NCBI GenBank assembly: GCA_004431415.1
Contig: QPMI01000571.1
Coordinates: forward strand, 79,293-143,292
DNA length: 64,000 bases
Direction of reading: 5' to 3'
Source: Cyanophora paradoxa CCMP329
Taxonomy: Eukaryota > Plantae > Glaucophyta
Part shown: in pieces, positions 1 to 64,000 of the stretch
How positions within the stretch are numbered: the first letter of the stretch is position 1
Layout of the letters: each line of letters begins with the position of its first letter
Notes under the pieces: model-generated
What the model was told of the DNA's origin: nothing
What the model saw: the letters and a program-made list of their open reading frames with translations, nothing else
Databases searched by the model: none
Program-made: the position numbers and the translations under genes

Positions 1-672
1 GCCATACCCCCCTCGAATTGACAAATACTGATGACCATACCGTAGTACTGATCGATCATATACCGATCATAATCATCTTGAGTACGTCTCTCAAAAACAA
101 GTATAAGTGTATGCATGCGCAAGGCCTTGAGGTTGAAAATCGAAATCGTTTAAAAATCTCGCCGAATCCTCGGCCGTTATTTTTCCCAAGTTAAGGCTAG
201 TAGGAGGCTAGGATCCGGAGCCGTTATTTTGGGTTTCAAGTGCTGCTACGCTGGTACCGCCGTACCGGTACGTATACCGTAGTACGGCCGCCGGCCGGCG
301 CCGCCGCCGGCCCGCCGGTCACTGGCAGAGTAATATCAGTGGCTCTCAGGAGTCAGAAGTCACCGGGAGTCAGCCTCAGTCAGGCAGTCCGGAGCGCGGC
401 AGCGCTGATAGTAGCCTGATACCAGTGATACCACACTGTAACCACAGTTACCGTCGATCATCAGCTGCGGCAGTGCATGCGCAGTCTGCTCCGACTCTGC
501 AGCAGAGCAGCGTACGTATACGCGTCCGCGGCCGACGGTCCTGCCTTTCTAGATCGGCGATTGCAAGTTGCACGTCTGCTAGCGCTGATCATGATCGGGT
601 CCCTGCGCATGCGGCAGATCTTGTTCGAATTCGTGAGCTTCAGGCCTTCGATTCAGCCGCTGAGCGCGAACC

Positions 673-1579
673 ATGGCTTGTGTCGCCCCCACTCATGCCG
701 AATTTCTGGCCGAGGAGATGGAGTACATCAGCTCCATTCCGATCACGGACGCGCGATCGGAGCGCCGGGTGAAGTATCTCACGTCCACCGCTGCCGAGCA
801 CGCTTACGTGCGTAATTTACTAATTATAACGTATACTTTACATACACGTACGCGCATGCGTCCATCACCGTTTTATAATTACCTAGTTCAGATTGTGCGA
901 TATAAGATTACAGCCCGCGCCGCACTAATTATAACCATGGCCATGCGAGGACTCGGCAGGACGCCTGCGTCAACAGCGATGCCATGGTGCAGTACAAGCT
1001 CTGCGTCTGCGGACCTCATGATCAGCCTGCGGTCGATTTGACCCCGTATCACAACGCCATCAGCGAGTGGTGCGCCCTGAGTGACGCTTAATTTAATTTG
1101 ATCATGATCATGACGCCGCGAATTGATCATCGCAATCGCAATCCGATGATCGGTCCCGGGCGATGATGGAACAGCGTGGCGACGAACCTGTTCAGCCCGC
1201 AGTTCTCCGACCGCGAGGCAGTGTACTCGTTCTGCACGGAGCAGGCGGCCGCCCTGCTGCCGGGCCCCACCGCGTGGGACGCCTGCGTCGCCGCCGTCGA
1301 CGCCGAGGGCAAGTGCGAGTACGAGGGCCGCGTGGCGGAGGCGGACTTGTACGCGGCGGCGGAGCTCGAGGAGGACTTCCTCGCGATCGCCGTGCGCCAC
1401 TTCGAATTTAATTCTCAAGCCAACGACCCCGCAGCCAGTGCTCATGATCATGATCACGCGCGTGCTCATATATTTCTCCCTCGCAGGAGGAGGACCTCGA
1501 AGCCGACTACGACGGCGAGGAGCTCGCGGCTATCGCCGATGAGCTTGCATTTGCCGCCGTCGAGCTCGTCGCCTACTGA
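673..1579 (+). CDS. Small spliced hypothetical protein, Cys-containing, with a very acidic C-terminal tail
   Basis: Exons join in frame across GT-AG introns: ...DACVNSDAMVQYKLCVCGPHDQPAVDLTPYHNAISE|CVATNLFSPQFSDREAVYSFCTEQ...EEDFLAIA|EEDLEADYDGEELAAIADELAFAAVELVAY* (TGA 1577-1579). The 5' end is uncertain. Confidence 0.5.
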
Positions 1580-2100
1580 TCATAAGCCGATGCCATGATG
1601 ATCATGATCAAGTCTCTGAGAGCTCAGCGGCTCAGCGGATCAAGAGCTTAACGCCGACTTGCTTGCAATTGTACAATTTTAATTTGTGTGCTTAAGCTTG
1701 CAATTGGAACTTCGGAAAATCAAGCCACGATGATCACGCATATGATCATGACCGTCGGACTTACAACTGCAAACTGCAGCTGCAAATTGAACTATGCAGG
1801 CTTGCAATTGAGATTGAGATATAGATTTATAGATTTCGAGGGGCGCTGGGGGAGCTTGAAATATTCATTTAATAAACCCTCTCCGAATCCTACGGGCTCG
1901 TGCCGAATGCTGGGATCCGGAGCACGTTCCACAGTCACTGAGTCAAATCACGAACAACTTCGAATTTTCTGAGTACGGTCGACGACGTCCCGCCCCTCTA
2001 CTAAATCCAGGCTTCGTAATTCGAATAAACAAAGCAAGTGACAGTAGAGGCTGAACCCAACTGAGCTAAATTCAGGCTGCGGCGCGGAGGCGGCGGGAGT

Positions 2101-2900
2101 CTAGGCTGCGGGGCGGAGGAAGCTTAAGCTGGAGTAGCTATAGAGTAGGACGCCGACCTCGCCCTCGACCCGGAGGCGGCCCAGGAGGGGCGCCAGGGCC
2201 CCGTACGGCCGCATCAGGCCGTCGAGCGGGGCGTGCCGGGGGTTCAGCACGATGGCGCAGGGCGGCGGGAGGGCGACCAGGGCGGCCGAGAGGGCGGCCG
2301 AGGGCGGGTGCGAGGCCGCCAGGGCGATCGTCTTCAGAGAGGGTCGCCCTGCGGCGACCAGGCCGGCCAGCGGCGCGTCGTCTTGCTCCCAAAAGTCTGC
2401 GGCGGTTCGTTCGGTCTCGTAAGCTCCTCGGCCCGGGTGGGGGTACGCGGAGAAAGTAGGGGTACCGAGGTCGAGCTGGGCATCGGAGAGGGCGTGCAGG
2501 GCGCCGAGCGCGTCGGCCAGGCCCCAGGCGACTTCGGACGTCGTACCCCACAGCTGCGAATTCGAATTCGAAGCGGGGCTAAGCCTTAAGCTTCCTCTGG
2601 ACGGGCGCGGGAGGGGGGTACATGTAAAGAGCACCCGGAGGTGCAGCGAGAGAAGCGCGGGGGCAGCGGCCGAGCGCTGCGACCTCGTCCCGCGTGGTCC
2701 CCGCCGCCAGCTGCGGGGGGTACAGTGGAGGGGGTCGGCGGGATTGGAGGGGGTACGTGCAGCCGAGAGCGGACGGGGCGCTGGCGGAGGCGCTGGGGGC
2801 GGGGGGCGACGTGGCCGTGGGGTACGACTTCGCGGACGAGCCGGCCCTTAAAGCTTGCCGACCGCCACGCCGCCCCGCTCCTCTAGACGCGGCTCTGCGG
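2101..2900 (-). CDS. Hypothetical protein (spliced, 5' end unresolved)
   Basis: Protein-like segments WGTTSEVAWGLADALGALHALSDAQL and AYETERTAADFWEQDDAPLAGLVAAGRPSLKTIAL...VGVLLYSYSSL end at a stop at 2101. No family recognised. Confidence 0.35.
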
Positions 2901-3103
2901 CGGCTGGCGCTGGGTCGCCGCGCATGCGGCGCCGCGACGCTCGCGATCGCGGTTTCGAACCGGATATCGATGTACCTTACACTAATCTTTTTTGTTAAGC
3001 ATAATATAACAATCTTTTTACACCTCTTTTTACTGGAATACATGCGCATGTCTACTCTGAGGGCCTAATTCTCCGAACTGCCCAGCGTTAAGGCCTCTGA
3101 ACT

Positions 3104-5082
3104 TCACATGCCCAGGGCGTCGAGGCCGGCCTTGGCGGCGACGACGGCCTGCAGCTCCCCGCGCCCCCCGAACCGCGCCTGAACGATCTGCGGAGGCGCT
3201 GGGCTCAGAAAACCGGGTGTGTTTCGATTCTGAAGCTTAGAGCTCTGACCGTCGCGGAGGACCCCTCGAGGGCGGGTACCACGAGCGTCATCGCGAAGGG
3301 GTCCCCCCGCCCCTCCTCTGCCCCCGGCCCGGGTACGTTAGCCTTGATGGACAGCCTCGGATCCGGAAGGGGACGGACGGACCCTGGTCCGGGTTGCGGG
3401 GCGAGATCGCCGTGGGTGCGTACAGGCGGACGCCGCCGGGTAGGCAGTACTCCGTGTGCGGCCGGCCGGTGTAAGCCGCGTAGTCCTGTACCCCGCTCAT
3501 GATCAGCTCAGAGCTCGAAATGTAAACAAGGGGGGGGGGAGGGGGGAAGAACCTGGAGGAAGACGTCGGCGGTGGTTGTGGAGAACCGCAACTTCGCCGT
3601 ACCCATCTCCGCGTTGCGAATCTGCGTGCACATGCCCCGACCGGTACCGGTTATGGAATGTGTTGATCAGAGGGGGGGCGGGGGACGGACCTCGGCGGAG
3701 GCGGGCCAGACGAATCTAGAAGAGAAGGTGTCAAGCTTAGGAGAAGAGCGAGGAAGGCGTAGGGGTTTCTGGTACCCGTGGCTGGCGCCGCCCGGAGCGA
3801 TGAATGCCGGAGGCTCCTCGGAGGGGGTAGGGGCCGCTCCGGGGAAGACGGGGGATGGCCAGGCGTCTGCGTCCTGCGGGGGTACGGGTTCGAAGGGCGA
3901 TCGCGAGACGAACGCGGCGGGGTACATGCACAGCTACCTCGCGGACGAAGGAAACCCTTTCGAGGGCGCCGCTCGAGTCATATGAGACGACTCCGCCGAC
4001 GCGGACGCGCCTTCCGGAGGCCGTCTCCTGCGCGCGGGTTCGAATCCGGGCGGGAACAGGAACGAGGGGTTCGGATCCGGGTTCAAAAGTAAGCACGCGG
4101 ACCGTCGCGAGGAGCAGCTCGGCCCCGGAGAAGGGGTGGGACACCCAGGCGCCGGCGCCCGACGGGAGGAAGAGGGGGGTACGGCGGTGAGGGAGGGGAA
4201 ATGGGGCGGGCGGGTCACGGCCCTCGTCATGTGCCGTGCCCCCCGGCATATCGACGATATGGGCCCTGCCGCACGATCAGAAGGAAGATGTTCCAGTACG
4301 AATTCGAAAGAAGAGTGCTCGCCACTGCGCCGACTTCCACCCGCCTTCGGAGAAGCTGCGGCGGCGATCATTCAAAACATGCATATGGGTTCGCTTGCAC
4401 AGAATCCAAACTCGGGTTCCATACCGGCGCCGCTCAAAGTGGCTCGCGAAGAAGGTGGAGTAAGGGCTCAGGGCGGTGTCCGGGGGGCCTGCAAGCGCAG
4501 CTCGATCAAATTTGGACATACATGAGAGGGGCAGCGAAGACGCGCCCTGAAGGACGATCTCCCGCGTGAGATCGAATGTTTTGGCGACCTCGCCCGACTC
4601 TGGACGGTACCGCACCGAGCGACCGTGCCATACTAACACTCGGTCAGTTTCAAATCGTTAGCGCGAGCGAGCAGCACGCTTAGCGGACCTCCGGAGTGAT
4701 GGCGGCCGATGTTGTCCAGGTTCTTGACCTCTCCCGGCAGCGCGTTGACGTCCAGCCCGTACGCGCGAGCGTCCACGACCGCAGGCGCCGGCGCCTTCCA
4801 TTGCGAGCCGCCGCGGAGCCCGTAGGGCGGCCGGGGGCCCCGGAGGGAACGGGGACAAGTGAACGAGAGGAAACCACTGCAACGCGCTCCGGCGAGCGCC
4901 GCCGCTTGACCGGAGAAAGCGCGCTTCGGGCTCGCGCGACCGCGGCCGCGTGCCGCGATCCAGTCTCCGGCGGCGGCCGAGGGCGGCGCGAGCACGCAAA
5001 CACGCGGCTTTGATCCGTGACTACGTGAAGGCGGCGGACGCGGCTGCGCGGGCAAGGCGGGTGCTGTGGCGAACGCGGCCAT
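3104..5082 (-). CDS. Plastid-targeted DUF3598-like (cyanobacterial-type beta-barrel) protein, multi-exon
   Basis: N-terminus MAAFATAPALPAQPRPP is a Ser/Ala/Arg-rich transit peptide with Phe4. Recognised DUF3598-like motifs: NLDNIGRHHSG|VWHGRSVRYRPESGEV, LFLPSGAGAW, RRVRVGGVVSYDSSGALERVSFVRE, YCLPGGVRLYAP. Last exon IVQARFGGRGELQAVVAAKAGLDALGM* (stop 3104-3106). Family call from motif memory, no search run. Confidence 0.65.
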
Positions 5083-5116
5083 GTTGTCTCTTCAGGCGAA
5101 AGGTAAGTTTGATGCG

Positions 5117-5220
5117 TGCTGACGCAAGGCGCTAGGGCGCTGTGCTGACGCTGGCTACAGCTGACGCTGGCTATAGCTGACGCTGGGCAAGTGCGATCGC
5201 TGGAGAGTGCTGACGCTGGT
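5117..5220. repeat. Cluster of GCTGACGC(TGG) motifs upstream of the DUF3598-like gene
   Basis: Five copies of gctgacgc, three of them tandem with a ~16-17 bp period (gctgacgctggcta). Confidence 0.6.
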
Positions 5221-5435
5221 GGCTGCGGGCCTGCGACACCTCTGCGGCGATCTTGTCTTCAAAATTCGAGCCGGGTACGAGTTGCTTCGAAAATGATTCG
5301 GCAATAGCTTCGAACTTGCACTATTAGTGATCATAACAGATGACAGATGCGATCTAATGCATTCAGTTCAATTCGATCTCGTGCAGCGAACTAAAGCGGC
5401 AGTAGAGCCTCGCATTCGAGAATTCGAAGTTATAG

Positions 5436-8400
5436 CTACGCCCGGTCCTCGGCAGCCCCGCCCACCCCCTCGGGCCGGGATTCCGCCGCGGCAAGCGGCG
5501 GCGCGGCGGCCGGCGCGAGCGCCTGCTGGGACGCCTGGGATGGGGCCGCCTCGTCGGCCGCGGGGGGCGTCGGCGGGGGCGTGCGCTCCGCCGGGGTGGG
5601 CACTGCCACCGGGGGCGTCGGGGGAGGGGAGGCCACCACCGGCGCGGGCTGCGGCTGCGGCCGGGGCGAGGTGGGGGACTCTGGCGGGGCGATCGGGGCA
5701 GGGGCGGGGGCCCCGCGGCAGCCTGGGCGGGGGCTGGGGGCCAGACGGGTGCGGGGCCAGGGCCTGCGCCGGGCGCGGGGGCGTCTGGGGCGGAGGAAGG
5801 GGCCCGGGCTGATGCGGGGCCCGCCGGGGCCCGGGGGCGGCGGGAGGGCGGGTACGGGGAGACGGAGTGGCCGGCCGCGAAGGGCGGGGGAGGGGGATGG
5901 AGGGGACGCGGGAGGCGGTGGTGTGGGGGGCCCGGGGGGAGACGGGCGGGGCGAAGGGAACGGGGGCGGGGGAGGTGGAGGGGGAGGAGTCGTGGGGCGG
6001 GGTGGCGGAGACGCGCGGGTACCGGTATCGGTGGCGGGGGGCTCTGCAGGGGCGAGTTGGGCCCGGCGGAGGCGCGGGCGGCGCGGCGGGCGGCCGACTC
6101 CGGCAGGACGGCGCGGCGGACGCGCAGCGTGGCCGCCGCAGCGACGACGTTCTTCGAGGGCGAGCCGGGCGGCCCGCCGCCGCCCTCCTCGGCGCCGGCG
6201 CCGGCGGCGGTGCCCAGGCTCGCGCTGGCGCCGCCCGTCGAGACGCGGACGACGCCGGAGGGGCCGGCGGGGCGGCGGGAGGGGACGGCGCCGGCCAGGG
6301 AGGATATGGAGGTGAGGGAGGCGCTGGCGACGAGGCCCGAGCTCCGCGAGAGGGTCACGGAGAAGGTCGGGCGGAGCGGCCGCGCCGCCGGCGCCGCCGA
6401 GCGCCCCGGGCCCGGCGGGGCCCGCGGCGCCGCCGCCGTTGTCGCCGCCGCCGCGGGAGGGGCGGAGGGAGACGGGCCCGAACCCGAGGCCGGGGCCGAG
6501 GCCGGCGGGCGCTGCGGGAGGCGACCGGCGGGGATGTGCCCGGGCCGGGGCGCCGGGGCGGCGGCGGCGAAGGGCGCGAGCAGCGGGCTGCGGGTGCCCA
6601 GCAGGGACTCCAGGCCCCGCCCGACGGCCGGCATGACGCTGCCGAGCACGCCCGTCGCGAGGCTCTGCAGGACGGAGCCGGCGGTGGCGGCCTCGACGGC
6701 GCGGCGGGCGGCCGAGGGCGGGATGGCCTCGGCTCCGGGCGGCGCGTTCTCGTCCTCCTCGCCCTCCTCCGGCAGCTCGGCCGCCTCCTCCAGGCTGTAC
6801 TCCATCATCTCCTCCAGCGAGCCAGGCGCCCGCCCCAGCGCGCCCTCTGAAACAAAGAAGACTGAGACGGAGAGAGAGGAAGAGATGGCGCGGCCGGGGA
6901 AGGGGGCACCGATGCAGCGGCGGGTGAGGGCGAGGACGCGCGGAAAGTCTAGGTACGTCGCCCCCGTCCGCACCTGCCGCCGCGAGGCTGAGCTGAGCCA
7001 GGCGCGCACACACAACTGAGGGCGGGGCGCACCCAGATGCGGTCGAGGACCTGGAAGGCCAGGCAGTAGAGCTCCTCGAAGGCGGAGGGCTGGGGCGGGG
7101 GCCGTGAGCCGAAGCCAAGGCGGAAGAGGAGAAGGTCGCCTGTCACCTGGTCGTAGAGGTGGCAGAAGAACTTGAAGAGGGGCGTCTCCCACGTCGGCAG
7201 GTCCGCCCCGCCGCCGCCGCCGCCGCCCTGCTGCCCCTGCTGCCCCTGCTGGGCGCCGGGCTTCTCCCCGTTGCCGTTGTTGCCCGCTGGGGGCGCCGGC
7301 GCCGGCGAGGCCGCGTGCGGCTGGACCCCGTCGCCCTTGCCGTGCTTCTGGGGCGCTGCGGGCCCGTCGGGGTCAGCGTCGAACGAACCGCACGCGGGCG
7401 GGCGGGCGGGCGGGCGGGCGGGCTCGCCCGAGTCGAGGTGGAGGATCGACGTGAGCATGCGCGTGATGTTGATCCCGGCCGCCGCGAAGGGGTACCCCCG
7501 CTCCGGCTCCGCCGTCAGGACCTCCCGGACGACGGCGGGGTACCTGGAACCGAACCCGTCAGCGAAGCGGAGCAATCAATCGGGGGCAGCTGTCCGAAGC
7601 GCGTACCCCTCCACGAAGTAGACGAGGTTGTGGAGGCCGAGGAGCCCCATACCCCGGAAGTCGGTCGCGGGGTCCATCCCCTGGAAGCCGAGCTTGGACC
7701 ACTGGGCCGAGCGCCGGGCCGTGAGGGCCACCCCGGGGAACGCCGTGCGCCTAATCGGTGAAGTCAGAGGGGCCGCAGAAGGAAGGCTAAGAGGCACCGA
7801 GGAAAGCAAGAAAAGCTCACCAGAGGCGCATTAGGAGGGCCTCATGGTCGGGCCGCTCGGAGCTGTAGGGGACGCGCATGAGCAGCTGGGCCTCCCGCAG
7901 GCGCCGCGCCTGGAAGATCCGGCAGCGGTTGAAGCGCGCCATGTGCGCCCCCAGCAGCTCCATCACCTGTGCGGGGCGGGGCTCGCGAGGCCCGGGCCGG
8001 CGCGCAGCTCAGCGGGGCGCCGCGGACCTCGTGCGGGGCGGAGGTCAGGAACTGGATCTCGCGCCCGTCGCGCCACTCGATGCAGAGGCCCCCGACCTCG
8101 GCGCCCTCGTCCTCCGGAGGCGGCGGCGCCGACGCGGCCTGGGGCGGCGCCAGGTACGAGGGGGACGGGACCTGCAGGCCCAGGCTCGCGGCCGGGCGCG
8201 GGAGCGCCTCCGGCCGGATGCGCTTCACGTCGTCCTGCGCGGGCGCGGGCTCGGACCGGCGGCGGAAGCGGCGGGCGGGGGCAACGGGGAAACGGACGAT
8301 GTAGTGGAGGGACTTGGTGAGGCGGCCGTGCGCGATGAGGAGCTCGTTCTCGACCGGCGGCTCGCCGTAGTGGCCCGCGATGTCCGAGTCGGATAGAACG

Positions 8401-8545
8401 CGCGGCAGCAGCGTCGAGGCGAGCGCCCGCACTTTGCCCTGCAGGTCCTCCCGCGCCTTCTGCAGCGCCCCGACCTTGTACAGCACGATCTGCGAGTTCG
8501 GCGTGATCTCCAGGACCAGCGGCTGCGCGGGCACGCCTCAGCCGC

Positions 8546-8579
<34 letters not shown>

Positions 8580-9193
8580 GGCGGGGGCGCCTGGTAGGCG
8601 TGGAAGATCGCCCCGAGGCTGCTCCGGACGAGGATTTCGAACTCCTGTCCGCGGAGGCGGTGCTCGTACAGCTGCCGCGCGCGTAAGCGAACGGCAGCGC
8701 AAGCGGCAGCGCGTGGGCGCCGAACCTCCTTCTTGTACTGGCGGCGGAGGGCGAAGGGCAGCAGCTGTCAGCGGAGAGCCGCGAGCCGGCGCGGCCGCGG
8801 CGGGCAGGCGCGGTCACCTTAAGCACGTTCTCCTCGGTCGACAGGAACCACTGCGGGGCCGAGCGGAGCTACGTGTCAGGAATGCCACACGGCTGCCGCG
8901 GACGAGCCGACCTGCACATCGCCCGCATTCTCGCACACCGGGAGGTCCGCTTCGTCACCTAACGCATCCCCAGGGCGTGCGGGAAGGTTGAACTTGTCGT
9001 ACTGGCCGACGGTCTGGAGAGGACACACGTTGGATCGCGCCTCAAAATGAACGCAGGCGCGGCCGACCTGACGTTGCTGTGCAGATTGCTTTGCCCGCTC
9101 CTTCTCCGGTCGCGTGTCATCGCCGTACGTGGCGGTGTTGGCAGTCGGGGCGGGCGGTCGCGGAGGTGGCGTTGAAGCCGCCGCGGAGCTCAT
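5436..9193 (-). CDS. ELMO/CED-12 domain protein (ELMOD-like) with N-terminal extension and long Pro/Ala-rich C-terminal tail
   Basis: Signature motifs QWSKLGFQGMDPATDFRGMGLLGLHNLVYF (~7620-7710), GYPFAAAGINITRML (~7450-7500), AFEELYCLAFQVLDRIW and ATYLDFPRVL. Start MSSAAASTPPP at 9193. The tail switches frame in poly-C/G tracts (introns or homopolymer errors). Confidence 0.85.
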
Positions 9194-9396
9194 CGCTCGC
9201 CGCAGCCGCGGCAGCGCTCCTCAATGCCGGCCGACACGACCAGCGGCCGCCTCGGCGCGGATTCGCGGTCGATGCTGCTTTTTTTCACCAGCCGGGTACA
9301 CTGCCAAGATCAAAAGTTCCAAACTGCATGCGGGCACTCCGGATCCCGCTTTTTGTACGCGTTCAGGTTTGTTGGCACGCACGCGCGACTTCGATG

Positions 9397-12300
9397 CTAA
9401 GATATCGAGCACGCCTTCGAGCCCCCGGCCCCGCCCCCCGCCGCTGCCGCAGCCCGGAGCTCCTCGGCTCTCCTGCGCGCCCGCGCGAGCCGCTCCCGCC
9501 GCTCCGCAGCCGCCCGCTCCAGCGCGGGTATGTCAGAAGCCGCCGGAAGCTGCCCAGCGGCCGCTCCAGGGGCCGCGCGCTGCCCGGCGCCGGTTAGAGA
9601 AGTCGAGGGACGGGACACGCATACGCGGGGCCGCGCACCCCAGCTGATGCCGGGCGGGGCGCCGCCGCCGCCGCCGCCGAGGCCGCTGCCGATGCCGCCA
9701 GGCTCGGCAGGGACTGCACAAGTGCCTCCAAGTTCTGCGGGCGGAGTCAGAGCCGGCGCCGAAGGAGCGGGCACCGGTCGCCAAGCGGGCGGAGGCGCGG
9801 CGCGGGGCGGGCCGATAGGAGGGCCACGTTGCCCTTCGTGATGTAGACGTAGGGCTCCGCGTCCGGGAACAGGCCCTCCAGCACCTGTACGGGGGTACCG
9901 AGTTAGAGTTAGGGGGGTAGAGCGCCCGCTAGACCGGCCGGGGTACGCGCCTGCAGTTCCGAGACCACCACGGGCTTGAGCGGCCGCTTGTTCAGCTCCG
10001 CCAGCTGCCGCGCGGATCAGGAGGGTACCGCGAGGGGCGGAGGGTACGCGCGCCTGGAAGCGGTCCCGGAGAAGAGGGTCCGCGAGGGCGGCGGGGGAGA
10101 GGAGGGGTACGAACGCCGCGCACTGCCGCCGGCCGCGTCAGGCGGGGGGATGAAAGAAACTGGGGGGTATCCGTCCCGAACCTTGACGACGGCTTGTGTG
10201 CCCTCGTCGCCGCTGGCGGCGCCGCCGGCGGACTGCGGGCGCTGGGCGCCGCCGCCGGAGCACTCGAGCCAGCAGCGGCGGCCGCGGTGGGCCAGGCCCC
10301 GCACGAACTGGCCCGCGAAGGCCGCGTCCTGCCCCCGCGCTCCTTCAGAGAGGAGAAGCTTAAGGCGCGGGCTCGAGTGCTGCGGGGCGCGGACCGCGGC
10401 GTGGCACCAGACGAAGAGGAAGGGGGCGGGGTCCGCCAGGGCGCAGCGGGCCCCCGGCGAGGCGAGGAGCGCCGCCGCCGCCTGCGCGAGGGCCTCCTGC
10501 TGGCCCGCGGCGCTTGTCCCGCCGGCGCCGCCCGTGGCGAGGCGCTGGGCGAGGGTGAGGGCGAAGGGCGGCAGGCCCGACGCGAAGAGGGCGTCCCTGC
10601 AGGCGGCGGCGTCAGTTTCGGCGCCGGGGAGGGCGACCCGCGGTGCCTCTGGCGCCGGCGCCGGCTCCGGCGACGCACGTGGAGAGATCTCTGCAGAGCC
10701 GCGGGCGGGCGTCAGGAAGCAGCGGCGCGGGGCGGGGCGGGGCGGAGCGGGTCGGGCGAGGGAGGGCGAAAGGGCGCACGCAAACTGCTGCTTCATGAGC
10801 GCCCCCTTCGCGTGCGAGCGTTGTCAGGAGGTGTGTGCGTGTGTGCGGGGCGAAGGAAGCTTTTAAGGAAGGGGGAGGCGGACCTGCAGCTGGTCGTCGA
10901 GGGCGCACTTCTCGCGCCAGACGGGGTACACGGGCCTCCCCAGGCGCCGGGCGGCAGCCAGCTGCGCCCGGCACCGCGCCGAGGCCGCCCCCGCCGCGCT
11001 GCGCGGCCCCGCCGGCTCAGCGACCGCCGGGTACCCCCCTGAAGCTGAAGAGGGGTACCTGACGACGAAGATGAGGGCCTGGGCCTTGCGGAGGCCGGCC
11101 GCCTCCTGCGAAGCGAACGAAGTCGTCGGCGGCAGATGCGAACGAAGTGATCGGAGCGGAGGGGGCGCACGTCGGCCTCCGTGGCGTCGTCCAGCGCGCA
11201 CTGCGGGGCGAATCCTCAGAACGGGCAAGCGGGTCTATTTATAGAACGGAATTTGATCCGCACGGTGACGTGGGCGGCCTCGAGGCCCTGGAGGAGCCGC
11301 CGGGCGAACGAAGCGTCCTCGGGCGCGTGCCTGCGCGCGGAGGCTGGGGCTCGGGGGGTACACGAGAGAGACAGGGCGGGGTACGCACGAGAAGAAGGCG
11401 TCGCGGAGGCCGCCCGCCCGCTTCAGCGCGGCCTGCGGGGGGCACCGGGGCGTCACGGGGGTACGCTGGAAAGGCGTTAAGGGGTACGCCGGACCTGGAA
11501 GGTGACGTCGGGGTGGGCCTGGACCACCATCCTGCGGCGAGAACGTGAGAGGGGGGGGGGGGACGGCGGGGCTGGCGCGGGGTACAGCGCACTTGCGGTT
11601 CGGCCCCTGCCCGATCGTCCGGGCCGGGTCGGCGCCTGCGCGGGGCCCTCGGCGATGGCGAAGCCATCAAAAATGAGCTCAAAAAGGAGAGGCGTACCCC
11701 GCTGCATGAGGCGGACGCAGACGTCGAGCATGGCGGGGCCGTGCGAGACGGCGTTGAGGAGCGGCGTCCGCTCCTTCCCGTCCGCCGCGCTGCGCCGCGC
11801 GCTCAGGGGAGGCGGAGGGAGGGGCGGGGCGGGGCGGGGCGGGGCGGGGCCGCACTCGAGGGCGGAGGCGGGGGCGGCCTCTGCGAGGCGCAGCGCCGCG
11901 AGGCGGAATCCGTGCCTGCAGCGGCGCCTCAGGCTCGAAACGAACGCTCGCGCGGGCGAGCAGCGTCGGGCTCGCCGGCAGGCGGCGTGGAGCGCGGTCT
12001 CGCCCTCCTCGGGGGCCGCGCCCTGGGCCCCCTCGGGGTCCTCCTCGCCCCCGTCGTCCTCCTCCCCGCTCAGGCGCATGTTGCGGCCCCGGAACTTGCG
12101 CAGCTGAGCGCCGGCCTCAGTTTGAGGTGCGCATCCAAAGGGGTAAAGGTTCGGACCGCGAGGCGACCCTCGAGGGAGAGGACGCGGAGGGCGCCGTTGA
12201 CGAGGGCCCGCATGGCGCCGCCCCGCGGGCCCGAGGCCGCCCCCAGCGCCGGCGCGAAGTCCCCCGTCCAGAAGGTCCCCTCGCAGTGCAGCGCCAGGTC

Positions 12301-15300
12301 CAGGCACGCCCTTCGGGGGGCAAGTTCAACGTTCGGACGGGACGGGGTTGGAAAGGGGCGCCGCGGGGATTCGAACCGGAGCTCCTCGAGGAGGCCGTCC
12401 TTCGCCACCCCCGCGGCCGCCTTCAGGAACCTGCGCGGGCCTTCAGGGGGTACAGGTGCGGACGGCACCGATTCGGATCGCCGCGTACCCCCCCGCCTTG
12501 CCGTAGAGCCGCGGGTCGCGGTGAAGGTTGCGGTGCATGCTGAGCTCCTTGGCCCGCTGCGGTACCCCCCGCAGGACGGGGGGCCGGGGCAGCCCGCCTT
12601 TGCTGTACGCCTCCGTCTCGAGGCGGATCAGGTGCCTGTGAGAGAGTGAGAGGGGTGGGGGCGCGAGGGCGGGGCGGGGCGCGCGATCGGATGGAGACGG
12701 AGCGGGCGGCGCCGAGGGGCGGCATGCCCTCCTCGTTCTGCGCGTCCAGCGAGGCCCCCGCCTGGAGCAGCGCATCCACAAGCAGCGCGCTCCCCTCGTA
12801 GTGCCCGCACGCCCTGCCCCGCCACCCGGCTCAGCCCCGGCCCGGGCGGAAGAGGGGGTTACCGGAAAGAAAGAACGCACTCGTGGAGTGGCTCGCCGCC
12901 CGGCGGCGCGTTTGCGCTGTTTCGCTTCCGCACACAGTCCACCTTGGCGCCGCTGGGTACGCGCATCAAATCTCGAGACGAAGAAGAGCGAAGATAATTC
13001 AGCGGGGGGTACCGTTGGAGGAGAAGGCGAACGGTCGCCAGATCCTCCTCCTTTTTCGCGCCGCCGGCGGTCAGGACCGCCCACGCCAGGGGGGTACCCA
13101 GGTCCAGGACCTCCATGTTCACGTCCGCGCCCTGCCGGGGCCCTTTTCAGAAAGGAAAGGGTAGGAGAGGGGGGTACGGCACCTTGTCGAGGAGCAGCTG
13201 GACGATGGGGAGGGGCCGGGCCTTGCAGTACATCCGGTCCGAGTACCCCGTCCCTGAAGATGGATTCCTTCAGAGGAGGCTGGAGGGGTACGTCTAGTCC
13301 GGGTGTGCAAGGGGGTACCGCACCGTCGTACGGTCCGCAGCCGCAGGCAAGGTGCAGGGGTGAGCCCCAGTAAATCGCCTCGTTGGGATCCGCCCCCGCG
13401 TCCAAAAGCACCCTTGGGGGGGGGGGGGGGGGGGGGGGATGAGCGGCCGGGGTACGGGTCCCTAGTAGGCAGCGGCGCACCGGATGGTCTCGTCGTCGCA
13501 TTTGTAGAGGAACGCCTGCGGGAAAACGGGCGTCTGGTGGGTTCGAACCCGCGCACGGGGAGGGGGCGGGCCTGGGCGAGGAGGCCGTCCGTGGGGGCCC
13601 CCGCGGCCAGCAGCTCCTTCATCGCCGCCGGGTTCCGCAGCGCCGTCTGCGTCGGCGGCCTGCGAACGAAGTCGGTCGGCCGGCGGGGTACAGGCCGGTC
13701 CGGTTCGAGTCTCGTACCCCGGGGCGTCCGAGGCGTCGTCGCCCTCGTTGCGGGGGCAGTTGCCCAGGTCCGGCTTCCGCTCAAGGATTGCCCTGCCCGG
13801 GATCGGACCGGGGTGGGGCGGGGCGGGACGGGGCGGGGCGGGGCGGGGCGGGGCGCACCGGACAACGGCCCCGGAGCTCGAACGCGAGGCGAGGTTCAGG
13901 GCCTGCGGGGGGGGACCGGTTTCTCTTAGAAAAAACCGAAAGGGGTAGGGCGGGATAGAGCGGGGCGGGGGGTACGCGCGCGCCTGCCAGGCGCCCTTGT
14001 TGGCGGCGTGGACGGAGGCGCCGCGGGCCAGCAGCTCGAGGACGACCGCGTCGGGGGCGCCGTGGCTCAGGGCCGCCAGCAGGGGCGTGTTCCCCCGGTC
14101 CCCGTCCTTTGCCTCCAGGTCCGCCCCGGCATCCAGAAGGACCCTGGCCGTGGAGGGGGATGAAGGGGGAAGGGGGGTAGAGGCGCTGAAGGGGGGTACC
14201 GGACGGTCTCGAGGACGTCGCTCTCGAGGAGTGCGCGCGCCGCCGCGTGCAGCGGCTCGTCCCCCTCGGGGGGAGAGCCCCGCCCGAGGCCCAGGACCTC
14301 CCTGTACCCCCCGCCCCGTCGGGCTCCCGCTGTGGCGGAGGGCGAGGGGGGGGCCGGCGGGGGGGTACGCACTTGTCGCAGGAGGCGGCGAGGTGGAGGG
14401 GGGTAAAGCCGGCGCCGGCGCCCCCGACGGGCTTGGAGGGCAGCGAGGGGGGTACGCCCATCTCCAGGAGGGCCCGCACGCAGGCGGGTCGCGCCGACCC
14501 GGCCGCCGCGTGAATTGCGGCGCGGCCCCCCCGCGCGCCCCGCTGCGGACCGGCGTGAGCGGCCTTAGGAGCTGCGCGGCGCCCGCCCCGCCCCGCCCCG
14601 CCCTGCCCCGCGCCACGCGCCTGGTTCCGATTGTTCTGCTGCTTGGGGGCCGCCTTATCGGCCCTGAGCGGCGCCACGAGGCTCACCCCGAGCGCCGCGA
14701 GGACCCTGCCGGCGAACACGCGGTCAGCGAGGCGGCGACTGCGGGCGCGGGAAGGAGGAAGAGGGCGGGAAAGGGGGCCGCCCGCACTTAAGGACGTCGA
14801 CGTGGCCCTCGGAGGCGGCGAGGAGCGCGGCGTAGGGCCCGCGGCCCGCCACGTCGGCGCCCCTCTTCGCGAGCAGCTGGACGCACGCCGCGTGGCCCCG
14901 CTCCGCCGCGAGTTCCAGGGCCGATGCCTGCCCTCGCCGCGTCAGGGACAGGGGGGGTGGAGGAGACAGAGGGGGGGAGCGGGTGCGCGCCGGCTCGAGC
15001 TCGGAGCGCTCGCGGGAGATGACGCCCCGCGCGTTGGCGTCGGCGCCGCGGTCGAGGAGGAGCTCGATGACCTCGGCGTGGCCCCCCGCCGCCGCCTCCA
15101 GCAGGCTCGGCCACGGCCCGTCCGAGCCGCGGCCCCGATCCTCGTCTTCGCCCTCGCGATCGGCCGGCGGCTCCCCGTCCCGGGCGCCGGCCCCGCGATC
15201 CAGGAGGTACCTACAACGCGTGGCGTCACGGTGAATCGGGGCGGTACCCCCCCACGGGGCGCCCGCACCGGACGGCCTCGAGGTGGCCGTAGCGGGCGGC

Positions 15301-16681
15301 GAGGTTCAGGGGCGTCCCGAGCTGCCTCGCGAGGACCCGCACCGGCTCCTTGCGCTCCTCCACGAGGAACCGGAGCACCTCCAGGCGGCCCGCCCCCGCC
15401 GCCCCGTGCAGCGGCAGCGGTCGTTTCGAGACGAGGAGGCCCCCTGGGCCTTCCTTCGGGGCCTCCTCCTCCTCCTCCTCCTCCTCCTCCTCGCCCTCTG
15501 CCCTCGGAGGCTTCTTCGGCTTGCGCTCAAGGAGGTACCTGCGAGGCCGCGGCGCTCGGGAACGGGTTGGGACGGGGCGGGAGGAAGGGCACCGGACGAG
15601 CTCGACGCTGCCGCTCTCGGCGGCGCAGAAGGCGGCGACATGGGCGAGTGGGTGGTAGGCGCCCGCGAAAATCACCGTGTCGCGCTCGTGCTGCGGGCAG
15701 CTCCACGCCCCCTTCTTCCTGCGCTCATCCTCATCTTCCGCCGCCGGAAGCGGCGCCGGCCACGAGTCCAGGAGTAGCCTGCCGGGGCCGGGGCGGGGCG
15801 GGGCGGGCGGGGCGAGCGTGAGGGCCGGTCCGGGGGGGGCAAGACCGTGGGGGCGCCGGGGCCCGGACCGGGTGAGGACGAGGCTGCCGGCGCGGGCGGC
15901 GGCGAGGACGACTCCGGCGTAGCTCCGCGTCGGCCACGCGGCCTGCGAGCGGTACGGCAGCTCGTCATCGAAGCCCTGCCGCCCCGCCAGCAGCCTCCTA
16001 CCGCCGCCCGCGCCCGCGCCCGTCAGCCGCGCCGCCCGCGGCGCCGGCGAAGCCGCGGCGGCGCTCGGCCGCACTTGAGCGCGTCGGCGTCCCCCGTGCT
16101 GGCCGCCTTGTACAGCGCGCACGGCTCGGCGCCGTAGTCGGTGGGCGGCGCCCCGCGGCCGATGAGCAGCCTGCGGGGGCGCGCGCGGGGAAAGCTGAGT
16201 AATCGCAACTCAGGTTTTCTGAGAGATCTCACCTAAGAACTGCCGCGTGCCCGCCGCTGGCTGCGTGCCAGAGCGGCGTGCGGCCGGCCGAGTCTGGAGC
16301 GGTGATGAGGAAGCGCGACTGAGCCCCGCGGTCCAGCAGGAGGCTGCGGAGACAAGGAGCTTAAGTTCGACGTGCAGGCAGCTCGTTAAAGCGCTCAAGG
16401 CGAGTGCAAAGGCCGCGGCTCGCGCTGGCCGCGGGATATCGATCCGGACAAGTCGCACCGGCAGGCATCCACGTCGCCGATAGACGCAGCGTACGCGAGC
16501 GGCTGCACGAGCAGCCGGGCGTCAGACTGCGGCGGCCGTGCGGGGATGCTGAAGGCCGGGTGCGCACGGTTTTGCCGTCGGACGCACGCGCGACGTGCGG
16601 GTCCTTCTGAAGATCGGCACCCTCTGCATACTTGCTCCAGAACGCCGCCAGGCCGCCCTGGGAGCCGAAGCTCGCTCCCAT
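9397..16681 (-). CDS. Ankyrin repeat - TIR - TIR - coiled coil - CaaX protein (paralog A; TIR1 has Gln at the catalytic Glu position)
   Basis: Start MGASFGSQ. ANK motifs: DGKT|PLAYAASIGDVDACR, GRTPLWHAASGGHAAVLR, GTPLNLAARYGHLEAVR, GFTPLHLAASCD, GNTPLLAALSHG, WGSPLHLACG, GETALHAACR. TIR1: DAFFS...EDASFARRLLQGLEAAHVT...LRKAQALIFVV...SARCRAQLAAARRLGRPVYPVW. TIR2: QDAAFAGQFVRGLAHRGRRCWL...CAAFVPLLSPAALADPLLRDRFQ...KRPLKPVVV. Ends LERAAAERRERLARARRRAEEL...SKACSIS*. Confidence 0.85.
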
Positions 16682-16796
16682 GACCTTCCCGAAATTTGAT
16701 CGGAGGCTCGCTTACGGTGTCGGCGGTGTCGCTTGAGCCGGGATACGGATAATTCGGGCGCGGACTGTCCAGGCCCGCACGCGCGCGGCCCAGCAG
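16682..16796. promoter_or_regulatory. Putative bidirectional promoter / shared 5' region of the divergent ANK-TIR pair
   Basis: Only 115 bp separate the minus-strand ATG (16681) from the plus-strand ATG (16797). Confidence 0.6.
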
Positions 16797-19700
16797 ATGG
16801 CTGGAGAGATGGACCAGGATGCGGCCGACGAGGCGCTTATCTTGGCCGCTGCTGCCGGGGACGTTCGCTCGATAAGGTGCGCCCGCCTGCGCTTGCGAAT
16901 GCGTGCGCTTACAGCCGCCGCCGAGCTCGGGCGTGTCTAGTGCATAGAGATGAGCTCACGTGCTTTGCAGAGACCTCCTCTCGCGGGGGGCTTCCCCGAA
17001 CGCGTTTTCGAGGCGGCCGCTGAAGCGAGCGGACGGCAAGGCGATCCCTGTTGGCCGTTCCGCGCTGCATGAGGCGGCGCAAGTCGGGCATGTAGAAGCG
17101 CTGCGGTATGCCCGCTTGCGGCCGCCGCGCGGGATCTCTTCAAGTTCTGCGCAGGCGCTGACTTTTGATCTTTCTCCGCTTGCAGCACGCTGCTCGACGC
17201 GCCGCACGCCGACGCGAACTCGCGCTACATCGCCGGCCCCGATCAGTCTCGGGACCCGGGCCCCGCGCCGCTAGACATGGCGGCGGCGGCGAACCGCCCG
17301 GCGGCCGTGCAGCTCCTGCTCGACCGCGGCGCCGACGGGCTGCAGGGTGCCCTTTTCGGCGCCGTACGGGCCAATTCCGACACGGGGGACGCCGTGCGGT
17401 ACGCTTCGGAGGCCCTCGCTGCGCCCGCGGGCCGCCGACGAACACGCGGGCGGGCGCAGGTTGCTGCTCGAGCGCGGGGCGAAGGCGGGAGAGAGGGAGT
17501 TAAGCTATGCTGCACAGGCGGGGAATGCGGGGGCCCTCCGGTGCGGTCGGCCCGCCCCGCCCCGCCCCATCGCCGCCGCCGCCGCCTCACGGAGGTCTAA
17601 CGGGCGCAGGGCGGTCCTGGGAGCGATGCCGGCGGGCGAGGCGCGAACGAAGGCGATCGAATCCTGCGGCTTCTCGGCGGCCCGCGGCGGCAGCGGCGAG
17701 GTCGTACGGCGCGCCGTACCCCCCCTTTCCCCCCCCCCCCTCCGCCTGCCCGCCCCCCTCCGCCTGCCCGCCCTCGTCGGTTCAGGCCCTGACCGGCCCT
17801 CCAGACTCCTAGCGGCGGCGGGTATGCCTCCGGAAGGGGAGATCTCCCGGGACGGGTACACGTTCGTGGGGCTCGCCGCCGTCGAAGGGAAGCTCGAGAC
17901 CGTCACGTGCGATCCGCCCCCCGCCCCCCGCCCCCCCCCCCCCCCCCGCCCCGCCCCCCCCCCGTTCCCCCCTCGCGGCTCGCTGGGCCGGGCCGAGCGG
18001 ATACGGGTACGGGCCGCAGGGCTCTCGTGGAGATGGGCGCGAGGATCGCCGGCATCGTCGTACCCGGGGCCAAGGGCGGCCCCCGCCCCGACGTCATCTC
18101 CTGGGCCGCCGAAGGGGGCGATCCCGCCGTGATCCGGTGCGCGCCGGACCGGCGGTCCCATAAACTTAGCACGCCGGCCCAGCTGAGCGCCGGGCCGATC
18201 AGGTACCTCCTCTCGCGCGGGGCGGACCTGGAGGCGCGGGACGGGGAGGGGATGACCCCGCTCCTGAAGGCGGCCGCCTGCGGGCACGGCCCCGCCGTCG
18301 AGGCCCTCGCCGATGCCGGCGCCGACGTCGCCGCCCGCGAGACGGGGCCCTACGGGGCGCCCCTGCCCGAGGGCCGGGCGGCCCGCGGCGTGCCGGACTT
18401 GGCCCCGGCGCTCTCGCACCCCGGCGTCCTGCGGCTCCTGGGGGCCCGCGGCATCCCCTACGACCTCGCCGCGCAGGAGTCCGTCTTCGTCCGGGGCGCC
18501 TTCCCGATCGTCCGCCAGAAGGCCCGCCCGCGTGCCCTCACTTAAGCTTCGAGTCTTAAGCTTTTAGCTAAATCTTCAACTGAGCTGTACGGCAGTTGAT
18601 GCGGACGCCGCTGGGGCACGCCGCCAAGCGCGGGGACGCCGAAGCCGTCCGGTGCGCCCCGCCCCCGCCTCCCGACCCCTTCATCTTCGCCTCGCCTCCG
18701 GTCCCGCTTCATCCGCGCTCAGGGCGCTGCTGGCGGCGGGGGCGGACCCGAACGTCCCCGCGACGCTCATCCAGTGGAGCATGCGCCGCGAGGAGTCTCA
18801 GTGCGCTCGCCTCGTCCCGGCGCCCGTTAGTCCCTTTAGTTTCGACCGAATCGGGTGCTATGAGCTTCCGGATGCCAATGCCCCAACCCCTTCTGGCCCG
18901 CCGTGGGGAGGCTCACGCGCGCCGCTGATACGGGCCGGGGGCGCAGGCACCCGTCCTCTACCCCCCTCCACGACGCAGCCAGCGACGGCTTCTCCGACGT
19001 CGTTCGGTGCGCCGTACCCCCTCTCCCGCTGCCCCCGCCCGCCCGCCGGCGAGCGAGCGTGCGGGCGCTGCCGCAGGCTGCTGGTGGCGGGCGGGGCGGA
19101 CATGGCGGCGCGCCACGCGGGCAGGCGGCCCCTGGAAGCCGCCATCGCCGCGGGCCGCACCGACGCCGCCCGGTGCCTTCCTCCCGCTCCCGCCCTCCTC
19201 CTAGCCTTTTTTATCACATCTAACCGCCCTCTAATCTAAACGCGCTTGCTACCAGGGCGCTCCTGGAGCTCGGCTGCCCCGTGGACGACGCGGCATACGC
19301 GGCGGAGGAGGAGGGGCAGAGGGCGCCCGAGGCCGCGCTGCCCCTCGCCGCCGAGCGCGGCGACCTCGAGCTCGTCCGGTGCGCAGTCTCCCTCTGAAGA
19401 GGCCGGGGCGCCATCTCTCTTTCTAGCCTGTCTTTCTGTCTGTCTGAGCTGCTGGGGCCAGGGAGCTGCTGGCGCGGGGCGCCTCGCCGGGGGCGCGGCA
19501 CGGGCACAAGGCGGGGCCCTACGAGCTGGCCGCCCTGGGCGGCCACTTCGAAGTCCTCCGGTAAATCTTTGGGCCGCCTCTCTCTCTCTCTTTCTGAGGG
19601 GAGGCGGGCGGGCGGGCAGGGAGTTGGTGGCGAGGGCGGCGCCCCCCGCGGAGGTCGTCGAGGGCATCGCGGCGGGCGCCGCGCGCGAGGGCTCGGCCGC

Positions 19701-22700
19701 CTGCCTCCGCGTCGCCCTGGACGCCGGCGCCGACCCGCGGCGGCGCGTGAAGGAGAACAGCGCGTGGCTCACGCCGCTGCTGATGGCGGCGGGCAACGGG
19801 CACCTCGGCTGCGTGCGGGAGCTGCTGGAGAGGGGGGCGGACCCCGGCGAGGTCGAGGGGGTGCCCCCGCCCAGGCGCACGCCGGAGCAGGAGGAGGAGG
19901 ACGAGGCGGAGGGGCGGCCGCCCCCGCCCGAGTACGTGCTGGCGGGCTACTCGGCGCTGGAGCGGGCGGCGCGGGGCGGCCACGCGGCGGTGGTCCGCCT
20001 CCTCGCCTCGCGCGGGGCGCCCGTCGACCGCCCGGACTCCGGCCTCAACAGCGCCCTCGGTCAGTGCCCGGCCCCCTGCGCCCCCGGCCCGGCCCTCGAA
20101 CCGACGTCGGCGTCGACCCCCAATCTGGGCAGGCCTCGCGGCGAAGGAGGGGCGCCTGGAGGCCGTGCGGGCCCTCCTGCAGTGCGGGGCCGACCCCGCG
20201 AACCCGAAGGCGCGTACACGTACCCCCCTCGCGATCGGCGGCGCGCAGACCGCCCTGACGCGCGCGGACCGGTACCCCGGCAGGCCCTGAAAGCAAGCGG
20301 CGTGCTGGACTCGGCGTGGTGCCCCGCCCTGCACGCCGCCGCGTTCAACTTCGACATACCCTCCGTCCGGTGCGCCGTCCGAGCCGTCTTTGCCGCCTGA
20401 GCGTCCGAGCCGCCGTCTGACCCGAGAGAGAAGGGCGCTGCTGGAGGCGGGGGCGCCGATAAACCAGGCGGACGCGTCGAACCGGACGCCCATCATGCGG
20501 CCGCTCGCCTCGAGCGCCCGCGAGAAGGAGCCTCTGATGCTCAAGACCCTGCAGTGCTTTGATTTGTCTAGATCTCCTCTTGTTATCGTTAGTCTCGTTC
20601 CTCTTTGTTCGTTCGGCCCACGCCGCCCTCGCAGGGAGCTTCTGCGGGCGGGGGCCGACCCCTTCTACGGCTGGCAGGACAAGTGCACCATCGAGCAGAA
20701 CCTCCTCTACCAGGTTCGAGCCCCGTCGGGGCCCCTTTCTCTTCGTTCTCACCCGGCCGCAGGTCTCGGGCATGTACACGAAAAACCGCCTCACCATCCT
20801 CGCGTGCGTACCCGTACCCCCTCCCACCCCCTCCCCTGCCTTTCGCGCCATACCCAGGCCTGCATCACCGTACCCAGGGCGCTGGAGGAGGCGGGGCTGC
20901 GGCTGCCGACGCGGCACCCCGCCGTGGCTCAGGCGCTCGCCTTCGCACTCGCGCGCGGCGTCTACTCCGTCGCCAGGTCCGCGTACCCCTCCCCAGCCCC
21001 GCCTTCGCCTCGCTTGAGCTTCCGACGCCTTCCGCGCAGGTGGTTCCTGGAGCGAAAGGTCGACACGAACCTCGCGTACCTCTCTGACGAGGAGCGCGGC
21101 GGGCCCCACATCCGAGCGCGCCCCGGGCCCCTCCCCACTTTTAGATGAGATTCTGAGATTCTGCGGGGCAGGGCGAGACGCTCCTGCACAAGCTCCTGAT
21201 GGGCCGGCGCGAGCACGGCGAGTCCGCGGAGGACTTCGACGCCTGCCTCCGGTGCGCGCCCCGCCGGCCGGCCCGCTCGCTGGCCTGGCCTGCCCGGGCC
21301 TTGGGCGACGTCGACCGGCGCCTGCGCCTGCAGGCTGATCCTCGACAACGGGGCGGACGTCAACGAGTACTGCGAGGGCTCCTCCCGTGCGCACGCGCGC
21401 GCGCCCCGCCCTCACGCCTCTGCGCGGCTTGAGCACGCCGCCGCCTCCGCAGCGCTGCACCTTGCGGCGGGCAACGCGGAGGCGGGGGCCGAGACCGTCC
21501 GGTGCGCCCTTCCCTTGCGTCGCGCCCGTCGGTTCTTCTGCGTGCATCCGCCCCTCACGCCCCTCTCGCAGCTTCCTGATCGAGCGGGGCGCGGCGCTGG
21601 AGGCGAAGGACGCGGAGAATGACGAGGAGGGGAGGGGCCGCGGCCGCGGCCGGGGCGAGGCCCGCGGGCGGACGCCGCTGCTCGTCGCCGTCGCCGCGAG
21701 CAAGGGCGAGGATGGCCTCGAGACGGTCCGGGCGCTGCTCGACGCCGGCGCCGACATCGGCGCGCGCGACGCGGAGGGCCGGAGCGCCGCGGCGATCGCG
21801 GCGGCGGCCGCCGACCTCGAGCTGCTGCGGCTGCTGATGGGCCGCGGGGCCGGGCGCCACGCGCACGAGGGCGAGATCGTCGCTGCCGCCTGCGGCTCGG
21901 GCGGCGGCGGGCGGTACCGCCGCGGCCCCGAGACCCGCGACATCCTCGGGTGTGCCCTAGGCCTGTTCTCATCCCGTCCCGTACCCCTCTGAAACCCTCC
22001 CCCGGCCCCAGGGTCCTGCTGGAGGACGAGCTGAAGGAGGTCTCGGCGGAGGGCTTCGCCTGGCCCGCCGTCCGCCGCGACGCCGACGGCAGCCTCTCCG
22101 GCCGCGCCAAAGGGTGCCCGCCGCCCTGGCCCCCACGCTTTGCGCCCTCTCTGAAGCTCGCGGCGGGAAGGTACTCGACGGCGCTGGGGGAGGCGATGCG
22201 GGACGGGTCCGAGATGGCGGCCGAGGACGCCCGCCAGTGGGCCGACCTCCTCCTCTGCTGCCGCGGCCCGATACGCCTCAGGCGAGCGCGCAGGAAAGCT
22301 AGAGGGTGCCGCTGGCTGACGGCGCCGCAGCGAGATCCACGCGCTGAAGCCGGAGGAGACGGGCGGGGACGCGCGGGGGCCGCTGGTGGCGGCGGCGGCG
22401 CGCGTGCTGCGGCTCGAGGGCCGCGTCGAGCCGGAGCCGCCCGAGGACCCCAAGAAGAAGACGAAGAAGAAAGCAAAGTGCGCCCTCGCTTCGGTTCCTG
22501 TCATTGCCGGCGTACGCTGAGCGGGCCCGTGCCGGGCGGGCGGGGCTGCAGGGGCCAGGAGGACGAGGAGGAGGAGGCGGAGCAGGAGGACCCCGCCGAG
22601 GCGGACGCGCGGGACCGGGAGACGCCGCTGCACGCCGCCTGCCGCGTCGGCCTCCGCCTCACGGCCCTCCGCCTCGCCGCCGCCGCCACCCCGGAGACCG

Positions 22701-25533
22701 TCGAGTGCGCTATGTGTATAGCTCAGGCTAGTCTAACTAACTGAACCTCTCTCGCCCAACTTAGACCAGCCTACCTAGCTTAGGCTAGGCCAACCGGACC
22801 TCTCGCCCAACTTGGCCTCGCTGGGCCCCCCGCGCAGCGCGGTGGACGCGGCGGAGGAGACGGCCCTCTCGCGGGCCGTCGCCTTCGGGCCCGCCCTCTT
22901 CGACGTCTGCGCCCTCCTCCTCCAGAAGGGCGCGCGAGCCCCGCTTCTCGAAATTATTTGATATCGCCTTTCTTTCGCTGGATCTGAGCGGCTCCGCTGC
23001 TGCTGCGCAGGGGCGGACATCGGGCGGCAGGTCGGCGGGGCCGACGGCGGGAAGCAGCGGTGCGCCCCGAGACCTCTACTGCTAGGAACGAGCCCAAGAA
23101 ATCCCTCCTCAACGGCTCCGGCAGGGCTGTGCTGGACGGGACGCGGGACGCGGCGTACCGCGCGCAGCTGAAGCGCGCCGCCGCCGTCCGCGACGCCTTC
23201 ATCTCGTGCGTATCCCCCTCTCATTTCCCTCCCCCTCCGCTTTTCCTTCTCTTCCTGAGCCCCCGCCCGCGCTGCGCGCGCGCAGGTACGGGCACCACCC
23301 GCCGGAGGTGGCGCGGTTCACGGCGCAGCTGAGGGACCGCCTCCAGGCCGAGCAGGTCTCGGTCCGTCCTCCTTCCGCTTTCTCTTCCGCCGTCCCCTCG
23401 CCCCGTCTCCCCACTCGACTCGGCCTCACTCCGCCCCGCACGCGCCCCCCGCGACCCTCGCCCCCGCAGTGCTGGGTGCGCCTTTGTTTCAATCCGCTCC
23501 TCCGCCCCCGTTCCGAGGCTGACGCGCGCTGCCCGCCGCCAGATGGACGAAATGAAGGCGACGGGTACGCGATGCGATTCGCAGTTGGCTTCGCCCCTGA
23601 CCTCGAGTTCGCTCCGCCCCGCGGCCGGCAGGCATCGAGGCCGGAACGGAGGCGCGCGCCCCGGCGCCTCCGCAACGCCCTCTAAGGCGCCCCTGAAAGC
23701 CGCGCGCAGTGGCGGGAGCAGATCGGGGCGGGGATCAAGGCGGCCCGCGCCGTCCTCTTCGTCGCCTCCAAGGCGGGCGCCGCGCCGCGCCCCCTCCCCC
23801 GCCTCTTCCGCTTCTGATCGCAGCGCCCTCCTCCCGCAGCACTCGTGCGCGTCGGACTGGTGCATGCTCGAGCTCTCCCGCGCCCGCGGTGCGCCCTCCC
23901 TGCGGCCTGGACCTCTTCGTTCTCAGCGCCCCCAGACCTGGGGCGACCGATCTTCCCCGTGTGGGCCGAGGCGCCCTTCCCCCTCGACGACCGCCCCGCC
24001 GTGCGCGTGTACCCCCTCCCCGCCGCCCCTCCTCACAGTACCCCCCGCAGGGCCTCCTCCGCGGCTGCCGCATCGTCGACCTCTCGCGGTGCCCCCGCCC
24101 CGCCCGGCCCAATCCAAGCCTCCCCGGCCTGAGCGCCGCCCCGGTCCGGCGCAGGCCGGCGCTGCTGGAGGCGGGCTTCCCCGCCTTCCTCGCGGAGGTG
24201 CGGGGCGCCCTCGAGGCCGCCGCCGCCGCCGACGACGCCGCCGACGCCGACGCCGCCCGGGCCCGCCCCTCACCCCTCACCTTCCCCGCTCTTCCCTCCT
24301 CATTTCTGAGCCGTGCGCAGGCGCTGCTGGCGCGGCCCGAGGCGCGCTGCGACCCCCGGCGGGCCCCCTTCCTGCTCGCCTGGGCCCTGCCCGAGGACGC
24401 CCGCAACGCCGCCTCCCTCCTCTCTGCCCTCGCCTTCCGCGGCGTGCCCTGTTGGCTCCACTGCCCTGTACCCACACCCCCCGTCCTCCCCCACCCACCC
24501 TCGCATCTTCCCTCACAGCCGCGCAGGGCGCGGACCCGACGGGAGAGGCGGGGGCGGACGCTGCGCTGGCGGCGTGCGCGGCCTTCGTGCCGCTCCTCTC
24601 GCCCGCCTCCGCCTCCTCCCCCCTCCTCCGCGACCGCCTCCAGGCCCGCCCGCCCCTGCGCTCGGCCTTTCTGTCGCCTCACTGTGCCCCCGCTTCGCAG
24701 CGCGCGCGGGCGGCGGGGCGGCCCGTCCGGCCCCTCCTCCTCTCCAGCCTCCAGGCGAGCGCGCCCCCCGCCCCGCCCCGTCTGAAGCTTAGGCCGCCCC
24801 GCCGGACAGGTGCCGGCGTCGCTCGAGTACTCGCTGGCGCGAACGCGCAAGTTCCCCTTCTTCGCCGAAGAGCCCGAGGGCTTCTTCCCGGTGCCGTACC
24901 CCCGCCTTCCTCCCCCCCCCCCCCCCCCCCTTCATCTTCTTCCGACCTCGCCGGCAGTCCCTCGACGCGCTGCTCTCGTCCCTGGGGGCACCGGCCCCCG
25001 CCGCCCCGGTCCGCCCGCCCCGCCCCGCCCGGCCCTCCCTACAAGCCTCTCGCCCTGCAGCTGACGCCCCGCCGCGGCGCAGGCGAAGCCAGAGGGTCCG
25101 CCCGCGCTGCACGCCCCCGCCACGTCGGCTGGAGGCGCCGCCCCGTCGGCCCTGGACGCGGTGCGCCCACAGGCGCCGCCCGCCGCGCGCAGGGCTCACG
25201 CGGCGCAGGCGCGGGCGGGGGTGCTGCAGGCGGAGATCGCCGGCAGCGACCGCGAGCTCGAGCAGGCGCGCGCCCCCCCGCCGGCCCCGCCGCGGGGCCC
25301 CGCCCCTCTCCCTAAGCGAGAGAGATCGCGCGCAGCTGGAGCGGGAGATCGCGGAGCTGGAGGCGGCCGCCGCCCGCGGCTCGCGGCGGGGGAAGAGGGG
25401 CAAGGGCTCGAGTTCGAAGGCCGCCCCGCCGCCCCTGCCGGCGCCCCCGCCCCTGGACCCCCCCGGGGCCGCCCCGGCCGCCCCGCCCCGCAAGAGGGAC
25501 CACGGCAAGAGCGGCGCCTGCTCCCTGATGTGA
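16797..25533 (+). CDS. Ankyrin repeat - TIR - TIR - coiled coil - CaaX protein (paralog B; TIR1 retains the catalytic Glu)
   Basis: MAGEMDQDAADEALILAAAAGDVRSIR|DLLSRGASPN...GRSALHEAAQVGHVEALR. Many ANK repeats (GMTPLLKAAACGHGPAVEAL, LTPLLMAAGNGHLGCVRELL, GRTPLLVAV, RETPLHAACR). TIR1: DAFIS|YGHHPPEVARFTAQLRDRLQAEQVS|CW|MDE...WREQIGAGIKAARAVLFVASK|HSCASDWCMLELSRAR|LGRPIFPVW (Glu codon 23870-23872). TIR2: ...GVPCWL...CAAFVPLLSPASASSPLLRDRLQ|RARAAGRPVRPLLL. Tail LQAEIAGSDRELEQ|LEREIAELEA...GKSGACSLM* (TGA 25531-25533). Confidence 0.88.
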
Positions 25534-26037
25534 GGGCTCGCGCGCGGTCGGACCCGCCGCGGGTTCTACTGTTATACGATTTATTGTAATTACGGATACG
25601 TATTGCACACGTACGAATTATATTCACGCTTCAAATTAAATGGGGCTCTGGTGGCCGCGCCGTACCCATATCCCCGGCCAGTCCCTCGGCTTGCAGTGCC
25701 TCTGGCGGCAGTGCCCGCTCCGGCGGTGCCCCCTTCGCGGCCGGCCACTCTGTCTCTCCTGTACCCGCCATCCCGCCGCCCCCGCGCCCCGGCGCATGCC
25801 CCAGCCCCGCATGCGCAGCCGTCTGACCCGTCGTGGAGTCGCACGCCGACGCCGCCGGCGTTAGTGCACGCCTCGACCGACGAGGCGGCCCAGGCATGCG
25901 CACCTCCAGAACATGAAATGCGCCAGTCCTTTCATATGCATAGTGACGTCTTCGCTCCCACACGCACACTTTTCATTTCTTTCCTTTCCCGGTTGAAAAG
26001 GCAAATCAACGAAAAATCAACGGCCTTTGTTGAACAA

Positions 26038-29000
26038 TTACATAAATATCGTTCGATGATCGTTTTGATTGCTCTCCCCCTCACCGATGGGGGCTGCATC
26101 TGGAGCCGCCGGACGCATTCGCTCCTCCAAATTGCTGATGTCATATGTGCATGTATATCCGTCGACGTCGACGTCGACGCTCTTGGGTAGAGTTGCCGTC
26201 CGGGCATGCGCACCAGCTGCAGCTTCACTTTTGCAGCTGCGGCGCCGGCGACGAAGGACGTATACGATAACACCAGCTACAATGGCAAGAACACCGACGC
26301 CACCAGCTACGCCGCCAGCGATGACTGGTAAAGAAACTGATCCGGATTGACCGGTCACGGATGAAGTACTGGCACTAGAACTCGCATCGTTGCCTGCAAT
26401 GGTCTCCTGTACACCTGCTTTGTTCAATCAATTCAGCGATGCATATGATTCGAATTTCGTGCGCGAGCCGATCAAATGCAATTGAAATGAATATTGCTCA
26501 CTTTCGAACAGGAGAGCGGTTTGTTCTAGACTCTTGATTTCCCATGGGAGCTCGGCCGCTAGAACAAGAATGCCGGTCGTTTCCATACTCTTCAAAAGTT
26601 TCGCCGCTTCGGTTGGTCGCAGTGCTACGCTTCGGTAAGGTTGCGAATGGTGCTGCGTAACAAACAATTGCAATTGCGAAGTCCGAAGCTTACCAGATGT
26701 GCTTCCCAGGCCAGGGCTGTGAAGCAGGGAGAATGTCACTGCAGTTGGAAAGATTTCGATGGCGGCTTTCGCAGTTCGATGCCGATTCCTCGAGCTTCTT
26801 GAGCTTGCCTCCATCCTAGTGACCATCACTTTGACATGTACAGAGCTGGTACCGTAGTCGAGTGCGATGGCCTTCTCAAGACCGGCAGTGAAGGTCGAAG
26901 TTTTCGCTTGGTCCCATGCCGCGAAATCGATGTCGAGAACCGCCGTCATGCTTACCCCTCGAACGCGTTTGCCTGTCCCTGGGTCCTTTTCAAGTTCGAG
27001 GCTGGACTCGGCTGTCCTCTGGATGAAGACGGTGAAGACAAAAGAGGCACTGTCCGTCGCCCCCGTGGAATCGTCTCGAGCTGTAACCATGAATGTTGCT
27101 GTCGTGTACTGAGCTGACGCGCATCTGGAGTCGGTGCCGTAGGCAGAAGAGACACGAACAGAAACGACGCCCGTATCCGGAAATATGGACACGCTATTGC
27201 CTTCAGCACACGGCTCCAAAGACTGCAGTTTCACGACGAAATATCGGATTTTAGCCTTCGATCTTTTTTGTCTTCCGTAGCTCGCAGCGACAAGCCCGTA
27301 TACGTAAGTAGCACTGCTGGGCTGAGCAGAGTTCGTGATGACGGCTAGTTGCGAGGATAAGCGAAAGCCTTCGTAGCCGACGCATGCAGGGTATGCTCTC
27401 AATGGATCCTGACATAGACTCTCACACGTAAATGCGGGACAATCCTCTGGTAGACACAAGCAGGGGGGCAAGCCCCCCCGCACCCCCCCATTAACTGATG
27501 ATCGATATCATGACCGTCGGACATAGCTATAGCGATCGCACGCGAATTCGAAAGAAACTTACACGCAGAAATGAATTTTTTCGCGATCTGGAATTCGAAG
27601 CATGTATACGTAGATCTAGATCTGCAGCTGAACTTCAATCCAATCGAGAAACGCGCAGCGTTGACCGTCGGACGTCAGCGCCATACGCGTCGCGTCGGCC
27701 GCGCCGACCTCGATCTAGACTCTCAGATCTTGAGCTTCGGAAGCGGAGCTATAAGATCTAGCGATAGATCGGAACTGTCCCAATTAGCTATTATATATTT
27801 CGAATCTTGCGCAGTTTGCCAGAACGACCGTCGGACGGACGTTGTCAGGACAAAAGAATTCGAATAATCTTCGCGGCCGCCGGGCACTTCACGATCCGGA
27901 GCGGGTGCTTATAAGCAGCGGCTTCGACAAAATCAGGATCACTGCTTTCGCGATCGCAATCGCTGCGTTGACTTCGAATTCACCTGCTGATGCGCCGCAG
28001 TGCTCCGTCTGCACAAGCATGCGCAGCAGCGCTAGCTACATGCGCAGCAGCACTAGTATGTACGCGGTTGCTAATATAAGCGCAACTGCAGCAACGACAG
28101 CTGCTGCTGCTGCTCATGAATCATGATCAGCGGGCCTGCAGCTAGACGTCGACTGCAGTGTGTTTCGGTTACTTTCCGTTACTTTTCGCTATCCGCCACT
28201 TAAGCTGTCCGTTACTTTCCGGAAACGTCCGTTATAATTATCCCGGGCCCGCCACTTTCCGTTACTTCCGTTATCTGCCACTTTCCATGCACGCCACTGG
28301 CCAGCTTAAACTGCTGGGAAAAACTCGACTCACGCGACAGTCGCGCGGCTCGCGCCACGCCGTGACGTCGACGGCGCCGCGTGGCGGCAGCCACGGCCAG
28401 CGCGCGCCGCAGGCCCGCAGCGCGCCGCTAGCGCTAGCGCTGCGCGCGCGGCGCTACCGGTACCCGCGGTGACACACTGTGACACGTCAACCTGAGTGAA
28501 GGAAAATCCGGTACGTCCGATCGGATCGAACTGGTAGTAGTAGTCTGGTACTGGCGAAGGCCGAGGGGTACCGGATCGTCGATCGGATCGATTCGATTTT
28601 AATTTGTTTTATAGAAGTTGCCCGACAGCTCACTGAAAGAGTCCTAGTCAAAGTCGACGTCGCGGCCCGGGCTCGCGATTGCGACGTCGCGATCGGCTCA
28701 ATCATTTGAATTTGCGAGCACGTGCACGTAGCGTAGTACTACGATCGCGTCCGCAGTTGACTCCGCACGCACTGCGGCATTTGGCGCGCACTACGACTGC
28801 GAATCCATGTGGCATGCATTAAATTTCTTTAAAACCCAATTAAACTGGAACCGGTTTTCGATCGATCGATTTCGATCCGCGCGCGGCTGGGCAAAATTAA
28901 AATTGCGGTTTTTAAATTAAATTAACGTGCTGACATTTTGAGTTTAGTTTCACTTGGGGTAATGTGTCTGGCGTTATCGCAGCAGATTTTCGAGAATAAG

Positions 29001-30114
29001 CGCGGTACCTAACTGTAAATCTGAAGTCAAAATTTAATTTGTGATTCTGATGTAATTTACGTTATGCCACACTGTGTTCTCATATGCGTTGACACAACCC
29101 TAAGGTAAGTTTTCTGACCTCAATCAAACTACCGAGGATTTTTGGCTCGGCCGTCCCGTGAAGACTGAGTTTTTTTACGGGTGTCCGCATGCGTCATAAG
29201 TAATAAGTTATAACTTAGTATTCCTTTCGAATTCTTCCCAGCAAGCACTCGCAGAAGCCTGTGCGAATGTTTTAACTGGGCTCTTGGGAGGCATGCGAGA
29301 TTTAGATCTGTGCTTGCGCACCTGCAGTACCACGAGGAATGAGCTCGGTGCCTGTCTGTTGTCGAATCGTCCCAGATACAGGCTCCGAGGTCGCGCAAGC
29401 ATCAGTTCCATTCCAGCACCATTTCTGCGAGCGTTTGCATCCACCGAGCCCGATTGGTCTCGCTATAGCTGTAGGCGTGTGCGCAGGTGAAGGGCCCGGG
29501 GTAGCAATGGGGCGAAGTGTGATTGCTGGGGGTGAAGGCGACACAACATGATCTGTTGGTGAAGGGCGAGCGGTTGGCGAAGGAATTGCTGTCGGCGATG
29601 CGGTCGGAAACGGCGATGCAGCGGTTGTCGGTGAAGGGGAAGGTGAAGGTGAAGGAGTAGCTGTAGGAAACACTGTGCATGTGGGCAAAGGAGATCTAAC
29701 GATAGCCGAAACTGCGATCGCAGATTTACATAATTATTATAAGGCTGTACATGTGATCATCATGAATCCAATTTAAACACCTTCGCCTTTGAATCTGTAT
29801 TGCGCTGAGAACCCTTTGCCCGGGTCCACGCCGTATGTATAAAAAACCACGAGGAGTGCGCTAGACGTCTGAGAAGTGACAAAAGACGTCCTGCTCAAGG
29901 ACGCCATTTGCCCGTTCAGTCTCGCTAGAGCTGCGTCTGGCAAGTAGTAACTTCTCACATACTGATAGGGGCATGTCACTGCCGCGCCATCGTACAACTG
30001 CGTAGCACTCGGATCAGAAATGCTAACGAGATAGGTGACCGTCATCAATATCGCGCGCGCCAACGCCGCCAGCTCTTGCGCATGCTGCACCGACTGGCTC
30101 GCCGCCGGCGCCAC
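26038..30114 (-). pseudogene. Single-pass membrane receptor-like gene (CUB - Pro/Ser/Thr stalk - Cys-rich - cadherin-like - SEA-like - TM - tail), interrupted by an insertion and possibly 5'-truncated
   Basis: CUB C-terminal half LYDG...LARLNG...FVTSQTSSALLVVFYT...GKGFSAQY; stalk TATPSPSPSPSPTT; CLCLPEDCPAFTCESLCQ; cadherin-like SIFPDTGVVSV...TATFMVTARDDSTGATDSASFVFTV; TM LPVIAGGVAGGVGVLAIVAGVIVYVL followed by RRRRR. Lower GC than neighbouring genes. No signal peptide or CUB N-terminal half seen. Confidence 0.65.
27496..28920. mobile_element. ~1.43-kb non-coding insertion flanked by a 6-bp direct repeat ATTAAC
   Basis: ATTAAC at 27490-27495 and 28921-28926. Removing the insert plus one copy restores the minus-strand frame ...VKLNSKCQHVN-GGVRGGLPPCLC.... 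No terminal inverted repeats visible. Confidence 0.55.
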
Positions 30115-30599
30115 ATGTACAGCTGCCCGCCGGGCCGGCCGGCCCCTGCAGCTGTACGTGCGTCAGATGCGGATTCGATATCGATATCGATCTTAGCTTT
30201 CACGCGCTTCAAATTCCAGCGGCATGCGCACGTGCACGCGCACGAATACAAGTCGCATCTACATCAAGCGGGAACGCGTACGCGTCCTGATCATGATCAT
30301 GATGCGCGCTCCACGCGCAAGCCCGGCCCGCATATATTCCTGGTCCTCAGGGCCTGCCGGGCCCCAGGCGTGAGCGCGAGCTCGAGCGCGAGTCGATCGC
30401 GGTGGTTCTTGCATGCGCAATTATAACTAATTAGTCGGGCAGACAGCGCTAGCGGTCACGAGTCACGACCAGCAGCGCACCTCTGCCACCTCTTCATAAC
30501 GAGACTCGTCCCCGGGCCCGATCGCGAGGATTCATTCCGTACTTGTACTCCTGCCGCATGCGCAGTGCTGCTCCGCCGGGCCGGCCGGACTCGGGGTGG

Positions 30600-31008
30600 A
30601 CCCGGACTCCCGGAGTCGCGGTGGGCGCAAGCGCCGCCCGCCGCGCGCCTGTCCGAAAGGGCTCACAAGGGGCCGTTGTCCGGCGCAGGCGCGGGCGGGG
30701 CGCTGCAGGCGGAGATCGCCGGCAGCGACCGCGAGCTCGAGCAGGCGCGCGCGCGCGCCCGCCGGCCCCGCCGCGGGCCCCCGCCCCCTCTTCCTGAGCG
30801 AGAGAGATCGCGCGCAGCTGGAGCGGGAGATTGCGGAGCTGGAGGCGGCCGCCGCCCGCGGCTCGCGGCGGGGAAGAGGGGCAAGGGCTCGAGGGCCGTC
30901 CCGCCGCCCCTGCCGGCGCCCCCGCCCCTGGACCCCCCCGGGGCCGCCCCCGCCGCCCCGCCCCGCAAGAGGGACCACGGCAAGAGCGGCGCCTGCTCCC
31001 TCATGTGA
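30600..31008 (+). pseudogene. Orphan copy of the last exons (coiled coil + CaaX) of ANK-TIR paralog B
   Basis: Closely matches ~25160-25533, including the GC-AG intron. Encodes LQAEIAGSDRELEQ|LEREIAELEAAAARG...KRDHGKSGACSLM* (stop 31006-31008). Confidence 0.85.
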
Positions 31009-31392
31009 GGCGCTGTTACAGGATTTACTAAAATATTTGGTGGCGTGGGGGGGCGGCCGGGGGGCGGCCATAAGAAAAATTAATTGAAAAATGCACAAGG
31101 GCCCTAAGAACCGCCGGCCGTGTTTTGGGGGCGGCCATAAGAAGAATCAATTGAGAAATGCATAAGAGAAATGAGTTGAGAAATGCGGGCTTTTTGGCGC
31201 GTGCGGGAAGCTACAGAATTCCGGGTCTCGGGAGAGGGGCGCCGGCGGGCGCTGCCTCGGGCCCTCTGCCGGGCCAGCCCTGCTGCCAAGATCTATAGCT
31301 AGAACGCCCGGCGGGCCCTCTGAGCCCGGTCCGCCAGGCCGAGCCCTGCAGCTGTGCGGCCCCGGGCCAGCCCTGCAGCTGTGCGGCCCCGG

Positions 31393-31674
31393 TGTCGGAT
31401 GGGAAGATTCCCACCCGATTAGGCACCCGCGCAGTACTGCGCGGGGCCGGCTCCCTGTGCTGGAGCAGCTGTAGATGCAGGCTGGTGTATTCACTGTGTA
31501 CCCGGAAGACTACTGACTCTGTACCCCTAAGACAGGTAGAGGCAGGCCAGCGTAGGCTACCGAGAGGTAAGCCTACAGGAAGAGAGACTATGCTAAGCCA
31601 CTCAGGTTACGTCAGGCACCAACTAGCTCTAGTCACTAAGTCACCGCAAGGCCGGGGAATCGAGCCAGGCGACA
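31393..31674 (-). repeat. LTR (3' LTR in minus orientation)
   Basis: tgtcggatgggaagattccc...gagccaggcgaca, 282 bp. Confidence 0.9.
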
Positions 31675-34600
31675 ACTCCTCTTCCGCTGACGTCGCGTCC
31701 GCGCGACGTAGCCAGTCAAACCGTGACTCTCGTCGGCATAACCGCAAGAGGGCGTCCCCAACACCGCCGATGGGTGCACCGCTCGAGGGCACCGACAGGC
31801 CCCAAGACGAGGAACCTGAGCCACAGCCCGAGGACAGGAATGCAAACAGCTGCAGGCCAGGTAGAAGGCCAGGTAGCTGTAGATCGATCCCGTCCAGGTC
31901 GTCCAGGTCGTATGCAAGGCATGGCAGGTGGGGCAAATGCGTGCATGCGGGAAAGCTCGAAAGGGAAAAGCATAAAAACTCGAAAGGTGTAAACGCTGGC
32001 CCAAACTCACTCCAAACGGCGAGGGCCGCTGGAGAGTGGCACGGATGGGAAGTTTCACCGCCTCGGGAAGAAACCAACGAGGAGGTATTCGGGCCGCCCA
32101 TCAGGCCCAACGAAAGGATAGGGCACGACTGAGTGCACCCCCAGCCAGCAACCTCGAGCCCCTCACGGACCCGCAGGCACCCGGGAGGCCTACACCCAGC
32201 CACTCTCCACGAGCGACGGGCCCAGATCCCAGAAAATGGAACGAAAGGCCCAGATGACGCCCCGTGATCGGCCACCAGCCAACCCACGTCCCATCTCGAA
32301 AGCCAAGGTTGAGGCAAAGCTGGCAAAGAAATCTGCCGTCGACTCTCATCTCATCTCTAGCGTCGCCCTCGGCGTCCCACACAGGAACCCTCGGCGCCGA
32401 CGTATGGGGCAAGGTATAGATTTGGTTCGGGACGTTTGGTTGGGAGTAGGGTCCGCTGAGGCTCGTAGGAGGTCCGTTTCGCACGTCATGAAGACGGGAT
32501 TTGCGACTGCACATGCAGGCTTCCGATCCACAGCCAGCTGCAGCGTGCAGCTGCGTCGAGCGGAGTAGTTGAATCCGAACTCAGACGGCATTGGCGCAGC
32601 TGATGTGGATTCATGAAGCGTGCAGTCGACGTCGATGTGAGCGGCGACCTTGTATGCACTTGCACGTGCGTCTCGAGCTCGAGCTCGCGACCAGGTGCAC
32701 GCGATAAAGGTACGAGCCCTTGAGCCGCACATCATCGAAGAGCAGAAATGCTTCGACGATCCCGTGACTGCTTTGGCGCTCCTGTCGAGGTCGCGCAGCT
32801 TGCAGTGCAGGGTCCAATCCGCGCGGCCCCCGGTTCTGACCGCTGGGACCACAGGGTGCACAGCTCAGCAGCTGAACCCTCGTGGTTGGATCACGAGGCC
32901 GACGTGCGAGTTGCCGAGCTCAACGCCTCAGCTGATCGCGGGCGAGCGGCCCCTCGCGACTGTCGGTGGGAGCGTGCAAGGTTGGAGCTCGTGAAGCATA
33001 CGCCAGGCTGTCAAGCACGCGCTACGGCGTGATCATGAGGGCTGCAGTGTACGCGTGTACGTAGAGCCGCGGCGCGGGATTCCCTGGAGGAGGTCCGGGT
33101 CCCTTGGCGGACGTACATCAGTGTACGCTGGCACTGGCGCTGTGTGTGGCCTGGGGCGAGAGATGGGGCGAGGACCGAGACCGAGCCCTCACGTTCGCGA
33201 CGTGCGTGACATCGCAGCGCTCAGCTGCTGGCGATGAAGCCAGGTGTCGACGCTCCAGCTAGACGCGGCCTTCAATCGAAGGCGCGCGTGCTGGCCGCGA
33301 ATCCCATCAGTCGTTCCCTCGGCCTGGTCTTCCTGGGATCCGGCCGCAGCCAGGCTCGTTGGCAAGCTTGGCGGTCATGATCACGGGAAGGGTTCTGCAG
33401 CAATCCGCGAGACTGCATATTCGCGGTGCCGAGACCCTCGGATTTGCGACCGATTCGCCAGCCTTCGCCGTGGGCTCGTTTCGATCGCATCCCAATACCA
33501 GGCGATCAGGCGAAGCTGACGGACGGCGAATCCTTCAGAGACTCAGATCTCTTGATCGGGGATCCGAATTCGTGTTCGGTGCGTAGCCAGACCGCGACAC
33601 GGCGTGCAGTCGGCTGCTGAGATCCGATTCCGATCCTTAGGAGGCCGCATCGGTGAGTAGTGCGAGCGAGTGCACTGGCCGTAGCTGGACTCTCAAGCTC
33701 TGTCGAAACAGCACTTGCCAGTCCGTTCCGGACACGGTCACTGGCTGTGCACGTAACAACAGGGCCTGAGGGCCATCAGCCCCAGTAGCATCGCCACCGA
33801 TGGGTTTCCGAGGCGGAATGTGGTTCGCCAACGGCGAGACCTGGATCCCGGCGAGCCGCCGTGTGAGGAGACCTCAAGGCGGTTAGCTAGGTTCGATTGC
33901 TTGTGCTCGATCAGCCTGCAGACGGCAACGCGCGCTGGGGCGAACTGCTCCACAGCAGATCTAGGCGCGACGTCGACTACATGCTCGAGTCTGATCATGG
34001 TCCCGACTCCTCTTCCGCTGAAGAGGGGAAGTCGGGCGTGGCAGGCATCCGCCGATCGAGGAGGGGCTCAGGCGTCGGGCCAAGAGGCAGCCTTCGGCTC
34101 GAGCGCTTGTGCGCGTACTCCTCTTCCGCTGAAGAGCGGAAGCCGTAGCACGGCAAACTGCCTCCGATGCCACTCCCTCTTCGGTTAAGCACCGTCCCCG
34201 GTGCTCCACCGTCTTTCGCGAAAATTGTGGCACGCTGATCATGAGGCCGCTGGATCCGTGATTGGATCGGGACAGCGTGGCCGTGGTGGAGAAATTCGCG
34301 AGTGCGGGTAGAAAGAACGGCGAGGCGTGATCGTGCACGACCGTAACCGTCTCTCTTTCGTTGGATTCCATGGCGTTCCGGGCCGCTGCCACTCTCGATT
34401 CGAGGGGCGAGCGTGAGCCGCGGGCCAGAGCGAGGTTGAATGGATGCTGGCTTCGATTTGAATTGAGTTGTGGGCAACTGATCAATTGCGTCGGCCGGCC
34501 ACGATTGTGCCGATCGCGAGTCAATCGCACTGCAGTGCCCGCCGTTCGAATTTCGCGATTCGATCGGACGCCAGTCGTGTCGAGCACGAGGGCATCGAGC

Positions 34601-37600
34601 CTCGACTTTCGAGCGGGCGTCGATCAGCGCAAGGCTTGGGCCGAGCTTCCGAAACACGATTTGCATATATAGCGCTCGGCTGTGTATGCTCGTGTCCGTA
34701 GGCCCGTGTTGCCGCTTTTTGCGGTTTTAGGCCAGGCGTTGGGGCGCCAGCACCCAGATTTATGGGAGCGGCCTCAGTGAATGAAGCTGGTGACGGTGGG
34801 TGCGCCACTGCCGGGAATAAGATCCCGGGTCGCCGGCGCCCAGCGCGAAACGGATTTGGCAGCTATGTCGAACTCGTTCGCTCGCAGGAGCGCCAGCTGC
34901 ATATGCATGCAGCCGGGCCCGCGCGACTTGGTATACGTATGCGCGAACGTCCGGTGGTCCGGGTTGCGGGGCAGAATTTGAGAAAATCCGTGCCGCTGCT
35001 CGGGACGAGAGCCCGGCCGGCGGGTCGCCAGCGAAAATCGACGACTTTCGCCATGCTGGGCCCTCGCGAAATTTCGCGAGCCGAGAGGTACGAAATCGGC
35101 CGTGCCACGGTGCGTGCGCGGTCCGACGGTCTGGCCTTCTCGAGCGGGCCGCGTACGCGTAGCCTACATCTCGGTTCCGAGCCGCGCGCGGCGTCGGGGC
35201 GGAATCGCGAGATCGAGGTCAACCGTCGGACTCGGGTGAGTCTCGAGAGCCGTGACCGCTTTAGTAAGCGTCAGAACCAGGCTCAGCGGCTGGTCTGAGG
35301 CTGAGGATGATGCATATGCTTGGCCGAAGGGCCGTGCAAGGGCCGGTCTACTGGGCCGGGCATGGCCACGCACACGTGGCGCGAAATTAAATTGCCGCAC
35401 TCTAGTGCTGCAAAATTTTCGTGGCGACGCGAAGTGATTCGCATGCACAGATCTAGAGGGCCCGGGAAACGTCCGGCGCGATGATTGTGCACGCGGGCGC
35501 CCTCACGCCGTGACGTCCGCTGGCGTGCGCCGTGACGGCCTCGCCACGCGGCAGCCGGCCACGGGCGTGCACTGCGGCCGCCGGGCACAAGTGCGTGTGC
35601 AGGGCGCGGCTGCGCATGCCGTGGTATTGATGGCTGGGCGCCAGCCGCCGTACGCGTGGCAGCTTTAGCAGCACCATAGGGATCGGCAGGCGGGCTTGCA
35701 ACCAACGCGATGGGTTCCCAGCTGCAGGAGCGGGACCGGTAGCGGCCGGTTGCAGGAGCCGTGCTCGTGCATACGAGTGTCAATATCGTGCCGACGATGT
35801 CATGCACGATCGCAGGCTTTCTCTTAGAAGACCGGGGGGGCCCCGGTGCTCTCGAGAGAGCTGACGATAGAGCTTTCGCTCTGTCTCTAGCTCTCGGTGG
35901 CCGTGGCGGGTACCCGGTGCGCTGGAGTGTGAAGCCGACAGCTGCAGGTTCCACCAGCTAGGCGGGAACGGCTTTCCGAAAATCGGATACCGTGGCTTGC
36001 GCACGGGCCAGCCACTTGGGGCGCGCTGCCGCGCGGATCATCAGATCCGGCTCATCATTGAATTCCGAATTCGAATCGCGAATTCGAATTGCGAATTCGA
36101 ATTGCGATGCTTTCGAATTTGGGTGCCGCAGTGCGGTCGACAGGTTCGCTTCGCTCGGTAGCGAATTACGATTTCTGCAGCTCATGCAGTCTTCCCTGCC
36201 TCATCCTCTCTCCAACCGTGTTTTAGCGGGAGGTCGAGGCATGAGCGTGCCGCAAGGCGGGTGGGGCTGAAGGCCGCGTGCGCAGGCTTGGCGGCGAGCG
36301 GCCGTGCCGAGGCCTGGAACCTGCCGCCGTGCGGTCGCGTGTAAATTTTGCGGGCCGGTCTGCGAGCCCTGAAGGCTGCGCTACGGTGCGAAAAATGCCT
36401 GCAGCCAGCACCAGCTGCAGCATCGCCGGGTTTGGCGAAGTGGTGCACAGGTTCCGGCTCAGGGCGGCGGCAATGCTCTTTTCGAGCTAGCACTGCCCTT
36501 GGCGGCGCAAATCGCGACCGTACATTCGATAGCTGGATCGGCGCTCTGTAGCACGGCGCTCCATTACAGCGCCTCATCAGCGCTCGCCGAGCGGCGTGCC
36601 GGCGTTGGCAGAGAGAGCCGGGCGCTGTTCAGCGCAGCCGATCGTCCGTTCGCGATCGCGAGTCGACGTCGTTTCGCGAGTCGGTCCGGGGCCACGGGGC
36701 CGTGTGCGCAGCCTCTTTGAGAAAGCTACCGCATAAGTGCTCAGGCTTCGAATTTTTCGCGGCGCTCAGCGCGGCTGCTCGGCGGCTGCATCCGATATCC
36801 GGTCGCGATATCGATGCATATGCTGTGGGCCTGGCCGGGGCTGAGACCCGCGCCTGCAACACACACGTGCACGTGCACGCGGTTTATGCAAGGTAGGGCT
36901 AGCCGTTTAGTTTTGTTTAACGGTTGCAGCCTTTATTCCCGCTGGCCATGGTGGCTGCGGCTTGAATATTTGTGGCGCTCGCGATCGGTGTCCGCGTCCG
37001 CGGCCACGCGATTGCACGTGCAAAGAGTCGTGCGCGGCTCGACAAGCGGCTCTGGGGCCCGCTGTACGTTGTAGCGCTGGCCCACGCGTGGGAGTCCGAC
37101 ATTCGATTCCAGTCGCTAGCTTGACGCTCGCAATTGGCCTCGGTCTCCCTGGGACTCGGGAGGACGAGTCGAGCCCGTTGCGAGCTTCGATTCGCGTTGG
37201 GGCCGGGGGCCACAATTCGCGGCCTCGTAGGGGCAAGGCCCTAATTCACAGCTTTGCGACGTCCAGCGACCGAGCGTGATCGTGGATTCGCGACGCGGAT
37301 ATTCGCGGGGCCTAGGCTCGCCGCGAATCTCGCTGGGCTCGTGGCCGTGCCGGTTTTCGCGGGGCAGGCCGGTGCGGCCCGGTGGGCCGGGGCTGGAATC
37401 CCGATGCGGGTCGCCGCAGGCGCCGACGAGGAGGCCCTTGGGCGAGGGGCCCGCGAGGGGACCTGCCAGGCAAGGGCCGGTGGCCGCCTGAATCTCGACT
37501 ACGCCGAGCTCGAGGCTCGCGATTGCGCGGGCTCGAATATTACGGGCCGTCCTTCCGATATGGGCTGGACGGGCCGGGCACTCGGAATATTCGATCGCGA

Positions 37601-39346
37601 ATCTTTGAGTCCGGTCCCGATTATCGGATTTTCGCGATATCGATATCGGACGGGCACGGCTTCCGCAGTGCCGGCCCGGCGGTGGGGACAGTCTGGCAGG
37701 AGAGAGCCGGAGCTGCGAGCCCGGGCAACCTCAGACCTCAAAAGGGCCGAGGGCTGCCTGCGATCGCAGCTGCTCCAAATCCGATCGCGAGGCTCGCGAT
37801 AGTCGTTCCTTGCGATCCAAATTCGCAGGCCGGCACCCTGAATCGGGGCAACGATTGCAAATTGACGGATCTCGATTATCGGATTCTCGCGGGTCATCGG
37901 ACCCCATATGCATGGCCAGGCACGTGCACGGCAGCCACGGGCGGCCGCGGGCTGGAGCGCGTGCAGCGGGCTCTGGGTTTATATCCGAGCGAGCTAGCGT
38001 AACTTTGATCGTGAGCTCGAGCTCGCCGAGTCGCCTTGGCCGCGGGCCAGATTAGAGGCAGCTTGAGGCGAATTCGAAGCGCAGTGCCCGAGCCCCGAGG
38101 CTCGTTCACTGGCCGGGCTCGGAATTGGCTTAATTGAACCGTTCAACGGTTGGCCACGTGCATCGGGGCGCCAGGCGCATTGGACGCTTCGGCGCGGGGC
38201 GCGGGTGCCGCTGTCAGCTTCGGGCCCTGAGGGCAGGGCCTCCGGGACGCAGCCGCCAGCTGTTCGCAGGCAATTGCAAGCGCCGATCGTAGGCTGAGCT
38301 CGTCCTCTGGATTCGAGGCCAGGGACCGCAGCTATTTGCAGAGGACTTCCAGGGCTCAGGGCCCAGCGGCAAGCCGGCCGTGGACTGCGGGGCCTCGGGC
38401 CGAGGGCGAGGCCGGGCGGCCGTTATTTAACAGGGCCGTACACGCATCGGCTTGAACGTTTACAGGCATTCGCATGACCGTGCAATCTGCACGTGCTCGT
38501 GCACTGTGGCTACGGCACCCACCGGCTGCCGCAGTGCGGTTCGGTTGCGCAGCCAAGTCGCGGAAATATGCCCAGGGCCCGGCCGGGTGCCCGGCGCCGG
38601 CGGCCTCCGCCTCTGAGAGAGGGCGAGACTCGCGATCGGCGGGCTCGAGGTCGCAAGGCAGGCGGTCGCGACGTCGACGGCGGTCGCAGGGCAGGCAACG
38701 GCCAGGGGAGCGGGCCGTGCCGCACGGTGCCGCGCGCACGGCGCTGTCGTGTACGTGCACGTGATCCGATGATCGGCTTCGTTGGGGATCAGCCACGATA
38801 TCGATATCGATCTGGATAGACTCATGGTCGTCTCGAGCCAGGGGCTCGGAATCGCGATCCCACGTCCGTGGATCGGGGGCCGGATTGGGATTCAAGCTTA
38901 AGGCCCGCGATTTCGCGATCGGTCGGCGTAGGGCATCGTCGTGACCGGGCGTTGCAGCGCTCCTTGCTCGCAGCGGCGTGAGAGACGCCACTCTCAGGCC
39001 TCTGGGGGCTCGTAGCGGCGCGAGATACAGGGCCGATGTCTGGGGACCGCAGGCCGGTCGTGAGGCACGGCATTTTGCGTGCGGGAACTCGAAGGATCCC
39101 GACGTCGCAGCACGCGAGATCAGCCATGGGTTCGACCCGTGCGCTGTGATAAGCGCCCTTGGTCCGGGCGTGCTGCGCAGCTTCGCAATCGCTCCTCTGA
39201 CCGTGGGGCCGGGGCCCGGCCGGCCGCGGGCCACCTCGAACGGCACTGCGGCAGTTCGGCGATGCAAACGGCAGCTCGGCGGTCGCGATCCTGTCCGCGA
39301 AGGCGAGGGCAACCGCGAGGGCGAGTTGCTGATCGTAATTCGATGG

Positions 39347-40330
39347 TTTACGCCTCGCTTCATTCGAATGCAGAAGACCTAGCTATCTTACGCCTGACAC
39401 TACTTAGCTAGATGCACGGGATAGCGCATCGGGTTGGGCCCTGAGGTACGGCAGCTCAAGGCTGCTTTCCCGGGAACCACGTATCATAATACGTTGGCGA
39501 TCGACCAGGGCGGATCGCCGTATGCCATTCCGGCCTCGCCCTTGCGAGTTCCGGAACAAGAACTCTCCGGGGTAAGCGTGCTAGGCGCTTGTACCCCGGG
39601 GAGGGCCGTTGCGGGTCGAGACGGTGTACCCCGCTCGGGGTACTCCGCTCGGGGCCGTCGCGGGGCCGATCGGGGTACCCCGCTCGGGGGTACACTTGAT
39701 CGGGGCCGCTCTGACGCCGTACCCCTCTCCGGGGTACGCGTTCGGCCTCGGGCCGCGCCTTGTGGGGCCGGTTGGGGCGAACGGCGTACCCCGGGGAGGG
39801 GTACGCGGTTTCTTCCGGGTTCGGGGATCCGAAGCCGGGTACCGCCGCCGGAGGCCGCGGGGGTGAGCGTAGCGAACGCAGCACGAATGCAGTACCCCCT
39901 ACCAAACAAGAGTCAGGTCACAGCCAGCCAGAATAGCATACATAAGGACAAAAGTGATCAAGAGGGCGAGGGTTGATCCACCCTCCTCCTGCCCCCCCCC
40001 CCCCCCTTTCCTCCCCCCCCGCCCCCCCAACGTGTCTCGGACGCTGAGCCCCTATCCCCAGCGCACTGCGCTGTAGGAGGACGGGCAGAGAGCGTGAATT
40101 CGGACAACAACATGGGGCCGGGGCGGGCCAAGAAGCCCGAGGGAACGAGCCGGCACAGAAGGCTGGGGGGTTCTCGTCGTACCCCTATGGGACAGTCGAC
40201 GAACCGGGGCGGCGCTTGATAGTTGCGCCGCCAGATCCCCGCCGCCGACAAGTCATGCTGGGCGGTGCGGGCCAGGGGCGCGCTACGGGTGGAGGGCGGG
40301 CAAGGCGGTCGCACTGCGCGTCGGCGTGAA
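39347..40330. mobile_element. ~1-kb repeat head preceding the 139-bp array (copy 1)
   Basis: Highly similar to 61370-62390, with a sharp shared boundary at tttacgcctcgcttcattcgaatgcagaagacc. Contains a GTACCCC/GGGGTAC hairpin cluster. Confidence 0.8.
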
Positions 40331-43300
40331 GTCGCGCGAGGCCGTTACGGACCTCGGGGCCGCGGCGGAATCTAAAACCATCCCAGCCGGTGAGCACCGA
40401 AAGTGAGCCCACCACCGTCCTGCCCTGTGCAAGCAGGTTAGGCGGCGGAAGCGCGCCGCGCGGAGGCGTGGGGGCCGCATAAGACCGCGGGAGCAGTCGC
40501 GGGGCCTCAGGGCCTGGAGCGCCCGTGGGACAGCACCGTGGGCGAGCCAGCGGTCAGCCCACCCTGCGCCAGCAGGCGAGGCGGCGGCAGCGCGGGGCCG
40601 CGCGAGGCCGTGACGGACCCGGGGCGGTGATGGGGCCATGAGCTCCAGCAGGAGAGCGCGGCTGGCGAGCCAGGGGCCGGCCCGCCCTGCGCCAGCAGGT
40701 CGGGCGGAGGCGGCGGGTCGAGCGGCGGCGCGGGGCCGCGCGAGGTCGTGACGGACCTCGGGGCCGCGAAGGAGCCTTGAGCTCCAGCAGGGGGGCGACG
40801 CGGGCGAGCCAGAGGCCGGCCCGCCCTGCGCAAGCAGGCGAGGCGGCGGCGGCGAGCCGAGCGGCAGTGCGGGGCCGTGCGAGGTCGCTGCAGACCTCGG
40901 GGCGGTGGTGGAGGCTTGAGCTCCAGCAGGAGAGCGCTGCTGGCGAGCCAGCGACCGGCCTGCCCCTTCGCGAGTAGGTCCGACGGCGGTAGCGGGTCGA
41001 GCGGCCGCGCGGGGCCGCGCAAGGCCGCTACGGACCTTCGGGCGGCGGCGGAGCTTTTAGCTACCGCAGGAGGCGCTGCGCGCGGTCCACCAGCCGGCCC
41101 GCCCTGGGGGCGGTGGCGGAGCCTTGAGCTCCAGCCAGGAAGCGTCCGACGGCCGCGGGCGGGCTAGGGGCCGGCCCGCCCTGTGCCAGCCAATCAGGCG
41201 GAGGCAGCGAGCTGGGCGGCGGCGCCGGGCCGCGCGAGGTCGCTGCAGACCTCGGGGAGGTGGCGGAGCCTTGAGCTCCAGCAGGAGCGCGGTGGGCGGG
41301 CCAGCGGCCGGCCCGCCTGCACCCGTAGGTCAGGCGGCGGCGGCAAGCCGGGTGGTGGAGTGGGGCCGTGCGAGGCCGTCAAGGGCTTCGGGGCGGCGGT
41401 GGAGCCTTGGGCTCCAGCCGGAGAGCGCGGCGGACGAGCCAGCGGCCGCCCGCCCTGCGCCAGCGGGTCAGGCAGTGGCGGTACGCCGAGCTGCAGCGCG
41501 GGGCCGCGCGAGGCCGTGACGGACCTCGGGGTAGCGGTGGAGCCCTGGGCTCCAGCTGGAGAGCGCGGCATGCGAGCCAGCGGCCGGCCCGCCCTGCGCA
41601 AGCAGGTCAGGCGGCGGCGGCGGGTCGAGCAGCGGCGCGGGGCCGCGCAAGGCCGTGACGGACCTCGGGGCGGGGCGGGCCCTGGGCTCCAGCCGGAGAG
41701 CGCCGCAGGCGAGCCAGCGGTCGGCCCGCCCTGCGCAAGCCGGTCAGGCGGCGGCGGCGGGGGCGCGGCGGTGCGGGGCCGCGCGAGGTCGTTTTCGGAC
41801 CTCGGGCGGAGGTGGAGCCCTGGGCTCCAGCCGGGGGCGCTGTATGCGAGCCAGCGGCCGGCCCGTCCTGCGCAAGCAGGTTATGCGGCGGCGGCGGTCG
41901 AGTGGTGGTGCAGGGCCGCATGAGGCCGTGAACGGACCTCGGGGCGGAGGTGGAGCCCAAGGGCTCCAGCCGGAGAGCGCGGCAGGCGAGCCAGCGGCCG
42001 GCCCGCCCTGCGCAGGCAGGTCAGGCAGTGGCGGTACGCCGAGCTGCAGCGCGGGGCCGCGCTAGGCCGTGACGGACCTCGGGGCGGCGGTGGAGACCAA
42101 GGCTCCGGCCGGGGAGGGCTGCATGCGAGCCAGCGGCCGGCCCGCCCTGCGCAAGCAGGTTATGCGGCGGCGGCGGGTCGAGCGGCAGCGCGGGGCCGCG
42201 CTAGGCCGTGACGGACCTCGGGGCGGAGGTGGAGCCCTGGACTCCAGTTGGGGAGCGCTGCATGCGAGCCAGAGGCCGGCCCGCCCTGTGCAAGCAGGTT
42301 ATGCGGCGGCGGCGGGTCGAGCAGCAGCGCGGGGCTGCGCGAGGCCGTGATGGACCTCGGGGCGGAGGTGGAGCCCTGGGCTCCAGCCGGAGAGCGCGGC
42401 AGGCGAGCCAGCGGCCGGCCTGCCCTGCGCAAGCAGGTCAGGCGGCAGCGGTGTGTCGAGCGGCGGCGCGGGGTCGCGCGAGGCCGCTTCAGACCTCGGG
42501 GTGGAGGTGGGGCCCAAGGGCTCCAACCGGCGAATGTCGCAGGCGAGCCAGCGGTCGGCCCGCCCTGCGCAAGCAGGTCAGGCGGCGGCGGCGTGTCGAG
42601 CGGCAGCGCGGGGCCTCGCGAAGCCGTGACGTACCTCGGGGCGGAGGTGGAGCCCTGGGCTCCAGCCGTGAAGCGCTGCATACGAGCCAGCGGCCGGCCC
42701 GCCCTGCGCAAGCAGGGTATGCGGCGGCGGCGGGTCGAGCGGCAGCGCGGGGTCGGGCGAGGCCGTGACGGACCTCTGGGCGGTGGTAACGCCTTGAGCT
42801 CCAGCCGGGGGGCGCTGCGGACGAGCCAGCGGCCGGCCCGCCCTGCGCAGGCAGGTTATGCGGCGGCGGCGTGTCGAGCGGCAGCACAGGGGAGCGCGAG
42901 GCCGTGGCGGACCTCGGGGCGGTGGTGGAGCCCTGGGCTCCAGCCGGGGAGCGCTGCATGCGCACCAGCGGCCGGCCCTGCGCAGGCAGGTTCTGGGGCG
43001 GCGGCGGGTCGAGCAGCAGCGCGGGGCCGCGCGAGGCCGTGACGGACCTCGGGGCGGAAGTGTGGCCCTGGGCTCCAGCCGGGGAGCGCTGCATGCGCAC
43101 CAGCGGCCCGCCCTGCGCAAGCAGGTCAGGCGGCAGTGGCATGTCGAGCAGCAGCGCGGGGCCGCGCGAAGCCGTGACGGACCTCGGGGCGGAAGTGGGG
43201 CCCTGGGCTCCAGCCGGGGAGTGCTGCATGCGAGCCAGCGGCCGGCCCGCCCTGCGCAAGCAGGTTACGCGGCGGCGGCGGGTGGCGCGGCGGTGCGGGG

Positions 43301-46300
43301 CCGCGCGAGGTCGTTTTCGGACCTCGGGGCGGAGGTGGGGCCTTGGGCTCCAGCCGGGGAGCGCTGCATGCGAGCCAGCGGCCGGCCAGCCCCGCGCCAG
43401 CAGGTCATGCGGCGGCGGTGGGTTGAGCGGCAGCCCGAAGCCGCGCGAGGCCGAGACGGACCTCGGGGCGGAGGTGGAGCCCTGGGCGCAGCCGGGGAGC
43501 GCTGCGTGCGAGCCAGCGGCCAGCCCGCCCTGCGCCAGCAGGTGATGCGGCGGCGGCGGGTCGAGCGGCAGCGCGGGGCTGCGCGAGGCCGTGATGGACC
43601 TCGGGGCGGAGGTAGAGCCCTGGGCTCCAGCCGGGGAGCGCTGTGTGCGAGCCAGCGGCCGGCCCGCCCTGCGCAAGCAGGTCAGGCGGCGGCGGTGGGT
43701 CGAGCGGCGGCGCGGGGTCGGGCGAGGCCGTGACGGACCTCTGGGCGGTGGTAACGCCTTGAGCTCCAGCCGGGGGGCGCTGCGGACGAGCCAGCGGCCG
43801 GCCCGCCCTGCGCAGGCAGGTTATGCGGCGGCGGCGTGTCGAGCGGCAGCACAGGGGAGCGCGAGGCCGTGGCGGACCTCGGGGCGGTGGTGGAGCCCTG
43901 GGCTCCAGCCGGGAGCGCTGCATGCGCACCAGCGGCCGGCCCTGCGCAGGCAGGTTCTGGGCGGCGGCGGGTCGAGCAGCAGCGCGGGGCCGCGCGAGGC
44001 CGTGACGGACCTCGGGGCGGAAGTGTGGCCCTGGGCTCCAGCCGGGGAGCGCTGCATGCGCACCAGCGGCCCGCCCTGCGCAAGCAGGTCAGGCGGCAGT
44101 GGCATGTCGAGCAGCAGCGCGGGGCCGCGCGAAGCCGTGACGGACCTCGGGGCGGAAGTGGGCCCTGGGCTCCAGCCGGGGAGCGCTGTATGCGAGCCAG
44201 CGGACGGCCCGCCCTGCGCAAGCAGGTTTTGCGGCGGCGGCTGGTCGAGCGGCAGTGCGGGGCCGCACGAGGCCGTGATGGACCTCGGGGCGGAGGTAGA
44301 GCCCTGGGCTCCAGCCGGGGAGCGCTGTGTGCGAGCCAGCGGCCGGCCCGCCCTGCGCAAGCAGGTTACGCGGCGGCGGCGGGTGGCGCGGCGGTGCGGG
44401 GCCGCGCGAGGTCGTTTTCGGACCTCGGGGCGGAGGTGGGGCCTTGGGCTCCAGCCGGGGAGCGCTGCATGCGAGCCAGCGGCCGGCCAGCCCCGCCCCA
44501 GCAGGTCATGCGGCGGCGGTGGGTTGAGCGGCAGCCCGAAGCCGCGCGAGGCCGAGACGGACCTCGGGGCGGAGGTGGAGCCCTGGGCGCAGCCGGGGAG
44601 CGCTGCGTGCGAGCCAGCGGCCAGCCCGCCCTGCGCCAGCAGGTGATGCGGCGGCGGCGGGTCGAGCGGCAGCGCGGGGCTGCGCGAGGCCGTGATGGAC
44701 CTCGGGGCGGAAGTGGAGCCCTGGGCCCCAGCCGGAGAGCGCGGCAGGCGAGCCAGTGGCCGGCCCGCCCTGCGCAAGCAGGTCAGGCGGCGGCGGTGGG
44801 TCGAGCGGCGGCGCGGGGACGCACGAGGCCGTGACAGACCTCGGGGCGTAGGTGGGGCCCTGGGCCCCAGCCGGAGAGTACCGCAGGCGAGACGGCGGTC
44901 GGCCCGCCCTGCGCAAGCAGGTTATGTGGTGGCGGCGGGTCGAGCAGCAGCGCGGGGCCGCGCGAGGCCATGACGGACCTCGGGGCGGAGGTGGAGCCCT
45001 GGGCTCCAGCCGGGGAGTGCTGCGTGCGAGCCAGCGGCCGGCCCGCCCTGCGCAAGCAGGTCAGGCGGCGGCGGCGTGTCGAGCGGCAGCGCGGGGCCTC
45101 GCGAAGCCGTGACGTACCTCGGGGCGGAGGCGGAGCCCTGGGCTCCAGCCGGGGAGCGCCGCAGGCGAGCCAGCGGTCGGCCCGCCCTGCGCAAGCAGGT
45201 TATGCGGCGGCGGAGGGTCGAGCGGCGGCGCGGGGCCGCGCTAGGCCGTGACGGACCTCGGGGCGGCGGTGGAGACCAAGGCTCCGGCCGGGGAGGGCTG
45301 CATGCAAGCCAGCGGCCGGCCCGCCCTGCGCAAGCAGGTTATGCGGCGGCGGCGGGTCGAGCGGCAGCGCGGGGCCGCGCGAGGCCGTGACGGACCTCGG
45401 GGCGGAGGTGGAGCCCTGGGCTCCAGCCGGAGAGCGCGACAGGCGAGCCAGCGGCCGGCCTGCCCTGCGCAAGCAGGTCAGGCGGCAGCGGTGTGTCGGG
45501 CGGCGGCGCGGGGTCGCGCGAGGCCGCTTCAGACCTCGGGGTGGAGGTGGGGCCCAAGGGCTCCAACCGGCGAATGTCGCAGGCGAGCCAGCGGTCGGCC
45601 CGCCCTGCGCAAGCAGGTCAGGCGGCGGCGGCAGGTCGCGCGGCGGCACGGGGCCGCGCGAGGCCGTGACGGACCTCGGGGCGGAGGTGGGGCCCCAAGG
45701 GCTCCAGCCCGAGAGCGTCGCATGCGAGCCAGCGGCCGGCCCGCCCTGCGTAAGCAGGTCCGGCGGCGGCGGCGAGTCGAGCGGCGGTGCGGGGCCGCGC
45801 GAGGCCGTGACGGACCTCGGGGCGGAGGTGAAGCCCAAGGCTCCAGCCGGAGAGCGCCGCAGGCGGGCCAGCGGCCGGCCCGCCCTGCGCAAGCAGGTCA
45901 GGCGGCGGCGGCGGGTCGAGCGGCGGCGCGGGGCCGTGCGAGGCCGTGACGGACCTCGGGGCGGAGGTGGAGCCCTGGGCTCCAGCCGGGGAGCGCTGCA
46001 TGCGCACCAGCGGCCGGCCCGCCCTACGTAAGCAGGTTATGCGGCGGCGGCGGGTCGAGCGCGGGCGTGGGGTCGCGCGAGGTCGTTTTCGGACCTCGGG
46101 GCGGAGGTGGGGCCCGGGGCTCCAGCCGGGGAGCGCCGCAGGCGAGCCAGCGGCCGGCCCGCCCTGCGCAAGCAGGACAGGCGGCGGTGCCACGGTGGCG
46201 GGTTGAGCGGCGGTGCGGGGGCCGCGCGAGGCCGTGACGGGCCTCGGGCGGAGGTGGAGCCCAAGGGCTCCAGCCGGAGAGCGCGGCAGGCGAGCCAGCG

Positions 46301-47075
46301 GCCGGCCCGCCCTGCGCAAGCAGATCAGGCTGCGGCGGCGGGTCGAGCGGCGGCGCGGGGCCGCGCGAGGCCGTGACGGACCTCGGGGCGGAGGCGGAGC
46401 CCTGGGCTCCAGCCGGAGAGCGCCGCAGGCGAGCCAGCGGTCGGCCCGCCCTGCGCAAGCAGGTCAGGCGGCGGCGGCGGGTGGCGCGGGGGGGCGGGGC
46501 CGTGCGAGGTCGTTTTCGGACCTCGGGGCGGAGGTGGAGCCCTGGGCTCCAGCCGGGGAGCGTCGCAGGCGCGCCAGCGGTCGGCCCGCCCTGTGCAAGC
46601 AGGTCAGGCGGCGGTGCCACGGTGGCGGGTCGAGCGGCGGCACGGGCCGCGCGAGGCCGTGACGGACCTCGGGGCGGAGGTGGAGACCAAGGCTCCAGCC
46701 GGAGAGCGCGGCAGGCGAGCCAGCGGCCGGCCCGCCCTGCGTAAGCAGGTCAGGCGGCGGCGGCGGGTCGAGCGGCGGCGCGGGTGCCGCGCGAGGCCGT
46801 GACGGACCTCGGGACGGAGGCGGAGCCCTGGCTCAGCGGCTCCAGCCGGGGAGCGCTGCGTGCGAGCCAGCGGCCGGCCCGCCCCGCGCAAGCAGGTCAG
46901 GCGGCGGCGGCGGGTGGCGTGGCGGTGCGGGGCCGCGCGAGGTCGTTTTCGGACCTCGGGACGGAGGTGGAGCCCTGGGCTCCAGCCGGGGAGTGCCGCA
47001 GGCGGGCCAGCGGCCGGCCCGCCCTGCGCAGGCAGGTCCGGCGGCGGCGGCGAGCCGAGCTGCGGTGCGGGGGCC
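40330..47075. repeat. GC-rich tandem array, ~139-141-bp unit, roughly 48 copies
   Basis: Anchor gaggccgtgacggacctcgg recurs at about 45242, 45381, 45520, 45660, 45801 and 45940. Confidence 0.95.
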
Positions 47076-47689
47076 CGGGTTGCGCAAGGGTGCGGCGCGG
47101 ATGCGCGGAAGGTCGCCAGCAGGCCGACTCGCAGCGAGATCTAGAGCGCAAGCGGGGACCGTAGTCCGCAGCGTAACGCGCCACTGGGGCAGCGGCAGCA
47201 CTGCGGTAGCGGAAGCGCCAGCCTGGCAACTGCAGCTGCGGGCGCCGGCCGACTCGAGCTCGCACTGCGGCACTGCGGCTGTACTGCCACTGCAGACTGC
47301 GCATGCCGTGCGGCGCCGCAGCGGCGGCACTGCGGCAGCGGATCCCCCGGAAGTGCCCGCCTCAGCGGCCTGGCACTGCGGCAGTGAGACCGCGCGGCGC
47401 GGGACCGGTACCGCGGGTCCGGCGGCTCCGGAGTCCGGAGTCCGGCCGGTACAACGGGTACGTCCGTTGTTTTGTTTTTGTTTGTTTTGTTTTTGTTTTT
47501 GTTTTAAGGTCGAGTCAATCCTTGAATCGACTAGAATTGACCAAAAACAAACAAAACACTCTGCGATCGCGATCGATCGCGAGGCTGTAGCGGTCGCGCC
47601 AGCAGCGCTAGCGCTAGCGGCTAGTCCGCAGCGAGCTCGAGACGCGCCAGCGGGCCGACTAATACTCGCAGCGTGCGCGCCAGCGAGAG

Positions 47690-48399
47690 TCGTAGCTATA
47701 GTCCGCAGCGTAACGCACTCCGAGTCCGGGGCCCGCCGCGCGCACGCTCGCGGGCCGTCTCGCAGCGGGGCGCACGCGAGGTCCGTACTCCGGCGTGAAG
47801 CTCTGGGGCCACAGCGCGACGCACGCGGCCCCGGAACTCCGCGCACGGGGGTCCACAGTGACGAACGTTCGCGGGCCCATCTCACAGCGAGGCGCTCGCG
47901 AGATCCGTGCTCCTGGTGGAAGTTCGCCGGCCGCGGGTGCGGCCGGAATCCGCCGGGGCGGATCGGGCCACAGCGAGAGTCGCGCGCGGCCTCCGAACCC
48001 GAGTACAGGGCCCACAGCGCGCACGCTCGCGGGCCGTCTCGCAGCGAGCGAGGCGCACGCGAGAGCCGTACTCCGGGGTGAAGCTCTAGATCTGGGGCCA
48101 CAGCGAGACGCACGCGGCCCCGGAGCTCCGCGCACGGGGGTCCACAGCGACGAACGCTCGCGGGCCCATCTCACAGCGAGGTGCTCGCGAGATCCGTGCT
48201 CCTGGTGGAAGCTCGCCGGCCGTGGGTGCGGCCGGGGTCCGCCGGGGCGGATCGGGCCACAGCGAGAGTCGCGCGCGGCCTCCGAACTCCGAGTATATAT
48301 ATATATGTACAGGGCCCACAGCGCGCACGCTCGCGGGCCGTCCCGCAGCGATCGAGGCGCACGCGAGAGCCGTACTCCGGGGTGAAGCTCTGGGGTGCC
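47690..48399. repeat. ~290-bp tandem repeat array, left part
   Basis: ctggggccacagcg...cccatctcacagcgagg...gtgctcctggtggaag at ~47802 and ~48091. Confidence 0.85.
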
Positions 48400-51300
48400 T
48401 TGCAGAAACCTTCTCCTGTGTAAATTTGACACAGAATCGCACAGAAAAGCACCGCAGAGCACAGGAAAGCACGGCAGAGCACAGGTTGACACCGCAAAGC
48501 ACAGGAAAGCGCCGCAAAGCACAGGAAAGCACAGGTTGCACAGAAAAGCACAAGAAGGGCACAGGTTCGCATGGGTAGGCACAGGACGACATGGGTAGGC
48601 ACAGGGAACATGGGTAAACACGGGTGAACATGGGTAAACACAAATTGCATGGGTAAACACAAATTGCACGGGAGTATAATTTATAAATATTTTTGTTTTT
48701 GGTGAATTACCGCGGCCACAGTCTATAAGTTTTACATAAAACCTATATGTATATTAATAAATCTAGATAAGTTTTGCGCGGCGGGTGCGCCGGCCACGAG
48801 CACGACTCGGCGAGCGCCCAACGCCGCCCATCCTTGCAGTGCGCATGCAGGCGGGGAGGCTGCAAAACCTACAGCTGATATCGATCTCCACTGAGCCTCG
48901 AGCTGCTTGCTAACAAATTGTAGCAGCCTGGCAGGTCTGATAGGCAGCAGCCCGCTAACAAATCTCTCCTTTCTGAAAAAGTAAAAATGCTCTTCCCAAG
49001 ACTTCCCTACCTGCCAATCACACATCTAGCATCATAAACGGCCGGCCGCCAAGCAACATAGAAGGCCGGCTGCAGCTTAATACACTAATATATACCAATC
49101 CTACAAACGGGGGCGGCCCAGCAAGAAAGCTATAGCTATAGCTATCGTTAGGATGCGGCCTAGCTCTAGTGAGTGCCGCAGCACAGGGCCTGCGGCGACG
49201 GCTTCTAAGTGCCGAGCAGGGCCCTCGAACTGCTGCGACCGCCACAAGTCACGCGACACCTCGCGGCGCTCGTTGCGCTGTGTCGCGGTCAGCGAACGCT
49301 CGAACAGAAAGAGACAAGGTTGGCATGCGCGCGCGCGGCTGTGCACCTCGGCAAAGAGAAGTGGCAGAAGAACGGATCCGGAGTGACAGCGGCACCATCC
49401 CCGCCCGTAGCCGAGGGCGAGGACGAGGCGCTCGCTGCGCTCGGAGCGTCAAGCGAAAGAGGAGAAGAACGCGCGCCTGCGAAAAGACCGCACCCGTCCG
49501 AGCTCCCGCAGCAAAAAGTGCGAGATGCTGGCCGCGCGTGAATGGGCAGCTTGTTTTAGCTAAAGCTAGTTTTGCATGCCAGGGCCGGGGAAATTTTCCA
49601 AGCTCTCTTTTAGCTCAGCCCATGCATATGTACATATATGCATGCTTGTTGCTTCGAATTCGCTGCCGAACTAACAAACTAGCTTGAGCAAGATCTAGCT
49701 ATCATAGTATATACATAAATTAAAGGCACGTATGAAGAATGGGCACGCTCCGCCGCCACGGGGTATATATGAAGAATGGGCACGCTCCGCCGCCGCCCGC
49801 GGCCGCCGGCATTCCGCCTTAGCCCTATCTTGCCGCCAAATGCCGAGACTCCACCCCGCCCTGGCAAGGCGCGAGCCACGCCGCAACATGCCGAGCCTCC
49901 ACTCCGCCCCGTCCGGCGAGCCGCGCCGCCGCCCGCCGCGCCTCCTGAGTGCGCCCTGTACGGCGAGTTGCGCCTCCCCCGCGTCCGGCGAGCCGCGCCA
50001 CCGCCTGCCGCGCCTCCGCCTCGTACAGAGAGCCGACCGCGGCGCCCCTGCCCCGTCCAGCGAGCCGCGCCTCCGCCCGCCGGGCCTCCGCCCCGTACAG
50101 CGAGCCGCGCCGGCGCCGGCGCCCGCTGCGCCGGCGCCCGGCCGGCGCCCCGGCCCGGCCAAGCCACGCAGCTCCGCCCCGCCCCGCCCGGGCGCGGGAC
50201 TCCTTTCGCGGCGGGTGTCGGCGGCGGGCGGCGGGGCGGCTCGCTGGGGCGGCGGCGCAGCGGGCGGCGACGCGGCTTGCCGGCCACCGCCCCGTTCCGC
50301 GAGCCGCCCCGCTGCCCGCTGCGCCGCCGCTCCGTCCCGCGAGCCGCGCCGCCGCCCGCCGCGCCGCCGCCCCGTCCCGCGAGCCGTGCCGCCGCCGTCC
50401 GCTGCTGCCCCGTGCGGCGAGCCGCGCCGCCGAAGGCCGCGCCGGGTTACGTCCTGCGCATCGTCAGCTATGCATTCGCGCGCCGCTGGCCCCAAGCTAT
50501 GCTTGGGAGGCGCACCCGAGACGACCGCCAATCGGGAGTTCGGCGTCGTTCCGCGCGCACGCAGCGCCCGGCGAGTCCAGACCCACATGCACTGCGGGCC
50601 GGGCCCATCTTAGAGGAACGCTTCGCGCACGGAAGCGTGCGAGAGCTCTAAGTCAGCGGCGGCCAGCGTGCCGCCCAACCGTCGACGCGTTGAACGCTCC
50701 TAACAGGCCGCGGGTCAGAGACGGCGATCTGCGGGCGTGAGTGAGACGTACGGAGAGTATCCAGACAGGTAGGCGAAGAACTTGGCGAGCACGGCGAGTA
50801 CGGGCGGTTGGGAACAAGCAAGTCAGCGCGCGGGGCGCGCGGATGCAGTCAAGGCGGAGGCCAGTCCTGCGGCAACACCATCTGGCTGGCGAAATAGCCG
50901 CGCGCTGCGTGCCACGAGCGGCCGCCAAGTCTGCGAGGTGCGAAGCGCATCTGGCCCGAGCACGAAGGGAGCTGGAGTGGGAAGCTGAGGAGCTGCAGAC
51001 TCTGCACTGCAGCCAGCCGAGCGAACTTGAGGCCAAGGGCGCAAGCGCAGCAGCTGCAGCTGGCACCGCTGGGTATCGTCCGTAAAAAAAGGGGGGGGGG
51101 GGAGGAATGACGGCCATTATCGTCGAATTTCCTTGAAAAATGCATTTCGGGCTGCTACAGGTGCGAACAGTGAAGCGAATGCTTCGTTTGGTTGTATTTA
51201 TGCACATAGTAATTGTTTCAGCACTAAGCTGTGACTCTTGACCCTCTGAACGCACTCTCTTGTGGCTGAAATCCAGGGGGGGCAAAGAAGTGAAAATGAC

Positions 51301-53853
51301 CAAATTAGTCTCTGCAGGATCGCATCCATATGATCTCAAGCACTCCTAAAGTAAGGTATTGATTATAAGAGTGATTTGAAGCCGCTTTCGGAAGGCCCAA
51401 TACGAGTTTTCGCTGAGATATTGCAGGGGCCATGGTTGAAACATGCCATGCTCTCACGGGTTGCCAGCATCGACTCAAGACACGCTAAATACCTCTTTAG
51501 AAAGCCCTTAACTTCCAGATTACAGGAATAAATTTTTTGTCCGGTCTGCCGATTCCCGGAACGTCGGTGCACCTTCATGTGTCTCACTGAGCACATCATG
51601 AGCACAGTCTGGTGACTTGATGAACAGCTCATCTTCTCTTCAGTACTGAAAGAAGTCATTCCTGGAATTGCTGATTACCGTCAAAATGAAGTCGTCAAAG
51701 CTTTCGAGGGTCCTCTCTCTGATTTTGAAACAATCCGAGTTTAGATCTAAAGCCATTAGGCGCTAGCACCTTTTTTTGCCAAGGGGGGGGCCTGTGACTC
51801 ATTAAGCTGCACGAGCACCAGCAATGCGTGCCACGTCATGAACTGCTCCTTATAGAGAGGGTTTGATGCATTGGAAGGCGGATCGAAGCGAGGAACGCAC
51901 ATGACCAGACCTAGGCCTAGGCCTAGCGCTCCAAGGGAATTCGTTGTCGTACCCCAAACTTGCTGACCGCCGTGACCGGTGACTGCGGCGGCTGGCCCTC
52001 GCGGCGGCAGACGGCCTTGCCAGATAGTTGCAACTCCTGGCAGCACGGCGGCTCGGTGCGTCGGTTCTGGGCTTCGCCGCGCAGCCGGACTCCCTGACTC
52101 TGCGAACAGGCCGAGCAGCGGTGCTGTTGCTGCAGTGAACGCGGCCGCTTTGAGAGCGAACGATGCTTGAAGCCACCTCTTGCGCCTCAAGGCTCTCGCC
52201 CGGCTCGTGCTGGGTCTGATTTCAAACGCAGACTGTCGCTGCCCCTGCTGCTGGGTTCGGCCGCGGCCGCGAACGCTCTCGAACGCGTCGTTTTCGACCT
52301 CCTTCCGCCCTTAATCTCTACTCGTTGCCCGGCCGCCGCCGGTCAGCTTATGTTGCTTTGACAGGCCCGCGCAGAAAGGCGAGGCCCCTGCCGATGCGAA
52401 GCAAGGTGTTTCTGGTTTCCGTCTGTTTCCTTCGATCGCTCATCCCGCTTGCATGTCAGGGAACACGCACGACCGAGCCCCGCGAGCACGGCCAAGTGGC
52501 GGCCGCGACTTGCTCGCTGGCACTCTTGGCGGCCGGGCGGGAAGCGGTCCCGCTGGTCAAGAAACCTCGCGGACGATGCTAACGCACGAGCCTCGCTAAC
52601 ACGGCGCGCTTCGCCCGGTTCCGGGTTCTGTCTCTTCCATCACTCGCAGCCCGCCTGGCTCCTTCTCCCGCAGGCCAGGTGCTCGCTCTTGTTTCCGATC
52701 CGCTACTCTCGCCTTGATCTTGTTCTGACACCGGGGACGCGCGCAGCGCAGCGGGTGCCGTTCACGCGCGGCTGGCATCTCGCACTTCTTGCGGCGGGAG
52801 CTCGGACGGGTGCGGTCTTTTCGCAGGCGCGCGTTCTTCTCTTCTTTCGCTTGACGCTCCGAGCGCAGCGAGCGCCTCGTCCTCGCCCTCGGCTACTGGC
52901 GGAGATGGCGCCGCTGTCACTGTCACTCCGCCCTTCAGCCGCTTCTCTTTGCCGAGGTGCACAGCCGCGCGCGCGCATGCCAACGTTATCTCTTTCTGTT
53001 CGAACGTCCGGTGACCGCGTTGCGCACAGCGCAACGAGCGCCGCGAGGTGCCGCATGACCTTGTGCGGGTTGCGTCGCTTCACGTCTGATCCGGTCTGCT
53101 AGCGCTGCTCCCTTCACTTGCAGAGGCGCACAGCTCGTTTTTGACACTCGCGTGCTCGCAGCGACCAGCGATCGTGCTGCTAGCCGGGCGGCGGGTCAGG
53201 AGCTCGCTGTTTTCGGGAGTATGGCTCAGAGGGAGGGGGCAGCAGCTGCAATTCGTTCTCTCGGTGCTAGCTATTGACAGGGCTGCGCTGCCTGCGCGCG
53301 CATGCATTTTTCGCTGGCAATGCGTTTTCTGTATACGTATGACTGCTTTCTGTATATAGTTGTGGGAGCTTTGGAGAGCAGCGGCCCTGCCGGGGCTTCC
53401 TAGGCCTGCACATGTGCATCCCCAGCTGGAGAGTGCCCCCGGGCCGCGGCCGGCGCCGGCGTCGGCGCCGGCGCCCCGGCCTGGCCATGGTCCGGGCCGC
53501 GGCTGGCCGGCATGCGCAATTAATTATAATTTCACGAAGTTGAGATAATTTTTAGTTAACTTTAATTACTAAAATCGAGTTTTGTACCGATTTACACAGG
53601 GTACCGGTACCGGTTGCACAAACACACAGGGTGGCACGGCGAAACACAGGCCGACACGGGTAGGCACAGGGAGCACGGGTAGGCACAGGCGGACACGGGT
53701 AGGCACAGGCGGACACGGGTAGGCACAGGCGGACACGGGTAGGCACAGGCCGACACGGGTGGGCACAGGTCGACACGGGTGGGCACAGCTGGACACAGGT
53801 CGACACAGGTCGACACAGATTGCACCAGATTGCACCGGAGAAGGTTTCTGCAA
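48400..53853 (-). mobile_element. 5.45-kb DNA transposon-like element with 17-bp terminal inverted repeats, subterminal microrepeats and decayed Cys-rich coding remnants
   Basis: ttgcagaaaccttctcc (48400-48416) is the reverse complement of ggagaaggtttctgcaa (53837-53853). Subterminal GCACAGG-based 10/20-bp repeats at 48430-48670 and 53620-53830. The same ~300-bp array flanks both sides. Broken minus-strand ORFs at 50900-53300. Confidence 0.75.
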
Positions 53854-54420
53854 CCTACACGGGGGCCCACAGCGACGAACGCTCGCGGGCCCATCTCACA
53901 GCGAGGCGCTCGCGAGACCCGTGCTCCTGGTCGAAGTTCGCCGGCCGCGGGCGCGGCCGGGGTCCGCCGGGGGCGGAGCGGGCCGCAGCGAGAGTCGCGC
54001 GCGGCCTCCGAACTCCGAGTAGGGGGCCCACAGCGCGAGGCGCACGCGGGCCGTCCCGCAGCGCGAGGCGCACGCGGGAGTCGAATTCGAAGGCCAGGTT
54101 GGGAGTTCGCCGGCCGCGGGAGCGGCTGGTGCCGCTGAAGCGGTCTGGGGCCACAGCGGGGCGCACGCGGCCCCGGAACTCCTTGCACGGGGGCCCACAG
54201 CGACGAACGCACGCGGGCCCATCTCACAGCGAGGCGCTCGCGAGATCCGTGCTCCTGGTGGAAGTTCGCCGGCCGCGGTCGCGGCCGGAATCCGCCGGGG
54301 GGATCGGGCCACAGCGAGAGTCGCGCGCGGCCTCCGAACTCCGAGTACAGGGACCACAGCGCGAGGCGCACGCGGGCCGTCCCACAGCGCGAGGCGCACG
54401 CGAGAGCCGTACTCCGTCGC
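53854..54420. repeat. ~290-330-bp tandem repeat array, right part
   Basis: gggggcccacagcgacgaac...cccatctcacagcgagg at ~53861 and ~54189, same family as 47690-48399. Confidence 0.85.
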
Positions 54421-57400
54421 CTCCCCGAGCCGCGCGAGCGGCTGGGCACCGTCCGTCGGTGGATCACGCGGAAGGCACGATCCAAGCCCCGACTTCGCGG
54501 TGGGTCTGCAGCGCGCGCGCCAGCAGGCCGGGGCAGTCCTGCGCGAGCTCCGCCGGCGTGGCACAGCGGCGGTGTCGACGTCCGGTGCGAGCGCCGAGGA
54601 GCTCCGGAGCATGCGTGCAGGAATTGGTCAGGGAACCGGAGGAATCGCGCGGCGGGTCTCAATACACGCTTATATAGAGTGTATAGGCAAGCCGGCGGCC
54701 GCGGACTGACGGTGGGCCCCCGGGATAGCCAGCGCGCGCGGGATGCGAGCGTGGCGGGCGGGCCCGGACGTGAATCCACGTACCGGCACGGCAGTAAGGA
54801 ACCAGATTCAAGCGTGAATCGGGGCCCGAGGCCGATTCCGGGAGGATCGCTGGGAACAGGGTTTGCGCCGGCCAGCCATCGAGGCATGCGCAGTTGCTGC
54901 CGCGGGATCGCGCTCCACTGCAGCTATGGCGAGCCGTGGTGCTGCAGAGTTGGTCAGCTCTGTGCAATTGGAGGGACGGCCGAGAAGTGCGGCCGCCGGT
55001 CCGACAGGGCTGTTTAGGAGTGACTGCAGTGCTGGCTGTGGCGATTTCGCTTCGCCGCTGGTCGCTTCGTGGCCTGGGGCGGCCGCGAGCGAAGCTGGGC
55101 GTGAAGGGAAACCCCGAATCAGCGTACCCCCCGGAGCTCGGCGGCTTCAAGCCCGCCGGCTCGGCCCAACGGCTAGCTCAGCTAGTCCCTTGCGGGGCGC
55201 TCGCAGCAGCCTGCTGCTAATCCCGTGCTCGCCTCGCGCCGCTTCCGCGGCTAGCGAGTCGCTCAGCTCTTTCGTGCCTGGCGCTCGGCTACGGTCTTCT
55301 TTGTTCGCATTCTGTCGGCGCAAAACTCGATTTACGCATTGAGAGCGCAAATCCCGAGGCCCGGCGGCCGAGACCGGGACCGGCAGGTGTCGGCGGCCGA
55401 GACCGAAACGCCGTGACGGCATCGAATTTGTGCCTGGCGAGGCTTGGCACTGCCAGTCGCAGGTCTGATCGCAGGCCTGGGGCTCAGCAGCCGCGGAGCC
55501 TTGGAAGCTGGGCAGCTCTGAGCCGTGGTGGACGTGCTCATGCACGTGACTTCCGGCCCTCAACTCGCGGCTGAGCTCAAGCTGTACCCGCTGGCACGTG
55601 CACGCGGCGGCAACGTTAACGGCGGGGGCCGAACTCGCAGTGCCAGCAGGTCCTGATCATGAGAGCCGAAATTGACCCATAACCGGATCCAGGGCTCGGA
55701 AGCGAGCTCGAGCTCGATCGCGAGGCGCCGCGCCGGGCGGGCCGCCGGGCGTTCGAGCTGGCACAGTGGCGGCTTGCGATTGCTCCAAGGCTTAGTCAAC
55801 CGGGGCCCAGAGCGTCGACGTCTCGCTCGAACAGCAAGCGTGAGCTTCGGGGTCCGGCCGGCGGATCCGGATCTCGGCCTGACAGCTTCCAGTCCGGATC
55901 GGAGAGTCTCGGGATCCGGACTTCGGGAGTTGAGAGCTTGCATTGAGCAGGCCAGGCCAGGTGCTGGCTAGAGGTGCGCCGCGCGGCGCCTTCAATCTTG
56001 GGCCAGGCCCGGCTGCGGGGCGGCTTGCGCTTTTCGCGACAGCTGTAGGCAGAGATCTAGAGCCTCAGCAACTCGGGTCCCTCTCGAGCCTGGGGCTCGT
56101 GATTACGGTTCGCGCCGGTGCTCGCAGCTCGAATCCGCAGTTCGCATCGCCGCCAGGGCTAGCGCTAGGCTCGAACTCGTAGACCACGGGGCACAGGCTA
56201 GGTAGCCAGGTGAACCTCGAGCTCGGGAGCCACATGGGCCGGCTGTGCGTGGAACGCGCCGCTCTCGGCGGGCCTCAGACGGGCAGAAGTGCAGGCCGGG
56301 CCTCGAGATCCAGGCCTGGTCGGGGGGGCGGCTCGAATTCGAGCATCAAGGCCTCAGGATGCCGACCGGCGCTCTCGAATGCAGCACGCAGTGCTGCGGG
56401 AAGATCGTCGGACAGGCCTAGGCCCTGAGGGGCCGGTTGCGAGGCCCGGCAGCCCTGATCCGAGCTTGAAGCTCGTGCGGGGTAAATTTCCCAATTTCAT
56501 GCGGGGTAAATTTCCCAATTTCGCAGTCAAGGCCCCGAAGGAGCTTGCTGCAGAAATCAAACGCTCAGCCTGGCTCTCGATCGCGACTGCAGTCGAGCAG
56601 CCTAGCAGCTCGAGGCTTGCAGTCGCAATCGCGATGGGGTTCGCCGGTCATGCGTAGGCCCGGCTGGCCGAGGCCTGGCAGACCCCGGAACTCCGGCTTC
56701 TACCCGATGCGGATCGGGAGTCAGCCGGTCCTCGGATTGACCGGCGAGCGCCAGTGGCGCGTGTTGTACTCGTCCCCGGGCTGCCACTGGGCCACCTCAG
56801 GGCACTGCGGCAGGGCCCCGGGGCCGCGGGGGAAGATCTCGTCGGGGTGCAGGGCCGTGGCTCGGCGAACCCTCTAGCGCCCCACCAACGATGTCCAGTC
56901 TCCGAGCGCTTGGGGACTTCCTCGAGCTCGGCAAGCGCGAGGGGAAAGTCGTTGGTGTCACAGGCGTCCGGTGGGGCGGGCCCACTAGCTATAGGCGGCG
57001 ACTCGTCGCCGGCCTCGCCCGGCCGTGGAGCGTCTGCTTTGGCGTGAGCCTCGAGCTCGGAGCGCTCTCCAGCAGGGTGCACGTGGCTGGGGCGCCCAAG
57101 TCGCCCCGAGGTCGTCGGGCATCCCTCGTCAGAGGAATTTAGCGCTCCTCAACGGCAGGGGCCGGGCCCAGCTCTCGTCGCTTCGGAGCTCGAGGCGGCA
57201 GGGCTGGCTCAGGTGCCGTCGGCGCAAAGCGTTCTGGCCGCAGGGCGGCCCGCGGCCGCGCCCGCTTGCACGTGGCGGGAGCCTTGGCCTTCGCGAACCC
57301 AGCAGACACGGCGAGCTTGGCGAGCTCGCGGGGGAGGCCTCGCGGGGCGCGTTTTAATTCGATTGTGCAGCTCGAGCCCGTGGTCTTGCATTTGCATGAT

Positions 57401-59351
57401 CATGGTCAGCAGCTCGCGTACTGTGCATACGCATGCGGTACTGCCGCAGCTTGCCATCATGATCATGATCGATATCATGGCATCACTCCCCCTTCTTGCT
57501 AGCACCGTCCTCGGTGCTTCACGATAGAAGGTGTCACGGTGTGCCAGGTGCCGGCCAGCTGCAGCTGCCGCAGTACTAGTACTAGTGCAGCTGCAGGGCC
57601 AACTGAGCTGCAGGTCACGTACTACGCGTACGGTAGTGCGTACGTATACGTGCCGCGAGCTCACTGTGAGTCAAGCTCCGAGGCAGACAGCTAGCGTATA
57701 GCTAGGGCTTTACGTCTCGATTTTGCAAGCTCTAGAAGTGAGCCTGATCATGAGACCACGTCTCGCAGCTAGGCCTGCAGCTTAATCATTGAATCAAGCT
57801 TGAGCCTTGCGTAGATATTCGATGTTTGTGCCGCTAGCACCGAGTGCATCACCGTCACCGCGCGCGGCGCCGGCGTTGCGCATGCGTCAGATCCGAGGCC
57901 ATATGCATATATGCATGGCCAGCGCGCAGCCTGGCAGGCACTCATGATCAAGAGTTGAGGCCGAGGGAAGCATCAGCCAAGGGAAGGCTAATGCTCTCAA
58001 GCTCGAGATCTTGGCCATGGCGGGGCAAGAGGGCCCTGCCTGCGCGCGAGGCAGCAGGTGGTCCGCTCTGCAGTCGGGCCACTTGAGCTCCAGGTCTTGA
58101 GGGCATTCTCAGGTCAAGCGACGGCGTAAAGCCACGCTAGTCCGTGAGAGAATGTGCCTCACTCGAGATCCAAGGCCGTCGTGGTCCACAGCAGCGGCGA
58201 GCAAGCTCGGCTGCGGCGATTCTGGAGACAGCTCGGGCGCGCACGCCTCAGCCATCGATCCGATCGCTCTTCCTCTCGCCCGGAAGGAACTCGGGCGCGC
58301 GGCCTCAGTTCTCAATCCGGTCCACTCGAGCTTGTCCAGCACGATCGCAGCAGCCGTAGAGGGCTGGCGTCGCGGCGAGTGACTGGCGACCGACCGGGAA
58401 TAGCACCCTCGGGCTCGCACGGCAGCTCGCGCAGGCGGCGTCGACGAATCCGACCGGGAATAGCACCCTCGGGTATTCGCGCGCGGGCCTGGCTTCCGCA
58501 GGACTAAGTTCTGGCCGTCGTAACCGCGCTGAGCCAGAACCTCAGCCCGCGGCCGTGGGCGCCAGGCTAAGCCACGCGGCTGCCCCCACGTCTCCTCCAG
58601 ATCCGCTGAAGGATCTGCGGGCGAGCGGCTCGCCTGGCTCTCTATAGGTGGCCGCGACCGCCCGCGCTTAGTGGGGCGCGCGCGGCGCAGGCGAGGTCCG
58701 AGCCCGTACGCGTCCAGTGCCAGGATCAAATCTGCCGACCCCAGCAGATCAAATCTCAAGGGCGAGGGCCAGGCGCGCACCCCGAGGGCCGTGCGCGTGC
58801 GCTGCGCTAGCACAGGCCGTGGAGAACTCCGGCGCGAAGCGCTGGGCTCGGAGTGCAAGGCTAGCGAGAGCCAGCACAGCCGATCGACCAGACTCATGCA
58901 CGCCTCGGTCCAGGGCGAGGTTCGCCAGTCGCCGGTCGTCGTAAAGGTCTTCTTTTATCTGCTCGAGGCCGTACGCGCGGCGCTGCGCGGCGGGGCGCGC
59001 GTACGGGCATGGGCGTCGAGGTTGTCCCTCGGGGATCTGGACAAGATCTGCGGCCGTCCGTCGGCGAGGGCGACGGGAGGGCGCGTCCGACCGCATTTAT
59101 CGGTTCTCCAGAGCTAGTTCTACGTTTCCGGTGCGCTGACGGAGAGCCTGGCGGCTCGCTGAGGCTGATCGCTGTGTGCGTATCGATCGCACGCCGATCC
59201 GGGCCCGCCGGTGCGCGGGGGTCGCCGCTCGGCACTGAGAAGATCTTCTAGAGCTACTAGCGATGCGTGCGCATCGCTGCTGGTCGCCGAAGATGATGGG
59301 CTGATGCTGTCGGAGGCTGCCCACGGGCCCAGTTCCGTGAGCAGTGGCGCC

Positions 59352-59633
59352 TGTCGGATGGGAAGATTCCCACCCGATTAGGCACCCGCGCAGTACTGCG
59401 CGGGGCCGGCTCCCTGTGCTGGAGCAGCTGTAGATGCAGGCTGGTGTATTCACTGTGTACCCGGAAGACTACTGACTCTGTACCCCTAAGACAGGTAGAG
59501 GCAGGCCAGCGTAGGCTACCGAGAGGTAAGCCTACAGGAAGAGAGACTATGCTAAGCCACTCAGGTTACGTCAGGCACCAACTAGCTCTAGTCACTAAGT
59601 CACCGCAAGGCCGGGGAATCGAGCCAAGCGACA
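59352..59633 (-). repeat. LTR (5' LTR in minus orientation)
   Basis: tgtcggatgggaagattccc...gagccaagcgaca, 282 bp. One visible mismatch to the other LTR. Confidence 0.9.
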
Positions 59634-59883
59634 CCCGGGCCAGCCCTAAGCCCGGGCCGCCAGGCTGAAGCCCTGCCAGGCTGAGGCTAGCGCTAGGACC
59701 AGCTGGCCTGCAGCTGTGGGCGGCGCCCCAAGTGATCATGATCATGATTGCGCTCGCGTTAACGTTTTGCGCTCGCGATCGCCCCCCGCGGCCTCAGTTT
59801 CGGGCCTTCCATTTCGCCGCGAAAAGCAGGCGACTCCCGTCCCGGTTTTTTGTATGGGCCAGTTTGCAACTTGATCCGGCCGC

Positions 59884-59928
59884 CGCCATAGTAAAAACCG
59901 GGACATGTCCCGGTTTTTTACTATGGCG
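59884..59928. repeat. Near-perfect 45-bp palindrome
   Basis: cgccatagtaaaaaccgggaca|tgtcccggttttttactatggcg, with further gtcccggttttt copies on both sides. Confidence 0.8.
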
Positions 59929-61169
59929 TCCCGGTTTTTCGGTACCGAGCTCGGATCCCGCAGGGTCCGCTTTTCACACAAAGCCGCTTTTCACATAGCT
60001 GCAGCCTGCAGAACATGATGTGACATAGCTATAGGCTACAGCACGCGAAACTCGATAGTGGTAAACGTTGGGGCAGCGTGCTAGCGCTAGAAGCCGGCCG
60101 CGCACAGTGCCGCTGGGAGCGGCGGGCGGAGGCACTGAACGTAGAAAGAGAGGCGCTGGCCTGGTGCTAGCTGACGACTGGAGCCGGAGCAGTGGGCTGG
60201 GGCCGCCGGACAGCGGGCGACGGCGCCGGCGGGGCGGGGCGGGGCGCGGTGGAATGGCGGCGCGGCTCCGGGGCGGCGAGCCGCGCGGCGATCAGTAGCG
60301 CCAATCTCCTCACGCAGCTGCGAGCAGGCGCCAGGGAAGCGCGTCTCTCACCCGAACCACGCAGCCCTCAGGCTGCGAGTTCTCCGCCCCGCGCGAAGGA
60401 TGACAGGCTGCGTGGTTCGGGTGAGACGCGCGCGGCCGCGGCCACGGGCTTCGGGATCGCTCACCAGCAAGAGCAGCGTGCGACGAGCACCTACATCCGC
60501 ATCACCGGATGCCGGGCGGCCCGCTAGCTCTGCGCGATGGGTGCACGCGTACGGGTGAGATACTGCGCCGCCGCCGAGAACGGGTGCAGGGGTGACCGAC
60601 CAGAGCACGCTCAGGATCGCGAATGAATCGACAGCTGCAGCGGCTCATGCCGCCCTAGCTGCGATGCAGCCCTAGCTGTTTGCAGACCGCGCGCGGTTTC
60701 AGCCGGCTGCGGAACGATCAAGAAGGCAGCTCAACGTGCTCGAAGGTTTCCTTCAAGGCGGGGCACGAGGCGGCGGCGTGCGAGGCGGCGGCTTGCGAGG
60801 CGGGATTGCCGTGGGCGGCGCTTCCGAGACAGGCCAATCGTGCTCTGGAACGCGAATGAGCGCATTCTCCCGTCCAGCTGCTCGCCCGCACGCTGTGGAG
60901 CGAGATGCTGTCACGCACGATCTTTTTTGCGCCGGCTTGGGGTACCGCGCTCGCCCGTTCGCTTCGCTCCTCGGGCTTCGCAATGCGCTCTGATCATGAG
61001 GTGGTTGCCGGTGCGCTCTCTCTATGTCGTCTTTCTGCACTTGAATAACCGTCGCGGCTCGCAGTGCTTGCGAGCTCGTGCGGCGCCGCCGAGTTACAGC
61101 TTACGGCGCGCGCCCCCGCGGCGCGCGCGCGTGGCTCGATGCCATGATGCGAATGGATTGCACGCAGGC

Positions 61170-61350
61170 GTCGATCCGTGAGGCGGCCCAGGCCGTGCTT
61201 CTCCAGGCGCTGCGCATGCATATGCATATGCGGCACGGTACGCCTCCCAGCGCCGCGCCTCTTAGCTTCGGGCTTGAGCCTGGCGCTGACTTTCGATCTT
61301 TCTCCGCTTGCAGCGCGCTGCTCGACGCGCCGCACGCCGACGCGAACTTG
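61170..61350 (+). pseudogene. Degenerate fragment of the 5' part (exon2-intron-exon3) of an ANK-TIR paralog
   Basis: ggcgctgactttcgatctttctccgcttgcagcgcgctgctcgacgcgccgcacgccgacgcgaact matches ~17154-17220. REAAQAVLLQALR resembles HEAAQVGHVEALR. The match stops ~20 bp before the repeat head at 61370. Confidence 0.75.
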
Positions 61351-61369
61351 CAATTGCGGTACATATGCA

Positions 61370-64000
61370 TTTACGCCTCGCTTCATTCGAATGCAGAAGA
61401 CCTAGCTATCTTACGCCTGACACTACTTAGCTAGATGCACGGGATAGCGCATCGGTTGGGCCCTGAGGTACGGCAGCTCAAGGCTGCTTTCCCGGGAACC
61501 ACGTATCATAATACGTTGGCGATCGACCAGGGCGGATCGCCGTATGCCATTCCGGCCTCGCCCTTGCGAGTTCCGGAACAAGAACTCTCCGGGGTAAGCG
61601 CGCTAGGCGCCTGTACCCCGGTGAGGGCCGTTGCGGGACCGAGGCGGTGTACCCCGCTCGGGGGTACTCCGCTCGGGGCCGTCGCGGGGCCGATCGGGGT
61701 ACCCCGCTCGGGGGTACACTTGATCGGGGCCGCTTGGACGCTGTACCCCTCTCCGGGGTACGCGTTCGGCCTCGGGCCGCGCCTTGTGGGGCCGGTTGGG
61801 GCGAACGGCGTACCCCGGGGAGGGGTACGCGGTTTCTTCCGGGTTCGGGGATCCGAAGCCGGGTACCGCCGCCGGAGGCCGCGGGGGTGAGCGTAGCGAA
61901 CGCAGCACGAATGCAGTACCCCCTACCAAACAAGAGTCAGGTCACAGCCAGCCAGAATAGCATACATAAGAACAAGAGCGATCAAGAGGGCGAGGGTTGC
62001 ACCACCCTCCTCCTGCCCCCCCCCCCTCTCTTTTCTCCTCCCCCGCCACCTCAACGTGTCTTCGGACGCTGAGCCCCCATCCCCCAGCGCACTGTGCTGT
62101 AGGGGGAACGGGCAGAGAGCGTGAATTCGGACAACAACATGCCATGATGGGGCCGGGGGGGCCAAGAAGCCCGAGGTAACGAGCCGGCACAGAAGGCTGG
62201 GGAGGTTCTCGCCGTGCCCCTATGGGACAGTCGACTAACTGGGGCGGCGCTTGATAGTTGCGCCGCCAGATCCCCGCCGCCAACAATTGGCAAGTCATGC
62301 TGGGCGGTGCGGGCCAGGGGCGCGCTACGGGTGGGGGGCGGGCAAGGTGGCCGCACGTGCACTGCGCGTCGGCGTGAAGTCGCGCGAGGCCGTTACGGAC
62401 CTCGGGGCCGCGGCGGAATGTTAAAACACTCCAGCCGGTGCGCATCGACAGCAGGCCCACCGACGGCCCGCCCTGCGCCAGCAGGCGGGGCGGCGGCAGC
62501 GGACGAGCAAGATCGTGGGGCCGCGCGCGGTCGCTACGTATACAGACCTCGGGGCGGTGGCGGAGCCTGAGCTCCAGCCGGAGAGTGCCGCGGGCGAGCC
62601 AGCGGCCGGCCTGCCCTGCGCCAGCAGCTAGCAGGTCAGGCGGCGGCGGCTAGCCGAGCCGCAGCGCGGGGCCGCGCGAGGTGGCTACGGACCTTGGGGC
62701 GACGGTGGAGCCTGGGCTCCCGCAGCAGGGGCTGCGGGCACGCCAGCGGTCAGTCTGCCTTGTGCAAGCAGGCGAGGCGGCGGCGGCGAGCTTGGCGGCG
62801 GTGCGGGGCCGCGCGAGGCCGGTACCGGCCTCGGGGCGGGGGCGGAGCCTTCAGCTCCAGCCCGTGAGCGCTGCGGGCGAGCCAGCGGCCGGCCCGCCCT
62901 GCACTAGCAGGTCGGTCGGGCGGTGAGCCGGGCGGCGGCTCGGGGCCACGCAAGGTTGTAACGGACCTCGGGCTGAGGTGGAGCCTTGAGCTCCAGCACG
63001 AGAGCGCCACGGGCGAGCCCCACGGCTGGTACGTCTTTGTGCAGGCAGGCGAGGAGGCGGCGGCGAGCTCAACGGCGGCGCGGGGCCGCGCGAGGCTGCT
63101 ACGGGCCTCGGGGCGGAGGCGGAGCCTGGGGCTCCAGCAAGGGAGCGCCGCGGGCGAGACAGCGGCCGCCCCGCCCTGCGCCAGCAGGTTAGGCGGTGGT
63201 GGCGCGCTCCGCAGCGGCGAGGGGCCGCGCGAGGTCGCTGCGGACCTTGGGGCGGAAGCGGAGCGCTGCGCTCCAGCAGGGGAGCGCCACGAGCGAGCCA
63301 GCGGTCGGCCAACCTTGCGCAAGCAGGTTTGCGGCGGCGGCAAGCTCGGCGGCGGTGCGGGGCCGCGCGAGGTCGAGATGGGCCTCGGGGCCGTGGTGGA
63401 GCCTGGAGCTCCAGCAGGAGAACGCCGCGGGTGGGCCAGAGGCCGGCCCGCCCTGTGCCAGCATGTCAGACGGCGGCGGCGCGCGTTGTGGTGGCACAGG
63501 GTCGCGCGAGGTCGCTACCGACCTCGGGGCGATGGTGGGGCCTGGAGCTCAGTAGGAGAGCTCCGTGGGCGAGCCCGCGGTCGGCCCGCCCTGCGCTAGC
63601 AGTCGAGGCGGCGGCGGCTGGGGGCCGCGCGAGGTCGTTGCGGACCTCGGGGCGGTGGTGGGGCCATAAGCTTCAGCAGGAGAGCGCTGCTGGCGAGCCA
63701 GAGGCCGGCCCGCCCTGCGCAAGCAGGTTATGCGGCGGCGGCGAGCTCAGTGGCGGCGCGGGGACGCGCGAGGTCGCTGCCGACCTCGGGGCGGGGGTGG
63801 AGCCTCGCGCTCCAGCCAGGAAGCGTCGCGGGCGAGCTAGAGACCGGCCCGCCCTACGCAAGCTGGGGGAGCGATGGCGGCGGGCCGAGCGGTAGTGTGG
63901 GCCGCGCGAGGTCGCTTCAGACCTCGGGGAGGTGGTGGAGCCTCGAGCTCCAGCCGGGGAGTGCCGTGGGCAAGCCAAAGGCCGGCCCGCCTTGCGTACG
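61370..64000. mobile_element. Second copy of head + 139-bp array (runs off the window end)
   Basis: The head matches 39347-40330. About 12 more divergent array units follow from ~62380. Confidence 0.85.

Follow-up and report, generated by a model that had tools for sequence, protein, structure and literature searches.

A head-to-head pair of ankyrin–TIR–TIR–CaaX genes from a recurrently paired family in Cyanophora paradoxa: candidate paired receptors with one putatively live and three apparently dead TIR domains

Do two divergently oriented ankyrin–TIR genes, only 115 bp apart in the genome of the glaucophyte Cyanophora paradoxa, work as a pair, and might such a pair serve innate immunity? 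The question was raised by an earlier note, made from the sequence alone, on a window of 64,000 nucleotides (the whole stretch of DNA analysed here, whose positions are used throughout). Gene A runs from its ATG at 16681 to its stop at 9397 on the minus strand, and gene B from its ATG at 16797 to its stop at 25533 on the plus strand; both genes are GC-rich and intron-dense. The public Cyanophora paradoxa models (EukProt EP00741) tig00021178_g19209 (P0008, 1523 amino acids; gene A, the dead-type member) and tig00021178_g19210 (P0012, 1752 amino acids; gene B, the live-type member) agree with the window at every residue once spliced onto it. This exact mapping confirmed the two divergent multi-exon genes and the gap (16682–16796) between their start codons, and the paired genes are real.

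The public models contain 41 introns in A and 48 in B, of the type G[TC]..AG and with a median length of 63–69 nt. Three in-frame stretches of the models bear splice signals. The two in A (10329–10394 and 14543–14620) are probably retained introns, which would bring its true intron count to 43, and the one in B (24261–24320) is probably another. Only 204 bp separate the A stop from the next likely ATG; tight gene spacing is the local norm, so the short A–B gap by itself says little. To the left of the pair lies a gene with an ELMO/CED-12 domain (about 5363–7800, minus strand; Pfam E 1e-10), and to its right, past an abrupt GC step at about 26000, a low-GC gene (50–55%; about 26038–30000, minus strand) that encodes one membrane-like helix close to its end and matches no Pfam family.

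Transcription was followed in RNA-like runs from two studies, with RNA contigs aligned to about 6 kb of the window (10950–16940). Gene A is spliced in contigs of both studies: the 14 RNA joints listed (three runs) all match introns of the A model and are absent from the DNA run. In runs X3 and X7 a single contig carries all of these joints, from the ankyrin exons (13717) to the inside of TIR1 (11329), which speaks against the possibility, raised by the earlier note against itself, that the ankyrin and TIR parts of A are separate transcripts. For gene B, a fraction of 0.33–0.37 of its words was present in seven RNA-like runs of the two studies, which would be about the level expected of an intron-less B transcript. 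Both genes are thus expressed, A as judged by spliced contigs and B by the word content of RNA-like runs. Furthermore, a contig of A extends to 16742 and a 2.7-kb contig of B has its first base at 16738; between them the 5′ UTRs of both genes cover the whole gap and meet, with the reservation that contig ends are not start sites and that contigs carry no start site, strand or level.

Both proteins follow the same order: ankyrin array, helical insert, two to three last ankyrins, TIR1, TIR2, coiled coil and CaaX box. In A, read on the minus strand, the N-terminal array (12635–16606; alpha type) comes after a Met-Gly N-terminus that is a weak candidate for myristoylation (position 6 is Gly here and Ser in the paralogue g10180). 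It is followed by a helical non-ankyrin insert (12098–12634), the last-ankyrin block (11622–12007; common to the whole family and 56% identical to that of B), TIR1 (10530–11408), a degenerate TIR2 (9708–10427), a short coiled-coil-like helix (9445–9528) and, in sequence, the CaaX box CSIS (9400–9411). In B, on the plus strand, the corresponding parts are an array of the beta type (16821–22012), the insert (22013–22436; 34% to that of A), the last-ankyrin block (22613–23024), a canonical TIR_2 domain as TIR1 (23186–24224), a degenerate TIR2 (24363–24987), the coiled-coil-like helix (25218–25383) and the CaaX box CSLM, preceded by basic residues (25519–25530). The insert is found family-wide and is confidently modelled as helical (pLDDT about 90), with no Pfam family and no clear fold match. 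The CaaX box is kept in nine family models, which include A, B and in-between types, and CSIS and CSLM are the candidate prenylation sites of A and B.

The layout shared by the two proteins was therefore largely as first described, including the TIR2 motif common to both (located at 10122 in A and 24575 in B) and the absence of NB-ARC: no NB-ARC or STAND NTPase domain was matched by Pfam in either protein. The description had passed over the helical insert and the conserved last-ankyrin block in front of TIR1, and it had taken the first TIR of A to be intact, although this domain is degenerate too. The coiled coil was recognised in both proteins as a helix by pattern only, and is short, at about four heptads.

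Pfam matches to Ank are numerous in both proteins, and each has two stretches that match TIR_2. The E-values are 5e-18 for TIR1 of B, 1.9e-10 for TIR1 of A and about 5e-4 for both TIR2 domains, which places TIR1 of both proteins above the TIR_2 cut-off and TIR2 of both, taken alone, below it; single short exons searched in Pfam gave no TIR match. In AlphaFold models, the closest fold to TIR1 of B is the SARM1 TIR (Z 15.2, rmsd 2.2), TIR1 of A matches Hydra TRR-2 (Z 16.1) and SARM1 (Z 15.5), and TIR2 of B matches PdTIR at Z 10.1. The assignment of the C-terminal domains to the TIR fold consequently stands for both TIR1 domains and for TIR2 of B, while for TIR2 of A it extends to TIR-like secondary structure only.

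Only one of the four TIRs, TIR1 of B, has the BB loop (23473–23730), the Trp (23858) and the catalytic Glu (23870–23872). Its Trp and Glu align with those of AbTir, and it matches bacterial TIR NADases of solved structure at E 0.003–0.009. In TIR1 of A the BB-loop motif is lost, Arg replaces the Trp (10974–10976) and Gln the catalytic Glu (10962–10964), and both TIR2 domains carry Arg at the Glu position (10060–10062 in A; 24635–24637 in B). By their residues, three of the four TIRs in the pair look dead, and TIR1 of B is the sole candidate NAD+ hydrolase among them. A retained Glu is not proof of NADase activity: TirB and TirD of Dictyostelium have it, yet no activity was seen in either (PMC13142454). 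Across the family, the TIR1 core has a mean identity of 81% in B-type genes, with Trp and Glu invariant, and of 55% in A-type genes, where the BB loop is lost and the Glu position reads Q/Q/E/H/E/A. In the alpha-D/E region the order is reversed (65% in A-type against 54% in B-type), and A-type genes have conserved TIR2 motifs specific to their own clade. A weak TIR1 core beside a conserved alpha-D/E region and conserved TIR2 motifs argues for a selective loss of the catalytic face in A rather than for decay.

The pair belongs to a family with 17 public models found, all from C. paradoxa. A profile of two single-frame stretches of the window, searched against 1.84 billion representatives, gave six relatives. 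Outside C. paradoxa none appeared among strong protein matches, and none was found in metagenome or viral contigs, both of which are weak blanks; atlas searches yielded generic ankyrin or unrelated clusters only. Known members can escape these searches, as P0005 did in one of them. In a tree built on the linker plus the TIRs, rooted at the midpoint only, six genes form the A clade (support 100/100) and six the B clade (100/99, with three near-copies excluded). Two further genes, g11412 and g9371, sit between these clades; they share the domain layout of A and B, their TIR1 keeps the catalytic features seen in B, and some of their alpha-D/E and TIR2 residues are as in A, so that in sequence they resemble what a pre-duplication form would look like.

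Consecutive gene numbers place A and B genes next to each other on four contigs (g19209/10, g10180/81, g21701/02 and g22379/78): every one of the four full-length A-type genes has a B neighbour and none an A neighbour. A fifth contig holds fragments of both types, g13842 (B) and g13848 (A), and no partner was found for g2243 (B) and g587 (A). Both members of the window pair are closely related to their counterparts in g10180/81 (65% and 63%). In the tree, the two genes of a pair do not cluster with one another, which indicates that whole pairs were duplicated and that partners were not regenerated locally. The proposal of an old, maintained pair is supported by a dead and a live clade with one member of each adjoining on four contigs.

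Some of the public models are wrong, and an artefact, in which mis-joined models or redundant assembly copies make both family and pairing, has to be weighed at this point. The g22378 model (P0018) continues into pyrroline-5-carboxylate reductase, probably an annotation fusion of two genes that hides the true C-terminus, the models of g10958 and g18418 are frameshifted, and three near-copies of B exist. Nevertheless, the window genes map exactly, the RNA joints agree with them, and the four pairs differ by 35–50% and thus cannot be haplotypes. For the window pair this explanation is largely refuted, and overall it is extremely improbable.

The near-copies are g18416, g18418 and g10958 (P0013, P0014 and P0002). 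They were ruled out as independent unpaired B genes, being 5′-truncated recent copies of window B with a common foreign leader fused at about residue 480 of B. The end of g18418 is identical to 25713–25823 of the window. They are possibly gene pieces on a mobile element, or assembly redundancy. The window itself contains further repeated material. A stray copy of the last exons of B with its CaaX box lies at 30617–31010 (plus strand; 88–94% identical to 25157–25538), its C-terminus resembling the public model g18416. At 61282–61351 (plus strand), 70 bp are 96% identical to the end of an intron and the start of an exon of B (17154–17223), and adjoin a repeated element that starts at 61370. This element (61370–64000) is related to another at 39347–47072 (85% over 1.8 kb), each being followed by a 139-bp tandem array (about 11 and 42 copies, respectively). 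Moreover, a 282-bp direct repeat, 99.6% identical, occurs at 31393–31674 and 59352–59633, 28 kb apart, and could represent terminal repeats, and a 64-bp inverted match (92%; 25731–25794 against 5884–5822) flanks the pair on both sides.

A toxin–antidote or self/non-self incompatibility unit, in which the product of the linked gene A neutralises a toxic NADase, B, and the two spread together, would account for the close linkage, the combination of a live with a dead partner, the copying as a unit and the pieces of B that moved recently. The genes are, however, very large and intron-rich, with long arrays; the divergence between pairs is old (about 50–65%), and the window shows no sign of whole-pair mobility. 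This explanation is accordingly held to be quite unlikely.

The ankyrin arrays have a history of their own. The N-terminal arrays of A and B in the window are no closer to each other than to unrelated ankyrin proteins (block-shuffle z 1.8), in agreement with the strong divergence already noticed in them. Between older paralogues, array identity is 33% or less, a divergence far faster than that of the TIR block. The B array is colinear with that of g21701 over about 900 residues (260 bits, z 13–14) and shows a weaker similarity to that of g22379 (z 8–12), against 32–40 bits and z up to 7 in controls. Both g21701 and g22379 are dead-type TIR genes, so the beta array accompanies live TIRs in two pairs and dead ones in another two, and array type is not tied to TIR type in the sequences of these pairs. 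The reciprocal arrangement, an alpha array on live TIRs, was at control level for g21702 and gave no score for g22378; the mosaicism is thus seen in one direction only, from beta array onto dead TIRs.

A possible route for the exchange lies in the last-ankyrin block. Between g21701 and g21702, 66 residues of this block are 91% identical, with 29–35% on each side, while other A–B comparisons of the block give 46–64%; window A and B show no recent conversion tract, and a tree of the helical insert gave no resolution. In any pair laid out head to head the block would form an inverted repeat, and a crossover within it would flip the centre of the pair, swapping the arrays and leaving both genes intact.

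These observations bear on whether the partners need each other. The linkage could be historical: one inverted duplication would have created a pair that is kept by a shared promoter in a compact genome while each protein works on its own, B being a self-sufficient NADase receptor and A a scaffold, similar to MyD88, for further TIR proteins of this genome. Overlapping 5′ UTRs would make separation hard, the same layout in the single-type genes g11412 and g9371 indicates that a partner is not structurally required, and g2243 and g587 appear alone, although missing partners are uninformative given that the searches overlook known members. Set against this, all four full-length A-type genes found adjoin B and never A, the loss in A is restricted to the catalytic face, and arrays changed TIR type without either gene being lost. 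We consider historical linkage improbable, and the separate roles for B and A equally so.

The interpretation we lean towards, at slightly less than an even chance, is by analogy with plant paired TNLs lacking NB-ARC: a prenyl-anchored heterocomplex in which B is the NADase and A its restraint. The two genes would form a co-transcribed module whose products assemble on the membrane, held there by two prenyl anchors. Enzymatic activity would reside in TIR1 of B alone, which would hydrolyse NAD+ in the manner of SARM1 and AbTir and depend on TIR–TIR assembly, and the TIRs of A together with both TIR2 domains would provide non-catalytic surfaces that restrain or position it. When the ankyrin arrays bound a ligand, for which a viral or bacterial (non-self) one is the most likely, the complex would rearrange and release TIR1 of B to assemble and cut NAD+, leading to a signal or to cell death. 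The module would have arisen by inverted duplication of a one-gene ancestor, with later copying as a unit and exchange of arrays through the common last-ankyrin block. The mixing of array and TIR types is in keeping with a complex that functions as a whole, whichever chain bears which array, and speaks against one dedicated sensor. Of the sensor/executor pair first proposed, pair maintenance and catalytic asymmetry are supported, but the plain form in which A senses and B executes is weakened.

Many proteins without an immune role also carry ankyrin arrays or CaaX boxes, which counts against this interpretation. A and B might instead form a functional pair for non-immune signalling, a membrane-bound NAD+ hydrolase gated by metabolites or stress with a regulatory partner, comparable to metabolite-gated SARM1. 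The pairing and the catalytic residues fit this explanation too, and transcription of both genes in several runs of two studies and the very strong conservation of TIR1 in B are in keeping with it. On the other hand, fast-diverging arrays and a one-lineage expansion with broken copies, both observed here, are more typical of non-self recognition genes, which leaves a non-immune role with a small share of the probability. The full version of the favoured heterocomplex, in which a glaucophyte independently evolved NTPase-free paired intracellular immune receptors, prenylated, with a single live TIR beside three dead ones, having arisen from still-existing single-gene ancestors and diversified by centre inversions that hand arrays between TIR modules, is put forward only tentatively.

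Should A and B prove to function together, the division into sensor and executor known from plants would have arisen separately in an early-branching archaeplastid, without the NB-ARC switch thought central to plant immunity. Putative single-gene ancestors, pairs that differ in age and a route for recombination between partners all occur in the same genome, which makes the transition from singleton to pair directly testable. The pair may likewise give access to the way in which a free-living alga detects non-self.

The gene pair is real, expressed and recurrent, and apparently undescribed: a literature search that covered few subscription journals found no description of the Cyanophora family. 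Ankyrin repeat–TIR proteins are mentioned, uncharacterised, in oomycetes (PMC9153377), so that the ankyrin–TIR combination, which the earlier note did not know from a described family, has been noted before; on the full architecture no paper was found. Like A and B, the oomycete proteins combine ankyrins and TIR without a nucleotide-binding domain; no report was found of a second TIR, a CaaX box or live/dead pairing in them, and none was among the homologue-search matches. Dictyostelium TirE has repeats and two diverged tandem TIRs (PMC13142454). A and B share this plan, except that the repeats of TirE are RCC1. In animals, BCAP and BANK1 combine TIR, ankyrin and coiled coil, in the reverse domain order and with a scaffold role. 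To our knowledge, neither TirE nor BCAP/BANK1 is a paired locus. Unlike Toll-like receptors, A and B have no ectodomain or transmembrane helix, no signal-like or membrane-spanning stretch being seen by inspection in P0008 or P0012. The bacterial TIR NADases AbTir, PdTIR, Cat1 and ThsB are sequence relatives of TIR1 of B, with Trp and Glu aligned, but are small or differently fused, and no system context accompanies TIR1 of B here. SARM1/TIR-1, the best structural match to TIR1 of B, likewise places repeats upstream of a C-terminal TIR with a Trp-x-x-x-Glu helix. By Pfam neither A nor B has its ARM-SAM-SAM-TIR order; they carry ankyrins and the helical insert in place of ARM-SAM-SAM, an extra pseudo-TIR, two genes and a predicted prenyl anchor (mitochondrial in SARM1).

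From the plant pairs RRS1/RPS4 and CHS3/CSA1 they differ in having no NB-ARC and no LRR, ankyrin arrays at the N-terminus, C-terminal TIRs that are doubled and of the bacterial/animal type TIR_2, CaaX anchors and arrays exchanged between partners; no integrated decoy domain was identified, and the helical insert, without a family, sits in both partners. With these same pairs they share head-to-head genes on a shared promoter region (115 bp in the window pair, where the 5′ contigs meet) and one putatively catalytic plus one degenerate TIR partner. In plant paired TNLs, sensors have a shortened BB loop and a variable or missing Glu while the executor TIR is catalytically conserved, and head-to-head layout combined with TIR divergence has been proposed as a proxy for such pairs (PMC13725568).

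Follow-up and report, generated by a model that had tools for sequence, protein, structure and literature searches.

The locus raises the question of whether two neighboring TIR genes of the glaucophyte Cyanophora paradoxa encode an enzyme and its catalytically dead partner. It lies in a window of 64,000 nucleotides (contig QPMI01000571.1; all positions refer to this stretch), whose DNA is GC-rich and eukaryotic, the introns being about 65 nt long. Two genes are arranged head to head. Gene A (9397..16681, minus strand) was modelled with 44 exons and 1477 amino acids, gene B (16797..25533, plus strand) with 51 exons and 1723 amino acids, and their start codons are separated by a spacer of 115 bp (16682..16796). 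Both genes are transcribed. Spliced RNA contigs of gene A were found in three RNA-type runs from two studies and include two exon joints in the betaA region of its first TIR domain (TIR1) that are absent from a DNA run, and an RNA contig of 2691 nt, which starts at 16738, matches exon 1 of gene B. The 5' ends of the RNA contigs at 16717 (A) and 16738 (B) are about 20 nt apart, although contig ends are not proven transcription starts, and the spacer is probably a shared bidirectional promoter.

Gene A corresponds to the public model tig00021178_g19209.t1 (P0005 in EukProt; 1523 amino acids), which is 96% identical to the gene A model; the public protein seems to retain two in-frame introns (residues 1296-1317 and 465-490) and, relative to the gene A model, to skip eight residues close to the N-terminus. 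GC donors occur in 22 of the 93 modelled introns of both genes, and several exons measure just 6-26 nt. The encoded proteins consist of an ankyrin array followed by two TIR domains. In A both TIRs are of the dead type and are followed by a short coiled-coil-like tail and the CaaX box CSIS (9400..9411, minus strand). In B an active-type TIR1 and a dead-type TIR2 precede a coiled-coil-like tail, a polybasic stretch and the CaaX box CSLM (25519..25530, plus strand). Both boxes were recognized by motif, and both proteins are predicted to be prenylated. Gene A also starts with Met-Gly (16681-16658, minus strand), as does, with Ser at position 6, its paralogue g10180; N-myristoylation of A besides the CaaX box is thus possible. 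A Walker A motif is absent from both proteins, and Pfam analysis of A (P0005) gave ankyrin and TIR_2 matches only, with no NB-ARC or LRR. Local alignment of the spliced models, which were built from coordinates, gave about 31% identity overall, 45% in TIR1 and 43% in TIR2, and 10 intron positions are common to both genes in their C-terminal part. Database searches with gene B were run exon by exon; 1656 of its 1723 amino acids align to ankyrin-TIR relatives.

Several other features accompany the pair. The last two exons of B and the intron between them (25157-25535) recur as an 88% copy at 30617-31010 (plus strand), which ends in CaaX codons, has no TIR exons upstream and reads as an orphan 3' duplicate or an alternative terminal cassette. 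A stretch of 70 bp over a B intron/exon junction (17154-17223) is copied 44 kb away at 61282-61351 with 96% identity. Directly downstream of A, an intron-rich gene (about 8960-5440, minus strand) resembles, as far as can be read from its sequence, an ELMO-domain protein whose long tail is rich in Pro and Ala; one of its exons gave no match in Pfam. Satellite arrays with a 139-bp unit occupy about 40300-47100 and 62300-64000, each preceded by the same 975-bp segment (39347-40300 and 61370-62342, 95% identity). Inverted arms of about 316 bp at 49235-49545 and 52758-53073, 89% complementary and 3.2 kb apart, possibly belong to a DNA transposon with terminal inverted repeats, and a 282-bp repeat occurs at 31393-31674 and 59352-59633 with 99.6% identity.

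The two TIR1 domains differ at the position of the catalytic glutamate. The first-pass annotation had placed a GAG (Glu) codon at 23870-23872 in B and a CAG (Gln) codon at 10964-10962 of the minus strand in A, and both codons were found there within the helix sequences it had described. The putative catalytic Glu of B is E1388 in the model (23870..23872, plus strand), and the Gln of A is Q1165 in the model and Q1189 in g19209 (10962..10964, minus strand), whose TIR1 sequence is the same. The reported absence of the alphaC Trp from A was likewise confirmed: at 10974..10976 (minus strand) CGG (Arg) replaces this residue, which corresponds in the alignment to W204 of AbTir. Between betaC and betaD the TIR1 domains of A and B align over 41 residues without gaps, with 19 identities and a BLOSUM score of +104, whereas shifts of 1-4 residues all gave negative scores and 2-6 identities, so that the zero register alone is positive. 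The Glu/Gln column aligns with E244 of the NAD+ hydrolase TcpC, whose W240 stands opposite the Trp of B and the Arg of A, and weakly with E104 of the oyster TIR-STING 6wt6 (E 0.009). The AlphaFold model of A TIR1 itself was too poor for a fold search (pLDDT 47). For paralogue P0001, which also bears Gln, the model shows a TIR topology in residues 1-90 (pLDDT about 70-86) and places the Gln in helix alphaC (residues 65-77, pLDDT about 82); its fold matches ThsB (Z 10.6), the SARM1 TIR (Z 10.1) and, within the same range, Hydra TRR-2 and TIR-1. The register is that of the sequence alignment and of helix placement in this model.

At 10962-64, DNA run X1 lists no difference from the CAG, although this run and the assembly are not independent of each other; among the listed RNA pieces of A, none visibly covers the codon. 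Since g10180 also carries Gln and the DNA run shows no variant, the CAG does not stem from a sequencing error. In run X17, an RNA contig over the alphaC exon has two synonymous differences (10950 and 10956), none of them at the CAG, and a depth of 18.5 compared to 8.5 for A. It probably represents a second expressed Gln-type paralogue, possibly g10180.

The loss in A extends far beyond this codon. A TIR1 (10679..11402, minus strand) runs from betaA to betaE over seven exons and is clearly a TIR: Pfam TIR_2 (PF13676) matches residues 1127-1228 of P0005 (E 9.6e-14 and 52.4 bits, both for the whole protein, compared to a curated cut-off of 28), and the domain is TIR_2 in the ESM Atlas (0.94). Weak matches to EF-Tu in a PDB sequence search (E 0.03 or worse) were rejected, as Pfam, the ESM Atlas and the fold search all identify a TIR. 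The betaB strand and the BB loop are encoded by a single exon of 30 nt (11171..11200, minus strand), and the segment from betaB to alphaB comprises 18 amino acids compared to 28 in B. The genomic distance is too short for hidden BB-loop exons, and g19209 and g10180 agree with the model, including this exon. In AbTir numbering, A TIR1 lacks equivalents of the betaB Trp, the BB-loop G174, the alphaB R178, W204 and E208, and keeps the betaB Asp and the W227 equivalent, the betaD Trp (10917..10919, minus strand, by alignment), which in AbTir forms the partner-side half of a composite site. In place of the hallmarks of a TIR NADase, A TIR1 has a Gln for the Glu, an Arg for the Trp and a deletion at the BB-loop Gly. 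A His that stands in A where betaA ends, instead of Tyr, was rejected as a mark of lost function, as TcpC and AbTir also have His there. A TIR1 is very likely catalytically dead, and replacing its Gln by Glu alone should not revive activity.

Protein searches retrieved five further A-type genes (g10180, g13848, g587, g21701 and g22379) on five other contigs, so that the family including A is spread over six. With A, the residues at the Glu site are Q, Q, A, H, E and E, and the alphaC Trp is missing from all of these genes. The asymmetry had been described as an exchange of Glu for Gln; the Gln is real, but what distinguishes A is the loss of the whole BB-side pocket, and in two of the six A-type genes, g587 and g22379, the Glu persists although the Trp and the BB loop are gone. 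Both are predicted to be dead, and a classification of TIRs that relied on the Glu alone would get these two wrong. The segment from betaB to alphaB ranges from 10 to 35 amino acids with 37% identity among the six genes, compared to 52-66% elsewhere in TIR1, although the BB-loop lengths in public models other than that of A could include missed microexons. The most conserved TIR1 segment is betaD-alphaE (66%), and the betaD Trp is kept in B TIR1 and in all five aligned A-type TIR1s. The Glu column is tied for the least conserved position between betaC and betaD (identity 0.13 compared to a mean of 0.62), while the neighboring C, R, L, A and R are invariant, the pattern expected of a relaxed catalytic site within a fold that is kept for binding. 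A and g10180 share 86% and 82% identity over the two TIR blocks compared to 43-70% in the ankyrin part, and the GC3 of A TIR1 is 0.97; both observations indicate that A is not decaying and that its TIR region is under strong constraint. Judged by its sequence, A is a constrained pseudo-enzyme. The sample is biased to A-types, as the queries came from A, and these queries retrieved no other B-type gene. In a midpoint-rooted tree of seven proteins only A and g10180 are resolved (93/98), so that B is placed as the outgroup by distance only; on this placement the divergence of A and B would predate the spread of A-type genes over six contigs. No relatives were found in prokaryotic genomes, metagenome contigs or plasmids, and a scan seeded with TcpC gave no further bacterial TIRs.

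B TIR1 (23192..24088, plus strand) was modelled with nine exons, three of which are microexons of 6-22 nt (within 23470-23651); the splicing is modelled, not RNA-confirmed. The domain keeps a betaB W-x-D, a BB-loop E-x-G, the alphaB Arg, the alphaC Glu with a Trp four residues before it, and the betaD Trp, so that equivalents of AbTir G174, R178, W204, E208 and W227 are all present. It is also the TIR of the family closest to TcpC, with a z of 13.5, while A reached 7.8 and the other A-types that were tested 0.4-7.5. Pfam gave no match with single B TIR exons, which are too short. The site of AbTir is composite: one subunit provides the BB loop, alphaB, W204 and E208 and the next subunit W227 and betaE (10.1101/2022.05.07.491051). 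Activity is lost in the variants G174A, S176A, R178A, Y207A and E208A, and cyclization is controlled by W204 (10.1101/2022.05.07.491051). A BB loop is required in both AbTir and SfSTING. B TIR1 departs from AbTir at two of the needed positions, with Glu for S176 and Leu for Y207, and the assignment of its BB loop and alphaB, including the conserved Gly and Arg and the Glu at S176, depends on the three modelled microexons. Taken together, B TIR1 bears the sequence marks expected of an active TIR NADase.

The second TIR domains are of the dead type in both genes, as far as their residues tell. A TIR2 (9708..10430, minus strand) is a pseudo-TIR: Arg (codon from 10062) occupies the Glu position, the betaD Trp is missing, and the TIR_2 match (E 5e-4) lies under the curated cut-off; B TIR2 (24360..24985, plus strand) likewise has Arg (codon from 24635). 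All seven proteins show Arg at this site and no betaD Trp in TIR2. Homologue searches with the B TIR2 exon and an A linker stretch gave no match within the limits of their length window. Thus, of the four TIRs in the pair, one at most looks catalytic.

How far these residues predict activity depends on what is known of other TIRs. The premise of the first-pass annotation, that substitution of the Glu abolishes NADase activity, holds for ThsB and a Chlamydomonas TIR, in which E-to-Q removes activity, but not fully for SARM1, in which E642Q is described as 'attenuated'. In a broad screen, cADPR isomers were formed in E. coli by 25 of 154 Glu-bearing eukaryotic TIRs and by 4 of 29 from unicellular eukaryotes (10.64898/2026.04.20.719644). 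The supplements of this screen do not mention Cyanophora, and no paper on Cyanophora TIR proteins was found in the open-access literature. The division into B as enzymatic executor and A as pseudo-enzyme therefore stands in part: A TIR1 is very likely dead without being a decaying pseudogene and B TIR1 has the NADase hallmarks, but B carries a pseudo-TIR of its own, and a Glu is no guarantee of activity.

Pairs of this kind have been described for land plants. Among Arabidopsis TNL pairs, sensors have lost the Glu and/or the BB loop, although some keep the Glu, and the RRS1 TIR restrains RPS4 (PMC13732033, PMC13725568). Such combinations of an enzyme and a dead TIR are documented for NLRs of land plants, and heteromeric TIR NADases are still presented in a 2026 paper as being without prior example (PMC13732033). 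Like RPS4/RRS1 and CSA1/CHS3, A and B are divergently transcribed, in their case probably from a shared promoter region, and at the level of sequence one TIR is intact and that of the partner degenerate. In contrast to RPS4/RRS1, they lack NB-ARC, LRR and an integrated (decoy) domain and have ankyrin arrays in both proteins; their TIRs are C-terminal and tandem, with a second pseudo-TIR in each protein, are of TIR_2 type (by profile match in A) rather than of the plant clade, and are followed by CaaX anchors. The pair thus resembles plant paired TIR-NLRs and may work like them, but is no member of this group, and an immune role is assumed here by analogy.

Other systems share single traits with the pair. 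TcpC, AbTir and BtTir are matched by the modelled B TIR1 in betaB W-x-D, BB E-x-G, alphaB R, alphaC W-x-x-x-E and betaD P-x-W, and their composite site at the BE interface serves as the mechanism model for A and B (10.1101/2022.05.07.491051). However, these proteins form homo-filaments of single TIRs, have a coiled-coil N-terminus and no known dead partner gene. SARM1 (ARM-SAM-TIR) likewise carries its repeats ahead of a TIR at the C-terminus, which is an NADase, and its fold matches the A-type TIR1 in the P0001 model (Z 10.1). SARM1 is anchored at the membrane. It differs by ARM and SAM instead of ankyrin, a single TIR, a homo-octameric assembly and autoinhibition in cis. The A-type TIR1s and all TIR2s look like the non-catalytic interaction domains of MyD88, MAL and Glu-bearing inactive TIRs, but the A-types lack the conserved BB loop that scaffold filaments use.

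The best explanation, which we put forward tentatively and at slightly less than an even chance, is that A and B are a co-expressed, membrane-anchored pair of enzyme and pseudo-enzyme convergent with RPS4/RRS1, with B as an oligomerization-gated TIR NAD+ hydrolase and A as its partner. Both proteins would be prenylated, A perhaps also myristoylated, and would meet on the membrane. In TIR NADases the active site is shared by two TIRs: the BB loop, alphaB and the Trp and Glu of alphaC come from the first, the betaD Trp and betaE from the second. Only the second half is retained in A TIR1, which could accept the BB loop of B but could not extend the strand. Because it keeps the accepting face and cannot donate a BB loop, it would either cap strands of B, holding B off at rest in the manner of RRS1, or complete one composite site. 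Once the ankyrin arrays sense a ligand, B would be freed to cut NAD+, and the product would probably be of the cADPR type, as the alphaC Trp is kept in B.

The main rival, which we regard as possible though doubtful, holds that the A-types are a separate subfamily of non-enzymatic scaffold or adaptor TIRs independent of B, that B may be an enzyme under the control of the ankyrin array and the pseudo-TIR2 that it carries itself, and that the head-to-head layout combines a relic of inverted duplication with promoter sharing. The adjacency could indeed be such a relic of an old inverted duplication, and with a pseudo-TIR2 in the same chain B might be restrained without A. The A-type clade mixes genes with and without the Glu and has conserved surfaces of its own (alphaD-betaE and TIR2 alphaC-betaD) that are not shared by B, and the betaD Trp may be kept in the A-types for folding alone. 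Full ankyrin arrays are present in both proteins, and some Arabidopsis head-to-head TNLs, such as SADR1, work without their neighbor. However, the very tight divergent arrangement persists at about 31% identity, and A and B carry the same targeting motif, both of which argue against this reading.

It is unlikely that neither protein is enzymatic and that B is a Glu-retaining scaffold, so that the asymmetry has no catalytic meaning. The few positives among Glu-bearing TIRs, the TIRs of IL-1R9, IL-1R10 and TLR2, which have the Glu and no activity, and the two departures of B from AbTir are consistent with this reading; but B keeps six pocket positions together across a divergence in which the A-types lost them, and screens of isolated domains miss oligomerization-gated enzymes. 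Very improbable is a Glu-independent activity of A, either residual NADase or other nucleotide chemistry. SARM1 E642Q is attenuated rather than null, and the alphaC of A is strongly conserved with an invariant Cys-Arg, but the Gln varies among the A-types, and their BB loop, needed in AbTir and SfSTING, is short or of low complexity. That A is a decaying duplicate or the CAG an error, as might be suspected from GAG to CAG and TGG to CGG each being single-base differences, is largely refuted by a frame open over 44 exons, spliced RNA in two studies, the high GC3 of TIR1, and g10180, against which the TIR region is best conserved and which has the same Gln.

A broader reading is conceivable, although we hold it to be rather improbable: the division into executor and pseudo-TIR seen in plant TNL pairs would have evolved independently in glaucophytes, on a prenylated, NLR-free chassis of ankyrin-TIR-TIR type that was duplicated as a two-gene unit, with a dead TIR reduced to the betaD-Trp half by which it caps the enzyme or licenses it. 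If a glaucophyte does have such a working pair in the absence of NB-ARC, this would suggest that pairing arises from the chemistry of TIR assembly, and such a pair would provide a small system in which to ask whether a dead TIR caps an active site or completes it.
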